The position numbers and the translations under genes were made by a program. From an uncultured bacterium (GTDB taxonomy: Bacteria > Oederibacteriota > JAAXVQ01 > JAUVAV01): a stretch of DNA of 64,000 nucleotides. The notes below the pieces were generated by a model. That model saw only the letters and a list, made by a program, of their open reading frames with translations, searched no databases and had not been told where the DNA came from. Shown one piece after another: positions 1 to 64,000 of this stretch. The stretch is taken from positions 64,001 through 128,000 of the forward strand of contig CAVQBK010000003.1 of assembly GCA_963710755.1 (NCBI GenBank), read 5' to 3'. Within the stretch, counting starts at the first letter, position 1. Every line of letters begins with the position of its first letter.

Positions 1-287
1 GTCACTACATTTTTTAAAAAATGGATTTAAAGGTTGTCTCTAAAATGGAGAGATCTCATTTTTGATATCGCCTCAGACGCGGCTAGATAGAATTTGGACA
101 CTGTCAGCAGCCTTGGGAAAGACCTTTATAGCCATAGGTATAAAAAAGCCAAGTGCCTTCCAGAACACTTGGTAGCCGAATCTTGGTCCATTTAAATGGA
201 ACCCTATGGCCGTCAATTAACACTATTGGTTAACACAACCCTTTGGCATCACTGAGAAAGAGAACTTCACCCTCACGGAGTGCTGTC

Positions 288-839
288 ATGATTTCATCTG
301 ATCGGCTTGGCGTTGTAGTCGTGCTCTTAACTCTGCTGCTGGGCAACCAGGTTTATGCAATAAATGCTTCCTGTCCGGCTGTGGCCAATGGATTTGCTTC
401 CACCAATGATCTTACCATCGAACCCGGCCATGGCCTGCCATCTTCAGCACAACCCTTTGAGCACAGCCAATTCCACGGCTGTCATTTCCAAGCAGAAGTT
501 CATTACCGTCTGGATAAAAACAGCGGCCAAGCAGTGCCCATCCAAGTGATTATCAACAAACATAGCGGACCCAAGCACCTGCGCCATCAAATCGTGTTTG
601 TTTTCGCCACCACCACTGATGATCGTCCTCCCTTCAGCCATGGTCTGAACGCCGACGGTTGGTTTAATGGTCAAAAGGCCAGATTGACCGTCCAGTTTAA
701 TCGCGACGGCACCTTGCGCCGATTAATTCAACACAACTGGAACACTTCCTCCGGCCAGCGTTATATTATTTTCAATTGCTTTGAAGTTCAGTTACCCGAT
801 CAAACGGTATACCACAGCCAGATCGTCCGTCTTCCCTAA
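288..839 (+). CDS. Hypothetical exported protein
   Basis: ORF 243..839; likely ATG at 288 after GGAG (277-280); hydrophobic N-terminus ending VYA resembles a signal peptide; no recognisable domain. Confidence 0.55.
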   Translation: MISSDRLGVVVVLLTLLLGNQVYAINASCPAVANGFASTNDLTIEPGHGLPSSAQPFEHSQFHGCHFQAEVHYRLDKNSGQAVPIQVIINKHSGPKHLRHQIVFVFATTTDDRPPFSHGLNADGWFNGQKARLTVQFNRDGTLRRLIQHNWNTSSGQRYIIFNCFEVQLPDQTVYHSQIVRLP

Positions 840-942
840 CAGCACCGCTAGCCGCTTCCGCGCCTATTCTTTCCTGCCGGCTTGTTTTCCCTTTCCGGCT
901 ATGATAGTCTAGCCTCATCATTGGCACAGAAAGGATTATCAC

Positions 943-2721
943 ATGACCACAACAGGCGCTGAAGCCATACGCTGGGACTTATCGGAACTCTATACTGATC
1001 CGGAAGACCCTAAACTGCAGGCTATATTAACTTCAGCTGAAACTCAAAGTCAAACCTTCGAAGCAACTTATAAAGGCAAGGTTAAAGAGCTGACCGCAGA
1101 GCAACTGCGCCAAGCTTTTTCCGAATTAGAAGCTCTGTTGACCGGGCTGTATAAAGCCGAGCAATTCGCCTCACTGCTCTTTGCCGTGGATACAGGCAAT
1201 GACAAGTTAAAAGCCTTTGAAGCCAAAGTGAATGAACGGTTGGCCAAGATCGGCAACCAGCTGGTGTTCTTTGACCTTGAATTGGGCCAGCTGTCGCAGG
1301 AGCAAGCTCAAACCTATGCTGATAATCCCCGGCTGTCAGAGTTGGCCTATTATCTGAAACGCAAGGTGGAAACGGCGCGCTACGATCTCTCCGAAAAAGA
1401 AGAGCGCCTCAACAACCTCAAAGATCTCACCGGCAGCCAGGCTTTTTACACCCTTTACGAACAGCTGGTTTCTTCCTTCCGTTTTGACTTTGAAGTGGAC
1501 GGTGAAAAAAAGGTGCTCAATGGTGACGAACTGCGGGCCCTGCGCCAGCATGCGGATCCCAGGGTGCGCCGCGAGGCCATGCACCTGTTTCTGTCGCGCT
1601 ATGCCGAGCACCAGCTGGTCATTGGCAATTGTTTTAATGCCATCGTGAAAAGTTACGCCCTAGAAGGGGAATTGCGCGGCTACGCCACGCCCATCAGCCG
1701 CCGCAATGTGGGCAACGACCTCAGTGATGAGTCAGTCCGTGTCTTGCATGAGGCCACGGTCAGCTCCTACCCCCTGGTACAGCGCTACTATGAGCTCAAG
1801 AAGAAGCTCATGGCCATGCCGGACATGACCTTGGCTGATATTTACGCACCTCTGCCTCAGGCCGATAAACGCTACACCTGGGAGGAAGCCAAAGCGTTGG
1901 TGCTGACTGCTTTCCATGGGTTTGACGAGGATTTCCACAGCAAAGCCCTGCGCATGTTTGAACGCCGCCGTATTGACGCACCCGTAGAACCGTCCAAACG
2001 GGGCGGGGCTTTTTGTTCCTCGTCCGTACCCGGCCTTGATCCTTATGTGCTGCTCAATTTCACGGGCCGTCTGCGGGACGTGGCCACGCTGGCTCATGAA
2101 CTGGGGCACGCCATTCACGCCATGGTCAGCCAGGGTCAAAATCTTTTCAACTATCACGCCATTTTGCCTTTGGCGGAGACCGCCTCTATTTTCTCTGAAA
2201 TGGTGCTTACTGATTACCTGCTCAAAACCGAACAGGACCCCAAAGTACGCTTGTCCCTGCTCACCAATAAATTGGAGGATATTTTTGCCTCCTCCCACCG
2301 GCAGAACATGTTCTCCCAATTTGAGTTGCAAGCCCATGGCGCCATTGGCCGCGAATTAATGAGCCCCGAAGGGCTATGCGACCTTTACGCCGCGGAACTG
2401 CAGCGTATGTTCGGCAACAGTGTGATCATGCCCGACGAATACCGCTGGGAATGGTCGGCCATTCCCCATCTGTTTGCTTATCCTTTTTACGTCTATGCTT
2501 ATAATTTCGCCAATCTGCTGGTCTTGGCCTTGTATCAGCAGTACCGCGAACAGGGTGCGGCTTTTGTACCCCGTTTCCGGCAATTGCTGGAACTGGGCTC
2601 TTCCACTAATCCGGCCAGTATCACGGCGGTGGTGGGCGCGGACATTCATCAGCGCGCGTTCTGGGAGAAAAGCCTCAAGGTGATTGAAGGGTATATTGAG
2701 GAACTGGAGAAATTAATCTAG
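943..2721 (+). CDS. pepF: Oligoendopeptidase F (M3B family zinc peptidase)
   Basis: N-terminal WDLSELY, KRGGAFC, TLAHELGHAIH zinc motif, AETASIFSE, W..IPH.F..PFYVYAY; RBS AAAGGA. Confidence 0.93.
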   Translation: MTTTGAEAIRWDLSELYTDPEDPKLQAILTSAETQSQTFEATYKGKVKELTAEQLRQAFSELEALLTGLYKAEQFASLLFAVDTGNDKLKAFEAKVNERLAKIGNQLVFFDLELGQLSQEQAQTYADNPRLSELAYYLKRKVETARYDLSEKEERLNNLKDLTGSQAFYTLYEQLVSSFRFDFEVDGEKKVLNGDELRALRQHADPRVRREAMHLFLSRYAEHQLVIGNCFNAIVKSYALEGELRGYATPISRRNVGNDLSDESVRVLHEATVSSYPLVQRYYELKKKLMAMPDMTLADIYAPLPQADKRYTWEEAKALVLTAFHGFDEDFHSKALRMFERRRIDAPVEPSKRGGAFCSSSVPGLDPYVLLNFTGRLRDVATLAHELGHAIHAMVSQGQNLFNYHAILPLAETASIFSEMVLTDYLLKTEQDPKVRLSLLTNKLEDIFASSHRQNMFSQFELQAHGAIGRELMSPEGLCDLYAAELQRMFGNSVIMPDEYRWEWSAIPHLFAYPFYVYAYNFANLLVLALYQQYREQGAAFVPRFRQLLELGSSTNPASITAVVGADIHQRAFWEKSLKVIEGYIEELEKLI

Positions 2722-2731
2722 GTTAAACGGG

Positions 2732-2930
2732 GCTTGGTCAGCACCTAGGACGCGCGGATGCCATTGTCGTAAATATCGTCCCAATGGGAGGCGTGTTTTA
2801 CCTCGGCCTTGGTGCCTGCCAAAAAGGTTTCCTGTCCTTGCTTGGCCACTGTGGCCGCATACAAGGCAGTAAGGTATCAACGTCATCGCTTATCTGGGCA
2901 CTTTGGTCATGAGTTGCAGAGCCCGCCAGG
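2732..2930 (-). pseudogene. Decayed remnant of the 3' part of the methyltransferase gene at 7132..7965
   Basis: 2732-2792 resembles 7136-7205 (cagcac.tagg..cgcggatgccattg) and 2810-2930 resembles 7450-7570 (ggtgcctgccaaaaa, cttggccactgtggccgcata), with an internal deletion and indels. Confidence 0.75.
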
Positions 2931-2961
2931 AGAATACATGGCTGGCACTTATTCCCATAGT

Positions 2962-3041
2962 CGTCATTCCGGCATGCTCTTAGCCGGAATCCATTTAAAC
3001 TTTTAACTAGCTGCTAAATTCCTGATTGAGTACGGGATGAC
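2962..3041. repeat. REP-like palindromic element
   Basis: gtcattccggc-atgctctta-gccggaatcca hairpin followed by a degenerate inverted copy ending gggatgac. Confidence 0.55.
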
Positions 3042-3187
3042 AAACAAATGGTGATCGACGATAGTGCACAATTTAGCAAGTTGTGGTCGTGGAAAACCAC
3101 CTTACAAACGCTTGCATCATAACAGCCTATCTCTTCCCCATAATTGCGACCGGCCAATAGCGTCGAAAGCCACCATGGCCTTCATCA

Positions 3188-6073
3188 CTATTTGATCAAC
3201 GCTATCTTCTTAATCACCCTTTCACTTTTACCATACTCGTCTTTGGCTTTCACCAAGAACAGATAAACCCCGTTGGCCAGATTGCCCATATAGACTTGTT
3301 TGTGATGAAACCCAGCTGTGGGACACTCGAGGTTAAAGGTCATGACCTTTTGATGCGAAGTGGTATAGACTTGGACTTCCAGCGTACAAGCTGCCTTGAC
3401 GTAAACTGTAAAGTTGGCATTGTTGCCTCTCACTGGATTGGGAGCGGTATAGACAAACTTTTTACTGATTAATTGACCGTCAAAACCTTCAAGATTGATC
3501 GGGGTAGGGGTAACGGTGGCTGTTGGGGTGGGGGTTGGTGTGGGTGCTACCTGATCCAAGGTTTGAATTTCGTAAATATTATTCTGGTCGTCCAGTAAAT
3601 AAACTTCATTTTGATAATCATTATCACCATCGCCAATAGCCTCGGAGATAATATTGGATTGGGTATCAGCTATTTTATCAGCGTGCCAGGAGCTGTTCTC
3701 ATACTTGATTTTATAAACAGCGCCTTCCTGACTACCTGCGGTCAAATCATCCTTGCCATTATTGTCGCTGTCGCTTAACTTCATCACCGACAATCTTTCC
3801 GGGGCTTCGGCTATGGTGGTTTCGGTCCAACTGGAGATGGTTTTAGTATATTCATAAACCTGGCCGTTCTCATTAGCAGCGTAAACATCCACCTGCCCAT
3901 CCCCGTCGAGATCACCGACTGCAACGCTGACCATGGCGCTGGTTTTTGAACCAATTGAATTTATATCCCATGTTAGGCCGTTGAATGTGTATTGATATAT
4001 ATTCCCATTCGCATTGGCTGTATAGACTTCAAATTGCTGGTTATCGTCCGCATCGCCCCAAGCGATCGCTTTAACTTCCTGGGCGCCGGACGGCGTCCCC
4101 ATCATTTCCTTTTGCCATGAAGAAGTTGCCGTCTCTTTTGTGAATTGATAAAGCTCGCCTGAGCTGGTGCCCGCATAAATCTTTACCCATCCGTCATTGT
4201 TGCCATCACCGGCTTCCAGACAAATAATATCATCTGTAGCAGCCCCCATATCGGTCTTGTCCCAAGCAGGGCTTTTGAGAGCATATAAGTGATTGTTGAC
4301 TGACCCAGCAAAGACTTCTTTGGCATGGTCATGATCTCCATCCACCACGAAGCTGGCAACATAGTTTTCTCCTGAGCTTCCATTAGGTAGGGTGCTGCTT
4401 TGCCAGCCGTTCACTAGATAGTCTATTTTAGTCAGATAAAGATTGCGGTTGGCCACAATCAATTCATTTTCACCGTCATTATCGGCATCACCCACACTAA
4501 TCGAGCCCAGGGTTCCGCTTAATGCCGACGCACCAAGTGATTTCACTGGATTAATAGCCGAACCCAAGGGGGGGATACTCTTTTTAAGCACCAGCATCGC
4601 CTGGGTCAACTGTTCTGTTTGACTGCCGGCCGACATCTGCACGTTATAATATCCTGGTGCAGCACTACCGGCATTAACATCGACTTCTGCCAAATGTTCC
4701 GTGGTTTTGGCCATATTCAAAATAGGCAGGTCCACCGTATTTGCAAAAACACGAACTGTGAAGGGCTCAATAAAACTCATCCCCGTTAATTTCAATTTAA
4801 TGGTCTGACCGGTTGCCACATAGTTTGGGTAACTCGCGGTCAAAATGAACTGGTCATTATAAATGAGCAGTCTATTATTCAGCCTCTCGGTCGTGAATAG
4901 TTTTGAATTATAAACAAAAATACCGCTGATGCCAGCCATGGTGTTGGCATCTGCTGTTCCTCCTTGGTTGGCTGCACTACTAATCATATCCGGTTGACCA
5001 ATTACAATATCAGCAGCTGGATTATTCGCTGTTGGCAATTGATTATAGATAAGCGCCCGATTATTGCCCCCATCTGCTATAAACAACTTATTATTGCCGA
5101 CAAAAAATCTCTCTGGGCTGGATAATGAATGGCTGGTACAACTTCCTGTACCCATTCCCTGATTTATCCCTCCATGATTCATATCTACTTGTCCAACCAC
5201 CAAGTCGGCAGAAGCACCGTTGCTGGTGGGGACAGAGTTGAATATAAGAATCCTGTTATTAGTAGGGTCTGATAAAAATAGTTTGCTATTATATATTCTC
5301 ACGTCGCCTGGAGCTTTTATTGCGGAAGCAGAACATCCGCTGTCACTAGTAGTCATATCGGCTTGCCCAATCACAAAATCTGCCGATGAATTATTGTTGG
5401 TAGGAATATTGTTAAATATCAGGACTCGATTATTCATTGCATCGGCAATCAACAGTTTTGTCCCATCACTCCACACAGCTTTTGGATAATATAAGGTATT
5501 GTCTGCGGGATTTAGTTGTCCTTGGTTGGGCTGATTACTGTACATATCGGGCTGGCCAATCACAACGTCAGCACTAGCACCATTTGTGCTTGGTATCGAA
5601 TTATAGATAAGGACGCGATTATTTCTGAAGTCAGCAATAATCAGCTTATTATTGCTGGCCCAAATACCCTGGGCATTATAAAGCGTTGTCGGCGTTGGCC
5701 CGCCGCCTTGATTTTCCAATTTAGCCGTAAAATTAATCTGGCCTACCACCACATCGGCCGCCTGATAATTGGCGGATGGAATACTATTGTAGATCAGAAC
5801 GCGGTTGTTACTATGATCGGCAACAAATAGTTTGTTGCCGGCTAGAAAAGGTGCATAGGGATAGTCATATTTTTGCGACGTTGTTCCTGCGGCAATGGTT
5901 TGCATATCCGGTTGGCCCACCACAATATCGGCGGACTGATTATCGATAAATGCAGTTAGGCTTCTACTGATGCCAAGAAAAACTATTACGGTTACGGCAA
6001 CCTTAATGATGCTCTGCCGCCAAGAAAAGTGGCTTGAAATTATTTTAGCGTCTCCTGAGTTTAATCCCTGCAT
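3188..6073 (-). CDS. Secreted/surface protein: NHL-like repeats, Ig-like linker, FG-GAP/VCBS repeats, PT linker, type-A-sorting-like C-terminal domain
   Basis: Repeated KLxIAD..NNRVLIYN..P..N...ADxVxGQ units; GDADNDGxxE repeats; PTPTPTPTATVTPTP linker; APNP...LANGVYLFLVKA...KKIALIK; start likely ATG 6073. Confidence 0.85.
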   Translation of the reverse strand: MQGLNSGDAKIISSHFSWRQSIIKVAVTVIVFLGISRSLTAFIDNQSADIVVGQPDMQTIAAGTTSQKYDYPYAPFLAGNKLFVADHSNNRVLIYNSIPSANYQAADVVVGQINFTAKLENQGGGPTPTTLYNAQGIWASNNKLIIADFRNNRVLIYNSIPSTNGASADVVIGQPDMYSNQPNQGQLNPADNTLYYPKAVWSDGTKLLIADAMNNRVLIFNNIPTNNNSSADFVIGQADMTTSDSGCSASAIKAPGDVRIYNSKLFLSDPTNNRILIFNSVPTSNGASADLVVGQVDMNHGGINQGMGTGSCTSHSLSSPERFFVGNNKLFIADGGNNRALIYNQLPTANNPAADIVIGQPDMISSAANQGGTADANTMAGISGIFVYNSKLFTTERLNNRLLIYNDQFILTASYPNYVATGQTIKLKLTGMSFIEPFTVRVFANTVDLPILNMAKTTEHLAEVDVNAGSAAPGYYNVQMSAGSQTEQLTQAMLVLKKSIPPLGSAINPVKSLGASALSGTLGSISVGDADNDGENELIVANRNLYLTKIDYLVNGWQSSTLPNGSSGENYVASFVVDGDHDHAKEVFAGSVNNHLYALKSPAWDKTDMGAATDDIICLEAGDGNNDGWVKIYAGTSSGELYQFTKETATSSWQKEMMGTPSGAQEVKAIAWGDADDNQQFEVYTANANGNIYQYTFNGLTWDINSIGSKTSAMVSVAVGDLDGDGQVDVYAANENGQVYEYTKTISSWTETTIAEAPERLSVMKLSDSDNNGKDDLTAGSQEGAVYKIKYENSSWHADKIADTQSNIISEAIGDGDNDYQNEVYLLDDQNNIYEIQTLDQVAPTPTPTPTATVTPTPINLEGFDGQLISKKFVYTAPNPVRGNNANFTVYVKAACTLEVQVYTTSHQKVMTFNLECPTAGFHHKQVYMGNLANGVYLFLVKAKDEYGKSERVIKKIALIK

Positions 6074-6090
6074 AAATATGCCCCCCAAAA

Positions 6091-6897
6091 CTATTTTTTC
6101 TCTCCAAAAAAAGTACGTTTTAATTTTTCTTTCACCTTCTGCATAAAAGGTCTTCTTAATTTGACCATGTAACTGTCTTTAACATCCAGCAACACACAAG
6201 GTTGGTTTACTGTTGCTACGGCGGCTTCCTGGTCGGAGCATAGTGCGAGCATCAAAGTGGGTTGTAAGGCTTCTTGGGTAAGTGACAACCTGTTCTTTTC
6301 ACCCGAAACGACCCTGCATTCTTTTATAGGTACAACCCCGTCTTTTCGGAAGATATAAGACATAAAATAGCTTTTCTGTCCAAACAAGGACAAGTAATTA
6401 AAATAACCTTTAATAAAATCAACAAATTCATTTTCGGTAAATTCCCTTTTATGGAAAGGATTTCCGCCGTAATTATTCCGGTCAGGTGTTGATACTATAA
6501 AAACGCCTTCTGGCTTTAATAGTCGTTTAACTTCATTTAAAAAAACAACTTGTTGCTGCTCACCAATATGTTCCAAGGTTTCAAAGGAGACAATCAGATC
6601 AAAGCTATTATTCTCTGCGAGTGGAATTTGGGTGGCTGAACCAGCCAAATAGCGAATATTGGGCTTTTTATATCGCGATTTTGCCTCGTTAATAGTCTCT
6701 TCGTCCAAATCAACGCCAATAACTTCCCTGGCAGCATCGGCCATAATGTTGCTGCCATAACCTTCGCCGCAGGCAATATCAAGTACTTTTTTATCTTTTG
6801 CCATATCAAGAATCCAATAATAGCGGTGCCAATGTTCATAATCCACATAGCGTTCTGAAGGTAAATAGCGTTCTTCCGTAATCTTGATTTTTTTCAT
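6091..6897 (-). CDS. Class I SAM-dependent methyltransferase (type often found in surface glycan loci)
   Basis: EHWHRY, VLDIACGEGYG, FDLIVSFETLEH, VSTPD, NPFHKRE; RBS GGGAGG. Confidence 0.88.
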   Translation of the reverse strand: MKKIKITEERYLPSERYVDYEHWHRYYWILDMAKDKKVLDIACGEGYGSNIMADAAREVIGVDLDEETINEAKSRYKKPNIRYLAGSATQIPLAENNSFDLIVSFETLEHIGEQQQVVFLNEVKRLLKPEGVFIVSTPDRNNYGGNPFHKREFTENEFVDFIKGYFNYLSLFGQKSYFMSYIFRKDGVVPIKECRVVSGEKNRLSLTQEALQPTLMLALCSDQEAAVATVNQPCVLLDVKDSYMVKLRRPFMQKVKEKLKRTFFGEKK

Positions 6898-7131
6898 ATA
6901 ACCTCCCTAAAATCCCTTGGGCCAGCGCATTTTTTCTATCAGCCACTTGAAGCCAAACCAACTATCCCAATTTCAACTAAAATCGATAAATTTTAACTCA
7001 CAATATTTGCTTATGCAAAATATCTTTACTCTTTTGTGTTGGAGGAACAAAAGCGTGGATGGCACCTAATTCGAAGTAATTATATAAGAGGGCCATCTCT
7101 ACTTTAAATGTGAATGTCTTGGGCACAGAAC

Positions 7132-7965
7132 CTAAGCCTTGCTCAGCACGTAGGCCACGCGGATGCCATTGCCATAGACATCAGCCCAATGGGACGTGCG
7201 CTTCACGCTGACTTCGCCAAAAGCCTGCCAGGTGGGCACCTGAGGCCGGCAGTAGGCCTTCCACGAGAGCCGGTGGCTGCGCAGATTTAATATCCTGAAA
7301 AACTGTTCCAAAGCCGGTATTGTAGGCAACGCCAGCTGGCTTAAATCCTCGCCCTTGGCATTTTGCGTGGCCGGAGGCAAATGATAATCTTTTTTCTGCG
7401 ACCGGGTAAGAGGATAGTAAACCAGAGGCAGTTGAAAGCTGGCCGGGTTGGTGCCTGCCAAAAACGCTTCCCTATCCTTGGCCACTGTGGCCGCATAGTA
7501 CACGGTAAAGGTATCGAGGATAATGGCCTTTCTGGCCACCTTGGCCATGAGCTGCAAAGCCCGCAAGGGATCAGGCAGGTAGTAAAAGAGACCCAGGCAC
7601 AGCACGGTATCCACGCTGTCCGGCGCCATGATCTCCAAAGCTGCCAGCGCCTCCTGAACTTCAAAAGCATAGGCAGATGACGGCACCTGGTAATGGTCGA
7701 ACAAACGATTGGCTTGTTCAATCAGACCGGCCTCGCTGTCCAACCCCAGCACCCGCTGGGCGCCATGATGCCAGGCCGCATAGGCAAAGGTGCCAAAGTG
7801 GCAGCCCAGATCGAGGACAACCTGCCCGCGTATCCACGGCGCTTGGGCAATGATCAACTGTTCCACCCGGCTGTTGAGCGCTTCATAATGATAGGGCACG
7901 GCCCACCGTTTTTGCCGTTGGTCTTCCTGGACAAACAAGGAATTCTTTGTAAAGGTTTCGATCAT
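7132..7965 (-). CDS. SAM-dependent methyltransferase, distant CmoB/DUF1698-like
   Basis: VLDLGCHFG motif I, DTVLCLGLFYYLPDP; 4-nt overlap with the upstream cmoA-like gene. Confidence 0.75.
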   Translation of the reverse strand: MIETFTKNSLFVQEDQRQKRWAVPYHYEALNSRVEQLIIAQAPWIRGQVVLDLGCHFGTFAYAAWHHGAQRVLGLDSEAGLIEQANRLFDHYQVPSSAYAFEVQEALAALEIMAPDSVDTVLCLGLFYYLPDPLRALQLMAKVARKAIILDTFTVYYAATVAKDREAFLAGTNPASFQLPLVYYPLTRSQKKDYHLPPATQNAKGEDLSQLALPTIPALEQFFRILNLRSHRLSWKAYCRPQVPTWQAFGEVSVKRTSHWADVYGNGIRVAYVLSKA

Positions 7966-8678
7966 TTGAAAACCACCCAGGTCGTAAAATTCATGAATTT
8001 AAAGACCGGATGCCAGGCCCTAAACCGGGCCTTAGAAAAAAGTGCTTCCATCTGGGTCACAGTAAAGGGAATCAGGATCGATTTGAGAGCTAGTTCTTTT
8101 TGTTCGATTTCCAGAGTGCTGTAGCCTTGCCGCGCTTTGAAACGGTAATAATGATCGGTCATGAGCGCATTGAGCCGGGAATCGTCACTGCCGGTCTTCT
8201 CCGACACAATCAATATCCCCTTGGGCACCAAGGCTGCGGCCATGCGCTCCAGCAGGCCGGGCCGTTGGTCCGGGTCTACAAATTGCAGGACATAGGCTGC
8301 GTTGATCACCGAAGCTTCGCTCAAAGGCGTGTCTTCAACGCCCTGCGCCAGCCAGTGTACAGACTTCAGATGACGGCATTTTTGTTGGGCCAGTCGGATC
8401 ATGTGGGGCGACTTGTCCACTGCCACCAGCTCGTACGGTTGCTGCAGGGCCTGGTCCATAGCCAGGACCGTGGTGCCGGTGGAGCAGCCCAAGTCATAAA
8501 TGCGCGTGTTGTCCTGGTAATAGCATGCCGTTGCTGCCGCCACAAAAGCCTGCAATTCGTGATAAAAGGGAATGGACCGGCTCGCCATGTCGTCAAAAAC
8601 CTCGGCCGTGGCCTGATCAAAAGTAAAGGGCGGCACAACACTTAATTTTTTACGATACAGCTCATCTGAAGGTGCCAT
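7962..8678 (-). CDS. cmoA: CmoA-family protein (carboxy-SAM synthase homologue) with atypical active-site residues
   Basis: FTFD..AEVFDDM..RSIPFY, YDLGCSTG, VLQF, SEK, FK..QGYS.LEI.QK, NFTT match CmoA. Confidence 0.8.
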   Translation of the reverse strand: MAPSDELYRKKLSVVPPFTFDQATAEVFDDMASRSIPFYHELQAFVAAATACYYQDNTRIYDLGCSTGTTVLAMDQALQQPYELVAVDKSPHMIRLAQQKCRHLKSVHWLAQGVEDTPLSEASVINAAYVLQFVDPDQRPGLLERMAAALVPKGILIVSEKTGSDDSRLNALMTDHYYRFKARQGYSTLEIEQKELALKSILIPFTVTQMEALFSKARFRAWHPVFKFMNFTTWVVFK

Positions 8679-8820
8679 AATTAAAATATCCTTTTATTTT
8701 TCGGAGCCTTGCTTCCGATAATGAGTTAGCCTGGTGTGGCCAATTTTTATTCGTTCCCCCGGCGTTTTCTGTTATAGTAATGTCCATGTAATTATTTCTT
8801 AAAAAGGCAGCTATTAAGCG

Positions 8821-9711
8821 ATGACCCCAACTTTAACCTTGGCCCTATACGCAGCAGCATTGTTATCCGGCGGGCTGACTTTCTATTATTTTTTCCAGAC
8901 CTATCGCGATTCCGGGCGCAGGCTGTGCTACCATTATCTGTTCTTTTTAATCGGGCTGAGTGCCTTGCTGGTGACCACTACGGTAGCCCATTACACCCAA
9001 CACGCCTTTCCAGGCCTGGTGCTGGGACGGCTAACGCAGTCAACCGTGATTCTAAGTTGCTCTATGCTGGTCTGGGCTTTGCCCAATTTAGTCCTCTCTC
9101 TGTATTATCACCCGGCTGCCAGTCAGTGGCATTACGTATTTTCCAATGCCGCGGTTGTCACCTCGCTGATGACGGTACTGCTTTGGTTCTGGCCGGTTCA
9201 GGCCATGGCCACCTTTCCTGTATTTATGGCTTATTTGGCTTTGGGCCTGGCCGCACTTTTTTCCGCAGCCGTACTTTATCAAAACCGTGACGCTGTAATT
9301 AAAGCTTCCTCCACTTTTTTAAAGCTGGCCATGGTGGTCTTTTTTGTGCTGGTCAGCCTGGTCATTTACGCCGAAGCCACCGCTGCTTGGCCAGCCTGGC
9401 CGGGCCTTACCTATAGTTTTCCCATGATTTTTCTACTCTGGAATGGGCTCTCCCTGCTGTTTAAATTCAACGCCCCCGGTGATTCGCTGGCCACCAAGTC
9501 GGCCATCCAAGCTTTTAAACGCGTTCACCAGCTTTCCGACCACGAAGAAGCCATCATTGAAAATATTTTGGCGGGAAAAATGAATGCAGAAATCGCCCGG
9601 GAAATGAATCTGCCCAAAGACATGCTGAACAATCAAATTAACAAGATCTTCCAAAAAGTCAAGATCCAAAACCGCCTCGACTTGCTGAAAAAGATCCACG
9701 AACTTCACTAG
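8821..9711 (+). CDS. Membrane-anchored LuxR-family transcriptional regulator
   Basis: About 7 hydrophobic segments, then LS..E..I...IL.GK.N.EIA...........I..IFQK..I.NR HTH. Confidence 0.8.
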   Translation: MTPTLTLALYAAALLSGGLTFYYFFQTYRDSGRRLCYHYLFFLIGLSALLVTTTVAHYTQHAFPGLVLGRLTQSTVILSCSMLVWALPNLVLSLYYHPAASQWHYVFSNAAVVTSLMTVLLWFWPVQAMATFPVFMAYLALGLAALFSAAVLYQNRDAVIKASSTFLKLAMVVFFVLVSLVIYAEATAAWPAWPGLTYSFPMIFLLWNGLSLLFKFNAPGDSLATKSAIQAFKRVHQLSDHEEAIIENILAGKMNAEIAREMNLPKDMLNNQINKIFQKVKIQNRLDLLKKIHELH

Positions 9712-11456
9712 GCCCCTCTGGTTTTGTAATACCCTTCCCACAACCCCTGAATAAATTTGGCCACATTCTGTCCCAGCGTACGTATCCTATAACCACCCTC
9801 TTGCACCACCAAGGTGGCATAATGCAGCCGGCCCAGCCTATGCCCATGGCGATGAAAATCATGGCCAATGAAAGGCCAAGAACCGGTAGGATCGCCTTTG
9901 GCCGTATCCGCTCCGAAAGCAATGACCAGAAATTTCGGATTAAAGCGGGTTATTTTATGAATAGCCTGCTGCAGGGTGTCTTGATACATCTCAGTGGTAA
10001 TGGTTTCCGGTAAGGGATAATTCCAGTTGTACCCCAGTCCCGGACCATAACCTTTCTCGTCCTTGAAGCCTGTGAAGTAAGGGAAGGCCACATTGGGATG
10101 ACCATGAATAGAGATGGTCAGCACATCGGCCCGGTCGTAAAAAATATCCTGCTGGCCATTACCGTGGTGATAGTCAATGTCCACAACGGCCACCTTGCCG
10201 TACCGGCTCAGATAGGCCGCGGCCACAGCCGTGGTATTGAGATAACAAAATCCGCCGAACAGATTCTTCTCAGCATGATGCCCGGGCGGCCGCACCAAGG
10301 CATAGGCCAGGGCATTGCCCTGAACGAGCTCCTGGGCGGCGCTGAGCGCGCAATCCACTGCGCCCCGTGCCGCCAAAAAAGCATTGCGGTTGATCGGGGT
10401 AAAGGTATCCATGCAGTAATACCCCGCCCGAATGGCCAATTCATGAGGCGGCCGATGAGGATTGCGCACGGGAAACACATAGGGATAAATGGATTTCATT
10501 CCCGACAAGGACAGGCTGACCCGCTTGAGGTAGTGATAAAACCCGGCGGCGTGTACCGCCGTAATATATTTTTCCGGAAAGTGGCCGCTGCGCGCATATA
10601 CACATAATTGTTGTTTGCCCAACTCGCGCAAAATGGCATGAATGCGCACCGGCGCCTCCACATAACCGTTCTGTTTGATATGATGAATATCATGCTGGAC
10701 ATTATAAAACAATTTTATTTTCCGGTCCTCCGGAATGCCGGCGGCAAGCACAGGAACGCTTTCTTGAAGATAACGAAAAGGACGCAATTGCACGGGCTGG
10801 TCATTGATGGAGTGCACCACCTTATCCACGTAAGCCTGAGGGCAAAGATCGCCGTATTTGCGTTCCAAAATAGCCCGCACAATGGCACGGGTCTTACTTC
10901 GGGTGAGCGCCCGGTGCCAGCCCAGGTCATCAAACATTAAGTAAGGGGGACAATCGTCCTGAGCCGTCAGCGGGGTTTCATATAGCGTGTGGATGATGGG
11001 CCGGGCGCCATAACGTTCGTAAAAAGATAAGCGGGAGGCATTTTGCCTTAAGACCTTGGGATCTTGGCACAAGGCCGGGTCATCCGGCAGGCATTCGAAA
11101 AACAGACCCAGCACATCCAGGTAATGGCATTCATCGCGCACCCGTTCATACAACAATCCGCCGATGCCACTGCCGGTCTTGGCTTTGCTGGTGGCAATAA
11201 AATCAAGAAAACAAAAATTCAAATCAGGAGCGTAGTTGAGCAACACAAACCCCTGCACCACATGCTGCAAGGTTTCGGCCACAATCAAAAGGGTTCGGTA
11301 CTTATATTTAAGAGGGTTGTTTAACTCTTCGCGGATTTTTTCAATTTTCTCTTCCTTGATGGCAGGAAACTGGTCGTGTATGATCTGCTGGACCTGACGC
11401 AGCGCATCCTGATCGGGTTCGGTCTGGTCGCTGAGAATCTGGCGCAGGTTGATCAT
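9708..11456 (-). CDS. GNAT-like N-terminal domain fused to a histone deacetylase/acetylpolyamine amidohydrolase domain
   Basis: N-terminal GSGIGGLLY acetyl-CoA loop; C-terminal RPPGHHA, GGFCYLN, DIDYHHGNG, SIHG, G.DT..GDP, QEGGY. Confidence 0.9.
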   Translation of the reverse strand: MINLRQILSDQTEPDQDALRQVQQIIHDQFPAIKEEKIEKIREELNNPLKYKYRTLLIVAETLQHVVQGFVLLNYAPDLNFCFLDFIATSKAKTGSGIGGLLYERVRDECHYLDVLGLFFECLPDDPALCQDPKVLRQNASRLSFYERYGARPIIHTLYETPLTAQDDCPPYLMFDDLGWHRALTRSKTRAIVRAILERKYGDLCPQAYVDKVVHSINDQPVQLRPFRYLQESVPVLAAGIPEDRKIKLFYNVQHDIHHIKQNGYVEAPVRIHAILRELGKQQLCVYARSGHFPEKYITAVHAAGFYHYLKRVSLSLSGMKSIYPYVFPVRNPHRPPHELAIRAGYYCMDTFTPINRNAFLAARGAVDCALSAAQELVQGNALAYALVRPPGHHAEKNLFGGFCYLNTTAVAAAYLSRYGKVAVVDIDYHHGNGQQDIFYDRADVLTISIHGHPNVAFPYFTGFKDEKGYGPGLGYNWNYPLPETITTEMYQDTLQQAIHKITRFNPKFLVIAFGADTAKGDPTGSWPFIGHDFHRHGHRLGRLHYATLVVQEGGYRIRTLGQNVAKFIQGLWEGYYKTRGA

Positions 11457-11971
11457 GGGGCGCTGATGCCGAATTTTTTCATGAACACCACCCGGTCATC
11501 CTGATCCGCATAGTAATCGGGAATCCTGGCCACTTCTGTGTAACCTTGACGCAAATAGAATTGGCGGGTGGGTTCGTACAAGGCGCGGCCCGCGGTCTCA
11601 ATAAAAATAATCTCGCCCTTGTCCGCTTTGATCATCTGCTCCATGCGGATTAACAGTTGCCGGCCAATAGTCTGATTCTGCCAGTCTTTAGCCACGGCCA
11701 GCCAATAAATGTCAAAGCGATGACTGGTTAGAGGAATCGGCCCAAAACAACCATACCCTATCAGACGGCCTTTATGCTCCGCCATGAGAAACTCATAACC
11801 GCTGGCTTGGCCCTGATGAAGACGCGCCTCCACCAGTTCCCTGGCAATCTCGATTTCATTACCGTAAAAAAAGCCGGTACTGCGCAGCAATTCTTCCACG
11901 GCCCCTTGATCTGCGGCGGTCACGTCTTGGCGCCAAGTCAGGTTTTTAAATTCAATTGGACTGAGGTCCAT
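11453..11971 (-). CDS. GNAT family N-acetyltransferase
   Basis: DIYWLAV..WQNQTIGRQLL, IETAG, TRQFY.RQGY, IPDYY. Confidence 0.9.
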   Translation of the reverse strand: MDLSPIEFKNLTWRQDVTAADQGAVEELLRSTGFFYGNEIEIARELVEARLHQGQASGYEFLMAEHKGRLIGYGCFGPIPLTSHRFDIYWLAVAKDWQNQTIGRQLLIRMEQMIKADKGEIIFIETAGRALYEPTRQFYLRQGYTEVARIPDYYADQDDRVVFMKKFGISAP

Positions 11972-12962
11972 GCTGGAACGCCCCCTTTGGTTTCAGCGCC
12001 ACGTCCAGCAGGCGTTGGATAATTTGGGCGGAGGGATAGCCGGCCCGGTCGGCAGCGGCTATAAATCCGGAGTCAGATGCAATGCCCGGATTGGCATTGA
12101 TCTCCAATACCCACAGCCGCCCGTCCTGGTCTTCACGAAAATCCACACGGGCGTATCCATTAAGACCAAAAGTTTGCCAGCACTGCAGCGCTGTTTGCTT
12201 GAGCGATTGGGCCAGGGATTCCTCCTCCACGAATTGCCTTCTGGTTTGTTGGTAGGCCGCGCTGGTGTTCATCCATTTGGCTTGATAGGTCAGAATCTTG
12301 GGTTTGCCCTGCGGCCATTGATCAAAAACAATCTCCGCCGGTGGCAGCACCTCCACACCTTCCTGCTCCTGCTCCACCAAAGCCACATTAAATTCCCGGC
12401 CATTGATGAAAGTCTCGACTAAGAGCGGCTGCCGGTAAAATGCCAGCAGGCGGCGGATTTCCTGCCGCAATTTATCCGGCGCGGTAAAGTAAATATTGTC
12501 ATGAATACCAACGGATGCATCTTCCCAGGCCGGTTTGACGATCCAGGGTCCTGGAATTTCCAACTCTAACGGGCCACCCCGGTAGACTTCCCAGGCTGGC
12601 GTGGGAAGTCGGTGCTTTTCCATCAAAGCCTTGGCCAGCAGTTTATCCGTGGTGGTAAGCATGGCTGCATAATGACAGCCCGTGCAGGGTATGCCCAGCA
12701 CAGCCCACAGTCCTGCTGCCGCAGACTGGATGCGTGGATCATGGCCATGGCTTTCCAGCAAATTAAATACCACGTCCGGCTGGAAGCGTATCAGCCTGGC
12801 CAGGTCCTTGTCCATGCCTCTTTGCCCCAAAGACAGGGCGAAAAGCTGATGCTCATGATGATAGCTGGTCAGGGCTTTGACCACCACATCGGTTTCATCC
12901 AATACATCCATCACATCGGGTTGATTTTTTTCAGGTTGGTTGTAACATACCGCCACTTTCAT
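11952..12962 (-). CDS. D-Ala-D-Ala-ligase-like ATP-grasp enzyme (2)
   Basis: VFNLLE, DKLLAK, IVKP..EDASVGI, VETFINGREFNV, YARVDFR, LEINANPG; ATG 12962 after AGGAG. Confidence 0.88.
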   Translation of the reverse strand: MKVAVCYNQPEKNQPDVMDVLDETDVVVKALTSYHHEHQLFALSLGQRGMDKDLARLIRFQPDVVFNLLESHGHDPRIQSAAAGLWAVLGIPCTGCHYAAMLTTTDKLLAKALMEKHRLPTPAWEVYRGGPLELEIPGPWIVKPAWEDASVGIHDNIYFTAPDKLRQEIRRLLAFYRQPLLVETFINGREFNVALVEQEQEGVEVLPPAEIVFDQWPQGKPKILTYQAKWMNTSAAYQQTRRQFVEEESLAQSLKQTALQCWQTFGLNGYARVDFREDQDGRLWVLEINANPGIASDSGFIAAADRAGYPSAQIIQRLLDVALKPKGAFQHGPQSN

Positions 12963-12971
12963 AACCAACTC

Positions 12972-14000
12972 CTAGGCCACTTTCTTGTCTGTCGCCGGCA
13001 GAGGCGGCATGCGTTTCTGAGCCGAACGGACGATACCTTTGATGAGATCCAAATAAGACAGGCCCAGTTGGCCGCACATGATGGGCAGGTCGGAATCCAC
13101 TGGATTCAAACCCGGCAGAGGATTGATCTCCATAAAATGCAGCTGCCCATGCCGGTCTTCCCGCAGATCCACCCGCGCCACATCCCGGCATTGCAGGACC
13201 TGATAAGCCGCCATGGCTATGGCGCCGGCTTGCTCAATCGCGGCCGGATCGCGGACCAATTCATAGCGCACAAAATCACGGTAATATTTCTTGTTATGGT
13301 AGGAATAAAAATCATCTGTGGCTTCAGGATTTAATTTAATTTCCAGTACGCCCAGCACCCGGGCGGCTGGCCCCGTGCCGATGATGCCCACTGTCAATTC
13401 CCGTCCGGGCAGATATTCCTCCACCAATACCGGCTGACAACAGTGAGCGAGCACTAAGCTCACGGTCTGCTGCAACTGCTGGTAGTCGCGGACCATGGCA
13501 TTGGACAAAATACCCTTGCCCGTGCCTTCATAAGCCGGTTTAACAAACAAGGGATAGGTCAGTGCCTCCTGGTCCATGACGCTATGCAATTGCTCCATGT
13601 TGGTAACCGTTGCAAACTTGGCCGTGGCTACACCCGCACTGGCCACCAAACGCTTGGTAATGGCTTTGTCCAGGCTTACACTCAGGGTCAAGGGATCGCT
13701 AAAGGTGTACGGGATTTGAAAGGCTTCCAGGATGGCAGGCACCTGCGACTCCCGGTTGCGCCCCTGCAGGCCTTCGGCAATATTAAACACCAAGTCCCAA
13801 CGTTGGTTGCAGGCCAGTTGTTTGACCAGGGCATTGACATTGCCGATCATCACCGGCGTGTGCCCCATCTGGGCAACAGCATCGGCGATGGCGCTAATGG
13901 TGTCCTCGGAATCAAACTCCGCGGCCTGTTCCTCGCTCAGACCAGCGGCCAAATAAACTTTTTTCAAATCATAGGTTAGTCCGATTTTCATTTTGGTCAC
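12972..14000 (-). CDS. D-Ala-D-Ala-ligase-like ATP-grasp enzyme (1)
   Basis: AEFDS, VFNIAEG..GRNRESQVP, FVKPAYEGTGKGI, VEEYLPGRE, ARVDLR, EINPLPGL. Confidence 0.9.
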   Translation of the reverse strand: MTKMKIGLTYDLKKVYLAAGLSEEQAAEFDSEDTISAIADAVAQMGHTPVMIGNVNALVKQLACNQRWDLVFNIAEGLQGRNRESQVPAILEAFQIPYTFSDPLTLSVSLDKAITKRLVASAGVATAKFATVTNMEQLHSVMDQEALTYPLFVKPAYEGTGKGILSNAMVRDYQQLQQTVSLVLAHCCQPVLVEEYLPGRELTVGIIGTGPAARVLGVLEIKLNPEATDDFYSYHNKKYYRDFVRYELVRDPAAIEQAGAIAMAAYQVLQCRDVARVDLREDRHGQLHFMEINPLPGLNPVDSDLPIMCGQLGLSYLDLIKGIVRSAQKRMPPLPATDKKVA

Positions 14001-14027
14001 CTTTACTCAAAACATACCGGTCGGCCC

Positions 14028-15323
14028 TTAGGCCGTCTGGCTGCGTGCTCGCCGCCGTTGCCAGCGCTCGCTCTGCAGGGGAGCCACGATGCGCGTGCCA
14101 GGGACGGCATTGGGTTTTAGAAGCTGTGGCCGTTTGCCCGCGTATCGCCGGCCGCGGTCAGAGCTCTCCTGCGGGTTTTCACAAATCACGATCATACCTT
14201 CATAATTGCGCAACATCACTTCCTGAGGACTGGCACTGAGCAGGTAGAAAGGTTGCAAGGGAATCTTGCCGCCGCCGCCGGGTGCATCCACCACGAAGGT
14301 GGGTATGCACATACCCCCGGTATGACCACGCATGGCCTCGATGATCTCCAGGCCTTTTAAGATATTGGTCCGAAAATGATCCACCCCGGACACGGGATCG
14401 CATTGGAACAGATAATAGGGCCGCACCATGATCCGTTGCAGGGCATGATTGAGTTCCAGCATGGTTTCCACCGAATCATTGATGCCTTTGAGCAGCACGG
14501 TCTGATTGGAAACAGGAATGCCGCCCAATTGCAGTTTGTTACATGCTTCCTGAGCCTCCGGGGTAATTTCCTGCTTGTGATTAAACTGGGTATTGATCCA
14601 CATGGGCCGGTGTCTTTTTAACACCTCCACCAGTTCATCCGTAATGCGCATAGGCAATACCACCGGAACCCGGGTGCCGATGCGGATCACTTCCAGATGC
14701 GGTATTTTTCTCAAGTCCGACAAAAAACCGTTGAGCAGATCCAGATTCATAATCAACGGATCGCCGCCGGAAATAATGATCTCGCGCACCTTCCTGGTAT
14801 TCTTGACATACTCCACCATTTTTTGCAGATCCAGACGTGAGCAGGCGTACTCCCCATTTTTCCAGATGCGCTTTCTGGTGCAATGACGGCAATACATGCT
14901 ACAGGTGTTGGTGACAATGGCCAGCACCCGGTCAGGATAACGATGCACCAGATTGGGCACAGGCATGTCTTTTTCTTCCTCCAAGGGATCATCATGACCT
15001 GCAAGGCCGGAATCGATCTCCTTGAGATCGGGCAGGCATTGCTTGCGAACGGGATCATCAGGATCATCCCAGTTAATCAAGGAGAAGTAATAGGGTGTGA
15101 TCGCAAACGGATAAAGGGCATTCAATTTTTTATACTTCGATACCTGATTGGGACTTAAGGGCAGTACTTCCGCCAGCTTGTCTAGGGAGCGCAGCCGATT
15201 GGCCATTTGCCAGCGCCAGTCCTGCCATTGCTCCAAACTTGTTTGCGGCCACAGTTGCGCCATGACCTTTTCATTCAGTTGTTCCGTGCTGTAACTCGGC
15301 GGCTCGTTGTCTTCTTGTTTCAT
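14028..15323 (-). CDS. kamA: KamA-family radical SAM enzyme (lysine 2,3-aminomutase-like)
   Basis: W.DWRWQ, ITPYY, HRYPDR, CSMYCRHC, ISGGDPL, RIGTR.PVVLP.R, PYYLFQCD, DAPGGGGK (PLP lysine). Confidence 0.92.
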   Translation of the reverse strand: MKQEDNEPPSYSTEQLNEKVMAQLWPQTSLEQWQDWRWQMANRLRSLDKLAEVLPLSPNQVSKYKKLNALYPFAITPYYFSLINWDDPDDPVRKQCLPDLKEIDSGLAGHDDPLEEEKDMPVPNLVHRYPDRVLAIVTNTCSMYCRHCTRKRIWKNGEYACSRLDLQKMVEYVKNTRKVREIIISGGDPLIMNLDLLNGFLSDLRKIPHLEVIRIGTRVPVVLPMRITDELVEVLKRHRPMWINTQFNHKQEITPEAQEACNKLQLGGIPVSNQTVLLKGINDSVETMLELNHALQRIMVRPYYLFQCDPVSGVDHFRTNILKGLEIIEAMRGHTGGMCIPTFVVDAPGGGGKIPLQPFYLLSASPQEVMLRNYEGMIVICENPQESSDRGRRYAGKRPQLLKPNAVPGTRIVAPLQSERWQRRRARSQTA

Positions 15324-15725
15324 TCACTTTCACCTCAAGTCCGGCCTGAGCAGGGCCGTTAGATAGTAGTTGGAGGCGTATTGGTCGTGGTTATAGTTGG
15401 GATCATAGCGTTTCCATGAAAAACAATACAAATTTAATTTTTATGATTTAATATTTTTTTTATTTGACAAAGCGCTTGCCACGGCTCACATGTATTTAAG
15501 GCTTTTAATTTAGTCTTTTTATGCCTATTTTGGTAAAATTCATAAAAACAGCCTTATTTGCACGTGTTTTTAAAAGGAAAAAAGTAAACTTTGTTTTTAT
15601 CCTGTATTTATGGGGGAAAATGATGGTTTTTCGGCTGAGGCTGAGGACGACGATTTTTTTTAGATCTTTTTTGTGCCAACTAACGGTGGTGTTATAATGG
15701 GGAAACATTTATTCCCGGAGGACCC

Positions 15726-16139
15726 ATGGACCAGGATGCTTACCTAGCTCATTTATTGGATACGATTGACGGTCTTTACACCGGTTTGCGTTCCAAAAAG
15801 ACATCCTTAAGTGTTGAGGCTTATAAAGCCTTGCTCAATGATTATTATCTGAAACATTTCGGCTTTGACCGCCGTACCGGTAAGATGACCACACAGGATT
15901 ATATTACCAAGACCTATTGTCAGCAGAATCCTTTTCCGCTGGATAAATGCCTGCTGCTGGCCTGCTTTCTGTTGGAAGACGTAACCTTGAGCCAGGAAGA
16001 TGTGGCTGAGCAAAAGCGACTGTTAAAAAAAGTGCAGTTTATTGACAGCATGATCACCCGTCATCATCCGAACTTGGTATATGAGCCCTTTAAAAAAGAA
16101 TTGTCCCTTTGGACGGCCAAGGTGCAGGAACAGGAATAA
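15726..16139 (+). CDS. Hypothetical protein
   Basis: 137-aa ORF with GGAGG RBS; no recognisable motif. Confidence 0.7.
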   Translation: MDQDAYLAHLLDTIDGLYTGLRSKKTSLSVEAYKALLNDYYLKHFGFDRRTGKMTTQDYITKTYCQQNPFPLDKCLLLACFLLEDVTLSQEDVAEQKRLLKKVQFIDSMITRHHPNLVYEPFKKELSLWTAKVQEQE

Positions 16140-16181
16140 ACTACCCTGCTCTTCAGAGACCGTGTCCTAGCCATTTTTTGT

Positions 16182-16289
16182 CGTCATCCCGGCGTCGACG
16201 AAAGTCGAAGATCCAGCGCAAGCTGGACCGGAATCGGAGGGCCTTGATTTTAAGGTCTTTTCTGGACCCCGGCTTTCGCCGGGGCGACG
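16182..16289. repeat. REP-like palindromic element between convergent genes
   Basis: cgtcatcccggcg ... ctggaccccggctttcgccggggcgacg inverted ends with a GC hairpin. Confidence 0.6.
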
Positions 16290-16434
16290 GCTATAGGGCG
16301 CCCTCAGATTAGCTTGTCCCCATATCATAGGATATTTTTAAAACCGAATAGTTCCCTAGCGCCAAAATAAATATTCAGTCTTAATTTAAAGGACTTTGAC
16401 CAACCTAATTGGAGAAGATCTATTAAAGCATCTA

Positions 16435-17733
16435 TTAAAACACCGATTTAAGCAGCACGTTAATCAGATCCTCATCGCGGTAATGGATGGTCAAACCGGC
16501 TTTGTAATAAGGATGACGGAGGATGTCTTCCGCGCCGGCGCTGAGTTCGATCAGATCCATAAGCACCACCCCCACGCGCGCATCGAGCTGCAGGGGATTG
16601 AGATCCACCCGATAGGCATCGAGAAGCACTTTAAAGTTGTCATCCATCATGCGCAGATCCAGGCCGGCCACAAAATAATCATCCTTGATCAGCCCGCCGC
16701 GGATATAAAGCGGGGTCTGGAGAATACGCCAGGCCAGCTGGGCTTCCAGTGTGGTCTGGTCGGTTTCCTCTCCGTAGAGACCGGTCACCTTTTGAATACC
16801 CAACATGTAATAACGCTGATCGCTGGGCCAGATATGCATCTGGGCAAATCCACCGGCAATATTACTTTCATATTTATTTAGTCCAAAACTCAGATCAAAG
16901 CGGATACGGTCGATTTTTTCCTGGTATTCACCGACCCGTTTGACCACCCGCGACGCCGTGGTCACGGTCTCGTCAATTTTCTCCTTGGTCTCAGGAGAAA
17001 TCAGGGTCTGTTCTGCGTTTTTCAGATCGGCCACCACCACCCGGATATCTTTAACGGAAGCCACCAGTTCGTCATAAAGTTCGGGATCCTTCATCAGCTT
17101 CTGAGCCGTACCTTCATTGTCATTCAGCGTACGGGCAAAAGTATGCAGCTGGCTTAGAACCTCACGCAATTCATGGTAAAGACCGGGGTCCTTGGTCAGT
17201 TGCCCCAGGCTGCCTTGGCCGTTGGCAATATCACTGCTGATCTCGTCCAGATTGCGCAGCAGGCTTTTGGCGGAGACCATCATGCTGTCCAGATCACCGG
17301 CCAGTTCCTTGGCCGGCACGCCCTCAAGCACCGCGCCATTGGCCACCATGGGGGCATTGCTGCTGCCCGGGGTAATATCCACGAACATGTCTCCCAAGAG
17401 CCCCATGCCCTTAATTTGAGCCTGAGCATCATTTTTAATATAGGCTTGAATTCTTTTTTCCACTTCCATAACCACCCGGATAGTGGCTGGATTGCTGCCT
17501 TTGACAAAATCCACCTTTTTAACCGAGCCCACTTCCATGCCTGAAAACCACACCGGTGAAGAGGCCCGCAGACCGGCCACATTAGGGTAATAAGCAGTCA
17601 GTTCGATTTTTTTGGAGAAGGGATTGACGCCCTTGGTGGGGAAAATCATGGCCAGCAAAGCAATACCGAGGGCCAGAGTAAATAATGTTCCCACTCTTAA
17701 TTTCATAGCTGCGTGATTGCGACTGCTCCTCAT
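16435..17733 (-). CDS. mlaD: MlaD/MCE family protein with long helical region and extra C-terminal domain
   Basis: N-terminal TM, GL...SPV...G.EVG.V, GLLGD.FVDITPG, GSLGQL.KDP.LY repeats; ATG 17733 after AAGGA. Confidence 0.85.
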   Translation of the reverse strand: MRSSRNHAAMKLRVGTLFTLALGIALLAMIFPTKGVNPFSKKIELTAYYPNVAGLRASSPVWFSGMEVGSVKKVDFVKGSNPATIRVVMEVEKRIQAYIKNDAQAQIKGMGLLGDMFVDITPGSSNAPMVANGAVLEGVPAKELAGDLDSMMVSAKSLLRNLDEISSDIANGQGSLGQLTKDPGLYHELREVLSQLHTFARTLNDNEGTAQKLMKDPELYDELVASVKDIRVVVADLKNAEQTLISPETKEKIDETVTTASRVVKRVGEYQEKIDRIRFDLSFGLNKYESNIAGGFAQMHIWPSDQRYYMLGIQKVTGLYGEETDQTTLEAQLAWRILQTPLYIRGGLIKDDYFVAGLDLRMMDDNFKVLLDAYRVDLNPLQLDARVGVVLMDLIELSAGAEDILRHPYYKAGLTIHYRDEDLINVLLKSVF

Positions 17734-17756
17734 GTCACCATCCTTAAGGTATATTC

Positions 17757-17931
17757 GCCAGGCACTGATTTCTAACCGGCAGAGTCGGAATAAAAGGTTG
17801 GTCTCGCGCCAAGCCGCCAAGAAAATTAAAACAAAGCCTTATTTAAGCTTTTAATCGCAAAAAGATTTTATCTTTTCTTTGCGCCTTGGCGGCTTGGCGA
17901 GAGTATTTCTTTCAAACCGTGCCAGGCACTG
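17757..17931. mobile_element. MITE-like insertion between mlaF and mlaD
   Basis: Perfect 15-bp inverted repeat cgccaagccgccaag (17807-17821 / 17885-17899) around an AT-rich core; 11-bp direct repeat gccaggcactg at 17757 and 17921. Confidence 0.5.
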
Positions 17932-17961
17932 TTTCCAAGGCCGCTAAGTTGAGGCGCCTCT

Positions 17962-18684
17962 TTATTGAAAATAGCGATCGATCATCGTGCTATGTTGTCG
18001 CATAAAGGCTTTTTTTGTGCCGCTCCAGGCCACTTGCCCCTGGCGAATTACTAAAAAATGGTCAGCCACTTTTTCGGCATCATCCAGATTGTGGGTGACA
18101 ATAATACTGGCCACATGATGGTCCTCTTTTAATTTCTCGATCAATTCCAAAATGCTGCCGCGCGACACCGGATCAAGACCCGTGGTTGGTTCGTCATATA
18201 AAATAAGTTCCGGCTTGTAAATCAGAGCCCGCGCAATCGCCACCCGGCGGCGCATACCTCCCGAGAGTTCATCGGGCATCATGTCAATCGTATGGCGCAG
18301 TCCCACGGTGGCGAGCATATCCAGAACCTGATCTTCAATGTCAGCGTGGGTCTTTTTGTTGTGCTCCATGAAATAATAGCCTACGTTTTCACCGACCGTC
18401 ATGGAATCAAAAAGCGCACCGTCCTGGAAGACCATGCCAAAGCGCTTGCGGATATCCACCAATTCGTCATAGGGCACACGGCTGATATCACGGCCGTGGA
18501 TGAGCACCCGCCCCTGGTCCGGTAAGGCCAGGCCGAGGATGATCCTAAGAATCGTGCTCTTACCTGAACCGGAGGCGCCCAGAATGGCCAGGGTGGTCTG
18601 CCCCTGCACGGTCAGGGATACCTGTTGCAGGATTTGTTTGCCGCCAATACTATAGTCAATGTGATCCAGTTCCAGCATGATCAA
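17962..18684 (-). CDS. mlaF: MlaF-type ABC transporter ATP-binding protein
   Basis: GASGSGKS, FQDGALFDSMTVGENV, LSGGMRRRVAIARA, YDEPTTGLDP. Confidence 0.92.
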   Translation of the reverse strand: MIMLELDHIDYSIGGKQILQQVSLTVQGQTTLAILGASGSGKSTILRIILGLALPDQGRVLIHGRDISRVPYDELVDIRKRFGMVFQDGALFDSMTVGENVGYYFMEHNKKTHADIEDQVLDMLATVGLRHTIDMMPDELSGGMRRRVAIARALIYKPELILYDEPTTGLDPVSRGSILELIEKLKEDHHVASIIVTHNLDDAEKVADHFLVIRQGQVAWSGTKKAFMRQHSTMIDRYFQ

Positions 18685-19442
18685 ACCCCAAACATTTTGA
18701 GCACTACAAAACCAATAAAATAATTGGCCAAAAAAATCACCACTGAACTGGTCACCACGGCGCTGGCCGCGGCTTCACCCACGCCGCGTACGCCTTTGGA
18801 AGCGCGCAGGCCCATGTAAGTGGCAATACTGGCAATGATCAGGCCGAAGATAAAGGGTTTGATCATCCCGCCCGAAAGATGGCGCATGATAAAGGCTTTG
18901 CGGGCTTCGAACCAAAACATGCCCGGCGACACATGGGATACCAGGAATCCACCCAGCATGGCGATCAGATTGGTGACCATGGTGCACGCCGGCGCCATAA
19001 AAAATAAAGCCACCAGCCTGGGCGTCACCAGTTTTTGCATGGGATCCTGTCCCAGGCCTTCAATGGAATCAATCTGCTGGGTGACTTGCATAGAGCCCAG
19101 TTCTGAAGCAATGCGTGCCCCCAGCCGGCCGGCCAGCATAAGGCCGGTTATGACCGGTCCCAGTTCACGCACTGTGGCCACGGCCAACATGCGGCCGATA
19201 TAGACCTTGGCTCCATAGACCGACATCTCCGCTTCCAACAACAAGGTGATGGCCATGCCGATAAACAATCCCGTGGCCACCAGAATGCCGATGGACTGCA
19301 CGCCCAGTGCATCCATTTGTTCTATGACGTCCCGGGCATGGGGCGGCCTTTTTACCAACGACAGCAGGGCCTGGCCGACAAAAATAAAATAATCGCCCAC
19401 AGCATTGATGGTCTTTTTTATTTTTTCAATCAACTCCTGCAC
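18681..19442 (-). CDS. mlaE: MlaE-type ABC transporter permease
   Basis: RELGPVITGLMLAGR.G..IASELGSM.VT.QID, LVTPR, GVG.A; GTG 19442 after AAGGAGG. Confidence 0.92.
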   Translation of the reverse strand: MQELIEKIKKTINAVGDYFIFVGQALLSLVKRPPHARDVIEQMDALGVQSIGILVATGLFIGMAITLLLEAEMSVYGAKVYIGRMLAVATVRELGPVITGLMLAGRLGARIASELGSMQVTQQIDSIEGLGQDPMQKLVTPRLVALFFMAPACTMVTNLIAMLGGFLVSHVSPGMFWFEARKAFIMRHLSGGMIKPFIFGLIIASIATYMGLRASKGVRGVGEAAASAVVTSSVVIFLANYFIGFVVLKMFGV

Positions 19443-19729
19443 CGGGCCTCCTTGCACCTCATCACTCAGGGACCAAACAAGTCCGTGAGTGATGGGTTGC
19501 AAAGCACTTGAACATAATTAAAATAAAACATAGTCAAATGCGGTCTATTTTTGATTTTCGATCTTTATTTTTTGCTTTTCATTTTTCGGTTTTCAAAACC
19601 TGCTTCACCACAGACATTTTAAGATCATGAGTCAAGGCTTACCTTTTCACGGAATGACCCCGACCACGAGAACTGGGGTGGGGTGGTATGGGCCTGCCTG
19701 AGGATATGAGATCATCTCTGAATCACGAC

Positions 19730-20251
19730 TCAGGGATGCTTGGCTTTCCACTCCTTAAAACGGCGGTATTCATCCTCAAAGTTGGGCGTAAACAGGTCCT
19801 GCCCCAGGCTGGCTTCAATCTCCGAACTGGTCCAAAAACGGCCCTCTTCGATTTCCCGAGGTTCCGGTTCCACCGTTGCGTCCCAGATTGTGGAAAAGGT
19901 GTTGACCAGTTCTGTTTCCTGAGGACTGAACATCATATATTGATAAAGATGGGTCAACTGAACATGAATGATATGCAGTTCTTCTTTCAATTCCCGTTGG
20001 GCACCGTTCAGAATGGTCTCCCCCGGGCAGAGATGGCCTCCCACCGAGGTGTCCCATTTGCCGGGCTGAATGTCTTTGTGCTTGGCCCGCTTCTGGAGAT
20101 AGAGGCGACCGGTCCGGTCCCAAACCAGTACATGCACCACCCGGTGGATGAGGCCCTTTTGGCTGTGACATTCCTGCCTGGTGGCCAGCCGCAGCACCTC
20201 GCCCTGTTCATTAACCACTTCCAATAACTCTTCGTGTTCGCTCTCGCTCAT
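19730..20251 (-). CDS. NUDIX hydrolase (IDI/YfcD-like)
   Basis: HRVVHV, LQKR...KD..PG.WD.SVGGH...GET...AQRELKEEL Nudix box. Confidence 0.88.
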   Translation of the reverse strand: MSESEHEELLEVVNEQGEVLRLATRQECHSQKGLIHRVVHVLVWDRTGRLYLQKRAKHKDIQPGKWDTSVGGHLCPGETILNGAQRELKEELHIIHVQLTHLYQYMMFSPQETELVNTFSTIWDATVEPEPREIEEGRFWTSSEIEASLGQDLFTPNFEDEYRRFKEWKAKHP

Positions 20252-20283
20252 AGCGCCCTAGTTTACCAAAAAATTAAAAAAGG

Positions 20284-21320
20284 AACAGCTTTTTTCAACA
20301 GGCCTTGTCTAGGCGCCATGGTGCCAGCCACATTTTCCTTTTCTTTGCTCCTCTCCCCAACTTATTTTGGGGAGAGGCAGGGTGAGGGGTACTGCAGTGA
20401 TCCTTTTAGTTTTTTTCTTTTGGTACCCTCACCTTACTCCTCTCCCTCTCCGAGGGAGAGGAATCATTTTATTCACCCCAATGGGAACCTTTTTATTTTT
20501 CAGTCAAGGGGACCTATTGACTTTGCTTAAACAGCTTTTTTCAACAGGTCTTGCCTAGGTGCCATGGTGCCAGCCACATTTTCCTTTTCTTTGCTCCTCT
20601 CCCCAACTTATTTTGGGGAGAGGCAGGGTGAGGGGTACTGCAGTGATCCTTTTAGTTTTTTTCTTTTGGTACCCTCACCTTACTCCTCTCCCTCTCCGAG
20701 GGAGAGGAATCATTTTATTCACCCCAATGGGAACCTTTTTATTTTTCAGTCAAGGGGACCTATTGACTTTGCTTAAACAGCTTTTTTCAACAGGTCTTGC
20801 CTAGGTGCCATGGCGCCAGCCACATTTTCCTTTTCTTTGCTCCTCTCCCCAACTTATTTTGGGGAGAGGCAGGGTGAGGGGTACTGCAGTGATCCTTTTA
20901 GTTTTTTTCTTTTGGTACCCTCACCTTACTCCTCTCCCTCTCCGAGGGAGAGGAATCATTTTATTCACCCCAATGGGAACCTTTTTATTTTTCAGTCAAG
21001 GGGACCTATTGACTTTGCTTAAACAGCTTTTTTCAACAGGTCTTGCCTAGGTGCCATGGCGCCAGCCACATTTTCCTTTTCTTTGCTCCTCTCCCCAACT
21101 TATTTTGGGGAGAGGCAGGGTGAGGGGTACTGCAGTGATCCTTTTAGTTTTTTTCTTTTGGTACCCTCACCTTACTCCTCTCCCTCTCCGAGGGAGAGGA
21201 ATCATTTTATTCACCCCAATGGGAACCTTTTTATTTTTCAGTCAAGGGGACCTATTGACTTTGCTTAAACAGCTTTTTTCAACAGGTCTTGTCTAGGCGC
21301 CATGGTGCCAGCCACATTTT
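20284..21320. repeat. Tandem array: four 246-bp units plus a 53-bp terminal partial unit, each full unit with two REP-like hairpins
   Basis: Units start at 20284, 20530, 20776, 21022 and 21268; each full unit carries cctctcccc-aacttatttt-ggggagagg and cctctccctc-tcc-gagggagagg. Confidence 0.95.
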
Positions 21321-21439
21321 ATTACAAGCCCTGTTTTCTAACAGCTGTAGTGACAAAACCTTGGGCTTAACGTAAAATACGTCAAATTGGTGCCAGCCTC
21401 CAATTCTCTGTGAAGATAATTAAAATAAAGGAGTTTCTT

Positions 21440-22147
21440 ATGCCCCGTGCCATTATCATCGGTGCCACCTCAGGCATTGGTCAGGCTTTGGCCCACCAGT
21501 TGGCAGCTAAAGGCTTTGACCTGGGACTTACCGGCCGCAGGCTGGACCGGCTGCAAGACTTACAACAACGCCTGAACGCCAAGATTCAAGAGATGGATGT
21601 AAGCCGGCCCGACCGGGCGCGCACCCAATTAACGGCCTTGATTGATGCCCTGGGCGGATTGGACCTGCTGATCATCAATGCCGGGGTTTCCCACCGCCAG
21701 GGTAATTGGGAACAGGAACAGGAAATGATTGCGGTTAATGTACTCGGTTTTACGGCCATGGCGCAGGCTGGGTTGACTTATTTCTTAGCCCAAGGCCAGG
21801 GCCACTTGGTGGGTATTTCTTCCATTTCCGCCTTGCGGGGCCGGGCCAACAACATTGCCTACTCGGCCACCAAAGCCTATGTGTCCAACTATTTGCAAGG
21901 CTGCCGCCAAAAAGCAGCGCATTTAAGAAAAGCGGTGGTTGTCACGGATCTCATCCCCGGCTATGTGGAAACCCGCCTGATTAAAGGCCATAAGGGTACC
22001 TTTTGGGTGGCATCAGTGGACAAGGCTGCCCGCCAAATGGTAGGGGCCATGCTAAGAAGAAAAAAACGTGCCTATATTACCCGCCGCTGGCGCCTAATCG
22101 CCTGGTTTTTAACCTTCATCCCCGACTGGCTCCATCAAAAACTTTGA
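21440..22147 (+). CDS. Short-chain dehydrogenase/reductase
   Basis: GATSGIG, INAG, ISS, YSATK; ATG 21440 after AAGGAG. Confidence 0.92.
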   Translation: MPRAIIIGATSGIGQALAHQLAAKGFDLGLTGRRLDRLQDLQQRLNAKIQEMDVSRPDRARTQLTALIDALGGLDLLIINAGVSHRQGNWEQEQEMIAVNVLGFTAMAQAGLTYFLAQGQGHLVGISSISALRGRANNIAYSATKAYVSNYLQGCRQKAAHLRKAVVVTDLIPGYVETRLIKGHKGTFWVASVDKAARQMVGAMLRRKKRAYITRRWRLIAWFLTFIPDWLHQKL

Positions 22148-22243
22148 TCCTTGATAAAAACCCAGACGTTCTTGTTGCAAGGTAAACCATTGCCCCTTTT
22201 TATCCGACACTTAGGATAAGTCTATCCACGTATTGAGGTTAAA

Positions 22244-25087
22244 ATGGAGCCTTCCCTGTCGTCCCCCGCTACCGAGCATCACACCGGACCCCACGATGTT
22301 TTTGTGGTGGAAATCGGCGCAGATCAATGTATCACGTTGGTTAATCCCGAATTTTGCCGGCTGACGGGCATGCCCGAGCATGAGCTGGTCGGTTTGAACT
22401 GGTTTGAAACGTTTGTGCCTTTCGAATGGCGCCAAAATGAACAATTGAAATTCATACAGTTGGTTAGCGGCAAACGTTGCAATGTTCAGTATGAAGAAAA
22501 CGAAATCCTGCTCCCCAGTGGCAAACGGTTGGCCATGGGCTGGCATCATAAGGTGGTAAAAAACGAGCATGACAGTATTGTAGGACTGCTCAGCTCGGGC
22601 GAAGACCTCAACCGTAAATACCACGTGGAACTATCCCTGCAGGAAGAGCGGCAAAAAGCCCAGATTTATCTGGATATCGTTGATGTGTTGGTTATGGTGA
22701 CGGATGCAGCCCAACAAATCCTGCAAATCAACCGCAAGGGTTGTGCCCTTTTGGAGAGCATGGAAAAGGCCATTGTTGGTGCCAACCTTGACCAGTTTTT
22801 ACCGCAGCCGGTCTTGGAGCAGCTGCGCGCGGGTTTTCAAAATGCTTCCGCCCAGGAAAACAAAACCAGCCTGAGTTTGGAAAGCGAGCTGTTTACGGCC
22901 TCCGGCAACAGCCGCATCATCGCCTGGCATCATCAATTTTTAAAAAACAGTCGCGGTGAGGTGACGGCCACCTTGAGCTCCGGCATTGACATAAGCCAGC
23001 AACGGCGAGCGGAGAAGTTGTTGCGCATCCAGCGTGACCTGGCCTTGCTGCTAACGTCAGCATTCCCGCAGGACACCTTCTTTGAAAAGTTCATTAAAAA
23101 ATTATTTGAAATTCCCGGCATCCATCAGGTAGGTTTGTACGACTATAATCCCCAGCACCAAAAACTGGTTCTCCAAACTTTTCAGCCCGCCCTATGGGCG
23201 CCCACCTCCGTGCCGTTCAACGATGCTATACACAAAGACTATTTGGTTCAACTGGAGAAAGGTACTCCTGTCTTTCTTAATGAAAAAAACACCGCCTTCC
23301 CGTCCAGTCTGACGGTCTTTCGCAGCGTGACCATTATCCCCCTCAATCATGGCGGTCGTTTTCTAGGGGCTATCAATCTGGCCTCTTCCCACTATGATAA
23401 GTTGGAAGAGGATATCCTAAATGTGCTCTATACTCTGTGCGCCCAACTGAGTACCATCATGGTGCAGCTCGAGGACCGCCAGGTTTATCGCACCACTGAA
23501 GCCCTGAACCATAACATTCTGGAGAATGTAGGCATGGGCATGATTTTACTGGATACCCAATTTAAGGTCATGGCCGTGAACAGCCAGATCCGGCGATGGT
23601 TCACCGATGTAACCGTTCACCGTGACCTGCGTGGCCACCAACTTATTGCCCAAACCGATCACCTGCATGCCCAATGCCCGGTCCAGCAAAGTCTGGATGA
23701 TGGCCAGCGCCATGAGGCCATCATTCCCTTTGGCTCGGACTGTCAGCATCAACGCTTTTTCCGCATGATCACCTCGCCTGTGTTGGGTGAGGATAACCGC
23801 GTTATTATGGGTATTATTGTATTAATCGAGGATGTGACCCAAAAAATCAAGACAGAAGAAGCTGTGCATAACATGCATTTGCGCACCGCCCAGATTTTGG
23901 CCTCCATCCCCTCCATTCTCATTGGTCTCAATGCCCACGACCGTATCTTCGAATGGAATACGGCTGCTGAAAAAGCATTTGGCCTGACTCAGGCACAAAC
24001 CATGTATCAACCGTTTTCAGCCCTGCCTTTAACCTGGAGTTTGCCGCCGGAAGTTAAACGTTTTCGTGCAACGTTGACCGGGCAACAGGAGCTGCATTGT
24101 CCGCGGGTGCCTTATCAGCGCGCCGACGGCAAAGAAGGCATTCTTGATCTGCGCATTTCTCGTATGGCCGGCACCGAAAACCAGGCCGATGAATTTCTGA
24201 TCGTGGGGTTGGATATTACCAAGAACCGGCTGTTGGAAGCCCAATTGTTGCAAGCTCAAAAACTGGAGTCCATTGGCCAACTCTCCGCCGGCATTGCCCA
24301 CGAGATCAATACACCCATTCAATATGTAGGCGATAACATCCGCTTTCTCGATGAAACCTTTTTGGAGTTCCAAAACCTGATCAATGAATTTCTGAATTGT
24401 TATAGCGCCTTTGAAAAAAATCAGCTGGAAGGAACTATGCTCGAGCGGCTTAATACCTTTATCCGCGAGATTGATTTGGATTTTCTCATGGAGGAAATTC
24501 CCTCGGCGGTAAAACAAGCTCTGGAAGGCGTAGAACGGGTGGCCACCATCGTACGGGCCTTAAAAGGTTTTGCCCACCCTGACCGGCCCGGAGAAATAAA
24601 AACCATTGATATCAACCAAGCCATTCAAAATACCATTACGGTAGCACGCAACGAATGGAAATATGTGGCTGAGATGGAAACCCAATTAGCCCAGGATCTG
24701 CCCCTAGTGGCCTGTTATCCCGGTGAATTCAATCAGGTGATTCTAAATTTGATTGTTAATGCAGCCCATGCCATCGGGGAAAAACTCAGCGACAACTCCG
24801 AACAAAAAGGTAAAATCACCATTATCACCAGCAGTACCGCTGAAGAAGCATGCATTGTGGTTTCCGACACCGGCACCGGCATTCCCAAAACCATTCAGGA
24901 TAAAATATTTGATCCTTTTTTCACCACCAAAGAAGTAGGCAAAGGCACAGGTCAGGGTCTGGCCTTGGCCCGCACGGTCATTACGGAGAAACATCATGGC
25001 CGCCTGGGGTTTAAAAGCGTTCCCGGCGAGGGGACGACCTTCACCATCTATTTGCCGATCAACGGTCAGGAGAATCCTAATGACTAA
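22244..25087 (+). CDS. Cytoplasmic multi-PAS/GAF sensor histidine kinase
   Basis: Several PAS repeats, GAF-like segment, QAQKLESIGQLSAGIAHEINTP H-box, NLIVNA, DTGTGI, FDPFFTTKEVGKGTGQGL. Confidence 0.93.
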   Translation: MEPSLSSPATEHHTGPHDVFVVEIGADQCITLVNPEFCRLTGMPEHELVGLNWFETFVPFEWRQNEQLKFIQLVSGKRCNVQYEENEILLPSGKRLAMGWHHKVVKNEHDSIVGLLSSGEDLNRKYHVELSLQEERQKAQIYLDIVDVLVMVTDAAQQILQINRKGCALLESMEKAIVGANLDQFLPQPVLEQLRAGFQNASAQENKTSLSLESELFTASGNSRIIAWHHQFLKNSRGEVTATLSSGIDISQQRRAEKLLRIQRDLALLLTSAFPQDTFFEKFIKKLFEIPGIHQVGLYDYNPQHQKLVLQTFQPALWAPTSVPFNDAIHKDYLVQLEKGTPVFLNEKNTAFPSSLTVFRSVTIIPLNHGGRFLGAINLASSHYDKLEEDILNVLYTLCAQLSTIMVQLEDRQVYRTTEALNHNILENVGMGMILLDTQFKVMAVNSQIRRWFTDVTVHRDLRGHQLIAQTDHLHAQCPVQQSLDDGQRHEAIIPFGSDCQHQRFFRMITSPVLGEDNRVIMGIIVLIEDVTQKIKTEEAVHNMHLRTAQILASIPSILIGLNAHDRIFEWNTAAEKAFGLTQAQTMYQPFSALPLTWSLPPEVKRFRATLTGQQELHCPRVPYQRADGKEGILDLRISRMAGTENQADEFLIVGLDITKNRLLEAQLLQAQKLESIGQLSAGIAHEINTPIQYVGDNIRFLDETFLEFQNLINEFLNCYSAFEKNQLEGTMLERLNTFIREIDLDFLMEEIPSAVKQALEGVERVATIVRALKGFAHPDRPGEIKTIDINQAIQNTITVARNEWKYVAEMETQLAQDLPLVACYPGEFNQVILNLIVNAAHAIGEKLSDNSEQKGKITIITSSTAEEACIVVSDTGTGIPKTIQDKIFDPFFTTKEVGKGTGQGLALARTVITEKHHGRLGFKSVPGEGTTFTIYLPINGQENPND

Positions 25088-26285
25088 AAAATACATTCTG
25101 TTTGTGGACGATGAGCCCAATGTATTGCAAGGCTTACGCCGCATGCTCCGGCCTATGCGTGAGATTTGGGATATCGATACAGCTGAGAGCGGCCAGCAGG
25201 CTCTGGCCAAATTGCAGGAGAACCGTTTTGATATCATTGTCACAGATATGCGCATGCCCGGCATGGACGGCAGCCAGCTCCTGCAACAAGTGATGGACCG
25301 CTATCCCCATATGGTGCGCATTGTCCTGTCCGGTCAATCAGATCAGCAAAGTGTGATGCGGGCTCTGGGCCCGGCCCATCAATATCTGGCCAAACCCTGT
25401 GATACGGACACTTTAAAAGCCACGGTGCAGCGCGCCTGCACCTTGCAGCAACTTCTGGCCAACGAAGCGCTGCGGCAAATTGTCTCTCAAATCAAATCCC
25501 TGCCCAGCCTGCCTTCGCTGTATACGGAGATCATGAAGGAACTACGTACTGAAGATCCCAGTATTGAAAAAATCGGCCGCATCATTAATCGCGACGCCGC
25601 CATGTCCGCCAAAATCCTGCAGATCGTGAATTCAGCTTTTTTCGGCTTTTACAATAATATCCAGGATCCCACGCGCGCTGTCACCGTATTGGGATTGGAT
25701 AAAGTACGCTCGTTGGTACTCACTATCCATATTTTTGCTGAATTTAATCAGGCCCATCTCAAAACCTTCAACCTGGGCGAATTATGGCATCATAATCTGC
25801 TGGTGGGGGAATGTAGCAAAAAGTTGGCGCAAAGCGTATCCTCCGACAAGGCGCTGCTCGATGAATGCTATATGGCCGGGTTGTTACATGACACAGGTAA
25901 GTTGATCTTAATGAATCATCAACCCGAGCTCTATGCCCAGGTCGTGGCTCAGGCCAAGGAACGCCAGGCACCACTGGAGGTGGTGGAGCAGGACCTATTA
26001 GGCGCCACTCATGCCGAGGTGGGGGCCTATTTGCTGGGGTTGTGGGGCCTGCCGCCCTCCATTATCGAGGCCATTGCTTTTCATCATCATCCGCGCAGTT
26101 GTGAAAATCAAAGTGTCATACCCCTTAGTTTCGTGCATACCGCTGATGCCTTGGTCTTGAAAAATCACAGTGGGCCATTGTTGGGAGCTTCTGCCTTGGA
26201 TACTGACTATATTCAGCATATCGGCCTGGAACCTCAGCTCAACCGCTGGCAGGCCCAATGCGAAGAGTTGACGAGAAAGGACTAA
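25080..26285 (+). CDS. Response regulator with HDOD domain
   Basis: ILFVDDE, TDMRMPGMDG; LPSLP, KILQIVNSAFFG, AGLLHDTGK, HAEVGAYLL.LWGLP; ATG 25080 overlaps the kinase end. Confidence 0.92.
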   Translation: MTKKYILFVDDEPNVLQGLRRMLRPMREIWDIDTAESGQQALAKLQENRFDIIVTDMRMPGMDGSQLLQQVMDRYPHMVRIVLSGQSDQQSVMRALGPAHQYLAKPCDTDTLKATVQRACTLQQLLANEALRQIVSQIKSLPSLPSLYTEIMKELRTEDPSIEKIGRIINRDAAMSAKILQIVNSAFFGFYNNIQDPTRAVTVLGLDKVRSLVLTIHIFAEFNQAHLKTFNLGELWHHNLLVGECSKKLAQSVSSDKALLDECYMAGLLHDTGKLILMNHQPELYAQVVAQAKERQAPLEVVEQDLLGATHAEVGAYLLGLWGLPPSIIEAIAFHHHPRSCENQSVIPLSFVHTADALVLKNHSGPLLGASALDTDYIQHIGLEPQLNRWQAQCEELTRKD

Positions 26286-26289
26286 GGTC

Positions 26290-27444
26290 ATGGCTGATCG
26301 GGTTTTATTCGTGGATGACGAAGAGAATATCCTGCACGGTTACAAGCGCACCTTAAGACGGGAGTTTACTGTTGATATCGCCACCAGCGGCGCCCAGGCT
26401 CTGGCCATGATCGATGCTGCCCCGGCTTACCCGGTCATTGTGTCCGATATGCGCATGCCCCAAATGGACGGCGTGCAGTTTTTAAGCGAAGTAAGCCGGC
26501 GCTACCCGGACACAGTGCGCATCATGCTTACCGGCCAGGCCGACATGCAGGATGCCATTGCCGCCGTCAATGAAGGCCATATCTTTCGCTTTTTAACCAA
26601 GCCCTGCGATTCTGTTACCCTGACCAAAGCCTTGACCGCCGGCCAGAACCAATATCGGCTGATCACCGCGGAACGGGAGTTGCTGGAAAAAACCTTGAAC
26701 GGCAGTATTAAAGTGCTGATGACCATTTTGTCGTTGGTCAATCCTGAAGCCTTCAGCCGCGCCGACCGTATCCGCCAAATTGTGGCCGGCCTGGTCACAA
26801 CCCTGAATCTTCCTCAAGGCTGGCAATTCGAGACTGCAGCCTTGTTGTCTCAAATCGGCTTGGTCACGTTGCCCACTGATATCATGACCAAATATATCAG
26901 CAACCAGTCCCTGACCAGCCAGGAAACTACCATGGTAGAATCCTGTCCTACGGTCAGCCACGATCTGCTGGCCGATATTCCCCGCTTGGATAAAATTGCC
27001 AAGATGATCGCCTGGCAGCAGGAGAACTATGCCAACCTGCACGACACCGCCACCTTGGGCCAGCCCCTGTCCGATAAGGATCAGATTAAAATCGGAGCTC
27101 AATTATTAAAAATTGGCTTGGCCTATGACAATATGCGCCACCGCGAACAATGTGCCCATTCCCATACCCTTAACACCCTTAAAGATCAACCCGAGGTATA
27201 TCATCCTCAACTTGTTCAGGCCCTGGCCGGTCTGCAGGCGCAAGAGGCACAGACCGTATCACAGGAGGTCAGTATTTTTAATCTGGATACGCGCATGATT
27301 TTGGATCAGGACATGATCACACATAAAAATGTGTTTTTAGCGGCCAAAGGCACTGATGTAACCTCAACCTTGATCACCTTTTTGAAAAACTATGTTGTCC
27401 GTAATGAGGTGGATGAAATGGTCAAAGTGAAATTGCCGGCTTGA
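26290..27444 (+). CDS. Response regulator with degenerate HD-GYP-like domain
   Basis: VLFVDDE, SDMRMP, LTG, FLTKP; SQIG replaces the HDIG motif. Confidence 0.88.
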   Translation: MADRVLFVDDEENILHGYKRTLRREFTVDIATSGAQALAMIDAAPAYPVIVSDMRMPQMDGVQFLSEVSRRYPDTVRIMLTGQADMQDAIAAVNEGHIFRFLTKPCDSVTLTKALTAGQNQYRLITAERELLEKTLNGSIKVLMTILSLVNPEAFSRADRIRQIVAGLVTTLNLPQGWQFETAALLSQIGLVTLPTDIMTKYISNQSLTSQETTMVESCPTVSHDLLADIPRLDKIAKMIAWQQENYANLHDTATLGQPLSDKDQIKIGAQLLKIGLAYDNMRHREQCAHSHTLNTLKDQPEVYHPQLVQALAGLQAQEAQTVSQEVSIFNLDTRMILDQDMITHKNVFLAAKGTDVTSTLITFLKNYVVRNEVDEMVKVKLPA

Positions 27445-27518
27445 AGCAACCATGCTGTCCTTGGGAATAAGGCGGGATGGCTGAGGCCCACAGCCTGGCG
27501 TAATTTCCAGTTTGAGAC

Positions 27519-27551
27519 AAAAAAATACCCTTCCCCAAGGGGAAGGGTATT
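27519..27551 (-). terminator. Rho-independent terminator after tRNA-fMet
   Basis: aatacccttcccc-aa-ggggaagggtatt hairpin followed by a T-run on the minus strand. Confidence 0.8.
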
Positions 27552-27555
27552 AAAC

Positions 27556-27630
<75 letters not shown>

Positions 27631-27663
27631 TCGTATATTAATGAAGTTTGTCCGAGGGGTAGG

Positions 27664-27692
27664 ACTTTAGCATATCTGCCCAGGAATGTCCA
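27664..27692 (-). promoter_or_regulatory. Putative sigma70 promoter of the tRNA
   Basis: TGGACA-17 nt-TAAAGT with an extended TG. Confidence 0.5.
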
Positions 27693-27753
27693 GGGGGGCG
27701 GCTAAAAATTTTTAAATTTCCCGCATTTCAGTGCGGGTATTGGTGCGAACCCA

Positions 27754-29091
27754 TTACGCCGATCCCCATAGCGACCGCCAGCGGCGGCGAGTCGGTCTGC
27801 GCCATTTCCGAGGTTGGGCAAAAAGTTCCGGGTAGTGTTGTTTTAATAGCCTGAGAGATGGCAGCAAAGCTCCTGGCAAGGACAGCTTTGATCCGTTTTC
27901 CAGGGTAAACTTCAAACTCCCTTGGCCGGCGTATAACCGCGATAACAGCGGCAGGTATTCTTCCACCATGACCTTTTGCCGCGCTAGGGATACCTGTCCA
28001 AGTTGGGTTGTCAACTGCTGGAGCAGGTGCCGCCCTAAAACCAGCCTCAAAGGCATTGGCAGCAATCGGAACCCAGGATTAACTGTCGCGGTCAGGGCAG
28101 TGACCAGCAAGAGAGATGGCCAAGGCTTGATCTCAGCTTGTTGGTGGGCCCAAAAAAGCACCCTTAAAACCATAGCGATCATCATTCCTTGTTGACCTGA
28201 CCCCTTGGCTGGATTGGTGCTCACAAGGCCCGGCCACCACATGGGCACGGTCAGGATCCATAGACTTTGATCCTGGCTGCGCTGCAAGCCAATCCCCCAG
28301 CCTTGGCGGATACGAATGCGCCCGGCCAGGTCCAGGGCATGGTCCCCGTCCGTGCGGCCAAAAAGCAAAGGAAATTGCTTGGCCATCCTGCCGATCACAT
28401 GCCCTTCCAGATAGTCCTGACCGATACGGCCCGGGCCCAACAACTCGCGCAGGCCGGGCAGTTGCTCCGGGGTTTTCAGCGCCTCGGCATGAATGCGCAA
28501 GGCCAGATGGAGCAAGTTGTGCGATTGCAGGCCTGCCAGACCCAGGGCCGTGGCCAGCACAGGCGTCAGGGTAAAAGCCCCTGCCGCCAAAGTCAACGTG
28601 AGATTGAAAAGGCTCAGGCCCATGGCCCAAAGCGCATTCTTCTTTTCCCCGGGGGAAAGCGCTTGCCAGCTCAAACGGCCGCCTTTAAACAAATGAGCCG
28701 GCGCGAAGAGCAGCCAATAAACCGCGTTGCTGGTCAGCAAGGTGGCGGCCACCTGCGGAGCTGTCATCCACCCGGCCAGACCCGCCGCCAAGGTAAACGC
28801 CTGCGCGGCCAGCAGGGGCAGGCCTTCGAGCCACCAGGCGTTCTCCTGGTAGCGCTTACTGGTCCAGCTCCAATGGATAGCGGTCCAAGTTTTCAACCAC
28901 GGCATCATACCACCAGTGAGCTGATTTTCCTGTTCCTGTTGCACCCCTGCTTTTTTAAGCAACATGGAAAACCAAGAGTTCTTTAAAACCTCAGAGTCTA
29001 TATTCTTCAAGTTTTGATAGCGTTCTTCCGCGAAGTATTCTTCGGTCCAGTTCTGCGAATTCCTTATCGCGCGAGCTCTACATCTTGCCAA
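27754..29091 (-). CDS. C-terminal membrane-associated part of the frameshifted giant protein
   Basis: No convincing RBS or start; overlaps the previous ORF; same frame as 30247..34137; TM segments and an Arg-rich tail. Confidence 0.6.
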   Translation of the reverse strand: MARCRARAIRNSQNWTEEYFAEERYQNLKNIDSEVLKNSWFSMLLKKAGVQQEQENQLTGGMMPWLKTWTAIHWSWTSKRYQENAWWLEGLPLLAAQAFTLAAGLAGWMTAPQVAATLLTSNAVYWLLFAPAHLFKGGRLSWQALSPGEKKNALWAMGLSLFNLTLTLAAGAFTLTPVLATALGLAGLQSHNLLHLALRIHAEALKTPEQLPGLRELLGPGRIGQDYLEGHVIGRMAKQFPLLFGRTDGDHALDLAGRIRIRQGWGIGLQRSQDQSLWILTVPMWWPGLVSTNPAKGSGQQGMMIAMVLRVLFWAHQQAEIKPWPSLLLVTALTATVNPGFRLLPMPLRLVLGRHLLQQLTTQLGQVSLARQKVMVEEYLPLLSRLYAGQGSLKFTLENGSKLSLPGALLPSLRLLKQHYPELFAQPRKWRRPTRRRWRSLWGSA

Positions 29092-30260
29092 AATAATCTA
29101 ACCTTATCCGGCGTTTTGCTGGCCCAGCGGTTAAGCGTTTGCTGTAATACTATTCCAATTTCTCCAACAGAGTAAGCCTTAAAATACTTCGGAAAAGCAT
29201 TACGCGCCCAAAGCCATTCTTGCATTAAGTTGGCCAAGCTGGCAGGATCAAGCTTAGGTAAAATGTGTTCCATCAACATCTTTTGGGGCAAGAGCGAGGC
29301 CCAACGGCTGGGCATAAAATTGATAGTGCTGCAAAACGCCAACAGGGGATCAAGGTGTAATCCCGCCAAATCGACGGTCACATTTTTTAATATCTTTACC
29401 AAAATCTCAGGATCTTTTTGGGTCAATGTTTCTAAAATGGGGGGCTGCTGCTTCGAAATGTTGCCCATCATATCAAAGCCGATAAGGCGCAAATGCGCTT
29501 GTCCCGGAAAAGCGATGAATTTATAAAAGGCTTTATCATCACTGTGGTAAAGTAATTCCAATAATTGAATGATTTTGGGGTTTTCCAAGGGCCCCACATA
29601 CTGCGTCACCCACTGGTTGACCTTTTCTATTTCACTTTGATCAATGACTTTTTCCTTGGTGAAATCAAGGGTGGGTAATTGATAACGAAAAAGCCATAAG
29701 TTGACCAGGGCCATAATCAGATCATGATTATCCCGGGTGATCAATTCAGGGTGCTGATTTCTTAAAAATTCCAAGGGTTCTTCGATTTCCTGGCTGATCT
29801 TCATCGGTTCTTCAGGATTGTCGATCCATTGGTTGATATGGCTTTCCAGGTCTTTCCTTTCTCTTTCCACTCGTTTTTTATAACTGTCCAACCAAGACAC
29901 GACTTTCCGGTAAAGCTTTATTTTTTCTTCCTCACCATCGACAGAGCCGGGGCTTTCGCAGTACTTTTCCACAATAGATGTTTGGGCTTGGTCCGTCACA
30001 TCATCGGCAAAGACCCGCCCCGAATTGCCATCAACCGTCACCAGGTAACCAACCTTGGTTTTGACATTTTGTTTTTCAAATTTAATATATTCATCACCCG
30101 CTTTAAAATTGAAGGATGACGATTTCCCCAGGCCCAAGACACAGGGACGCAGTTCATGGGATTCACGCAACAAGGCTGAGGCATGGGAAAACTCAGCTCC
30201 TGATTTTTCCAGCACGGCCACACAATAAGGATTGTTAATCAACTCATCATGAATCTTTTT
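29064..30260 (-). CDS. Middle part of the giant protein: PPDK-like phosphohistidine swivel domain plus unknown region
   Basis: G..FSHAS.L.RE...PCV.G and VTVDGNSGRVF continue the PPDK homology that breaks off at about 30250. Confidence 0.65.
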   Translation of the reverse strand, partial: KKIHDELINNPYCVAVLEKSGAEFSHASALLRESHELRPCVLGLGKSSSFNFKAGDEYIKFEKQNVKTKVGYLVTVDGNSGRVFADDVTDQAQTSIVEKYCESPGSVDGEEEKIKLYRKVVSWLDSYKKRVERERKDLESHINQWIDNPEEPMKISQEIEEPLEFLRNQHPELITRDNHDLIMALVNLWLFRYQLPTLDFTKEKVIDQSEIEKVNQWVTQYVGPLENPKIIQLLELLYHSDDKAFYKFIAFPGQAHLRLIGFDMMGNISKQQPPILETLTQKDPEILVKILKNVTVDLAGLHLDPLLAFCSTINFMPSRWASLLPQKMLMEHILPKLDPASLANLMQEWLWARNAFPKYFKAYSVGEIGIVLQQTLNRWASKTPDKVRLFWQDVELAR

Positions 30261-33200
30261 CCGACCGCTCCACCACCAGTACAAATGGTTCTCTACGATC
30301 GGCATAGTCCATGGCCTGACGCTTGGTGAACACCACACGGCCGGCTTTGATACCCACGGCCGCACCCTGACCCACAGCCGCCAAGGCATGGTCAATTTCA
30401 TCAGGCAAGCGCGGTGCTCTTAAGGACCGTTCCATCCAGATCAAGGTACTTATATCAATGTTTTCAAAAAGGTCTTCCATATTGATAAGCTTGTGATTTA
30501 ACATATGGCGTATCACTTTGATCTTAGCTTCCGGATAAAGTTTCTTACCTGCACTTCTGACCTGTAAAATATAGAGCTTGCCGTCTTCCACGGTGAACTC
30601 AACATCAACCACGTTCTTTAATTGGGTTTCAAAAAATTTAACCCAATGCTGCAATTCGTTATAGACAGCTTCACCAATTTCTTCTTTTAATTGATTAATA
30701 CCATCAGGCGTGACCAAACCGCCCACAATGGCCTGGCCACTGCGGGCTCTTTTCCAGTTGCCGGTCATGCGATTGTCACCGGTTTTAAAATCACGGGAAT
30801 AAACCACACCGGCCCCGGAGTTGTCGTTCTTGCCGCCAAAAACCATTTTCTGGACGGTCACACCCGTACCGGTATTGGGTACATTGAAGCGCTCGCGGTA
30901 GTCTATGACTTCCTTGTCATTCCAAGAATTCATGACCCGCTCGGTAGCGACAGCAAGTTGTTGGTGAACATCTTGGGGAAATTCAAAGCCATGGAGCTTG
31001 ATTTGTTCTTTAAACTCCTCAATCAGCCGTTGCGAATCTGCTTTTTTAAAATAATTGCCCTGCATCTCTTCTGCCATTAGGCCGCGCAATGCTTCAAATT
31101 CCTTGGGATCAATGCCAAAAACCTTGGTGGCAAAGCCTTCGATGGCTGTGGAATAGACGTACCAGGCATAATTCTCATTGTCCCATTGTTTGGCTAGGCC
31201 GTTTACGGTTTCATCGTTTAAACCGAGAAAAAAGACGGTTTCCATCATGCCCGGCATGGAAGTGTCCGCGCCGGAGCGTACGGATACCAAGAGGGGATTA
31301 TCCTTGTCTCCAAACGTTTGGCCTGTATCTTGGTTCAACTGACGTATGCCCCGTTTCAAGGCGGCTTTGTGGGCGAGCAGCAACTTGCCTCTATTGGCAA
31401 TCACCTCCAGGGAAGCTTTGGCGCGCATGACAAAGCCCGGCGGTACCGGTGCCCCCCATAGGCACATGTTGATCAATCCCCGTCCTTTACCGCCGGCGTC
31501 TTTCAAAAAGGCTTCATTAATTTTTGTTTTCATACTCTGATGAAAATTAACTATAAGCGGTATTTTTTTGGAAAGACGGACATGGATAGTCCCTAGTGCG
31601 CCTATGAGCCAAGGCAAAAATTTAAATAAAAACACCAGACCCAGTGCGGCTTCAAAAACCGCTTGCTTTCCATCTGGCGCTTTGCCAGCCAAAACCTTTC
31701 GGCCATCGGTCAGACTAAGAGGAATAAAATTAATCACCGCCAGCAGGGCATTCACCGTCATAGTGAGATGTAACCATAATAAAACCACACCCAGCGGTTG
31801 AAAACTAAGGATGCTTATAAAGGCCGCGGCCGCCAGGCCCGCATTGGCAGCCGGACCGGCCAAAGCCACCAGGCGTACATGATTAATATTCTTTAATTTT
31901 TTCTCATTGATGGGCATGGGTTTAAGCATGGCTAAAATAGGCCACCCGAAAAGATAATGCATGGCTGCCAATGCCAAAGGCAACACGATGGTGCCCGGCA
32001 AGGATATGTGTTTAAAAATATTGAGGGTCAGGCGCCCGGCTTTTTCCGCCGTATTATCGCCAAAGATTTTGGCCACTCGGGCATGGCTGTACTCATGCAA
32101 CGCCAGGGAAAACAAAATGATCAGTACTGCCCCGGCGACCACACCAGCCAACATCATTGCCGGCATCGTGATACCCGGCCAAATGGCAAAATACCATTTC
32201 ACGGCCACCGTCAAAAGACCTAACGCCCCTGCTGCCGAAACCACCGCATGCAACCAAATACCTTGTTTGGTTAATAGAAAATGCTGGTAGTGCTGTATGG
32301 TGGGGTTGGTAGCCAAGAAGGTTGGGATCTTTCGCCACAATTTTAATAATGGGGTCGCAGGGTGAAGGAATACCTCAACCGCCTCCCGCGACACGCCTTG
32401 TTTCCTAGCAGACCTAGATGCAACCCACGCTGTTTGCAGACATTGATCATAATTATCAAAAAAAACGATGGTCCATTGAGAAAAATGCTCCACCGTGCCC
32501 CACGGCGTACCCTCCCGGCCCTTCAGCCTCCGGGGAGTAATTAAGGCCCAAACCTGGTGCGGAGGACCCTTTGGATCTTGAACCGCAATGGGGTGTATCA
32601 CCATACCGGCTGGAAGTTTTGCCCTGGCATCGGTGTCAGGCCCGTTATCTTGGTTGGCAGCAAGAATTTGCTGCTGTTGGGGGGGGAGTTTTTCCCAAGC
32701 TGCCCGGGCCAAAGCGTCCAGGGTTAACTCAACACTTTGCCGATACAGCATTGGATGAGCCTGTGGCCACAAAGGCGGGGCCATGTTGGTTTGAGTGCGA
32801 ACCAGTAACTTTTCCAAAGGCAACAGCTTGTCCTGCAAAATATTGAAGTACGGATTGATCATGTCGGTTTTGGTCACTGTGGGCCTGATGACCACGTAAT
32901 TCATGCCTTGCTGTTTAAGGGCCTTCAGCACGCCCTGGCGGTGAAAACCGCCCATAATCAGCACGGCCAAATCTTCATGACGCTGCAACAGACGCTGCTT
33001 CACATTGGCTGCAAAGGCCAGACTGCGTTCATCAGCCAGGCGGTAAAAGGTTCCCACCTGCCGGAGATAGTCGTCCAGTCGATAAAGCTCCGGTTCGACC
33101 CCATCGCCAATCTTTTTTTGCTGAGCAATGAATTGCAAAAAAGCAGCCATACGATAATCCTCAGCATGTGCTTGGTAGGCGGCCCATTCCTCATTGGAAA

Positions 33201-34137
33201 TGGAAATACTGAGCATACGCCCAATCATCTCCGCCCGCGCCAGCAGCTGATCCAGTTTCATTTCCTGCGGCGTTTGATATAACTTCTGCCTGATGGCTTG
33301 ATCGAGGCGCTCCAAATCCTTGCCGGCCGGTTCCATGTCCTGAGGGGCGATCTTGCCATCATCCAGCCGTTCCAGCAGCTGTTGCTGACTGTACTCCAGA
33401 ATGAGCTTAACCCTCCTGGCCCACAGTCTGAGGAGGCGGGCATAGGCTCTAATGGTGAGCTTATTGTTTCGGAAATCTGTTTTCAGCCCATCAAAGGCGT
33501 AAAGCGCCTTGTGATAAACAGAAGACTTCAAGTCCTTTAACCGATCTTGCAAGTCCGCCACCAAGCCCTGGGTTTCCATGTTTAAAAAAGCTTTAACCGT
33601 GTGGTGCGCCTTCTGGTAAAGAACTTGATTTTCCACACCGAAAAGTTCCACCTCCGATGTCTGCCCGGCCGCAAAATATTCCGCGCCTGTCAGCTTGCCT
33701 TGTTTCATAAAATAATCCGCCGCCATTTGCCGCAACCAAGCAACGGGAAAGGTACGCAGCGGACCGAGATCCACCGTTCCGCTGCCGCCTTCCAACCCAA
33801 TGATTCCAATATCTTGTGACTTAAGAAGTCGGGTTAAAATAGAGGCAATGTTCTTTTGCACTTCGTAATGGCAGTGCAGATCTTCAATACAGATAATCGT
33901 TTGACCTGATGATCCCTGATAGCGGTCCTGCACGCGGCCAATGGCTTCGGGCAACTGTAACGGTTGCTTCAAGGCTCCCCAGACAGGCAAGGTATGGGGG
34001 GGGGACTTATAGACGATGGGATTTATGGTCCAGGCCAGGGCAGGCCATAAAAAAGTGGTGATCAGCATAAGGACGATCATCCGCCGGATGGCGGCGTAGG
34101 AACGGATGAAAAGATGAGAAAAACATTTATTGGTCAT
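30247..34137 (-). CDS. N-terminal part of the giant protein: signal peptide, large N-terminal domain, M50 site-2 protease, PPDK nucleotide-binding domain
   Basis: EDLHCHYEVQKNI, GLEG, GKLTGAEY, GGFH; LHEYSH..AGP.AN..NFIP...TDG; GGKG, PVPPGF, LLVSVRSGA..SMPGMM, DVEFTVEDGKLYILQ.R; ATG 34137. Confidence 0.8.
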   Translation of the reverse strand: MTNKCFSHLFIRSYAAIRRMIVLMLITTFLWPALAWTINPIVYKSPPHTLPVWGALKQPLQLPEAIGRVQDRYQGSSGQTIICIEDLHCHYEVQKNIASILTRLLKSQDIGIIGLEGGSGTVDLGPLRTFPVAWLRQMAADYFMKQGKLTGAEYFAAGQTSEVELFGVENQVLYQKAHHTVKAFLNMETQGLVADLQDRLKDLKSSVYHKALYAFDGLKTDFRNNKLTIRAYARLLRLWARRVKLILEYSQQQLLERLDDGKIAPQDMEPAGKDLERLDQAIRQKLYQTPQEMKLDQLLARAEMIGRMLSISISNEEWAAYQAHAEDYRMAAFLQFIAQQKKIGDGVEPELYRLDDYLRQVGTFYRLADERSLAFAANVKQRLLQRHEDLAVLIMGGFHRQGVLKALKQQGMNYVVIRPTVTKTDMINPYFNILQDKLLPLEKLLVRTQTNMAPPLWPQAHPMLYRQSVELTLDALARAAWEKLPPQQQQILAANQDNGPDTDARAKLPAGMVIHPIAVQDPKGPPHQVWALITPRRLKGREGTPWGTVEHFSQWTIVFFDNYDQCLQTAWVASRSARKQGVSREAVEVFLHPATPLLKLWRKIPTFLATNPTIQHYQHFLLTKQGIWLHAVVSAAGALGLLTVAVKWYFAIWPGITMPAMMLAGVVAGAVLIILFSLALHEYSHARVAKIFGDNTAEKAGRLTLNIFKHISLPGTIVLPLALAAMHYLFGWPILAMLKPMPINEKKLKNINHVRLVALAGPAANAGLAAAAFISILSFQPLGVVLLWLHLTMTVNALLAVINFIPLSLTDGRKVLAGKAPDGKQAVFEAALGLVFLFKFLPWLIGALGTIHVRLSKKIPLIVNFHQSMKTKINEAFLKDAGGKGRGLINMCLWGAPVPPGFVMRAKASLEVIANRGKLLLAHKAALKRGIRQLNQDTGQTFGDKDNPLLVSVRSGADTSMPGMMETVFFLGLNDETVNGLAKQWDNENYAWYVYSTAIEGFATKVFGIDPKEFEALRGLMAEEMQGNYFKKADSQRLIEEFKEQIKLHGFEFPQDVHQQLAVATERVMNSWNDKEVIDYRERFNVPNTGTGVTVQKMVFGGKNDNSGAGVVYSRDFKTGDNRMTGNWKRARSGQAIVGGLVTPDGINQLKEEIGEAVYNELQHWVKFFETQLKNVVDVEFTVEDGKLYILQVRSAGKKLYPEAKIKVIRHMLNHKLINMEDLFENIDISTLIWMERSLRAPRLPDEIDHALAAVGQGAAVGIKAGRVVFTKRQAMDYADRREPFVLVVERSEKDS

Positions 34138-34345
34138 GGTTAAATCCTGCTTAAAGAAAGTGCAAGGCAGAGCAGAGGGCAAAGTTGGTCAACTATAACA
34201 AAAGCAAGATAAAGGGCCAAATTAAAATATGAGACTCCCTATATATTCTGATTTCCAACCCGGTCTTGGTTTTAATCTGAAACAAAGCAAGTTGTGATTT
34301 TTGTAGTAATACCTAACCCCTCATGTCGATACCTCTGCTTGGTCA

Positions 34346-34374
34346 TTGACAGGCTTTTTACCCCATGCTAGGCT
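34346..34374 (+). promoter_or_regulatory. Putative sigma70 promoter of ygiD
   Basis: TTGACA-17 nt-TAGGCT with an extended TG. Confidence 0.6.
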
Positions 34375-34414
34375 TGGACCAGCATCACTCACTGAAATAA
34401 CCAAGGGTGATCTC

Positions 34415-35230
34415 ATGGATAATCAACCTCTGCACCATCTACGATCGGCCTCCCTTCCCATGCCCCTTTTATTTCTGGGCCATGGGACACCCATGAATGC
34501 GATTGAAAACAATGAATTTAGCACCAATTGGCGGATCTTGGGCCAGCGTTTACCTGCACCCAAAGCGATTGTGGTGGTCTCAGCCCATTGGCAGACGGAA
34601 GGACTGACCGTAACCACCAGTGACCAGCCGGAAACAGTCCATGACTTTTGGGGCTTTCCGGAGATCCTGAACCGTTTTGTCTATCCTGCTCCAGGAGCCC
34701 CGGTCTTGGCGGAAACCATTAAACACCAGCTGACCATGGCGAAGGTGCGATCGGACCCTGACCGGGGTTTGGATCACGGCGCCTGGTCGGTGCTGGCCCA
34801 CCTATTTCCAGCGGCCTCTGTGCCGGTGATCCAAATCAGCCTGGACTGGCGTCAATCCCCGGGGTTTCATTATCAACTGGGACAAGACCTCGGCTTTTTA
34901 AGGCAACAAGGTGTATTGCTGGTGGGTAGCGGCAATGTGGTGCATAATCTCGATCTAATCGCTGATCAGCAGAAGGGATTTGATTGGGCGGACCAATTTG
35001 CACTGGTTGTTAAAAAGGCTCTGGAAAAGGAAGACCACCAGGCCTTGATTGACTACGAACATCTCCATCCTGCCGCTCATCTGGCGGTGCCCACCAATGA
35101 ACATTATTTGCCCATGCTCTTTATCCTTGGGGCAACCCAGCCTGGAGATCAACGCATACTTTTCTCAGACCGCTGCACTATGGGCTCTTTGTCCATGCTC
35201 AGCTTTTTATACTACCAGGAAGCTGGTTAG
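34415..35230 (+). CDS. ygiD: 4,5-DOPA extradiol dioxygenase (LigB family)
   Basis: LFLGHGTPMNAI, VSAHW, HDFWGFP, GLDHGAW, GSGNVVHNL, PTNEHYLP. Confidence 0.92.
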   Translation: MDNQPLHHLRSASLPMPLLFLGHGTPMNAIENNEFSTNWRILGQRLPAPKAIVVVSAHWQTEGLTVTTSDQPETVHDFWGFPEILNRFVYPAPGAPVLAETIKHQLTMAKVRSDPDRGLDHGAWSVLAHLFPAASVPVIQISLDWRQSPGFHYQLGQDLGFLRQQGVLLVGSGNVVHNLDLIADQQKGFDWADQFALVVKKALEKEDHQALIDYEHLHPAAHLAVPTNEHYLPMLFILGATQPGDQRILFSDRCTMGSLSMLSFLYYQEAG

Positions 35231-36192
35231 GCACCCTTACCGCCGGGGACAAGGTCGTGCACCTCACGAATGATTTTTTCAGCTTCCAGGGCGGCAATGG
35301 TGCCGTCGGCCACAGCCGTGGTAATCTGACGGTATTTTTTCTCGCGCACATCCCCAATAGCAAACACACCGGGCTGACTGGTGTGCATCAATTCGTCGGC
35401 AGCAATATAACCCTGATCATTTAGATGGATCTGGTCTTTCACCAAACCGGTGCGTGGTACAAAGCCGGCGTAAACAAATACCCCGTCCGTCGCCAGATGC
35501 TTGCGCTGGCCGGTTTTTAAATCCTCAACTTCCACTTCTTCCAGCTTGGTTTCACCCCGGTAGGCTCGGGGCTCATGACAACACATAAATTCAATTTTGG
35601 GATTCTTTTGGGCATTGTCCACTGCCAAGGCACTGCTTTGGAAACCGTCAAACTGATGCACAATGGTGACCTTTTGGGCAAATTGAGTTAAAAACACGGC
35701 TTCTTCCAGCGCCGAATTGCCACCGCCCACCACAACCACTTGTTTATCCTGATAAAAATCAGCATCGCAGGTGGCACAATAAGACAAACCCCGGCCTTTA
35801 AAGGTCTGCTCGCCCGGCAGGCCCAGTTGCCGCGGCTCCTGGCCCATGGCCAAAATAACAGCCGGCGCATAGAGGGTTTCTTCTTCATCGAGTTCCACGC
35901 TTTTACGGCGTTCCGTCAAGGACAACCCTGTGATCTCAGCGGCATTATAAAAGGTGACGCCATAGTGCTTGGCCTGCTCTTCCATCAAGCGGGCCAGTTC
36001 CTTACCCCGGATCTCCGGGTAGACCCCGGGATAATTGGCCACCAGGTGGGTGGTTTTCATCCATCCGCCGGGAAGATTTTCTTCCACCACGGCCACATCC
36101 AATTTGGCCCGACCTGCATACAAGGCCGCGGTTAATCCGGCTGGTCCTGCGCCAATGATAATTAAATCATGTGATTTGGTCATATCATTCAC
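35227..36192 (-). CDS. trxB: Thioredoxin-disulfide reductase
   Basis: IIGAGPAGLTAA, GRGLSYCATCDA, VGGGNSALEEA, GVFAIGDV, QITTAVADG. Confidence 0.95.
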   Translation of the reverse strand: MNDMTKSHDLIIIGAGPAGLTAALYAGRAKLDVAVVEENLPGGWMKTTHLVANYPGVYPEIRGKELARLMEEQAKHYGVTFYNAAEITGLSLTERRKSVELDEEETLYAPAVILAMGQEPRQLGLPGEQTFKGRGLSYCATCDADFYQDKQVVVVGGGNSALEEAVFLTQFAQKVTIVHQFDGFQSSALAVDNAQKNPKIEFMCCHEPRAYRGETKLEEVEVEDLKTGQRKHLATDGVFVYAGFVPRTGLVKDQIHLNDQGYIAADELMHTSQPGVFAIGDVREKKYRQITTAVADGTIAALEAEKIIREVHDLVPGGKGA

Positions 36193-36511
36193 CTACCAGT
36201 TGCTCGATGGCGCCCTTAATCTCTGATTTTTTGATCTCTCCCGACAGACGCTGGCCCTGCTCCTGACCATCTTTGAAAAAGACCAAGGTAGGACTGCCGC
36301 TGACACCCAGTTTTTCCGCCAAATCGCGGTTGCCTTGACGGTATATTTTTAAAAACTTCACCCGGTCGCCAAAGCTCTGTTCCACAGCTTCGTATTTGGG
36401 TGCCAAGGCTTCACATGGCGGACAATCGGTGGAAAAAAAATCCAATACCGCCGCTTGCCCGGTTTGGATAACCTCTTGTTCAAATTGGTCCTGATTAATT
36501 TCTTTCACCAT
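36185..36511 (-). CDS. trxA: Thioredoxin (CPPC active site)
   Basis: Real start ATG 36511 after AGGAGG; LDFFSTDCPPCEALAP, cis-Pro SPTLVFFKDG. Confidence 0.9.
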   Translation of the reverse strand: MVKEINQDQFEQEVIQTGQAAVLDFFSTDCPPCEALAPKYEAVEQSFGDRVKFLKIYRQGNRDLAEKLGVSGSPTLVFFKDGQEQGQRLSGEIKKSEIKGAIEQLVGE

Positions 36512-37892
36512 GATAGGGAACCTCCTGTATTTTTTTGAGCAGGTCTTCATAATAAAATTCCAAGCCCGCCTGCATGATGGCGCCAATGGGTTTGCAGTCA
36601 GGCGCCAACAAGGACCCTTGTTGGACGTGGGCCAAGACACCGCAACCGCCGCCACAGGCAGGCGCCACACTGCAGGTGCTGCACTCGGCAATGGTCTGCA
36701 CCCGGCGCGCTTGCCAGGACTTGGCGGCCTCCTGCAAATGCCAAACCGGATCATAACTGCCCAGAGCATAAGCCGGCTGACCCAAAGTGGCGGTGCAACC
36801 GTAGATCTTACCGCTCATATCAAAACCCCATTCATGTTTGGCCGCCGGGCAGGCGTCAAAGCGGGGCGTCAACATTTCTTCCTGCTCAATCCATTCTTTG
36901 AGCCCGTAAAAAGAAGGCTGATGAAAACGGCGCAGCAGCCGATTATCTTTGGCCATGGCCACAAATCGTTGATAAAGCCCGTCTTGCGTCAACAGGTCCT
37001 GGGGACAGCCGTAGGCGTCGTAAAGCTCGTAATTGCGGCCCAGCTGAGTCTTAAACCGTCCTGCCGGCTGATCAAGCCAGCCGTGCTCCTCGGCCAACTG
37101 CGCTAATTCCACCAGACCGTTCATATTGCCGTGATCAAGCACTACCCTGAGATTGATGGACATCCCGGTCTGCAACGCCAGATCAATACCAGCCACAATT
37201 TTGGCAAAGGTGGGTTCCTTGGTCTTGGTCATGCGGCGCTGATCATGCTGCAATGGTCCGCCGTCCAGCGTCACCTGAATTTCCTTGATCGGCCCCTGGC
37301 TAAGGTCCTCCATCCATTCCTGCAGACGATAGCCGTTGGTGACCACCGCCACGGCCAGGCTGCGCGCCTGTGAAGCAGCTATGATTTTTTGCACAATGCG
37401 CTTCAACCCGGTCCCTTGGCCCAGCGGCTCTCCGCCAAAGATGGTCACAAATTTTTCCCGGCCTTGCCCAACCGGTGCGTCCAGGGCCATTTCCACCTGG
37501 CGCTCGGTCATAAGACCTTGCTGCTGATACGAGCGCTGGTAACAATAGGAACAGGCTAATTCACAGGCATAGGTGGGCACCAGCAGGAGTTGCACCGGCG
37601 TTTGTCGGTACACTTCGTCAAACGCCGTTTGTTTTTGCTGCAAGTAGTTTTGTGCCTCTTGGTAGGTAGTGAAGTAATAATGATGGTCCAAAAAATCCTG
37701 GGTGACCGGGCCGGCCTTTTGATCACCGCCCAGCACCCGGGCTTCCTGGTCATCCACCAAGTGAAAAGCCCCTGAAAGCAGATTCACGGCTACCTGGGAT
37801 CTGCCGGCGATGGGCGCCGGCAGCTTTAACAGCAGCGTATGGGGACTGGCCACGTGAGACTTGGCCCCCGTGCTGCCACCAGTCTTAGTCAT
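36495..37892 (-). CDS. Radical SAM/SPASM domain protein (peptide maturase-like)
   Basis: CELACSYC, FGGEP, TNGY, QVTLDG; SPASM CPA...GC...CSTCSVAPACGGGC...C; N-terminal RRE-like extension; ATG 37892. Confidence 0.92.
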   Translation of the reverse strand: MTKTGGSTGAKSHVASPHTLLLKLPAPIAGRSQVAVNLLSGAFHLVDDQEARVLGGDQKAGPVTQDFLDHHYYFTTYQEAQNYLQQKQTAFDEVYRQTPVQLLLVPTYACELACSYCYQRSYQQQGLMTERQVEMALDAPVGQGREKFVTIFGGEPLGQGTGLKRIVQKIIAASQARSLAVAVVTNGYRLQEWMEDLSQGPIKEIQVTLDGGPLQHDQRRMTKTKEPTFAKIVAGIDLALQTGMSINLRVVLDHGNMNGLVELAQLAEEHGWLDQPAGRFKTQLGRNYELYDAYGCPQDLLTQDGLYQRFVAMAKDNRLLRRFHQPSFYGLKEWIEQEEMLTPRFDACPAAKHEWGFDMSGKIYGCTATLGQPAYALGSYDPVWHLQEAAKSWQARRVQTIAECSTCSVAPACGGGCGVLAHVQQGSLLAPDCKPIGAIMQAGLEFYYEDLLKKIQEVPYHGERN

Positions 37893-38010
37893 GGCAGCCG
37901 GCGATCGTTTTACTTTCCTTGGCACAGCACTGGGCTGTTTTCAGGCTTTGGCAGCATTTTTTTTCAGTTTTAAATTCCTCTTTTTTCTTGCCGGAAGTGA
38001 ATGTAATCAT
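37885..38010 (-). CDS. Small Cys-rich peptide, putative RiPP precursor: MITFTSGKKKEEFKTEKKCCQSLKTAQCCAKESKTIAGCHD
   Basis: Translated by hand (below the ORF-track cutoff); AAGGAG RBS; ATGA overlap with the upstream stop; its end overlaps the radical SAM start. Confidence 0.85.
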   Translation of the reverse strand: MITFTSGKKKEEFKTEKKCCQSLKTAQCCAKESKTIAGCHD

Positions 38011-38627
38011 GGGGTAATCTCCTTTTTTACAATAATATGAACGGACTCAAAAGCCACGTTCCTTTTCCTATATGATCTCAGAGATGTCATGGCTGGGGAT
38101 AAAAACCCGGCCGCTTTAAACAGAGTGACCCACTCGGCCTTGGTAATGCAGCCGCCGAAACAGTCGGCCCTGGCCTGCGGATCCTGCCGGGTAGTTTCGG
38201 GCAAGGGGTCTTCAGTAACCGGTTCGGCAATCACCGCCGTGGCGCCCCATTTTAGCACCCGGTAAATCTCCTTTACAACCGTCAGTTTGTCCCAGGCGTG
38301 ATTAAGGCTGCAGTCGGCCACCACCCAGTCAAACTGCTGGTCCGCAAAAGGCAACGCTTCCATTCGGCCCAATCTCCACTCCACCCGGCCGTCGGGATCA
38401 AGCGCCCGGGCTCGGTCCAGCATGGCCTGGGTGGCATCGAGCCCCACCAAAGTGGCCTCCGTCACCTCGCCTGCCAGACCCCTGAGCAAGCTGCCTTGGC
38501 CGCAACCGAGTTCCAGCAACCGTTCTTGGGGCTGCAGGGCAATACGGGGGCGCAGGTTTGGCGAACAGCTTAAACAAGTATCTTGCCCAGCCAGAGCGGT
38601 ATAACGCTGGTGCAAAGGATCGGTCAT
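38007..38627 (-). CDS. ArsM/AS3MT-like SAM-dependent methyltransferase
   Basis: CLSC near the N-terminus, LELGCGQG, ADCSLNH (ArsM SNCVINL position), DCFGGC (ArsM GCxxGA position); GGAGG RBS. Confidence 0.8.
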   Translation of the reverse strand: MTDPLHQRYTALAGQDTCLSCSPNLRPRIALQPQERLLELGCGQGSLLRGLAGEVTEATLVGLDATQAMLDRARALDPDGRVEWRLGRMEALPFADQQFDWVVADCSLNHAWDKLTVVKEIYRVLKWGATAVIAEPVTEDPLPETTRQDPQARADCFGGCITKAEWVTLFKAAGFLSPAMTSLRSYRKRNVAFESVHIIVKKEITP

Positions 38628-38660
38628 GAAGAGACCTCCAGAACGCTAGTATATTAGCTT

Positions 38661-38687
38661 ATTATAATGTTCTTATCTTATTGTCAA
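38661..38687 (-). promoter_or_regulatory. Putative promoter of the methyltransferase-peptide-radical SAM operon
   Basis: Consensus TTGACA and TATAAT on the minus strand, but with a short 15-nt spacer. Confidence 0.5.
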
Positions 38688-38716
38688 GTGTTTTTTGACG
38701 GGGCGGTCCTAATAAA

Positions 38717-41700
38717 TTATGAGACCAGCCGCCTCACGGCCACCAAGGTAATGTCGTCGTCTTGTGATTCCATGAAGGTTGTCACGGATTTGAGGATTTG
38801 TTGCAGCAGCTCAGGACAGGTCGCGGCCGCTTGTTCCTGCAGCACGGTTTCCAATCGCTGCATTTGGTATTGTTCCCGTTCGGCATTGCGGCTTTCCACC
38901 GCGCCATCGGTATAGAGCAGCAACACATCCCCGGGCTGAAGCACAAAGGTGCCGGTCTTGGTCATTTTCTCAATCTCCGGTTTAATGCCCAGCCAAATAC
39001 CTTCCGTATTAATTGCCTCCACCGTAGCGCTGGCCGCCCGGTAGATCAACAGGCTTTCATGCCGTCCGGCGTAGGCAAAGCGGCCGTGGCCTTCGTGACA
39101 AAGGGCTACGAAGGTCATATATTCATTGGCCTGCAGGCGGTTGCGAATATTGTCATAGAGGGTATGGTTGAGGGCAATGATTAACTGCCGTGGATCCATG
39201 CCCGGCTGATGCACCAGGCTATTGGTCATCGCTTGCGCCATCATCATGATCAGCCCCGGGGTAACCCCGTGGCCGGTGACATCGCCCACAAAGAACCATT
39301 CCCGTTCCTGACGGTCACAAATGAAATCAAAATAATCACCGCCCACCTCTTCTGCTGGTTGCATCAGGCCTGCAATCTCAAAGTGGGGGTTATCATAGTG
39401 CTTGGGCAAAATGGCCGTCTGGATCTGCTGTGCTAATTCCATCTCCCGTTCCAGTCGCTTTTTTTCCACCATATCCTTGGCCAAAGTGGCATTTTCTATG
39501 GAGATGGACGCCTGGGTCAAGAGCACATTCAGCACTTCCAGGTCTTCTTCATTGAACACATCGCCGACCAGAGGATTGTCCAGGTAACATACTCCAATGG
39601 TTTCTTGGTGATGTTGCAGAGGGCTGGCCAAGATGGATTTTAAACTTTGACTGCGTACATCTTCCAACTCTTGGAAGCGCTCATCCTCCATGGCGTTGGC
39701 CGTCAGGATATAGCGCTGCTTGTCCAGCACCTGCTCGACAATGGCGCGGGAGACCGCCACCTCCTGACCGGGCGTGTCGTTTTGCCCGGTGTCTTGCTGG
39801 GCCACATTAACCAGCGTACCGGTGGGTTTGTCCTTCAAAAACAAATACCCCCGCTGGGCACCGGTAATGGCCACAGCCTTAGTGATGACCGTCTCCAACA
39901 ACAGATCAAGATCGAGGATGGAACTGATGCTTTGGGAGACATCAATAATAGAGGACAGGCGATTGCGGTTGATGATTTTCTGGGAAGTGCTCATGGTTGT
40001 TTCCGGGATGTCGACCAACGCTTTGAGCCGTTCCATGTAGGCAGCGGAAGAAATGGCTTCAAAGCGGCGGTAGGCAAGCTGCAGTTGTACCTGGGCTTCA
40101 TCTTCCTTGTGCAGGCTTTTCAAATATAAGCCGTACTCATAATGACTGCGGCCCTGCTCATAGGCACGTTCCAGTTTTTCCTGGTGACGAATGCTGGCCT
40201 CAAAGGTTTGTCGGGCCAGTTTGGGTTGATGATGAAGAGCGTAATATTGAGCGGCCAGCCTGAGGCTGCAGCCATAGCTCACGGGCCAGGCTTTGTTTTT
40301 TTTGAGGGCGGTTCGGCAAGCTTGGCCGATCCTGGCCAGCGCGCGCCGTTGGGCTATAGACCCGATGTCACTGCTGTTGGGAAAAGCCTGTTGATACTCA
40401 CGGATCAATAACTCGGCCACATAATTGTATACATAAACCGTATAGGTCTTGAGAAAATGATTTTTTTCATAGAGCGCTTTACTTTCCATAATAAAGGCCC
40501 GGGCTTGCGTAAGATCGCCCAACTCCATGTAAACTTCGCCCAGCATAAAGCAGAGTTTGCATTGCAAGAAAGCCACCCCGTGAGTTTTGGCATGCTCATA
40601 GCCTTGAAGACCCTGGCTGAGGGCATCCCCAAAGTCACCCAGCGTATAGGCCGTACGCATACCATTGATATAGGAGCTGGCAATATTATAATGATTCTGA
40701 GTACGATAGGCACTGGCGCGGTACTCGGCCACCATTTCGGGCATGTCCTTCAGATTCGCCAGGTACAGATTGCTTTTCATCACGCCGTTGACACTCATAT
40801 AGTACTCGCGTGTATCCCCGATGCGTTTAAAGGTGGCGATGGACTGCTGAAAATACTCATTGGCTTTACGGAACTGGCCGCTCCACTGGTGAGCAAAGCC
40901 CATAAACTGCAGGGTTTCGGCCATACCGGCAATATTATCCTCCTGCTTATGCAAAACGCGACTAGACTCCAGGACCGTCAGCGCTCCGGGGAATTTGCCA
41001 ATGGCCATGAGCAAGGAGCCGAACATGGTTCTGGCTTCAGCCAGATCAAGGCCCGTGGTTTCGGACCAGTTTAATTTAAATAATATGGTACGGATATATT
41101 TGAGCAGATTGCTGATGATATAGCCCCAAGTTAGGGCGCGCAAGGTTTTGATGACGATCTCCTCGTAGCGCCGGTTTTTGGGTTTTTTCGTATCCAAAAA
41201 TATCTTGGGCAAGCGGACATGGAGCCCATGAATGATTAATTCCTTGAGAATGCTAAAAATGACAGCCGGTGGTTTCACTGGAAAAGGCAAGCCCCGTTCC
41301 TTCATCAGCTGAGCCACCATTTCCTCCTGCTTGGCAAACTCCCCTTTTTTCAAATAAGCCTGGGTCAGATAGTTATAATAATCGGCCCGCTGCACCTTGT
41401 CTTCACTGGCGTTGAGTAGATCGTTGAATAAGGTGATGGCCTCGTCGGTTTGGCCGATCAGCAACTTGATTTCACCCACCTGAAAATGACAATCCTGCCA
41501 CAAGGTCCGGTCGTATTGGCCTTGGGAACGTTTCCTATGCAACACAGCGGACGCAGCTTCCAGATATTTCAGGGCATCTTCATTGGCGTAGTTGGCTTTG
41601 GCTTTGATCCCGGCGCGGTAGCAATAGTGCAGAATTTTGTCATCATCGCCGCATTCTTTATAGTGATAAGCCAGGTCAAACAAAGTCTCGCCCTGCGGCT

Positions 41701-43804
41701 CCGGTTCTTTTCGCTCCATGGCCTGGGCCACTTGGCGATGCAGGGTTTGACGTCTGCCTTCGGCAATGCTCTCATAAAAAGCCTGATTGATGCGATCGTG
41801 TACAAAAATAATCTTATCCCGTTCAAAACTGTCCTGTTCCAACAGTTGTAATTCATGGGCTTTGTCGATGATCTCAATTACGTCCTGCTTGGAATCGGGA
41901 CTGAGATCAAAGAGCAACCCCAGTTTAAACGAACGCCCTACAACGGAGGCCAGGGAGAGCAATTCTTTCTCCTGCGTTGAGAGCTTCTCAATGCGTTTGA
42001 TAATGATATCCACCGCCTGGCGGGGTACACTCACAGTCTGCAGACGAGCCGTATTGATCTGCCAGCCGCTTTCGCTGTTAAAAATTACCTGTTCTGCGGC
42101 CATTTGTTTAATAATTTCCAAACTGAAAAAAGGATTGCCTTTACCCTGGCGGTAGATAACTTCCGCCAAAGCCCGCAGCCCTGCCGGTTGGTCATGCAAT
42201 ACATGACTGACCAATTGTTCCACGTCATCCAAATGAAAGGCCTGCAAATTCAATTGACTTAAAGGCAGGTGGGCCTCTGCCGCCACGGCCTGCAGGCGGC
42301 TTAGGGAATGGCCGTCACCCACTTCATCTCGGCGATAGGTACCCAGCACCAGCAGCGGATGTTGGCCGATGTCCTGCATCAATTCTTCCAGCACACTGAG
42401 ACTGCCTTCATCAGCCCATTGCAGGTCATCAAAGAAGCAGACCAAGCCTTTTTCCATTTCAGCCAAGGTGAATAAAAAGGTTACCACCGTGGCAATAAAC
42501 CGCTTGAGCTCATTGTCAGCAGACAAAGACGCCAAGGGCGGGCATTCGTCCAGGAGTAGGGCCATACCCGGATGAATGTCGAGGATGATCCGGCCCAATT
42601 GACCCACCGCTTTTTGCAGCCGCGATTGGACCACCTCTTTTCTGGAGGCTTCAAATTTATTAAAAAGGTTGAGATAATTATCCAGCATTTCCTTGATGAT
42701 GCTGTAAGGCACTTGATTGTGGCTGGCAAAAAATTTACCTTGTAAAAAGATCTTATTTTGAGTCTGCACATCATTGCGCACTTCTTCCACCAGGCGAGTC
42801 TTGCCTTGCCCGGATTCTGCGCCAATAAAGAAAACCGAACCTTGCCCGTTGTAGGCCTGTCGCAATACTTGGCGCAAATGGGTTAGTTCCAGCGAACGTC
42901 CCAATAGCCCGGTGCGGAAGTTCAATTTTTTAAGCTTGTCCTTTTCACCGAGCCCAAAGCTTTCTTCGCCAGCCTTTAACCGTTCCAGATCTGCTATCAA
43001 GCCTTGTGCGGTTTGATAACGGTCTTCCTGATCTTTTTCCAGCAGCTTCATGATAATTTTTTCCAGCATAACCGTCAGATCGGGATTGAGCTTGCCTGGC
43101 GGAGTCGGAATTTTGGCAATGTGTTCATGAATGATGTCCGTAGCCGTCTGCCCGGTAAATGGTGGCTGCTGGCAGGCCAACGTGTACAACACCGCGCCCA
43201 GAGAATAAAGGTCGCTCCGTTCGTCAATGCTCTTTTTGATAATTCCGCCCTGTTCCGGCGCCATGGCACCAAAGGTGTCCTGACAATTCTGCTGTAGTTT
43301 TAGGGTGGTGAACTCTTTAACCTGCGCCAGGCCAAAATCAGTAACTTTAAGCCGGCCCTGCTCATTATAGAGGATATTGCTGGTCTTAAGGTCTTTGTGA
43401 ATGAGGCCGGCTTCATGGCAAACCGCCAAAGCCCGTGCGGCCTGAAGCGCAATGGCCATGATTTCCTGTTCACTAAAGTGACGCCGTTCTTTGAGATGAG
43501 CCGCCAGGCTTTTGCCGTCAAAGACCTCCATAACCATGAGGTAATGCTCTCGATGCTTGTCAATACTTTCAAGGTGGATCAAGCCTTCATGTCCGAGCTG
43601 GCTGGCAGCGAGCGCTTCTTTTTTAAAACGGATGTAATCTTCCACTTTGGTTGAAATCATTTCCGGTTTGAGGATTTTAATCGCTATTTGGTGGTGCTCT
43701 TGGTCGCTTGCCTTGACCGAATAAACCTGGGACAAACTGCCTTCACCCAGCAGAGTTTCAAAAGCATACTTGCCTTTAAAGTATTCGGTGATCAGTTGTT
43801 CCAT
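38717..43804 (-). CDS. Ser/Thr kinase - AAA ATPase - TPR - GAF - SpoIIE/PP2C phosphatase multidomain signalling protein
   Basis: LGEGS, AIK, HKDLKTSNIL, DFG, APE; GAESGQGKT, DDLQWAD, GNPFF; GAF; EVGGDYFD, GDVTGHG, LYTDG, DDITL. Confidence 0.93.
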   Translation of the reverse strand: MEQLITEYFKGKYAFETLLGEGSLSQVYSVKASDQEHHQIAIKILKPEMISTKVEDYIRFKKEALAASQLGHEGLIHLESIDKHREHYLMVMEVFDGKSLAAHLKERRHFSEQEIMAIALQAARALAVCHEAGLIHKDLKTSNILYNEQGRLKVTDFGLAQVKEFTTLKLQQNCQDTFGAMAPEQGGIIKKSIDERSDLYSLGAVLYTLACQQPPFTGQTATDIIHEHIAKIPTPPGKLNPDLTVMLEKIIMKLLEKDQEDRYQTAQGLIADLERLKAGEESFGLGEKDKLKKLNFRTGLLGRSLELTHLRQVLRQAYNGQGSVFFIGAESGQGKTRLVEEVRNDVQTQNKIFLQGKFFASHNQVPYSIIKEMLDNYLNLFNKFEASRKEVVQSRLQKAVGQLGRIILDIHPGMALLLDECPPLASLSADNELKRFIATVVTFLFTLAEMEKGLVCFFDDLQWADEGSLSVLEELMQDIGQHPLLVLGTYRRDEVGDGHSLSRLQAVAAEAHLPLSQLNLQAFHLDDVEQLVSHVLHDQPAGLRALAEVIYRQGKGNPFFSLEIIKQMAAEQVIFNSESGWQINTARLQTVSVPRQAVDIIIKRIEKLSTQEKELLSLASVVGRSFKLGLLFDLSPDSKQDVIEIIDKAHELQLLEQDSFERDKIIFVHDRINQAFYESIAEGRRQTLHRQVAQAMERKEPEPQGETLFDLAYHYKECGDDDKILHYCYRAGIKAKANYANEDALKYLEAASAVLHRKRSQGQYDRTLWQDCHFQVGEIKLLIGQTDEAITLFNDLLNASEDKVQRADYYNYLTQAYLKKGEFAKQEEMVAQLMKERGLPFPVKPPAVIFSILKELIIHGLHVRLPKIFLDTKKPKNRRYEEIVIKTLRALTWGYIISNLLKYIRTILFKLNWSETTGLDLAEARTMFGSLLMAIGKFPGALTVLESSRVLHKQEDNIAGMAETLQFMGFAHQWSGQFRKANEYFQQSIATFKRIGDTREYYMSVNGVMKSNLYLANLKDMPEMVAEYRASAYRTQNHYNIASSYINGMRTAYTLGDFGDALSQGLQGYEHAKTHGVAFLQCKLCFMLGEVYMELGDLTQARAFIMESKALYEKNHFLKTYTVYVYNYVAELLIREYQQAFPNSSDIGSIAQRRALARIGQACRTALKKNKAWPVSYGCSLRLAAQYYALHHQPKLARQTFEASIRHQEKLERAYEQGRSHYEYGLYLKSLHKEDEAQVQLQLAYRRFEAISSAAYMERLKALVDIPETTMSTSQKIINRNRLSSIIDVSQSISSILDLDLLLETVITKAVAITGAQRGYLFLKDKPTGTLVNVAQQDTGQNDTPGQEVAVSRAIVEQVLDKQRYILTANAMEDERFQELEDVRSQSLKSILASPLQHHQETIGVCYLDNPLVGDVFNEEDLEVLNVLLTQASISIENATLAKDMVEKKRLEREMELAQQIQTAILPKHYDNPHFEIAGLMQPAEEVGGDYFDFICDRQEREWFFVGDVTGHGVTPGLIMMMAQAMTNSLVHQPGMDPRQLIIALNHTLYDNIRNRLQANEYMTFVALCHEGHGRFAYAGRHESLLIYRAASATVEAINTEGIWLGIKPEIEKMTKTGTFVLQPGDVLLLYTDGAVESRNAEREQYQMQRLETVLQEQAAATCPELLQQILKSVTTFMESQDDDITLVAVRRLVS

Positions 43805-44147
43805 CAGTTTTCCCCTTATGAGCAGAGCACAGATTTATCATCCTCACTTGCGTGGGTAACACCATAAGCGGCATTCACGGGCATCGCGTCCGCTGCCAGT
43901 TATTGCACTCAGCATTAACGTTAGGGTCGGTTTTAAAAGGGATGAGCTTTAGGAGGTGAGAATGGCGGACCCGGTCGTCGGCCGATGACAACGGACTGTT
44001 TTTATTGGGTTTGGCTTGATCAAAAACAAATAAAATCTTTTATTCATAAGGAATTTATATTATTGCCTATTTTATTGTGCAATTGTGCGTTTTTCGTCCC
44101 CGAACCATTGCCAGCTTATTTTAAGGAAAACAAACATAGGCCATGCA

Positions 44148-44184
44148 TTAAAAAGCCGCCTGCAGATGACAGGCGGCTTTTTAA
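44148..44184. terminator. Rho-independent terminator after typA (symmetric)
   Basis: ttaaaaagccgcctg-cagatga-caggcggctttttaa. Confidence 0.8.
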
Positions 44185-44188
44185 AAAA

Positions 44189-46021
44189 TCAATTGCCGCT
44201 GTCACGCTGACGTTCCCAGCGTTTGCGTTCCAAGGCATCCAGCAATTTTTTACGCAGCCGTAAGTTCTTGGGTGTGACCTCCACCAATTCATCATCATTG
44301 ATATATTCGAGCATTTGTTCCAAACTCATTTTTCTTGGCGGTGGCACAGTCAGGGCTTCATCCGACGATTTGCTGCGTATGTTGGTGAGCTGTTTGGTTT
44401 TGGTGATGTTCACGGTCAGATCTTTTTCGCGACAATGTTCACCGATAATCATGCCTGGGTAAACCTCAGTGCCGGCGTCGATGAAATAGTCGCCCCTATC
44501 GGAGAGTTGAAAGAGCGCGTAGGCCGTGGCCATACCGGGCTGATCGGCTATGAGTACACCCCGTTGCCGGCCAATAACCCCACCGCGAAAAGGTTCATAA
44601 CCGGCCACGGTGTGATGCATGAGCCCTTCCCCGCGGGTAATGGATAGAAACTCCGTGCGAAAGCCCAACAGACAACGGGCTGGAATTTTAAAATCCACTT
44701 TGGTGCGGCCATCATTGGTGGTGTGCATGGCACCCATCTCCGCCTTGCGGCCGCCGAGGCGTTCTATGCAAGCGCCCACATCTTCACTGTTCACGTCAAT
44801 GCTTAAGTCTTCGAAAGGTTCGAGCACCTGCTGGTCCTGATGGTGCAGAATCACTTCCGGTTTGCTCACTTGAAATTCATAGCCTTCACGACGCATGGTT
44901 TCAATTAATATAGCCAGATGCAGTTCGCCCCGGCCGGAGACCTTCAATGCATCGGGAGAGTCTGTGTCTTCCACACGCATACTCAGGTTGGTAAGCGCCT
45001 CTTTGTAAAGCCGGTCGCGCAAATGGCGCGTGGTCACAAATTGTCCTTCCTTGCCTGCAAAAGGACTGTTATTAACACTGAAGACCATGGTCAGCGTAGG
45101 CTCATCAATGGCCAGACCCGGCAGGGCATCCGCTTGGTTGGGATCGGCAATGGTATCCCCAATAGTGATATCCTCCAGTCCCGACAGCACCACAATATCA
45201 CCGGCTTGCGCCTGGGCGCAGTCCGTCCTTTTTAAGCCTTGGTAAGTATAGAGGGCGGAAACTTTGAAGGCCATCTTGTCTTGATTTTTTAGCCGGATGG
45301 CCACCACTTGCTGGCCTTTATTAAGCATGCCCCGGGTAATGCGGCCAATAGCCAGACGCCCCAGGTAATCCGAGTAGTCGGTGCTGCTCACCAGCATTTG
45401 CAGCGGCAGGTCCGGCTGCACCTGTGGCCCGGGGATATCATGACTCAGGGCTGAAAAGAGAGGATCAAGATTACTATTGTCATTGTCCATCTCCTCGCGG
45501 GCATAGCCAAAGCGGGAACTACCGTAAAGTACGGTAAAATCCAGCTGCTCATCAGTGGCGCCCAAGGCCACAAAGAGATCAAAGACCTTGTCCAGCGTAG
45601 TGTGTGGTTCTGCATCAGGCCGGTCGATTTTGTTAATCATCACCACGGCCTTTAATCCCCGTTCCAGAGCTTTTTTAAGCACAAATTTGGTTTGCGGCAA
45701 TGGACCTTCAGCCGCATCCACCAGCAGCAACACGCCGTCCACCATTTGCATAATACGTTCCACTTCCCCGCCGAAATCAGCGTGGCCGGGCGTGTCAATA
45801 ATATTGAAATTAATGCCGTCCCGGACAATGGACACATGCTTGGAAAAAATCGTAATGCCCCGTTCCTTTTCCAGCTGGTTGTTGTCCATTACCCGCTCTT
45901 CCACTTGTTCGTGGGCGCTAAAGGTTCCTGATTGTTTGAGCATGGCGTCGATCAACGTGGTTTTACCGTGGTCGACATGGGCCACGATAGCCACATTGCG
46001 TACATCCTGACGAATGGTCAT
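44189..46021 (-). CDS. typA: Translational GTPase TypA/BipA
   Basis: [50 protein letters not shown]. Confidence 0.97.
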
Positions 46022-46251
46022 GAGTGAAAATCCTTTCTTATTACCGTGACAAATTCACGCCGGCAGTTGGAGCTGCCGGGAATAGTTATAACAGGCTAAA
46101 AAAGCCTGTCTCAAGCGGGCTAGTTTACCGGGCCGAACGCCCTGTGGCAAGTGCTTTTTTAGCCTTGTCGGCCGGTAGGAACAGCAGGGAATCATTGCTA
46201 TTCCCACCCCAACCTGTTAAACTTTGCTATCATCTCAAAGGAGGTGAGGTC

Positions 46252-46719
46252 ATGAAAGACATCAAAGAAATTTATGATTATGCCATGCGTCTGGAAGAAA
46301 AAGGGGAACACTTTTACCGGATGTTTTCTTCCACCCTTCCCAATGCTGATGCCAGAATTTTATTTGAGTTCCTGGCCAATGAAGAATGCAAACACCGCAA
46401 AACGTTCAATGACCTCAAAGACGAAGCTGAAAGTATATTGGTCCGTACTGAGACCAAATCCGAATTCATGCATTTTATCCGCCATTTTGTCAATCAGATG
46501 CTCTTTGATGCCAATGAACTGAAGGGCCCGCTCGATCAGGTTTCTTCTCTGGAAAGCGCCTTGACCTTTGCCATGAACCGCGAGTCCCAGTCCGTGCTTT
46601 TTTATGAGGAAATGAAGCGTCTCGCTCCCCATGACATGCACGACTTTCTGGATGAAATCGTCAAGGAAGAGATAGGTCATTATTTGCGGCTATCTTCCCT
46701 CCTCGAGGCTGTGCATTAG
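46252..46719 (+). CDS. Ferritin-like/rubrerythrin-domain protein
   Basis: Two E..G/S..FY ... EE..H diiron half-sites; ATG 46252 after AAAGGAGG. Confidence 0.88.
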   Translation: MKDIKEIYDYAMRLEEKGEHFYRMFSSTLPNADARILFEFLANEECKHRKTFNDLKDEAESILVRTETKSEFMHFIRHFVNQMLFDANELKGPLDQVSSLESALTFAMNRESQSVLFYEEMKRLAPHDMHDFLDEIVKEEIGHYLRLSSLLEAVH

Positions 46720-46868
46720 GAATCAGGGCAACCGATTGCTCCACTTCCCGAGAATCGACTATTGAGAGTCGAAATTTTAGATTCGGGCGATTTTCTATTA
46801 TCGATTTTCATTTTTTTAAAAGAGACACTTGCTAGCGGTCAATTTGCTCAAGCTCTTAGTTCCTCACC

Positions 46869-48530
46869 TTATTTCACCACCTGCTGAAAAGCTTGGTAGG
46901 TCAAATAAGACCCGCTCAAAACCTTGGCCTTAAATCCGGACTGCACCAGAATGCGATAGGCAATATAGGCCCTGATCCCCACCCGACAAGTGACCCAATA
47001 CTCTTGCTCTTTTTTCAGTTCCTGCAACCGTGCCCGCAGGTCATCCACGGGAATGTTAAGGCTATCGGGAATCGCGCCCCATTTCACCTCCCCTTCGCTA
47101 CGCACATCCAACACCACCTGCCCGCTCTGGCGCTGTTCCAACTGGTCGCACTGCACCATCTCCACGTCTCCATGCAACCAATTGGCGGCCACAAACCCGA
47201 GAAAATTAACCGGGTCTTTGGCTGAGCTATAGGGTGGTGCATAACTTAATTCCAAATCTTCCAAATCAAACACCGTCAACTGCCCGCGCATGGCTGTGGC
47301 TAGCACATCAATGCGTTTTTCTACACCCTCCCGTCCTACGGCTTGGGCACCCAAAATGCGTCCGCTTTTATTTTCAAAGAGCAGCTTAAGATGCATTGGT
47401 TTGGCCCCGGGATAATAACCGGCGTGGCTGTAGGGATGGAGATATATTTTTAAATAATCCTGCTGGCTGCGGCGCAGTTGTTTTTCATTGAGGCCGGTCA
47501 TGGCAATGGTAAAATCCATTACCTTGCATACAGCAGTGCCCTGGGTATTTTTGTAGCTGCTCGGCCGGCCCATGATGTGGTCAGCCGCAATGCGGCCTTG
47601 GCGGTTAGCCGGACCGGCTAAAGGGATGAGTGCAGGCTGATGGTTGACAAAGTGTGTCACTTCCACCACATCACCTACAGCATAAACATCAGGGTTGCTG
47701 GTTTGCATATGCGCATTGACTTCAATGCCACCGGTTGATCCAAGTCGCAAGCCTGCACCCTTGGCCAAGGTGGTTTCCGGTTTAACCCCAATGGCCAAAA
47801 GAGCCAAATCACAGGCTATATGCTCTCCCTCATTGGTAACCACCACCAGCCGGTTATGCTCATTAGTAAAAGCTACCGCTCCTTGCTTTAATTTTATTAT
47901 AACCCCTAATTTACTAAGCCGATCTTGAACCAAAGAAACCATTTCCGGGTCAACGGCATTCATAATTTGATTGCTCATTTCAATTAAAATCGGATGATGC
48001 CCTTTCTCCAGGAGAGCCTCCACCATTTCCAAACCAATATATCCGGCACCGATCACCGCAATTTGAGCCTGTTTTTTCCCTTTTAAGTGTTCAATTATAT
48101 TGTCCATATCGGTTATATTTCTTAGAGTAACCACTCTTTCGTCGTTATTTCCCGGGATGGGTGGTTTGACCGGTTCCGCACCAGGACTGAGGATCAATTT
48201 ATCAAAAGATTCTTCATATTCTTTTAGAGTATCTAAAGACTTTATTCTAATACTCTTATTTTCAATATTTATTCCTATGACTTCCTGTTGGGTACGAATA
48301 TCAATATTAAAACGTTCACGCATAGCCTCGGGTGTTTGTACAATTAAATCGTCTCGGTTTTCAATAATCCCTCCAATATGATAGGGCAATCCACAGTTGG
48401 CAAAGGAAATATAGGGTCCTCTTTCCAACATAATAATTTCACTTTCTTCAGAGAGACGCCGTAGCCGGGCTGCAGCTGAAGCACCACCTGCAACAGCGCC
48501 AACCACGATAACTTTCAATGGTTTGTCCAT
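46869..48530 (-). CDS. CoA-disulfide/persulfide reductase with C-terminal rhodanese domain
   Basis: [46 protein letters not shown]...CRVGIR. Confidence 0.92.
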   Translation of the reverse strand: MDKPLKVIVVGAVAGGASAAARLRRLSEESEIIMLERGPYISFANCGLPYHIGGIIENRDDLIVQTPEAMRERFNIDIRTQQEVIGINIENKSIRIKSLDTLKEYEESFDKLILSPGAEPVKPPIPGNNDERVVTLRNITDMDNIIEHLKGKKQAQIAVIGAGYIGLEMVEALLEKGHHPILIEMSNQIMNAVDPEMVSLVQDRLSKLGVIIKLKQGAVAFTNEHNRLVVVTNEGEHIACDLALLAIGVKPETTLAKGAGLRLGSTGGIEVNAHMQTSNPDVYAVGDVVEVTHFVNHQPALIPLAGPANRQGRIAADHIMGRPSSYKNTQGTAVCKVMDFTIAMTGLNEKQLRRSQQDYLKIYLHPYSHAGYYPGAKPMHLKLLFENKSGRILGAQAVGREGVEKRIDVLATAMRGQLTVFDLEDLELSYAPPYSSAKDPVNFLGFVAANWLHGDVEMVQCDQLEQRQSGQVVLDVRSEGEVKWGAIPDSLNIPVDDLRARLQELKKEQEYWVTCRVGIRAYIAYRILVQSGFKAKVLSGSYLTYQAFQQVVK

Positions 48531-48572
48531 AATAAACTCCTTTTTTCATTTTAAAAATAACCAACAGCTGGT

Positions 48573-50822
48573 TTAAAGAGTGTTGGTCCCCTCAGCCAGT
48601 AAGACAGGTTGAATATGGGACTCTTCAACCAGCCAACAACGCTGATTATAACACACTTGTAAAATAAGCTTTAAATATAATGATTTTTGTGATCCTGACC
48701 AGGCCTGATGGAGTTTGATCTTTTGACTCAATTCCAGCCATTGCGTTTTCTGATCTTCATGCCTTTCTTTCTCTAAATATTTTATTTTATTCCTATTGGA
48801 ATAATAATAATCTAAAATTAATCCTTGCTGTTTATTTTCAAATTCCACTTTAAAGGATAATTGATTATTAATAGCTTCTTCCAATTGAGATTGGTCATTA
48901 GGATAATTTAATTTTGTTCTCATGGCTATTCTATAAATATTTTTGTTTTTATTTATTATAGTTAAAAAGCAGTTGCGTAATTCAATTTTAAATTGCAAGT
49001 TTTTATCATGAATGATTCGATTTTTTCCATAAACTAGGAGCTCAAAAGCTTGTACTGCACTGTCCAACCCATACGGATGATTTATCCAAAGCGATTGAAA
49101 CCAGTTGATGGTTCGTTCTTGCACTTTTATTCTGTTTTTATTCTCCCTCAGCCTGTTCAACCGTATTAAAAGCTTTAAAGCCATGCCAGCGCCAGATGGT
49201 AGGGCCTCGTCATACGGTTGCGTTAAGCGTTGAGGCAGATGGTTTTCCTGGGATTCTGCGGAATAAAAAACACCCTCTTCTGGGTTAAAAAAATAACTTA
49301 TCATTTTTTCGCTTATATTTTCTGCTTTATCCAACCATAGATGATTTTGGGTAACATCGAATAAATCTACCAAACTGTTTCCCAGATAAGCATAATCTTC
49401 TAAATAACCGGGACTTGGCGGCTCATGATCTATAATTGAGTGAAAAAGTCTTTTTTCATCACTTAAGTTGACTAATAACCATTGTGCAAGGGCTTCGGCT
49501 TCTTTAATCCATGTTGGCCGCTTAAATACTCGTCCTGCTTGTGAAAATCCCGATATTAATAGGCTGTTCCAGGAAGTAATAATCTTGGTATCTTTAGACG
49601 GTTTTGGTCGTTGTTCTCTTTGCTGTAAAAGAATGGTTTTTAATTGCTTTAAACGAGGCTCGCAAATCAATTTAGTTAAGTGCAAAATATTTTTCCCAGT
49701 CTTTTTGCCGGTTATCTCATTTTGATAATTACCATCCTTGCTCACAGAAAAAACATTTAACCCATAATCCGCTTCCGAACCAGAAAGGCTATCTTTTAAG
49801 TCTTCATAGCTCCAAAGATAATAAGCACTGTCTGCATCCAAGGCAGTATAAAACCCGCCTTGTTCAGCTTTCATTTCCCGGCAGAGCCAAGCGATTAACT
49901 CTTCCACGACTTCCTGATAAAGCGGCGATTGCAAACGTTCAAAACCAAGACTGAAACTTTTAAGCAAGAGGGCATTATCATACAGCATTTTTTCAAAATG
50001 CGGAACCAGCCATTTTTCATCAGTACAATAACGATGAAACCCCCCGCCCAGGTGATCACGCAGACCACCCTTGGCCATGGCATCCAGGGTGCTTCTGAAC
50101 ATGATCAAGGTTTGCTGGTCACTTTCAGCACTGCTCCTGGTGGCCAGGTTTTCCAGGATCTGATGAGAAGGAAATTTTGGTTTGTGACCAAACCCGCCAT
50201 GCACATCATCAAATTGGTCAGCATAACGCTGATTAGCCTCAGCCACAATAGTATCTATGCTTTTCAGCTCCTGCACCTCTGACCTAACCTGTTGTTGCAT
50301 CAGCCCGATGGCTTCATCCATTTTTTTTGCCTGTTGCGCTATCAGGGACTTTTGTGTCCTCCAAACGGAAGCCAACTGCTGCAACATGGTCTCAAACCCC
50401 GGTTGACCATGACGCCCTTCCTTGGGAAAGTAGCCTCCGCAATACCAAGGTTTTTTGTCGGCTTGCAGCCAGAGGGAATTGGGCCAGCCTCCATAACCGG
50501 TAAACAGCTGGGTGGCCAGCATATAATAGCTGTCCACATCGGGTAATTCTTCCCGGTCTGCTTTGATGGCGATATAGTCCTGATTCAGGATAGTGGCTAC
50601 CTCAGGATCATCGAAAACCTCGTGGCTCATCACATGGCACCAGTGACAGGTGGCATATCCTATGGACAAAAAAACCGGTTTGTTTTCTTTTCGTGCCAGG
50701 GCGAACGCTTCCTCCCCCCATGGCCACCACGCTATGGCCTGATGCGCATGCTGTTGTAAATAGGGATTGTGGCTCATCCGCAAGCGGTTGGGTTGAACCC
50801 CGTCCACTCCATCTTCGGCCAT
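48573..50822 (-). CDS. YyaL/SPATA20-like thioredoxin-domain protein
   Basis: NRL...[57 protein letters not shown]. Confidence 0.9.
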
Positions 50823-50911
50823 ATCTTACCTCCATCTCCCGGTACGATTCCATCTGCATCCTCGTCCCACCCCTGGTCCAGAAGCAATAAAATCCTTTAA
50901 AATAAGGAATT

Positions 50912-51361
50912 TTATCCTATTTCCAATTCTTTTTCTTCCGGATTTAATTTGGGCAAGACAATACTTAGGCGGCCTTTTTCAAAACGGCTGGTAATCCCCT
51001 TGCGATCAATAAGCGGAGGTAGAAGTACTTTTTTTTCAAAAGTCTGCAACTCGGTTTTGCGCGGGGACGCTGACCAGTCCGACTCGGTTGCCGACCATTG
51101 CCTCTTCGCGGTTACCGTCAAGTGACGTTGATCCATATGGATCTGAACCTGATTTTTTTTCGCGCCTTCCAGAAGAAAGGTGATAATCACGGCTTCCCGG
51201 TTTTCTTCGACTTCCATTCCCGCTCGCCACTGGTAAAAAGCATAAGCTTGTTCCTTATGCAGCCAGGCAGGCACCACAAATTCCTTCCGCCTCAATCCAG
51301 CCACACCGTGGGTGAGAGGAATTAATTGGTTAAAAGGATTCCAATGCTTTAACGTTTTCAT
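50912..51361 (-). CDS. Hsp20/alpha-crystallin small heat shock protein
   Basis: WNPF, FEK.V.LP, F.KG.L.I.LPK; AAAGGAGG RBS. Confidence 0.8.
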   Translation of the reverse strand: MKTLKHWNPFNQLIPLTHGVAGLRRKEFVVPAWLHKEQAYAFYQWRAGMEVEENREAVIITFLLEGAKKNQVQIHMDQRHLTVTAKRQWSATESDWSASPRKTELQTFEKKVLLPPLIDRKGITSRFEKGRLSIVLPKLNPEEKELEIG

Positions 51362-51573
51362 CACGTCCTCCTTTCTTCCCAAAAACCCAAAATACGCTTT
51401 TGCCTAATTATTTGGGCAATTCTTAAAAATCTTTCATTAACAACGTTTTTTAGACACCATTTTTACCGTTTTATCTTTAATTATTATTATATTATAATAA
51501 ATTTATATTTTGATATCTTTATTTCCTATTTTTAACAACCCCGCCGCTTCCAAAAATCAGGATGCCTTACGCA

Positions 51574-52326
51574 TTAACCTTTGGCTTTACCTTGGGCGGC
51601 TACAACAGCCGTAGCCTTTTTAACGGCCTCAGCATCACCCAAGTAATAATGTTTGGTCGGTTTAAAATGCTCATCGAATTCATATACCAGGGGAATACCG
51701 GTGGGAATATTAAGCTCCACCACTTCTTTCTCTGAAAGACCATCCAGATGTTTAACCAAAGCCCGCAGAGAATTGCCGTGGGCTGAGATTACTATTTTTT
51801 TACCAGCTTGCAATGATGGGGCAATGGTTTCATGCCAGTAAGGCAGCACCCTTTCCAAAGTGATTTTAAGGGACTCGGTGTTGCGCTCTGCTTCCTGCAA
51901 AACATCAGCGTATTTAGGATCAAACTTCAGGTTCCGGGGATCATCTTCCTCCAACGGCGGAGGAGTGACGTCATAACTTCGTCGCCAAATGTGAACCTGC
52001 TCGTCACCGTATTTGGCCGCTGTTTCTGCTTTATTCAATCCTTGGAGGGCGCCATAATGGCGTTCATTTAATTTCCAGGAGCGTACCACCGGAATCCACA
52101 TCAAGTCCATTTCATCCTGGATAATCCATAACGTGCGTATGGCTCTTTTAAGGTAGGAGGTGTACGCAAGATTAAAGGTGAACCCCTCTTGCTTGAGCAG
52201 TTGCGCTGCCGCCAGAGCTTCTTTTCTTCCCTGCTCGCTAAGATCCACATCCGTCCAGCCCGTGAACAAGTTTTGCTGGTTCCATAGGCTTTGTCCGTGT
52301 CTAATTAGCACCAGTTTATTCATCAC
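51574..52326 (-). CDS. gpmA: 2,3-bisphosphoglycerate-dependent phosphoglycerate mutase
   Basis: [42 protein letters not shown]. Confidence 0.97.
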
Positions 52327-52554
52327 ACCACCCCCTTAACGTTATTAGTTGTTACTTTATTGGAACCCGAATTCGACTTTTTCACTGATGGAAAACAGGG
52401 GACACTTTTTAGTATCTTTTACCGGCAACCTCGCGAGAGAAACGAACCGGCCATCTTTTATTCGGCCTGGGTTGCCCTGGATTAATCTCAGGAATGATGG
52501 AATGGCCCATATAAACAGGGTTGGCTTATAGGACTTGCGGTTTGTACATATGGT

Positions 52555-52767
52555 TTAATTGCAAAAATAGGACATTAACCATTGCGGATGGCGGGCTTTG
52601 GCTTCTTGCAGGATTTTTTCATACAGCCAGAATTTTTTAATGGCTAAAGTTGTAATCTTTTGCCGGACTTTTTCCCGTTCCCGGGTGCGTATTTCTTTTA
52701 AGGATAATTTGCTCATCTGAAGGATGACTTGAAGTTTGGATATGGTTCCATCTAACATGGCGGTCAC
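52555..52767 (-). CDS. Small hypothetical protein
   Basis: 70-aa ORF filling an intergenic gap; helical and basic; no motif. Confidence 0.4.
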   Translation of the reverse strand: MTAMLDGTISKLQVILQMSKLSLKEIRTREREKVRQKITTLAIKKFWLYEKILQEAKARHPQWLMSYFCN

Positions 52768-52912
52768 CTGCCTTACTGAAGTTTTCCGAACCCTCTTACG
52801 GGGATCAACTTACTTGGCGGAAGGATAAACCTTTGTTTACTGATGCATTATAAGAAGCTAATGCTTGTAGTAACTATATCATGGCTGACAGCATATTGCA
52901 AATGAGCGGCGT

Positions 52913-54907
52913 TTACTTGGGGCGTTGTCGCTGTCCATGGTATAGCTTGACCAGCCAGACGATGGGCAGGCCCACGCGATAACCAAGGACCATGGCCTGG
53001 TTAATGATGGTGGTACGCACTACCCCCAATTGCCGCCACCGCCGGGCTGAGGTGGATATGCTTTGACTGGCCACGGCAATGCTTCCTCTTTTTTTACAAA
53101 CCCTCACCAACTCATAGTCTTCCATGATGGGCAGTGGTTTGAATCCACCCACTTGTTGGAAAAATCCCCGATCCAGAAACAACCCTTGATCACCATAAGG
53201 CCAGCCCAGCACCCGGGCCCGCCAGTTGGCCCATCGCGTGACCTGCTCAAGCCACCATCCCCGCTGGTCCAGCGTCAAGCCAAAGGCGCCCAGGCTTACC
53301 CCGGGCCGGCTGAGCACCTCCCGAATGGAAAGACCAAGCCCTGAAGGAACCATACTGTCGCTATGCAGAAAAAGCAGGATATCGCCCCTGGCCCGGCTGG
53401 CGCCGAGATTCATTTGAAAAGCACGGCCTCTGGGCCCTGACAGCACGCACACAGGGAAGGTCTTGGCCACTTCCATGGTCTGGTCACTGCTGCCCCCATC
53501 CACCACGATGATCTCCTGCAACGGTTCTTTTTGCAGGGCCGCCAATAAAAGAGGTAATCGTTCGGCCTCATTGAACACAGGAATAATGACCGAAATGGAC
53601 GGCCGCACAGACCGCTTTTGTACCTCCATCCAGCGGGGTAAATCTTCAGGCCGGTCGATATCATGACCCCATGTCAGCAACCCCACTGATAACTGCCGTT
53701 GCGCTGCAATAGCCCGCGTTTGTTCCAGCACCTGGTCTGACCCCCAACTCACCTGTTGGAACAGGCCCGGCTCATCCCGGGTCAGGCCAATCAGATAATA
53801 ACCTCCATCGTAAGCCGGACCGAGTACCAGGTCATGCTGATTTAAAGATTGCAACGCCTGACCCGCCAGGCCGGCATTCATCTCCACTGCATCCACACCC
53901 ACCATAATGACCCTTTTTTTACCGCGCTTAAAGGCCCTCTGAAAAGCGTGTCTCATTTTTTGCCCCAAATCACCTTTACCTTGAGGCCGCAAGAGCAGGT
54001 CCCTGCCCCAGCGGGCTTTCCATTGCGCCTTGCGGCCGCTGCTATAACAAAGTTCAACTGAAAGCCGCTGCTGGCGTTGCGCTTGTCTGGCCCAGGTCAA
54101 GCAATGGTCAATCATTAAGCTGTGTTGCCTGGCCGCACCTTCGGCCCCGAGACTGGGAATAAGACGGGTCTTGGTGCTGCCTGCTTGTGGGTAGCGGCTC
54201 ATGATCATTAAATGGTCTGGTGCTGTCCTGGGCCAAAGGGGATCCCTTCCCAGGTGCACCCGTGCCATAGCGGCCAGACCCTGCAGGAGCAGCTTCACTT
54301 TGGTCATTAGCCCTGCGAGGTCTGGCCTGGACTTGGCAACAGGATGCGCCTTTAGAGGTACTTCTGTGATGGGGATGTGACTTTGAATAGCCCTTAGGAG
54401 TATTCCCACCATCCAAGCAGAACTGCTGGCGGCGGGTTTAAGCCATTGCAAAGTGGTATAACGAATAGCCCAAAAGGACTGGACATCGGTTAAGCTTACA
54501 GCCCACCTCCAGCGAATCAGTCCTGTTAGCAAGCGCAGGAGCCAACGGGCACCCGCTTTTCTTGGTGGAGTTCCCAGCACCAAGTCCTGACGGCCTGACT
54601 GCAGGGGCTCCAGCAAGTCCATCACTTCCCTGGGATCTTCTGTAAGCGTTGGGCTGAAAAACACCACCACATCACATGGCTCCAAAGCCTGCGCAGCAGC
54701 ATGGCAGGCAGCTCCATAGTCGGCCTGGTCCAAAATAATAAGGCAGTGCCCATAGCCTTGTAATGGACTTGCCTGCTTTTCCAGATGAGCGGCCAGCACT
54801 ACCACCACGTGATCAACGTCTTTGGGCATTTCTTGCAACAGGCGATGGGCAGCGGCACCATCCTCAAGAACAGGAACCACTGCGCTAATGGTTGGCTTCT
54901 GATGCAT
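52913..54907 (-). CDS. Triple fusion: degenerate GT2 + DUF2064/TIGR04282-like transferase + TIGR04283-like GT2
   Basis: SAVVPV N-terminal GT2; P..G.TKTRL, Q..GDLG.KM, VLGPA.DGGYYLIG, DID.PEDL; SVIIP..NE, VVDGGS.D, GRA.QMN.GA, PYGDQG, PIMED, TSARRW. Confidence 0.88.
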   Translation of the reverse strand: MHQKPTISAVVPVLEDGAAAHRLLQEMPKDVDHVVVVLAAHLEKQASPLQGYGHCLIILDQADYGAACHAAAQALEPCDVVVFFSPTLTEDPREVMDLLEPLQSGRQDLVLGTPPRKAGARWLLRLLTGLIRWRWAVSLTDVQSFWAIRYTTLQWLKPAASSSAWMVGILLRAIQSHIPITEVPLKAHPVAKSRPDLAGLMTKVKLLLQGLAAMARVHLGRDPLWPRTAPDHLMIMSRYPQAGSTKTRLIPSLGAEGAARQHSLMIDHCLTWARQAQRQQRLSVELCYSSGRKAQWKARWGRDLLLRPQGKGDLGQKMRHAFQRAFKRGKKRVIMVGVDAVEMNAGLAGQALQSLNQHDLVLGPAYDGGYYLIGLTRDEPGLFQQVSWGSDQVLEQTRAIAAQRQLSVGLLTWGHDIDRPEDLPRWMEVQKRSVRPSISVIIPVFNEAERLPLLLAALQKEPLQEIIVVDGGSSDQTMEVAKTFPVCVLSGPRGRAFQMNLGASRARGDILLFLHSDSMVPSGLGLSIREVLSRPGVSLGAFGLTLDQRGWWLEQVTRWANWRARVLGWPYGDQGLFLDRGFFQQVGGFKPLPIMEDYELVRVCKKRGSIAVASQSISTSARRWRQLGVVRTTIINQAMVLGYRVGLPIVWLVKLYHGQRQRPK

Positions 54908-56372
54908 ACAGATTGCGGCTCCTGATTTTTTTTAGGATTGCCCCTATCAGAATAAACCCGGCCGGCATAATTTGCAGCCATAGCAGCCCTTGAAGTAGCC
55001 AGGAAGGCCAGCCTTGGGCCAGACCATAGGGGTAGAGATAGGACAAGGTCATAGTTATGCTCATAAGTGTAATGGTCGGAGACCATATAAACACCAGGAG
55101 CGGCAACACTAAAGCAAACACCCAAGGTACTTGTAGGGGGCTGAGTACAAACAGGCCAAGACTCATGCACAATGCGTTGCCCATCAGCGCTTGAGCATTA
55201 ATGGCAGGAACCAAAGCCCAACCTACCATCCAGGCCAACAGGATCACGCTGACCAGAACCAGAGTCCCATACTGCACAACCAGAGCGTTGGAGCTCACCC
55301 ATCCCAACAGTCCTGCACCAAGAACACTTAAACTGGAAAATAGCGTATTGGGTCCTTGGGCCAAGAGGTCCAATAAATTTAGGCTGCCATGACTTTGCTC
55401 ATAACCATAGATCATAGGCACACTCAGCAAGGCCAGAATAAGAATAAAAACACCCATTCCTTTTATGGCTGCCCACCACGATCTGGGGGACTTGCCCAGT
55501 ACCAGCGGTAGCAACAACCCCGGCCAATAGGCAATAGCCGTGGCCATGGCCAACAAAGCTGAAGCCAGTAATCGCCGATTCGCCACAGTGGCCCACAAAG
55601 CCGGTAATACCAATACCCAAGCCCATAGCCCCAATTGGGCCCGGTTATAAAATTCCAAAATCACCAAGGGATTCCACCAGTAAAGCAAGAGCCTGGTCCA
55701 CGGCCACGACCATCGTCGGCATAAACTGAAAAGGAGCAGTACCATGATCACGTCTATCAACAACAACACCACCCGCCATGCCACCATGCTCCAGGCCTTA
55801 AGTTTATAGGCCAACGCCATGAACACCAGCGCCACGGGGGGAGCAGCCAACGCCTGACCCTGGGCAATCGTGTTTAACAATTCCAGATGCTGCGATGTTA
55901 ATTGACCAATGCTGGGAGGTAAAGTCCCAGGACCAGTGCCAGATAAGCCCAATACTTTGGCTGGGGTGTAGTCATAAGGATTGAATCCTTGGGCACTCAC
56001 CGCACCGTTCCATAAATAGCGCGCGGCCTGTTCATTGCCCAGCGGCGGAGCGGTCAGCATCAGCAAGCGCATGACCAGACCCACCACCAAAATGATTACC
56101 AGCATTTTTTTCTCTGGTTTCAATAAGTTGATTTTTAGGGCAGCCAGCAAGAAGATAAACATGCCAGCCACCATTATTCCAAACAGAATAACTCCTGATT
56201 GTGCTGCACCGGACTGGTGCCAGCTTGGATGTAGAACCAATTGCTGCAACCCCCAAGCCCAGAGCAACAACCCAACCCCGCTGAACCCTATCAGCTGCGG
56301 GACGTGGCGCTCCCAAAAATAATTAATCCTGTTTACAAAGCGGTCAAGGCGGTAAACTTTGGCGGTAAACAT
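54885..56372 (-). CDS. Multi-pass membrane protein, GT87/DUF2029-like (GT-C)
   Basis: RYLWNG....G.NPY...P, Y.WNPLVILE, many TM helices; ATG 56372 after GAGGTG. Confidence 0.75.
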   Translation of the reverse strand: MFTAKVYRLDRFVNRINYFWERHVPQLIGFSGVGLLLWAWGLQQLVLHPSWHQSGAAQSGVILFGIMVAGMFIFLLAALKINLLKPEKKMLVIILVVGLVMRLLMLTAPPLGNEQAARYLWNGAVSAQGFNPYDYTPAKVLGLSGTGPGTLPPSIGQLTSQHLELLNTIAQGQALAAPPVALVFMALAYKLKAWSMVAWRVVLLLIDVIMVLLLFSLCRRWSWPWTRLLLYWWNPLVILEFYNRAQLGLWAWVLVLPALWATVANRRLLASALLAMATAIAYWPGLLLPLVLGKSPRSWWAAIKGMGVFILILALLSVPMIYGYEQSHGSLNLLDLLAQGPNTLFSSLSVLGAGLLGWVSSNALVVQYGTLVLVSVILLAWMVGWALVPAINAQALMGNALCMSLGLFVLSPLQVPWVFALVLPLLVFIWSPTITLMSITMTLSYLYPYGLAQGWPSWLLQGLLWLQIMPAGFILIGAILKKIRSRNLYASEANH

Positions 56373-56547
56373 AAACACCTCAAGTGATGAACTGATCAAA
56401 ATTCCCGGGCACTTATTGGCAGGTCCGGGGCTAAAACAGATGTGGCCTGACTTTTTTTTTATGGTAAAGTAGCCTGACCCGGTTCTGCAGGCAAGAACGC
56501 TGATGATCGCGCCTGCCACTTTACCCGGACATACGCAGGAGGCGCTC

Positions 56548-57054
56548 ATGCATAATCTTAATTATATGGAAGCTGCTGAAAAAGTGACAGCAAAGTTTAC
56601 TCATAATGGCGGGTTTTTAACAGTCCAGACTGAAACCCAGCTCAACACCATGACCATCAGTTGGTGGAGCGTGGGGTTTATCTGGAAGCGTCCGGTGTTG
56701 ACCGTGGCAGTCAGACCCACCCGGCATACCTTTGAACTTATCCAAAAAGCGCAGGACTTCACGGTCACCATTCCCGTTCCCGATCTGCCCGAAGCCTTGA
56801 ACGTGTGCGGCGCCATCTCCGGCCGCGATCAGGATAAGTTTAACGCTGCTCATCTCCAGACCGAGGCTGCGCAAAAAACCAGTTCACCCGTCATCGCCGC
56901 ACCGGGCATCCATTATGAATGTCGCATTCTCCTGCGTTCAGCCATGGATCACCGGCAGATGGCCTCAGAACTGGACGTGTTTTACCCCAAGAAGGACTAT
57001 CACACTTTTTTCTTTGGAGAGATTCTGGCCTGTTATGAGACAGGTTCTGACTAA
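56548..57054 (+). CDS. Flavin reductase family protein
   Basis: NTMTI.W..G..W.RP, VRP.RHT, CG..SGRD.DK, DYH..F.GEI; AGGAGG RBS. Confidence 0.9.
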   Translation: MHNLNYMEAAEKVTAKFTHNGGFLTVQTETQLNTMTISWWSVGFIWKRPVLTVAVRPTRHTFELIQKAQDFTVTIPVPDLPEALNVCGAISGRDQDKFNAAHLQTEAAQKTSSPVIAAPGIHYECRILLRSAMDHRQMASELDVFYPKKDYHTFFFGEILACYETGSD

Positions 57055-57082
57055 AAACTTATAGGTGAATTGGCCAAGGTAT

Positions 57083-57562
57083 TCAAGGCCCGGCTGAGCC
57101 GGCCTGAAGAGGAAAGCCACTATGTTCCCAGGATTGGATTCCGTAAGGGTAATGGATAAGACTGGTATACTCGAGGACTTTTAAGCGTTCCAATAACATG
57201 CCGGCTTTAGGGCAGGCACTGTTGCTGCAATACACGACAAGTAAGGCATTATGATCGGGCAGGACTTGCGCAATCTCTTGGTCCGTCGCCTTATAGGTCA
57301 GATTAACAGCACCTGGTATATGGTTTTTTTGATACGCTTCTGCGCTGCGCCCATCCACCAGAATCAGTGGAACGTTTTTATTCAAAAGCAGTTTTAAACC
57401 AATGGTGTTAATCTGGCCAAAGACTTGGTCTTCCAGCACACAGGCCTCCTGACTGAAAGCCCTGTGGCTGCCATCATCCGAACCTGCCCACAATTGCAAA
57501 GGCGTTAAACCAACGGCCAACAAAAACAGCCTTAGGATAATTTTAAAGCATTGACAGCACAT
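57083..57562 (-). CDS. Exported rhodanese-like domain protein
   Basis: Signal-like N-terminus; VDGRS..Y...HIPGA, VVYCSNSACPK, GI.SW...G.P. Confidence 0.85.
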   Translation of the reverse strand: MCCQCFKIILRLFLLAVGLTPLQLWAGSDDGSHRAFSQEACVLEDQVFGQINTIGLKLLLNKNVPLILVDGRSAEAYQKNHIPGAVNLTYKATDQEIAQVLPDHNALLVVYCSNSACPKAGMLLERLKVLEYTSLIHYPYGIQSWEHSGFPLQAGSAGP

Positions 57563-57574
57563 GAAGCCTCCTTA

Positions 57575-58330
57575 TTAATCGCCATAAATGTCGCCAGCCT
57601 CCTGATCCACCATCCACACCAGTTCGCCCTGAGGGGCCACGGCAGCAGCAGGAAAGCGTTCCTTGGCCAGTTCCGGATTGGTCCAGATTTCACGCACCAC
57701 TTCTCTTTTGTTTTTTCCAGTTACCAAAAATAATACATGCCGGGCATGATTGACCACAGGTAAGGTCAAGCTGAGGCGATGCCCGGGCGGGTTGCCGGTA
57801 GGCGCATAGACCTGCACCACCAGACGGCGATAAGCCTGTAGATGGTGGTCATCACCAGGAAAAAGCGACAGGGTATGACCATCCGGACCCAGTCCTAATA
57901 AGACAAGATCAAATACAGGCCAATGGTCGGGACCGTTCAATTCGAATATCTGCTGGATCTCCTGCTCATAGCGCTGTGCCGCTTGACCGGGTGTGAGGTT
58001 AAGATCCGCCATGGGGTGAATATGAGCAGAAGGAATAAGTTCTTTCTTTGGCGCCAGCAGCGTTTGATAGGCCATGGCATAATTGCTGTGCTCGTGGTCC
58101 AATGCCACCCAGCGCTCATCGCCCCAGAAAAAATGGGTCTTCTGCCAGGGGAACTCCTGCTGAAAAGGGTCTTGGCTCAGGGTTTGATACAACGCCCGGG
58201 GTGTAGTGCCACCAGCCAAAACCAAGGTGAAGCGTCCTCTGCTATCCACACTGTCATTGGCAATACGCACCACTTCCATCGCCGCAGCTTCTTGTAGAAT
58301 TTCCGGAGAATCAAAGACCGTTTTTTCCAT
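57575..58330 (-). CDS. pgl: 6-phosphogluconolactonase
   Basis: LAGGTTP, FWGDER.V....SN, FDLVLLGLGPDGHT.SLFP, VTG..K. Confidence 0.95.
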   Translation of the reverse strand: MEKTVFDSPEILQEAAAMEVVRIANDSVDSRGRFTLVLAGGTTPRALYQTLSQDPFQQEFPWQKTHFFWGDERWVALDHEHSNYAMAYQTLLAPKKELIPSAHIHPMADLNLTPGQAAQRYEQEIQQIFELNGPDHWPVFDLVLLGLGPDGHTLSLFPGDDHHLQAYRRLVVQVYAPTGNPPGHRLSLTLPVVNHARHVLFLVTGKNKREVVREIWTNPELAKERFPAAAVAPQGELVWMVDQEAGDIYGD

Positions 58331-58449
58331 AAGCACCGCCTTTATCCTGGAGTGGGCCGTACCCACCGGCGCCGGTGGCCAGGCTATTTAATTTTAAAGG
58401 GTCATGGTTAGAAAAGCAACTGGTGAAGATCAGGGCGGCTAATGCGGAT

Positions 58450-59982
58450 TTACAGATTACGCCAAGCTCTTCCGTCTGCAGTCAATAGCTGATCAGCTTC
58501 CTGTGGTCCCCAGGTGCTGGCTTCATAAGGATACAGAGGGCAGTGGTGAGGTGCGCGTGCCCATTCTTGCAGAACCGGAGTGAGCAGAGTCCAGGAAGCT
58601 TCCACCCCCACACTGCTCCAGAACAGGGTCTGATCACCGATCATGGAATCGAGCAACAACCGTTCATAAGCTTCCGGCGGCGGGGTCTGAAACAAATCGT
58701 GGTATTTGAATGCCAACGATAAAGATGACATACAATGTTTGGGTCCCGGGGTTTTAGCCTGAATGCTCAAGGCCATACCCTCTTCCGGCTGGACATTTAA
58801 GACCAGCACATTCTGCTCAATCTGATCGGTCATCTCCTTGGGGAACATGGAGTGAGGTACTGGTTTGAAAACAATGGCAATTTCACTGACTTTACGTTTC
58901 ATTCGTTTGCCGGAGCGCAGGTAAAAGGGCACGCCCTGCCAACGCCAATTATCGATCATTAATTTGGCAGCCACATAGGTCTCGGTCGTGGAATTGTGGG
59001 GTACTTTGAGTTCATCACGATAGGCCGGTACACTTTGACCATTAATCGTGCCCGAGGTATATTGCCCCCGGATAATGCAAGGTCGGCCGTTTTCAGATAT
59101 GCTAAAAGGCCGGATGGACTGGAGCAATTTAATACGTTCACCCCTAACCCGGCTGGCATCAAAAGAAGTGGGTGATTCCATGGCCACCATGGCCACCATT
59201 TGCAGCATATGATTTTGAAACATATCCCGCAGCTGGCCGGCTTGATCATAGTAGCCGGCCCGGTGTTCCACGCCCAGCTCTTCAGCCACCGTAATCTGAA
59301 CGTGATCAATATAGCGCCTGTTCCAAAGGGGTTCAAATATAGCATTGGCAAAACGGAACATTAAAATATTCTGGACCGTATCTTTACCCAGGTAGTGATC
59401 GATCCGGTAAATTTGACTTTCTTTGAGCTGTTGATGTAGCAATTTATCCAAGTTAACAGCACTTTCCAAATCATGGCCAAAGGGTTTCTCAAAAATCATT
59501 CTTCTGAAATAGGCTTTATTTTCAGGCTCTTTCGATAGTCCGGTTGTACCCAGGTGCTCTGCGATCACAGCATCCAGCCCAGGAGGGGTGGATAAATAAA
59601 ATAAGTAATTCTTATCAGTATGATGAAGCTTATCCAACAAATGAATACGGTTAGCCAGTTCAGCATAATCGTTAATCTCCGTATAATCCAGATGTTGATA
59701 ATAGCATCTTTCTAAAAAAGCTTGCAAACTGTCGTGCTCATACCCATGATCCGCCAAATCCGTTTTAATCATGTCTCTAAAGCGGTTATCCTCAATGGAG
59801 GTACGGCCACAGCCAAGGATAAAAAATTGTTCCGTTAGGGTTTGTTTACGAAACAACTGGTAAAGGGAAGGCATGAGTTTACGATGCGTTAAATCTCCGG
59901 AAGCACCAAAAATTATCACGCCCACCGGACCGGCGCTGTCTTCCGCACAGGTTAAGTGATAATGTTCATCAAGCGGTACCAT
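58450..59982 (-). CDS. zwf: Glucose-6-phosphate 1-dehydrogenase
   Basis: [43 protein letters not shown]. Confidence 0.97.
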
Positions 59983-60072
59983 AATCCTTCACCCCCTAAC
60001 ATTTCCATCCCCGCAGATGGCCTGAAAGCACACATCCATTCCTTTTCACCCAGTCCTGGATTTATTAAGTAA

Positions 60073-61038
60073 TTATTGCTGAGCCTGGGCCGGGGTTACT
60101 TCTCCAGCTCCTGCGCCTGCGGTTTTGATCGCTTCTCCGGCTTTGGCCACCGCATGCCCGCCGAACTCATTCCTCAATGCTGCCAGGACTTTATCGGAGA
60201 AACTATCCTGTTGTCTGGAACTGAAACGCTTGAACAAGGCATGAGCCAAACTGGTGGCTGCCACCCCACGCTCCACAGCCTCAAGCACGGTCCAGCGGCC
60301 TTCGCCTGAGTCTTCAACGTAGCCTGCAATCTTGTCCAACTGCGGATCTTTACCAAAAGCATCTTCCAATAGTTCCAGCAGCCACGACCGCACCACACTG
60401 CCTTGGTTCCATAGGTGAGCCACCGCCTGCAAATTCAAGTCTTCACCATATGGCGACGCTTTCAGAAGCTCAAAGCCTTCTCCGTAGGCCTGCATCATGC
60501 CATACTCAATCCCATTATGCACCATTTTAACATAATGACCGGCACCTACCGGGCCGCAATGCATGTACCCATCCTTTGGCGCCAAGCTTTCCAGCGCCGG
60601 TTTCACGCGTTCAAAATCTTCCTGGCTGCCGCCGACCATGGTGCAATAGCCTACTTTAAGACCCCAAATGCCGCCCGACACACCGGCATCCATGTAATGA
60701 AGTCCTTTGGCGCTTAAGGCCTGATGACGTTTGATGTCATCGGTGTATTTGGTATTGCCCCCTTCAATGATCAAGTCCCCTGGTTCGAGCAAATTCTGCA
60801 AGTGCTCGAGCATGTCTTCCACCGGTTTGCCAGCCGGCAACATAAGCCAAACCACGCGCGGTGCCGGCAGCTGTGCCACCAGTTCTTCTACCGTGGATGC
60901 TCCTATAGCGCCGGCCTCCACATAGGGTTGTATTTTGGAGACCGTCCGGTTGAAGACGACCACCTCGTGCCGGTCCTGTAATAAACGTCGTACCATATTG
61001 CCGCCCATGCGGCCCAATCCAATCATTCCCAGTTTCAT
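60073..61038 (-). CDS. gnd: 6-phosphogluconate dehydrogenase (decarboxylating, short form)
   Basis: GLGRMG, DAGVSGG.WG, KMVHNGIEYG, DSGEGRWT, RNEFGGH; ATG 61038 after AAGGAGG. Confidence 0.96.
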   Translation of the reverse strand: MKLGMIGLGRMGGNMVRRLLQDRHEVVVFNRTVSKIQPYVEAGAIGASTVEELVAQLPAPRVVWLMLPAGKPVEDMLEHLQNLLEPGDLIIEGGNTKYTDDIKRHQALSAKGLHYMDAGVSGGIWGLKVGYCTMVGGSQEDFERVKPALESLAPKDGYMHCGPVGAGHYVKMVHNGIEYGMMQAYGEGFELLKASPYGEDLNLQAVAHLWNQGSVVRSWLLELLEDAFGKDPQLDKIAGYVEDSGEGRWTVLEAVERGVAATSLAHALFKRFSSRQQDSFSDKVLAALRNEFGGHAVAKAGEAIKTAGAGAGEVTPAQAQQ

Positions 61039-61094
61039 CGCAGCCTCCTTAGTCCTATGAAATATTATTACCTTCTCATTCCTTGGGGGATAGT

Positions 61095-64000
61095 TTACTC
61101 TACCTTGACAGCTTGGCCTAGTGGCCGTCGTCCATCCTGTTGGGATCTGACCGGCTGCAACGGACAAGCAGCACCGATACAGGTTCTATTGCTGCTGTAC
61201 TGACTGCAGCTGAAGTCTTCGTCAGCCGTCAGGGTGATGTCCAGTTCTTCCCGCGAGAAATCAGCCACCTGTTTGAGCACGGTCACTACTTCCCGCTGAC
61301 AGCACCGGGCAGCTTTGAAATCAGAGAGCTTGCCTCCCAGCCGTGACACCAAAGATTGCACATGCCGCCTGGGACCGGGCGTCAAGGGCGTACTTTTTTC
61401 AATAATGGAAAAAGCAATGCCCGCGCCAATGGCGGCCCCGCATATACCCATGAACCCGCACATGCCGCCCGGCATTTTTTGGGCTCTGGTCAAAGCGGTT
61501 TTAATATCCTGATTGGTAATGGTGCCGCCACTGTTACGATAGGCTGTTAAAATCAATGCCGGCACTAAGGCATGATGTTCCGGACCGTGCTGGGGAATTT
61601 GGTAGCGGTTTTTAAATTCATGGTACAAGGTGATCATGTCGGTAGCCGTGGCTTGCAGGCAGAACACTTCCATGGCTTCCAGCGGTTTTTGGGCATGACA
61701 GCGGTCACATACAAAATGGCCGCGGGCACAAACCGCATTGGCCGGTTGCCGGGTGTGACACCGTTCGCAGAGCCGTTCTTCCTCCTGGGCCAAATAGGCC
61801 AGGGGCGCGCCGCAGATCAGGCATTCTTCCATATGATCATTCTGCGGCTGATCGCAATCACAGGCCGATGGCTGCCCGTCCTGGTCTCGGCTACAACTGC
61901 TCTCTTGCGCCTGCACTTCCAGGTTGCAGCTGCAGGCAGCACCCAGGGCTGAGTTGGTCAGGGCCCCGGTCTGGGGATCGAGCAGTACCAGCCCTTGTGC
62001 TTCCAGACGCTCCGCCTCCCCTGCGGTCACGGACAGGCTTTGACGCTCTCCCCGGCGGATAATCTGGCCATTATCCAGCACCAGAGCCCGTCCCGGTCCG
62101 GTGAACAGCACCTCCATATGTTGGGGAGCAGCTGGTTTAAAAGCTTGATAGGTCAGACTGTAGAAACGATGGCCTTGCACTTCGCGGTAGGGCGCACGTT
62201 TGAGGGCTTGCGCCTGGGCAAAGCCCATGTCCTGTAACAGAGAGAACAAGTAGGTCTGCACATAGGCGCCGCCCAGACACTCGCCTTTCATTTTTTGGCT
62301 TGAGCGAATGGCCAGGGAAGGCTCGGTTTCCGTCACCACATCGGAGATCACCATCCTGCCCCCTGGTTTTAGGACCCGCAGAATTTCCCGAAACACGCGA
62401 CGCTTATTGCTGGTGAGATTGATCACGCAATTGGAAATCACCACATCTACGCTCTCATCGGGCCAGGGCAGGTTTTCCAGATAACCCTTCTTGAAGGTTA
62501 TGTTGGGATACCCCAGATTCCGTTCCACCTGAGGTTGCGATTGCAAGGCAAGATTCAACATGGCGTCGGTCATGTCCACACCCCAGGCTTGACCTTGCGG
62601 GCCCACCTGCTTGGCGGCCATGAATACTTCCACCCCGGCGCCGCATCCCAGATCCAGCACCACCTCTCCTGCTGCAGGGCAGGCATCATTCACCGGTGAC
62701 CCACAACCATATTGGCGGACCCGTCCTTCCTGGGGGATAAACGCCACCTGGCTGTCTTGATAATGAACGGGGTTTAAAATGCTCTGGTCCACGGTCAGGG
62801 CCCGCTGGGTGTAAAACCGGCGGACCAGGCTGTGCTGGTCACCAGCACCCAGGGAAAGTAAACAATTGCCGTGGGTAAAGTTAATGGTCTCCCCAGCCGG
62901 GCAGTTGGTGCTCACATCGCCCATGCGCAACACCAGGCCAATGGACTCAGGCACGGGCAACTCCTGGCAGGCCTCCTCAAGCAGCATGACTAACATAGCC
63001 TCGTACAAAGGCATGTAGGGGTCCTGGCCCAACAGCTGGCCAGGCGCATGGTTATAGGCCCGGTGATCAAGATCTCCCCCACCCAAAATAAATTTCCAGG
63101 GATAGTCTTTCTGATCGTCCAGATCCAGCACGGACAGCCGGCGCAAGCGCTCCAACCGGTCACTGTGGCGCCACAGCTCTTCCAGGCTGTCTTCCACCAG
63201 CCCGCAATCAAAGTCAGCCATGCCCACCAAGGCCGGGGTGGGATAAACATGCCTGTCGGGACCTATACACAGTGATTCCCAACCGGCGTTGGTTAAATCA
63301 AAGCGTGTGCCTATGGGAGAAAAAAGCTGGGATCGTAAGGCTTCCAAATTATCGATGGTTATACCCAGCGTCTTGGCCCGCGCCGCGGCTTGTCTAAAGT
63401 TGTCGATCAGCCGTCTGCTTTCCAGCAGGGGCAAATTCTGACCCTGGCCCCTTTGGAAATGCCACATCCAATGGATGGTACTAATCCTGTGCCGGGCCAT
63501 CTCGTCCACCATGGCCGCCATGTCATCCACATTTACCGAATTAACGGCCATGACCACACTGCACGATAAGCCCCGGGCCATGGCCTTGGTCACTGCCTGC
63601 AGCACCGGCTTATAGGTGCCCGGACCACGCAGGGCCTCATGTTCTTTTTCCAGCCCGTCCAGACTGACTTGGAAATGGAGCCGTTGCCGGTCCAGGCCGG
63701 CCAGACGATCCACTTGGGGGCCTAAGGCCAACCCATTGGTCAATACAGCCACGTGCAGGTCCGGCAGGCCCAAACACCAGGCAAGCAGATCCATAAACCC
63801 GGGATAAACAAAAGGTTCCCCCCCGGTGAAGACCACCAGCCGCGTGCCCAGGGCATAGGCTTGCTTAATCCAGTTGTGCACATCCGCCAACAGCAGCTCC
63901 CTGCCCTGACCACCAGACTTGCAGTTAAACAGGCAGTGGCTGCAATTCAAATTGCAGTTATCCGTAAGATGAATCCAAAATTCCGAAAGGTGCTTAAGCG
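61095..64000 (-). CDS. Radical SAM + ArsM-like methyltransferase + Cys-rich (DUF5714-like) fusion; 5' end lies beyond the window
   Basis: Frame open to the window edge: EFWIHLTDNCNLNCSHC, FTGGEP, TNG, SLDG; YGCGSP, DLGCGAG, SNCVINL, GECLGGA; CLIC, HGPEHH, CGFMGICG, RCCQR. Confidence 0.9.
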   Translation of the reverse strand, partial: LKHLSEFWIHLTDNCNLNCSHCLFNCKSGGQGRELLLADVHNWIKQAYALGTRLVVFTGGEPFVYPGFMDLLAWCLGLPDLHVAVLTNGLALGPQVDRLAGLDRQRLHFQVSLDGLEKEHEALRGPGTYKPVLQAVTKAMARGLSCSVVMAVNSVNVDDMAAMVDEMARHRISTIHWMWHFQRGQGQNLPLLESRRLIDNFRQAAARAKTLGITIDNLEALRSQLFSPIGTRFDLTNAGWESLCIGPDRHVYPTPALVGMADFDCGLVEDSLEELWRHSDRLERLRRLSVLDLDDQKDYPWKFILGGGDLDHRAYNHAPGQLLGQDPYMPLYEAMLVMLLEEACQELPVPESIGLVLRMGDVSTNCPAGETINFTHGNCLLSLGAGDQHSLVRRFYTQRALTVDQSILNPVHYQDSQVAFIPQEGRVRQYGCGSPVNDACPAAGEVVLDLGCGAGVEVFMAAKQVGPQGQAWGVDMTDAMLNLALQSQPQVERNLGYPNITFKKGYLENLPWPDESVDVVISNCVINLTSNKRRVFREILRVLKPGGRMVISDVVTETEPSLAIRSSQKMKGECLGGAYVQTYLFSLLQDMGFAQAQALKRAPYREVQGHRFYSLTYQAFKPAAPQHMEVLFTGPGRALVLDNGQIIRRGERQSLSVTAGEAERLEAQGLVLLDPQTGALTNSALGAACSCNLEVQAQESSCSRDQDGQPSACDCDQPQNDHMEECLICGAPLAYLAQEEERLCERCHTRQPANAVCARGHFVCDRCHAQKPLEAMEVFCLQATATDMITLYHEFKNRYQIPQHGPEHHALVPALILTAYRNSGGTITNQDIKTALTRAQKMPGGMCGFMGICGAAIGAGIAFSIIEKSTPLTPGPRRHVQSLVSRLGGKLSDFKAARCCQREVVTVLKQVADFSREELDITLTADEDFSCSQYSSNRTCIGAACPLQPVRSQQDGRRPLGQAVKVE

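Follow-up and report, generated by a model that had tools for sequence, protein, structure and literature searches.

Within the window (the whole 64,000-nucleotide stretch of DNA analysed here), the minus strand carries three overlapping open reading frames at 30247..34182 (ORF1, 1311 aa with a TTG start), 29064..30401 (ORF2, 445 aa) and 27754..29091 (ORF3, 445 aa), with overlaps of 155 nt between ORF1 and ORF2 and of 28 nt between ORF2 and ORF3. In the database, gene call P0060 is 1296 aa long, which places the start of ORF1 at the ATG at 34137. None of the pieces contains an internal stop. The features of the locus are collected in Table 1. They include a tRNA gene downstream, described in the sequence-only reading as tRNA-fMet; it is a tRNA-Met(CAT) by its Rfam match, and two hallmarks of bacterial initiator tRNAs can be read directly from its sequence, the C1xA72 mismatch and an anticodon stem closed by three G-C pairs.

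Table 1. Features of the locus, in the direction of the gene (positions are those of the window).
Feature	Position	Strand	Remarks
ORF1	30250..34137	-	N-terminal 1,296 codons of ancestral gene; premature stop at 30247-30249
N-terminal hydrophobic helix	34030..34077	-	IVLMLITTFLWPALAW; signal peptide or N-in anchor
N-domain	32700..34029	-	about 450 aa, family hallmark; paralogue alignment, AF2 model, fold searches
N-domain motifs	DLHC 33871-33882; LEGG 33784-33795; GKLTGAEY 33676-33699; GGFH 32941-32952	-	
Second hydrophobic helix (TM2)	32194..32262 (end approximate)	-	GIWLHAVV...; family-conserved, after N-domain
M50 (site-2-protease)-like membrane block	31600..32193 (limits approximate)	-	about five hydrophobic segments
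M50-like motifs	HEYSH 32083-32097; NFIPLSLTDG 31702-31731	-	ORF1 aa 696-700; aa 818-827
PPDK-derived ATP-grasp (nucleotide-binding) domain	30250..31509	-	PF01326 PPDK_N, 100.7 bits
Frame break 1	30252..30253	-	one surplus T in GATTCAT
Phospho-His swivel (PEP-utilizer mobile) domain	30009..30251	-	FSHASA 30174-30191; TVDGNSGRVF 30009-30038
All-helical region	29079..30008	-	about 300 aa, alpha-solenoid-like in model; AT-rich stretch, GC 0.41-0.45
Frame breaks 2 and 3	29035..29082 (approximate)	-	about 36 nt apart; three-frame translation against P0151, FWQDVARRDKEFSELKPEEYFAED
C-terminal hydrophobic block	28090..28840	-	hydropathy peaks at ORF3 aa 91, 114, 168, 303, 326
Family C-terminal module and Arg-rich tail	27757..27921	-	GSLKFTLENG...LSLP...; stop codon 27754-27756
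Arg-rich tail	27757-27813	-	PRKWRRPTRRRWRSLWGSA; ends ORF3
Hairpin and T-run	about 27700-27735		between gene and tRNA-Met(CAT)
tRNA-Met(CAT)	27556-27630	-	Rfam 68.3 bits; 124 nt downstream, not part of gene

The three ORFs are pieces of a single gene whose ancestral form had about 2,120 codons. An intact orthologue, P0151, encodes 2,114 aa in a single ORF that is colinear with all three, at identities of 68% to ORF1 (1,251 aligned residues), 90% to ORF2 (355/394) and 69% to ORF3 (294/427). Compared with the locus by tblastn, P0151 gives three HSPs in two frames; its residues 19-1279 fall on 34083-30256, and homology begins again at residue 48 of ORF2 and residue 17 of ORF3. A 10-residue link with RDKEFAEL, found by three-frame translation against P0151, joins the ORF2 and ORF3 pieces in the third frame. 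Furthermore, in the paralogue L034 a single frame covers both the ATP-grasp domain (972-1388) and an ORF2-like part (1393-1745). The gene of about 2,100 codons proposed from the letters is thus borne out by a colinear relative, and that nearest relative holds all of the parts in one ORF rather than as separate genes. All of the parts that had been noted are present: the signal-type helix, the N-domain, the M50-like block, the PPDK ATP-grasp and His-swivel domains, the hydrophobic segments and the Arg-rich tail. The middle had also been described as AT-rich. In 600-nt windows its GC content is 0.41-0.45, just above the 5th percentile of the genome (0.407; mean 0.496, SD 0.05), and the true outlier is the GC-rich 3' end at 0.56-0.62, beyond the 99th percentile (0.592).

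The protein begins with a head that is common to its family: a hydrophobic N-terminal helix with positively charged flanking residues, a conserved site of the small-x-small, W-A-F-E/D type, and then the 450-aa domain. Around the first helix, the mean number of Lys and Arg residues is 3.42 in the N-flank and 0.62 in the C-flank (77 representatives). The cleavage-type site after it reads ALAW-TINP in this copy and W-A/S-F-E/D-N in most members, with the W[AS]F[EDN] motif in 87 of the 150 representatives listed. An alignment of 29 paralogues shows that the motifs DLHC, LEGG, GKLTGAEY and GGFH are invariant or almost so, and the invariant residues include a His-Cys, a Glu-Gly, an Arg and a Gly-Gly-x-His.

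Sequence searches of Pfam, NCBIfam and PDB with the N-domain gave no match, and its likely relationships were approached through an AF2 model (pLDDT 83.7) with an alpha/beta core and a large helical insert. The best Foldseek match was the erythromycin esterase EreC (6xcs, E 1.6e-3, probability 0.97), followed by 6xcq, 2rad and 3b55. VIA aligned the model with HopBA1 (5t09, Z 8.8, 173 aligned), EreC (6xcq, Z 8.8, 192), ChaN (2g5g, Z 8.7, 180), 2qgm (Z 8.1) and 2rad (Z 8.0), and these TIKI-type entries make up five of the top six rows. The matches are middling, with Z of 8-9, rmsd of 4.2-5.0 A and Foldseek E just over 1e-3. TIKI proteins are laid out as signal peptide, domain and TM helix, TraB/PrgY proteins likewise, and members of this family share that layout. 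In the sections of PMC6254334 that cover them, the same fold-match entries are listed as members of the TIKI superfamily with a catalytic His-Glu pair, which in Bcr135 (3b55/2rad) is His-85/Glu-113. Invariant H88 and E116 of the N-domain have the same 28-residue spacing, and a second His, H399 within GGFH, lies in a G-x-x-H. Unlike the superfamily, the N-domain is without a sequence-profile match, includes about 220 residues of helical insert (roughly 170-390 in the model), carries D-L-H-C rather than G-x-x-H as its first motif, and is followed by thousands of residues. The TIKI, TraB-PrgY, erythromycin esterase and ChaN proteins are the best matches for the predicted alpha/beta core and, along with the invariant His, Glu and GGxH, this predicted fold points to an N-domain of the TIKI/erythromycin-esterase/ChaN hydrolase superfamily.

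A second hydrophobic helix usually follows about 250 residues after this domain. Among 124 representatives, 93 have a hydrophobic peak after GGxH, at a median distance of 246 aa, and in this copy homology to paralogue C1_145408 (ORF1 34-667) passes through TM2. The M50-like block comes next. It scores 25.4 bits against PF02163, below the cut-off of 27.2, or 21 bits alone and 30.1 bits with its neighbours in frame, and its HEYSH is HDYSH in P0151. The ATP-grasp domain, 92.8% identical to that of P0151, also matches TIGR01828 at 292.7 bits over positions 17-425 of 865. In the swivel domain, whose FSHASA motif occupies residues 71-76 of ORF2, the residues S25, H26, D77, G78 and G81 are invariant across seven aligned modules; canonical PPDKs align with it at TSHA, and VIA matches it to residues 435-516 of maize PPDK (1vbg, Z 4.6). 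Of the near-invariant positions of 29 canonical PPDKs, 96 of the 137 covered are kept, the TSHA histidine included.

The order of ATP-grasp and then phospho-His swivel with Ser-His-Ala is that of pyruvate, phosphate dikinase. The enzyme continues with a PEP/pyruvate TIM-barrel (PF02896), for which there was no match in the gene; a helical domain stands in that place, and the whole module, unlike the enzyme, sits within a membrane protein. Its identity to the stand-alone PPDK of the same genome is 35%. An ATP-grasp domain followed by a swivel is also the order in truncated relatives of PPDK, PEP-synthase-like phosphotransferases such as rifampicin phosphotransferase, for which the NCBIfam search gave no more than a row at E 0.071. 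The all-helical region (AF2 pLDDT 74.7) has no recognised family, no Foldseek match at E<=1e-3 and a best VIA Z of 7.4, and homologous modules lie within giant frames of G003, G009 and G007. Further downstream, residues 145-303 of ORF3 match the C-terminal part of paralogue C13_520358, and the family tail forms the end of ORF3.

The N-domain is present in 31 of the 11,152 six-frame ORFs (>=80 aa) of the genome, always near the start. These ORFs, of 635-9,474 aa each, total 80,801 aa, or about 7% of the genome. The C-terminus of most members consists of a hydrophobic block and a short module with a K/R-rich tail finishing in Ser/Ala-Ala; this tail is found in 19 of the 31 and in 9 of 1400 other ORFs. 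Their middles vary, holding PPDK_N, LMWPc, a transglutaminase core, HD_5, TreT/GT1, GNAT or nothing recognisable, and many members contain multiple hydrophobic segments, as many as 37 in the one of 9,474 aa. Five further members are likewise split into overlapping ORFs. The search by shared termini that had been suggested therefore recovers paralogues with different middles, and supports the proposed conserved chassis with variable cargo.

Beyond this genome, 15 of the 99 genomes in the phylum encode the N-domain, and all 15 belong to one order (15 of 41 relatives, with 7-44 matches per genome). There are 9,706 metagenomic representative clusters, and the domain starts no later than residue 49 in all but one of the 150 representatives listed. 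Enzyme-like modules in the relatives include kinases, PPDK, enolase+TIM+PGK, PGM+transaldolase, Glu dehydrogenase, helicases and methyltransferases, and the longest open frames reach 13,678 aa. This is a large, unnamed family of giant modular membrane proteins, restricted to one order.

Three joined ORFs would lead one to expect two frame changes, and the gene has three; this copy is therefore a pseudogene or a mis-called consensus. At break 1, ORF1 ends in SEKDS-stop and the homologous reading goes on in the +1 frame as HDELINN, where P0151 has ERSEKTHDELINN. At breaks 2 and 3, the reading passes from FWQDV in the frame of ORF2 through SSRDKEFAEL, which is in the third frame, to TEEYFAEE in that of ORF3. 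As written, the native start could yield only the first 1,296 codons, comprising the head, the M50-like block and the ATP-grasp domain. We read the interrupted copy as one that was probably inactivated recently.

It is possible, if on balance doubtful, that the organism itself has an intact gene and that the breaks are errors of assembly or of a mixed-strain consensus. A 238-nt contig from another metagenome (run X1; 30101-30337, 99% identical, two other letters) has one base fewer at 30252, and the three stop-free pieces are 69-90% identical to an intact orthologue. The shifts total +3, so that the last piece returns to the first frame. The central block is found in four runs at 95-99% identity, and related strains could therefore be collapsed in assembly; given the five other split members, assembly indels at a modest rate could account for every break. 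Against this, no long homopolymer is found at any of the three breaks, and three breaks within 1.2 kb are far denser than the estimated rate of roughly one per 36 kb (eight breaks across some 290 kb belonging to the family). With 13 contigs, the genome reaches 98.17% completeness, and uninterrupted frames are present in 25 of the 31 members, one of them 28 kb long.

The sequence-only reading had proposed a different role for the family, that of a delivery scaffold possibly directed at a host or prey. The conserved head and tail would then bring the protein out of the cell and insert it into another cell or move it across, and the variable middle would be cargo acting in the host or prey cytoplasm, by analogy with MARTX or polymorphic toxins but with metabolic and signalling enzymes as cargo. 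The family shares with these toxins its very long proteins, conserved ends and swappable central modules. Cargo types that depend on ATP, NAD or PLP (Pkinase, PPDK, enolase+TIM+PGK, PGM+transaldolase, Glu dehydrogenase and helicases) require a cytoplasm, and the family is large and fast-turning. By Kyte-Doolittle segment parity, the PPDK part of this copy lies outside. TIKI-fold domains occur in the injected effectors RRSP, PMT and HopBA1, according to the relevant sections of PMC6254334, and a predation-tool role is proposed for giant Omnitrophota proteins in sections of West-Roberts et al. (bioRxiv 10.1101/2023.11.21.568195). We nevertheless consider delivery unlikely. No recurrent neighbour that would fit a dedicated secretion system was seen up to 6 kb from any of the 31 loci, the only recurrent neighbours being response-regulator-type ORFs at six loci, and the neighbours in the window are ordinary. 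The many hydrophobic segments of many members, unlike MARTX and polymorphic toxins, suit integral membrane proteins rather than released toxins. Also in contrast to these toxins, no adjacent export genes were seen, and neither an autoprocessing cysteine protease nor an RTX-type repeat was seen in the 10 members scanned. The recognisable cargo of the family consists of metabolic and signalling enzymes rather than of toxins. The genome, at 3.4 Mb with many sensor kinases, does not indicate an obligate partner.

Very improbable is the remaining idea, that three ordinary genes are translated separately (from the possible starts ATG at 30401 and TTG at 29091) or that one gene uses programmed frameshifting, since P0151 and L034 run through the junctions in single ORFs, the putative ORF2 and ORF3 starts lie in out-of-frame sequence without an orthologue counterpart, and frameshifting would require three +1 events, two of them only 36 nt apart, with no slippery site seen.

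Giant signal-peptide-plus-TM proteins with several enzymes have already been described as a kind, in the Omnitrophota 'multi-enzyme metabolic cluster' proteins treated in sections of two preprints (bioRxiv 10.64898/2026.06.07.730766; bioRxiv 10.1101/2023.11.21.568195). As far as those sections go, they resemble this family in having a signal peptide and scattered TM helices, and in placing cytoplasm-type enzyme domains (PGM, GT1, methyltransferase, HATPase_c, GNAT and HD, with PPDK_N named in a figure legend) among long stretches without a recognisable family. Helical scaffolding is common to both, as are multiple copies in each genome and members that are unique in sequence. The catalogued proteins have at least 10,000 or at least 30,000 aa, compared with about 2,100 for this copy and 635-9,474 for the members in its genome. 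The available text of both preprints does not contain 'TIKI', 'erythromycin' or the ChaN protein (a lone 'chan' string aside), and the sections covered do not describe a common N-terminal domain or C-terminal tail; in the sections of West-Roberts et al., N-terminal regions are generally without identifiable domains except C39 and S8 peptidases. The likeness to giant proteins of Omnitrophota/Elusimicrobia-like lineages suggested in the sequence-only reading fits some labels (Atlas clusters and P0294). The genome records that carry the N-domain are titled FCPU426, Firestonebacteria or Goldiibacteriota.

With moderate confidence, we favour the explanation that the locus is one broken gene of a modular family, with an exported, anchored hydrolase head and a cytoplasmic phosphotransfer middle. 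That cytoplasmic enzymes are part of an exported protein may cease to be a paradox if a TM helix after the N-domain leads the chain back to the cytoplasm. The flanks of this second helix have equal charge (1.45 and 1.39 K+R), and by our own count segment parity places about four of the recognisable cytoplasm-type domains inside and four outside. If the HExxH helix is oriented as is usual in site-2 proteases, this clashes with an exported N-domain that is followed by a single helix. On the favoured explanation, Sec would export the N-domain, predicted to be a TIKI/Ere-type His-Glu hydrolase at the outer face of the cytoplasmic membrane, and the protein would remain anchored in the membrane of the cell that makes it. 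The middle of this copy would combine the M50-like membrane block, the ATP-grasp and phospho-His swivel without a PEP/pyruvate domain, and the helical scaffold, and its ATP-dependent module would act as a His-mediated phosphotransfer unit on the cytoplasmic side rather than as a pyruvate, phosphate dikinase. Across the family, the gain, loss and exchange of such middle modules would provide the diversity of its members.

The interval 27754-34182 holds three overlapping minus-strand reading frames that are better annotated as one interrupted gene than as three proteins. Consecutive frames overlap by 155 nt (ORF1 and ORF2) and 28 nt (ORF2 and ORF3), and the database gene call for ORF1 is 1296 aa, which places its start at the ATG at 34137. 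The proposal, made from the sequence alone, that the frames join into a single gene of about 2,100 codons is borne out by P0151, an uninterrupted 2,114-aa ORF in the assembly of a public run, with which all three are colinear. P0151 was found by a word-indexed search with the part of the gene containing the M50 and PPDK regions, to which it is 75% identical across 97% of the query part. ORF1 residues 34-1309 align with P0151 19-1279, ORF2 48-441 with 1278-1671 (355/394 identical), and ORF3 17-437 with 1684-2106 (294/427 identical). In addition, the ATP-grasp and an ORF2-like part share one frame in the paralogue L034, and three related genomes have ORF2-like modules within one frame each, of 8,763, 8,820, and 8,807 aa. 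Because P0151, L034, and the related genomes carry these parts in single frames, both separate genes and programmed frameshifting were rejected as explanations; the possibility that relatives encode the parts as ordinary separate genes fails on P0151 in the same way.

Overlapping reading frames of the giant gene, in window coordinates
Feature	Coordinates	Strand	Length	Frame
ORF1	30247..34182	-	1311 aa	same as ORF3
ORF2	29064..30401	-	445 aa	+1
ORF3	27754..29091	-	445 aa	

Three breaks separate the frames. At break 1, P0151 reads ERSEKTHDELINN, and the window gives ERSEKDS and then a stop, with HDELINN in the next frame. A 238-nt contig of metagenome run X1, with just two further differences from the window, lacks a single base at 30252, within the TT of GATTCAT, so that a near-identical relative keeps the frame at this point. 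A further two +1 changes, separated by about 36 nt, make up breaks 2 and 3: where P0151 reads FWQDVARRDKEFSELKPEEYFAED, the window passes from FWQDV in the ORF2 frame through SSRDKEFAEL in a third frame to TEEYFAEE in the ORF3 frame. None of the three breaks lies at a long homopolymer. Among the metagenome contigs of four runs, none extends across 29002-29154, which holds breaks 2 and 3. Within the swivel region, a contig of a relative from run X3 carries an in-frame TTG insertion behind 30068; small indels near this position are thus either tolerated or polymorphic.

Two explanations of the breaks can be considered. Judged from sequence, the locus may hold a broken copy of the gene, a recent pseudogene. 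Alternatively, the breaks may be consensus errors and the gene intact in the organism; the pieces are free of stops and highly similar to the intact orthologue P0151, and five other members in this genome are likewise split into overlapping ORFs. Set against consensus errors are the clustering of three breaks inside 1.2 kb and the quality of the assembly, which is 98% complete in 13 contigs and in which one 28-kb frame stays open. Overlapping ORFs in different frames are found at C3:409593-423663 (two, of 1079 + 3642 aa) and C13:366379-383045 (3461 + 2177 aa), each with a family-type C-terminal tail on the downstream ORF, and at C6:5580-16438 (2327 + 1298 aa) and C1:314880-321624 (1171 + 1157 aa). 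The fifth split case is at C4:21437-45829 (+), where an 8,131-aa ORF ends in a family-type tail; by HMM, both this ORF and a 399-aa ORF overlapping its start are without the N-terminal domain.

The gene belongs to a large family that is recognized by its N-terminal domain, or head. The N-terminal 450 aa gave 33 matches in its own 3.44-Mb genome, and an HMM of 29 copies, run against 11,152 six-frame ORFs of at least 80 aa, recognized the domain in exactly 31, always near the start of the frame. The 31 member frames span 635-9,474 aa and total 80,801 aa, about 7% of the genome; the other copies are 28-38% identical to the head at this locus. The domain occurs in 15 of 41 relatives (10/10 in family f1, 4/4 in f2, and 0/26 in other families), with 7-44 matches in each of 14 other genomes searched in its order; phylum-wide, it is present in 15 of 99 genomes, all of one order. 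In a search across species genomes, 304 candidate loci yielded 276 that were confirmed, and the titles of 80 loci name candidate division FCPU426, Candidatus Firestonebacteria, Candidatus Goldiibacteriota, or 'uncultured bacterium'. Omnitrophota is named by Atlas cluster labels only; the sequence-only reading, which had likened the N-terminus to giant proteins of Omnitrophota/Elusimicrobia-like lineages, agrees with some labels. At E<=1e-3, 9,706 clusters were matched among 1.84 billion metagenomic representatives. The domain begins within residue 49 in 149 of the 150 best representatives, in proteins of up to 7,768 aa. Despite these thousands of clusters, Pfam and NCBIfam hold no model, and no description of the family was found.

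Residues 1-600 of ORF1 have no Pfam or NCBIfam match at E<=0.1, and a profile of A1, the alignment of 29 paralogue heads, found nothing relevant among PDB sequences; chain matches to PilO (E 0.2) and a rice protein (E 2) were rejected as noise. An AlphaFold (AF2) model of the head (pLDDT 83.7, pTM 0.74) has an alpha/beta core formed by residues ~60-170 and 390-420, with a helical insert of ~220 residues. The core is a central parallel beta-sheet flanked by helices, as expected of TIKI, Ere, and ChaN proteins, with moderate scores that give support at the level of the fold. The four best PDB rows in Foldseek belong to the erythromycin-esterase family: EreC 6xcs (E 1.6e-3, probability 0.97), then 6xcq, 2rad, and 3b55. 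In VIA, an independent all-against-all aligner, HopBA1 5t09 (Z 8.8, rmsd 4.3, 173 aligned), EreC 6xcq (Z 8.8, rmsd 4.3, 192 aligned), ChaN 2g5g (Z 8.7, rmsd 5.0, 180 aligned), 2qgm (Z 8.1), and 2rad (Z 8.0) all fall within the six best rows, at middling Z, with alignments of 159-192 residues over model residues 44-439. PMC6254334 gives these very entries as members of the TIKI superfamily and describes a 2His/2Glu site in which a His-Glu pair, His-85/Glu-113 in Bcr135, is catalytic.

Positions invariant in the 29 paralogues of A1, numbered in the protein encoded at 32700-34137, are P32, H88, C89, Q94, E116, G117, G147, G151, G167, G191, L354, F364, Y365, R371, G396, G397, H399, P419, Y430, and E442. 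The spacing between H88 and E116 is 28, the same as in the pair of Bcr135, and H399 lies in GGFH, a match at the level of sequence. Given the fold matches, their listing in PMC6254334, and the H88/E116 spacing with H399 in G-G-x-H, we read the head as a putative TIKI/Ere-type hydrolase domain. As a candidate hydrolase of 450 aa it is tractable, with three invariant catalytic-type residues open to mutation.

At the other end, ORF3 terminates in the tail PRKWRRPTRRRWRSLWGSA. Tails of this type, defined by at least four K/R among the 25 C-terminal residues and an ending in [SAGQTNM][SAG][AV], occur in 19 of the 31 member ORFs vs 9 of 1400 other ORFs of at least 300 aa, and three of these nine are downstream continuations of split members, ORF3 of this locus included. 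Paralogues of the kind that the sequence-only reading proposed to search for are present, with a shared head, differing middles, and this tail in 19 of 31. The tail was also seen in 69 of the 150 best representatives (64 of the 110 with at least 1,500 aa) and in 0/116 PPDK-like controls. A weakly conserved module of ~60 aa lies ahead of it, and ORF3 residues 145-303 and 423-443 have counterparts in the C-terminal part of a 3,413-aa paralogue, equally far from its end. The tail is a short, testable candidate signal.

Signal-peptide and TM assignments rest on crude hydropathy. The first hydrophobic helix has an export-type charge distribution, with 3.42 K+R on the N-flank vs 0.62 on the C-flank (77 representatives), and is followed by W[AS]F[EDN] in 87 of 150 representatives (the best 150 of 9,706). 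A second, family-conserved helix lies at ORF1 ~641-662, where homology to a paralogue spans the whole helix; its flanks carry 1.45 vs 1.39 K+R, and the positive-inside rule is uninformative. Kyte-Doolittle segment counts ahead of cytoplasm-type domains, a crude measure, gave both parities, and segment parity was abandoned as an indicator of topology because the result was mixed and the measure too crude.

Behind this helix is an M50-like block. HEYSH (aa 696-700) and NFIPLSLTDG (aa 818-827) lie within hydrophobic segments of ORF1, the arrangement of HExxH and NxxPxxxxDG in membrane helices that marks M50 proteases, and the orthologue P0151 has HDYSH in place of HEYSH. The Pfam score for Peptidase_M50 is 25.4 bits vs a cut-off of 27.2; in the genome search, the block scored 21 bits by itself and 30.1 when neighbours in the frame were counted with it. 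The genome has three stand-alone M50 genes. These two motifs, FSHASA of the swivel, and the tail all lie where the sequence-only reading had placed them.

The next module begins with an ATP-grasp (PF01326 PPDK_N, 100.7 bits in ORF1). Compared with 29 canonical PPDKs, it retains 96 of their 137 near-invariant positions, the swivel histidine among them, with FSHASA aligning with TSHAAV of the canonical enzymes; the swivel Ser-His and DG..G are invariant in seven aligned modules. PF02896, the PEP/pyruvate domain, has no match in ORF1, ORF2, or ORF3, and TIGR01828 scores 292.7 bits vs a cut-off of 843.45 over model positions 17-425 of 865. With that domain missing and the score below cut-off, the module is, on its sequence, PPDK-derived and not a PPDK. 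The genome's own stand-alone PPDK is 35-36% identical to it. In a tree of 37 rows, six giant-embedded modules lie on one side of a branch (support 81/89), set apart on long branches from 31 canonical PPDKs; 12 giant rows had been offered, of which three were dropped as short and four were without a BLAST match at 1e-5. The tree argues, at most, for an old capture of this module type. A pile-up of matches at 31235-31300 reflects a conserved PPDK motif common to many other organisms. That ATP-grasp/His-swivel modules have been captured repeatedly, without their substrate domain, suggests that they form a new group of enzymes for phosphotransfer. After the swivel, a region of ~300 residues of stacked helices (model pLDDT 74.7) appears to be helical-repeat-like; its best VIA match has Z 7.4 (condensin HEAT, MgtE N-domain), and Foldseek gave none at E<=1e-3. 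Pfam and NCBIfam searches of ORF2 and ORF3 returned only sub-threshold FKBP26_IF and PrcB, which were rejected, and an Atlas search with ORF3, with scores of 0.79 or below to clusters labelled XopX or SseF and a recognition of 1597, fell short of the threshold set for such searches and was not used.

The middles of other members are diverse. In nine other members of this genome, PPDK_N follows the head in three and PEP-utilizers in two, with one each of LMWPc, transglutaminase core, STAND/AAA_5, HD_5, TreT_GT1+GT1, and GNAT; two of the nine have nothing at E<=1e-4 after the head. Precomputed Pfam families are carried by 26 of 48 relatives of 2,296-5,000 aa and include Pkinase, full PPDK, AAA_11/12 helicases, methyltransferases, HATPase_c, ABC1, GH130/GH43, WD40, FHA, and Glu/Leu dehydrogenase. 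Five proteins with the same head (P0274, P0281, P0285, P0275, and P0294) contain runs from central metabolism: enolase+TIM+PGK; PGM+transaldolase; serine acetyltransferase+aminotransferase class V; and Glu dehydrogenase+PPDK_N.

Conservation along the gene is mosaic. Identity to P0151 is 56-70% in the head, 28% in the linker, and 45-58% in the M50 block, then 81-97% from ORF1 residue 859 to ORF3 residue 216, 74% over the next 100 residues, and 31% over the last ~100. Short contigs on 28234-31172, mostly at 95-99% identity, come from marsh, salt-marsh, and wetland metagenomes (four runs in as many studies), and only short pieces of low likeness lie upstream of 31400. The central block may have been exchanged recently, or the head and tail may be evolving faster. 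A search for a recombinant scaffold, with a closer head than that of P0151 and other cargo, found none within the searched length band of a 5.8-billion set, where P0151 has the closest head (60%; next 38%), and leaves cassette exchange unsupported. Elsewhere in the genome, members at C11:5739-7643, C12:3-7175, and C4:146561-150529 are alike in their first 1.6-1.9 kb and then diverge; nucleotide identity there is 99.6% for C11 vs C4 and ~82% for C12 vs either, and the 9-kb contigs C11 and C12 may be strain variants or recent head-sharing recombinants. In 600-nt windows, GC is ~0.50-0.53 in the head, 0.45-0.50 in M50/PPDK, 0.41-0.45 in ORF2, and 0.56-0.62 in ORF3 (genome mean 0.496, SD 0.05, 5th percentile 0.407, 99th 0.592). 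The middle is AT-richer than the ends, as had been remarked, and the true outlier is the GC-rich 3' end.

Giant multi-enzyme proteins are, as a general phenomenon, already in print. Two preprints describe giants of Omnitrophota with a signal peptide and TM helices that tile many enzyme domains (bioRxiv 10.64898/2026.06.07.730766; bioRxiv 10.1101/2023.11.21.568195), a 'multi-enzyme metabolic cluster' class and a TM helix or signal peptide in 94% of long proteins (bioRxiv 10.64898/2026.06.07.730766), and PPDK_N among the domains of one giant (West-Roberts et al., bioRxiv 10.1101/2023.11.21.568195). The present family shares the signal peptide and TM helices (here by hydropathy) and several unrelated enzyme domains in one polypeptide. 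It differs in that those giants are of at least 10,000 aa and from the phylum Omnitrophota, whereas this copy has ~2,100 aa and the largest member in the genome 9,474 aa. TIKI, erythromycin esterase, ChaN, and a shared head or tail are absent from the main texts of both preprints, and among the literature matches listed, none dealt with giant proteins in FCPU426 or Firestonebacteria. The family represents this phenomenon in a different lineage and range of sizes, and here a head domain and a tail define it. MARTX-like toxins have repeat-containing ends, an internal autoprocessing protease, and a type I export locus; none of these was seen in Pfam scans of 10 members or among recurrent neighbours, which is the extent of that comparison.

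What is observed is the anatomy of the gene, the residue conservation in the head, an N-terminus of export type, the histidine of the swivel, and middles that vary. In the mechanism proposed alongside them, the head would be exported and its hydrolase would act at the outer face, the protein would stay in the membrane of its producer with ATP-dependent modules facing the cytoplasm, and the PPDK-derived unit would serve as a His-phosphotransfer device for some acceptor. Topology is the weak point of this mechanism. The usual orientation of the S2P HExxH helix is at odds with a head that is exported and has just one helix after it. Delivery of the cargo into a host or prey is unlikely, and is kept in consideration because the topology evidence is mixed, with an unbiased second helix and segment parities of both kinds; against it, no recurrent neighbour of the family loci suggests a dedicated export system. 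Those neighbours are response-regulator-type ORFs only, at six loci, and were judged to be background.

At this locus they lie at 22244-27444 (+), where a PAS histidine kinase precedes a pair of response regulators whose outputs are HDOD/HD and HD_5; similar ORFs near five further family loci were likewise judged background. On the other side, 38717-43804 (-) encodes a 1,695-aa protein with Ser/Thr kinase, AAA_16, TPR, GAF, and SpoIIE phosphatase domains, a sizeable signalling chain in a single polypeptide with no link to the giant gene. The tRNA-Met(CAT) at 27556-27630 has a C1xA72 mismatch and a GGG/CCC anticodon stem, which we take to be the marks of an initiator. Between it and the stop of the gene (27631-27753), a CCCGCA...TGCGGG hairpin followed by an A/T-rich run looks like a terminator, and a -35/-10-like pair ahead of the tRNA was read by eye.

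Catalogues of giant bacterial proteins have so far relied mainly on length. The fixed head and tail give a handle on the present set, and an HMM of the head recovers the family in full. A bolder reading, which we consider quite improbable at present, is that the exported TIKI-like head and the K/R-rich tail are the ends of a hitherto unrecognized chassis, with which bacteria from a single order in a candidate phylum would display or hand over captured enzymes of central metabolism and signalling at a cell-cell interface. Its cargo would comprise PPDK modules, enolase+TIM+PGK, PGM+transaldolase, kinases, and helicases; recombination would pass central blocks from gene to gene, and processing of the giant protein or its target would fall to the head. 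If this were true, the chassis would be a polymorphic-effector-like system in which the cargo is metabolism rather than toxins.

What the first reader, a model, noticed from the sequence alone, without database searches (positions are those of the whole stretch)
35227..38687. Candidate arsenic-linked RiPP operon: ArsM-like methyltransferase, hidden vicinal-Cys peptide, radical SAM/SPASM, Trx and TrxR
Seen: five consecutive minus-strand genes, each overlapping the next. They include a 41-aa ORF missing from the ORF track (37885..38010; MITFTSGKKKEEFKTEKK-CC-QSLKTAQ-CC-AKESKTIAG-C-HD) with its own AAGGAG RBS. Known: radical SAM/SPASM enzymes next to Cys-rich peptides are RiPP maturases; ArsM methylates As(III) at conserved Cys and is recycled by Trx/TrxR; vicinal Cys pairs bind trivalent arsenicals. 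Inference: a self-contained pathway that methylates arsenic and loads it on, or cross-links, the peptide, with its own reductant supply. From memory, a similar arsM-peptide-SPASM layout was reported for a marine Bacteroidota (Roseimarinus); verify this before claiming novelty.
Basis: partly seen in the sequence, partly recalled or inferred. Interest (0 to 1): 0.9.

Follow-up and report, generated by a model that had tools for sequence, protein, structure and literature searches.

The report
Cys-rich peptide, radical SAM, ArsM-like cassette
Five tightly packed genes encode a tiny cysteine-rich peptide, the radical enzyme that probably cross-links it, an arsenic-methylase-like enzyme and their own thioredoxin system; the same unnamed gene set recurs in hundreds of anaerobic bacterial species, so it is a real pathway whose chemistry (possibly arsenic handling) is still unknown.

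Summary
Five minus-strand genes at 35227-38627 encode a 206-aa ArsM-like methyltransferase (MT), a 41-aa peptide, a radical SAM/SPASM enzyme, a thioredoxin (Trx) and a thioredoxin reductase (TrxR).

The peptide is a real gene. 73 of 80 related loci from at least 8 phyla carry an ORF that ends in AQCC[AS]K.S....GCH[D/N]-stop, and variation sits at third codon positions. A profile search finds 1442 protein clusters; every name shown among the 120 listed is "hypothetical protein".

MT, radical SAM, Trx and TrxR genes occur together in 63 of 80 loci.

The radical SAM enzyme resembles the thioether-forming maturase CteB in sequence and fold. The MT keeps three Cys in 75-78 of 78 homologues; two align with ArsM's As(III)-binding Cys. 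It scores far below NCBIfam's ArsM cut-off.

No NCBIfam or Pfam model covers the peptide, and none names this radical SAM subfamily. Ten full-text searches found no description, and the "Roseimarinus" recollection could not be verified.

The arsenic link is inference only. It is strengthened by a second, independent radical SAM + ArsM-like + DUF5714 fusion gene in the same window.

Verdict: a real, widespread, uncharacterised RiPP-like cassette.

The parts
38628..38716 (-). Upstream region of the operon. It holds TTGACA (38687-38682), a 15-nt spacer, TATAAT (38666-38661), and GGAGG 7 nt before the MT ATG.
   Evidence: Read by eye. The promoter scan accepts 16-18 nt spacers only and did not list it. 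No Rfam element reaches its gathering score here.
38007..38627 (-). 206-aa SAM-dependent methyltransferase, ArsM-like. It has a Rossmann SAM motif (ELGCGQG) and three family-conserved Cys: C21, C106 and C156.
   Evidence: Pfam Methyltransf_31, 3.4e-23. The best NCBIfam match is arsenite methyltransferase NF008823 at 96.9 bits, below the 263 cut-off. C106 and C156 align with Cys of the SNCVIN and ECLAGA stretches of the CrArsM chain 5evj. The Cys are conserved in 75, 77 and 78 of 78 homologues. The model has pLDDT 94.1, and ArsM structures appear at Foldseek ranks 2-14 with TMq 0.72-0.79.
37885..38010 (-). 41-aa precursor peptide MITFTSGKKKEEFKTEKKCCQSLKTAQCCAKESKTIAGCHD. It has a short Lys-rich leader and the invariant C-terminal core AQCC-x-K-x-S-x4-GCH-D/N, followed directly by the stop codon.
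   Evidence: Searches give the ORF, the AAGGAG RBS and the overlaps with both neighbours. Searches show conservation in 73 of 80 loci. One search shows third-position variation. Searches give 1442 clusters; all 120 listed carry the core. No Pfam or NCBIfam model matches.
36495..37892 (-). 465-aa radical SAM/SPASM peptide maturase. It has an N-terminal beta3-alpha3 (RRE-like) domain, CX3CX2C (C110, C114, C117), and the seven-Cys SPASM motif (C348, C366, C404, C407, C413, C417, C433).
   Evidence: Pfam Radical_SAM and Fer4_12. All NCBIfam matches are far below cut-off; the best are TIGR04463 (124 of 525), PapB and CefB. The Cys are invariant in A1. The best PDB match is CteB 5wgg, by phmmer at 1.1e-7 over residues 33-419 and by Foldseek at 5.3e-17 with TM 0.64/0.68. 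The model has pLDDT 89.6.
36185..36511 (-). 108-aa thioredoxin with a CPPC active site.
   Evidence: Pfam Thioredoxin, 4.3e-22. It scores below the NCBIfam cut-offs. The motif is CPPC, CAPC or CSPC in 66 of the 67 homologous hits.
35227..36192 (-). Thioredoxin-disulfide reductase, 321 aa from GTG 36192 or 318 aa from ATG 36183. It has a CATC redox motif. Where NADPH-dependent TrxRs have HRRDxLRA, it has HQFDGFQS.
   Evidence: TIGR01292 at 341.6 bits, against a cut-off of 343.45. PDB TrxR alignments. CATC is present in 65 of 65 homologues, and most of them carry HQF-type motifs.

Best explanation
This is a real, self-contained and widely conserved RiPP-like cassette.

(1) The 41-aa gene product is the substrate of the adjacent radical SAM/SPASM enzyme. 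That enzyme binds the short Lys-rich leader with its N-terminal RRE-like domain. By analogy with CteB, PapB and QhpD, it forms one or more thioether cross-links from a core Cys to a carbon of another core residue. The invariant candidates are K, S, H and the terminal D/N.

(2) No protease or exporter is conserved, so the matured peptide probably stays in the cell as a thiol-bearing carrier or cofactor.

(3) The ArsM-type methyltransferase uses its three conserved Cys to bind a soft, thiophilic substrate and methylates it with SAM. As(III) or methyl-As(III) is the best candidate. The peptide's CC...C triad would present or receive the substrate.

(4) The dedicated Trx (CPPC) and TrxR re-reduce the disulfides formed in each turnover, as Trx/TrxR do for ArsM in vitro.

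Shown: gene content, conservation, motifs and folds. Inferred: the cross-link chemistry, the intracellular role, the metalloid substrate and the Trx coupling.
For: Conservation:
- Of those 80 loci, MT is present in 77, Trx in 66, TrxR in 65, and all of them together in 63. The order is MT-rSAM-Trx-TrxR in 41 and Trx-TrxR-MT-rSAM in 19.
- The peptide core is present in 73 of 80 loci and in 120 of 120 listed database peptides.
- The coding signature is clear.

Radical SAM enzyme:
- Sequence and fold are closest to CteB.
- The seven-Cys SPASM motif is invariant.
- The N-terminus has beta3-alpha3 topology.

Methyltransferase:
- The top NCBIfam hits are all ArsM-type families.
- The Cys triad is conserved in 75-78 of 78 homologues, and two of the three align with ArsM Cys.
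- ArsM folds are among the top Foldseek hits.

Neighbourhood:
- No other gene family occurs in more than 10 of 80 loci, so there is no conserved protease or exporter.

Independent coupling:
- A 1043-aa radical SAM/SPASM + ArsM-like + DUF5714 fusion lies 23 kb away. Its radical SAM part is only 23% identical to this one.
- That architecture is conserved in at least 348 protein clusters.
- DUF5714 is also fused to, or follows, the cassette's radical SAM gene in 28 of 80 loci.

CC pair:
- A vicinal CC pair is carried either by the peptide or by the MT. 43 loci have it on the peptide, and 25 of the 28 others have CCLSCG on the MT.

Recalled, not from a call:
- ArsM turnover is supported by Trx/TrxR in vitro.
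- ArsD binds As(III) with Cys12, Cys13 and Cys18.
- Radical SAM plus ArsM pairs make arsinothricin and arsenosugars.
Against: - Nothing here shows arsenic.
- No ars transporter or reductase family is a conserved neighbour. ArsR-type regulators occur in 5 of 80 loci.
- The MT scores 96.9 bits against a cut-off of 263 for ArsM. It lacks ArsM's C-terminal domain. Its best PDB sequence match is a sugar O-methyltransferase, 6uv6.
- AtmM/RebM-type folds score as well as ArsM folds.
- The N-terminal 100 residues match no Pfam family, PqqD included, even at E <= 10.
- The CC complementarity rests on only 2 (peptide) and 4 (MT) state changes on the tree, which is too few to test.
- The 80 loci are the best-scoring of at least 590, so the counts may overstate conservation in remote relatives.
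- 5 loci with full 5-kb flanks lack Trx and TrxR (L005, L007, L030, L034, L042).
- If all three core Cys become thioethers, no thiol is left to bind a metalloid.
Confidence: 0.45

Rival explanations
1. A metalloid-free RiPP. The radical SAM enzyme cross-links the peptide, and the methyltransferase S-, N- or O-methylates the peptide itself. The MT's conserved Cys would serve substrate binding or structure. Trx/TrxR only keep the five Cys reduced, or feed electrons to the Fe-S enzyme. The product is a small modified peptide, either a signal or an antibiotic.
For: - The MT's overall sequence is that of a generic class I methyltransferase; its best PDB match is 6uv6.
- It scores far below the ArsM cut-off.
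- No ars genes are conserved nearby.
- The RiPP methyltransferase ApyS is among the weak NCBIfam hits.
Against: - No protease or exporter is conserved, which a secreted product would need.
- The three Cys sit at the positions ArsM uses and are conserved across phyla.
- A co-conserved, often fused Trx-TrxR is not, to my recollection, a usual part of RiPP clusters.
- The radical SAM + ArsM-like + DUF5714 fusion has no obvious peptide partner next to it.
Confidence: 0.28
2. A peptide-derived intracellular redox or thiol cofactor, in the manner of mycofactocin or PQQ. The radical SAM enzyme remodels the strictly C-terminal GCH(D/N), for example by a Cys-His or Cys-Asp link or a decarboxylation. 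The MT tailors the product. Trx/TrxR are the cofactor's dedicated reductase system.
For: - The core always ends exactly at D/N-stop: 79 of 79 cores in loci and 120 of 120 database peptides.
- No exporter or protease is conserved.
- Mycofactocin and quinohemoprotein maturases are among the NCBIfam hits.
- The TrxR has an unusual pyridine-nucleotide motif.
Against: - This reading gives no reason for an ArsM-type Cys triad in the tailoring enzyme.
- No conserved client oxidoreductase lies in the neighbourhood.
- The radical SAM enzyme is closest to thioether formers, not to MftC or PqqE.
Confidence: 0.12
3. An arsenic-bearing RiPP. The As(III)-loaded peptide is the radical SAM substrate. A peptide carbon radical forms a C-As bond, and the MT then methylates the peptide-bound arsenic.
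For: - Radical SAM enzymes paired with ArsM make the known C-As natural products (recalled).
- The peptide's CC-x9-C triad is invariant.
- Radical SAM plus ArsM-like coupling recurs twice in this window.
Against: There is no precedent for a SPASM maturase forming C-As bonds, and no direct evidence here. Thioether formation is the parsimonious chemistry for this fold.
Confidence: 0.1
4. Chance adjacency. The 41-aa ORF is not a gene and the enzymes are unrelated housekeeping genes.
For: The peptide has no family model, and no RNA data were available.
Against: The ORF and the synteny are conserved across phyla, and the ORF has a coding signature.
Confidence: 0.01

Closest known systems
CteB/SCIFF and PapB-type ranthipeptide or sactipeptide maturases (radical SAM/SPASM with an RRE)
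   Same: - CX3CX2C plus the seven-Cys SPASM motif.
- An N-terminal beta3-alpha3 domain.
- An adjacent short Cys-rich precursor.
- The best PDB match in sequence and in fold is CteB 5wgg.
   Different: - 17% identity to CteB.
- Every NCBIfam equivalog scores far below its cut-off; the best is 124 of 525.
- The precursor core AQCCxKxSx4GCH(D/N) matches no model.
- It is always accompanied by an ArsM-like MT and usually by Trx/TrxR.
ArsM / AS3MT, As(III) S-adenosylmethionine methyltransferase
   Same: - The SAM fold.
- A Cys in an SNCxxN stretch and a Cys in a CxxG stretch, aligned with the ArsM Cys.
- A third Cys in an LSCG motif, which I recall as the counterpart of ArsM's GCGNP.
- ArsM structures are among the top fold hits.
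   Different: - It is only 206 aa and lacks the C-terminal domain.
- It scores 96.9 against a cut-off of 263 bits.
- The fourth (N-terminal) ArsM Cys is not conserved: C18 is present in 27 of 78.
- Activity is untested.
Arsinothricin (ArsL + ArsM) and arsenosugar (ArsS + ArsM) pathways (recalled from the literature, not from a call)
   Same: A radical SAM enzyme is paired genetically with an ArsM-type methyltransferase. The window's MT gives weak hits to the NCBIfam models of both pathway ArsMs.
   Different: Here the radical SAM enzyme is a SPASM peptide maturase with its own precursor peptide, not a SAM-fragment transferase. The set also includes Trx and TrxR.
Haft's Cys/Sec-rich organometal-associated families: the SAO system, the DVU_1556 methyltransferase and MbdU/DUF5714
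   Same: - ArsM-like methyltransferases sit beside Cys-rich, redox or metal-binding partners.
- The window's MT hits NF045667 (DVU_1556) at 78 bits.
- The fusion gene's DUF5714 part hits MbdU NF045648 at 120.6 bits.
- The SAO preprint was read only as passages through a term search.
   Different: - All scores are below cut-off: 78 against 155, and 120.6 against 600.
- No MerB-like lyase or ABC transporter is conserved here.
- No Sec variants were found in the 80 loci.
- Haft & Tolstoy 2025 could not be read.
Mycofactocin (MftA/MftB/MftC)
   Same: A short peptide with a strictly C-terminal conserved motif, a radical SAM/SPASM maturase, and an intracellular product with no exporter.
   Different: This system has no MftB, MftD or MftE analogues. 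Its radical SAM enzyme is closer to thioether formers. Its core is Cys-rich rather than the Gly-Val-Tyr end that I recall for MftA.

Membership tests
Radical SAM/SPASM RiPP maturase (thioether-forming, CteB/PapB type) | CX3CX2C radical SAM cluster motif | tested here: met
   C110, C114 and C117 are invariant in 18 of 18 sequences of A1. Pfam Radical_SAM, 2.4e-17.
Radical SAM/SPASM RiPP maturase (thioether-forming, CteB/PapB type) | Seven-Cys SPASM motif (C-x(9-15)-G-x4-C ... CX2CX5CX3C ... C) for two auxiliary clusters | tested here: met
   C348, G361-x4-C366, C404-x2-C407-x5-C413-x3-C417 and C433 are all invariant in A1. The wording of the motif itself is recalled.
Radical SAM/SPASM RiPP maturase (thioether-forming, CteB/PapB type) | N-terminal RiPP recognition element (PqqD-like winged helix) | tested here: inconclusive
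   The model shows three strands (19-28, 31-37, 42-46) followed by three helices. The phmmer alignment to CteB starts at residue 33. However, the first 100 residues match no Pfam family, PqqD included, at E <= 10 in any of the 4 members tried.
Radical SAM/SPASM RiPP maturase (thioether-forming, CteB/PapB type) | Score above the cut-off of a named NCBIfam equivalog | tested here: not met
   Best scores against cut-offs: TIGR04463 124 of 525, PapB 109 of 340, CefB 108 of 600, SCIFF maturase 63.8 of 425.
Radical SAM/SPASM RiPP maturase (thioether-forming, CteB/PapB type) | Adjacent, co-conserved Cys-containing precursor peptide | tested here: met
   73 of 80 loci. Of the 7 without it, L036 and L037 have the radical SAM gene at the locus edge, so the upstream DNA is missing.
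Radical SAM/SPASM RiPP maturase (thioether-forming, CteB/PapB type) | Formation of a Cys-S to carbon cross-link | not testable with these tools
   This needs mass spectrometry of the co-expressed peptide.
ArsM (arsenite methyltransferase, NF008823) | Whole-protein score above the curated cut-off | tested here: not met
   96.9 bits against 263. It matches model positions 73-238 of 272.
ArsM (arsenite methyltransferase, NF008823) | Conserved As(III)-binding Cys (CmArsM C72, C174, C224; numbering recalled) | tested here: met
   C106 and C156 align with the Cys of the SNCVIN and ECLAGA stretches of 5evj and of the canonical-looking ArsM domain of the fusion protein. C21, C106 and C156 are conserved in 75, 77 and 78 of 78. 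The equivalence of C21 with C72 is inferred from the LSCG/GCGNP motif position, not from an alignment.
ArsM (arsenite methyltransferase, NF008823) | Fourth N-terminal Cys (CmArsM C44) and the C-terminal domain | tested here: not met
   C18 is present in only 27 of 78 homologues. The protein ends at residue 206, whereas the PDB ArsM chains have 377-387 residues.
ArsM (arsenite methyltransferase, NF008823) | Methylation of As(III) or MAs(III) | not testable with these tools
   This needs an enzyme assay.
Thioredoxin / thioredoxin reductase | CxxC active sites and family-level scores | tested here: met
   - Trx: CPPC motif, Pfam 4.3e-22, but below the NCBIfam cut-offs.
- TrxR: CATC motif, TIGR01292 at 341.6 against 343.45, just under the cut-off.
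- PDB TrxRs match at E = 1e-75.
- The NADPH motif HRRxxxR (recalled) is replaced by HQFDGFQ.
SAO / DVU_1556 / MbdU organometal-associated systems | Scores above cut-off, and the systems' other marker genes nearby | tested here: not met
   NF045667 scores 78.3 against 155. No MerB-like or ABC transporter families are conserved in the 80 loci.

The most novel reading that the evidence does not exclude
The cassette makes the first arsenic-bearing, or obligately arsenic-carrying, ribosomal peptide. The invariant CC-x9-C triad chelates As(III). The SPASM enzyme fixes it, either by a C-As bond or by a thioether cage. The ArsM-like enzyme methylates the peptide-bound metalloid, and Trx/TrxR close the redox cycle. 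Together with the widespread radical SAM + ArsM-like + DUF5714 fusions, this would define a hidden, peptide- or protein-templated branch of anaerobic organoarsenic (or other soft-metalloid) biochemistry.
Probability: 0.12. Interest if true: 0.95.

Novelty: new variant of a known kind. Interest (0 to 1): 0.72.

Why it matters
- The cassette is not rare.
- Its peptide forms 1442 database clusters. Every name shown among the 120 listed is "hypothetical protein".
- No curated family covers the peptide or names this radical SAM subfamily.
- For RiPP research, it adds a new precursor class with an unusual fixed partner set: an ArsM-type methyltransferase and a private thioredoxin system.
- For arsenic biogeochemistry, it offers a concrete, testable candidate for how strict anaerobes handle or methylate arsenic. 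I recall this as a long-standing puzzle: many anaerobes that carry arsM genes methylate poorly in culture.
- The second, independent radical SAM + ArsM-like + DUF5714 architecture in the same genome suggests that the coupling of radical chemistry with ArsM-type methylation is a general theme.

Tried and rejected
- Complex prediction of the MT (A3) with the peptide (A2) returned 'no answer', with a score of 0.03 against a mark of 0.32.
- The look-up of sequencing runs listed no RNA holder. One soil-metagenome DNA run holds 0.26 of the sampled words. This says nothing about expression, and read laying was not used.
- The protein atlas search on the peptide gave only sub-0.8 hits and was uninformative.
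- The Rfam scan of 34900-39100 gave one chance-level hit below its gathering score.
- The promoter and terminator scan listed no more sites than shuffled sequence gives.
- A search for selenocysteine versions of the peptide in the 80 loci found none.
- An NCBIfam scan of five peptides at E <= 10 found no family.
- A Pfam scan of four N-terminal 100-residue pieces at E <= 10 found no family.
None found a description of this cassette, of 'GCHD' with radical SAM, of Roseimarinus with radical SAM, or of DUF5714. These searches cover open-access full text and bioRxiv only, so a report in a subscription journal cannot be excluded. Supplementary files were not consulted.
- The Haft & Gwadz preprint and the 2026 selenoproteome review were seen only as passages through term searches.
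- I considered and rejected a GTG start at 37925 for the radical SAM gene, because the homologues' N-termini in A1 fit ATG 37892.
- I considered treating the CC-pair complementarity as statistical support. I rejected that after the tree showed only 2 and 4 state changes.

Full report
**What is there**

Between 35227 and 38627 the minus strand carries five tightly packed genes.

- A 206-aa SAM methyltransferase (MT) at 38007-38627.
- A 41-aa ORF at 37885-38010, with AAGGAG 8 nt upstream of its ATG.
- A radical SAM/SPASM enzyme at 36495-37892.
- A thioredoxin (Trx) at 36185-36511.
- A thioredoxin reductase (TrxR) at 35227-36192.

The MT/peptide junction overlaps by 4 nt, the peptide/radical SAM junction by 8 nt and the radical SAM/Trx junction by 17 nt. 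The Trx/TrxR junction overlaps by 8 nt or leaves a 1-nt gap, depending on whether GTG 36192 or ATG 36183 is the start.

A TTGACA box, a 15-nt spacer and TATAAT lie upstream of the first gene. I read this by eye; the scan accepts only 16-18 nt spacers and did not list it. Downstream, a convergent LigB/4,5-DOPA-dioxygenase gene at 34346-35230 closes the unit.

**Is the small ORF a gene?**

Yes.

- A scan of one genome per species with an alignment of radical SAM homologues found 590 relatives among 598 pattern matches.
- In 73 of those 80 loci an ORF ends in QCC[AS]K...GCH[D/N/E]-stop. It usually lies between the MT gene and the radical SAM gene.
- In Myxococcota the ORF sits upstream of Trx, and there are often two copies.
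- Of the 7 loci without it, two have the radical SAM gene at the locus edge.
- Over 73 distinct nucleotide versions of the 16-codon core, summed column entropy by codon position is 8.0, 4.9 and 22.9 bits. The eight invariant residues use synonymous codons freely.
- A profile of 30 peptides finds 1442 protein clusters. All 120 listed carry the core AQCC[AS]K-x-S-x4-GCH[D/N] at the very C-terminus. Every name shown for them is "hypothetical protein".
- No Pfam or NCBIfam model matches the peptide, even at E <= 10.

Only the second CC pair and the last Cys are universal.

**The gene set is a unit**

- By tblastn in the 80 loci, MT is present in 77, Trx in 66 and TrxR in 65.
- MT, Trx and TrxR occur together with the radical SAM gene in 63 loci, nearly always on the same strand.
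- The order is MT-rSAM-Trx-TrxR in 41 loci and Trx-TrxR-MT-rSAM in 19.
- The three loci without an MT are cut by the contig or locus end.
- Trx and TrxR are fused into one protein in several loci.
- Clustering all flanking ORFs shows no other family in more than 10 of 80 loci. An IS1595-type zinc ribbon occurs in 10, DUF302 in 7, a CcdA/DsbD-like membrane protein in 5 and an ArsR-type regulator in 5.
- There is therefore no conserved protease, exporter or ars gene.
- On a radical SAM tree the phyla form coherent groups.
- Within the window's own phylum the cassette is patchy. It was found in 5 of the 41 genomes searched, the window's own included.
- The nearest relative is a Candidatus Firestonebacteria locus, L001, with 62-68% identity across the radical SAM, Trx, TrxR and peptide products and 43% for the MT.

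**The radical SAM enzyme**

- It has the CX3CX2C motif and an invariant seven-Cys SPASM motif.
- Its best solved relative is CteB, the SCIFF thioether maturase. phmmer gives 1.1e-7 over residues 33-419.
- A model with pLDDT 89.6 gives Foldseek 5.3e-17 and TM 0.64/0.68 against CteB. SuiB and anSME follow.
- The N-terminus has three strands followed by three helices. This is the topology of a RiPP recognition element, but no Pfam family, PqqD included, matches it.
- All named NCBIfam maturase models score far below their cut-offs. The best is TIGR04463 at 124 of 525.
- It is therefore an unmodelled subfamily.

**The methyltransferase**

- Its top NCBIfam hits are all ArsM-type families. None reaches its cut-off, and NF008823 scores 96.9 against 263.
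- Three Cys are conserved in 75, 77 and 78 of 78 homologues.
- C106 and C156 align with the Cys of the SNCVIN and ECLAGA stretches of a solved ArsM. They also align with the canonical-looking ArsM domain elsewhere in this genome.
- A model with pLDDT 94.1 retrieves ArsM and AS3MT structures at Foldseek ranks 2-14, with TMq 0.72-0.79. AtmM/RebM-type enzymes score alongside them.
- It is thus a short, three-Cys, ArsM-like enzyme, not a demonstrated ArsM.

**The thioredoxin system**

- Trx has a CPPC, CAPC or CSPC site rather than the CGPC I recall as usual.
- TrxR has CATC in 65 of 65 homologues.
- In most lineages TrxR carries HQFDxFQ where solved NADPH-dependent TrxRs show HRRDxLRA. Most Myxococcota homologues keep HRR(D/E)GFRA or a close variant.
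- This suggests an electron donor other than NADPH. That is an inference.

**A second, independent coupling in the same window**

- At 61095-63998 on the minus strand, a gene runs off the window.
- Its full ORF, L089:596-3727, encodes 1043 aa with three parts: radical SAM/SPASM, an ArsM-like domain, and a zinc ribbon with DUF5714.
- The ArsM-like domain scores 208 bits on NF008823 and carries GCGSP, SNCVINL and ECLGGA motifs.
- The DUF5714 part also hits the 'metal-binding' MbdU model.
- Its radical SAM part is only 23% identical to the cassette's.
- The architecture recurs in at least 348 protein clusters.
- DUF5714 is also fused to, or follows, the cassette's radical SAM gene in 28 of 80 loci.
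- Radical SAM chemistry, ArsM-type methylation and Cys-rich partners are therefore linked repeatedly.

**A suggestive complementarity**

- Where the peptide has the extra upstream CC pair (43 loci), the MT has 0-1 Cys just before its LSCG motif in 41 of the 43. It never has a Cys-rich tail.
- Where the peptide lacks the pair (28 loci), the MT has CCLSCG in 25 and a Cys-rich C-terminal tail in 16.
- On the tree these states change only 2 and 4 times, so the pattern cannot be tested statistically.

**Most likely mechanism**

- The radical SAM enzyme cross-links the core through Cys. This is inferred from the CteB-like fold and the seven-Cys SPASM motif.
- The product stays inside the cell, since no exporter or protease is conserved.
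- The ArsM-like MT acts with the peptide on a thiophilic substrate, with As(III) the best candidate.
- Trx/TrxR re-reduce the disulfides formed at each turnover.
- I give this 0.45.
- The main rival is a metalloid-free RiPP whose peptide is itself methylated (0.28).
- The others are a peptide-derived thiol or redox cofactor (0.12) and a covalently arsenic-bearing RiPP (0.10).

**Novelty**

- Ten full-text searches found no description of the cassette.
- The recalled Roseimarinus report was not found, although Prolixibacteraceae loci do carry the layout.
- Haft & Tolstoy 2025, which named MbdU and related families according to the 2026 review, is not held. Subscription journals are not covered.
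- I file the finding as a new variant of a known kind, a radical SAM/SPASM RiPP cluster, with a real chance of being something more.

Noticed in passing
window 61095-63998 (-); full ORF L089:596-3727 (-): A 1043-aa single-gene fusion of radical SAM/SPASM, an ArsM-like methyltransferase (NF008823 at 208 bits, below the 263 cut-off) and a zinc ribbon with DUF5714 (MbdU-like, 120.6 bits). It is flanked by pgi upstream (my reading of the L089:3767-5407 translation; no family search was run on it) and by gnd-zwf-pgl downstream. The architecture is conserved in at least 348 protein clusters. The names sources give include 'DUF5714 domain-containing protein', 'methyltransferase domain-containing protein' and JGI's generic radical SAM/methyltransferase label.
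   Followed up: partly
L001-L080 (MT and peptide genes): A vicinal CC pair sits either on the peptide, upstream of AQCC (43 loci), or on the MT, as CCLSCG (25 of the 28 other loci). In 16 of those 28 the MT also has a Cys-rich C-terminal tail. Only 2 and 4 state changes occur on the radical SAM tree, so the pattern cannot be tested.
   Followed up: partly
window 35227-36192 (-) and homologues in L001-L080: The cassette's TrxR has HQFDxFQ where solved NADPH-dependent TrxRs have HRRDxLRA. Most Myxococcota copies keep HRR(D/E)GFRA or a close variant. Trx has CPPC, CAPC or CSPC. This suggests a non-NADPH electron donor.
   Followed up: partly
L005-L077 (28 loci), e.g. L013:4902-7205: DUF5714 is fused to the C-terminus of the cassette's radical SAM enzyme, or is encoded just after it, in 28 of 80 loci. 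The window's own cassette lacks it.
   Followed up: partly
L041, L044, L046, L072, L073 (Myxococcota): These loci carry two copies of the peptide gene. One lies upstream of Trx-TrxR and one several kb away, rather than between the MT and radical SAM genes.
   Followed up: no
window 34346-35230 (+): A LigB-type 4,5-DOPA extradiol dioxygenase homologue (NF007914 at 276.9 bits, above its cut-off) converges on the operon and overlaps the TrxR stop by 4 nt.
   Followed up: no
window 30247-34182 (-) and 38717-43804 (-): Two very large ORFs, of 1311 aa and 1695 aa, flank the operon. By eye the 1695-aa product starts with protein-kinase-like motifs. Neither was analysed with any tool beyond ORF listing.
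   Followed up: no
G000 and 40 relatives: The cassette's radical SAM gene was found in 5 of the 41 genomes searched in the window's phylum sample, the window's own included: 3 of 10 others in its family and 1 of 4 in a second family. The distribution is patchy.
   Followed up: partly
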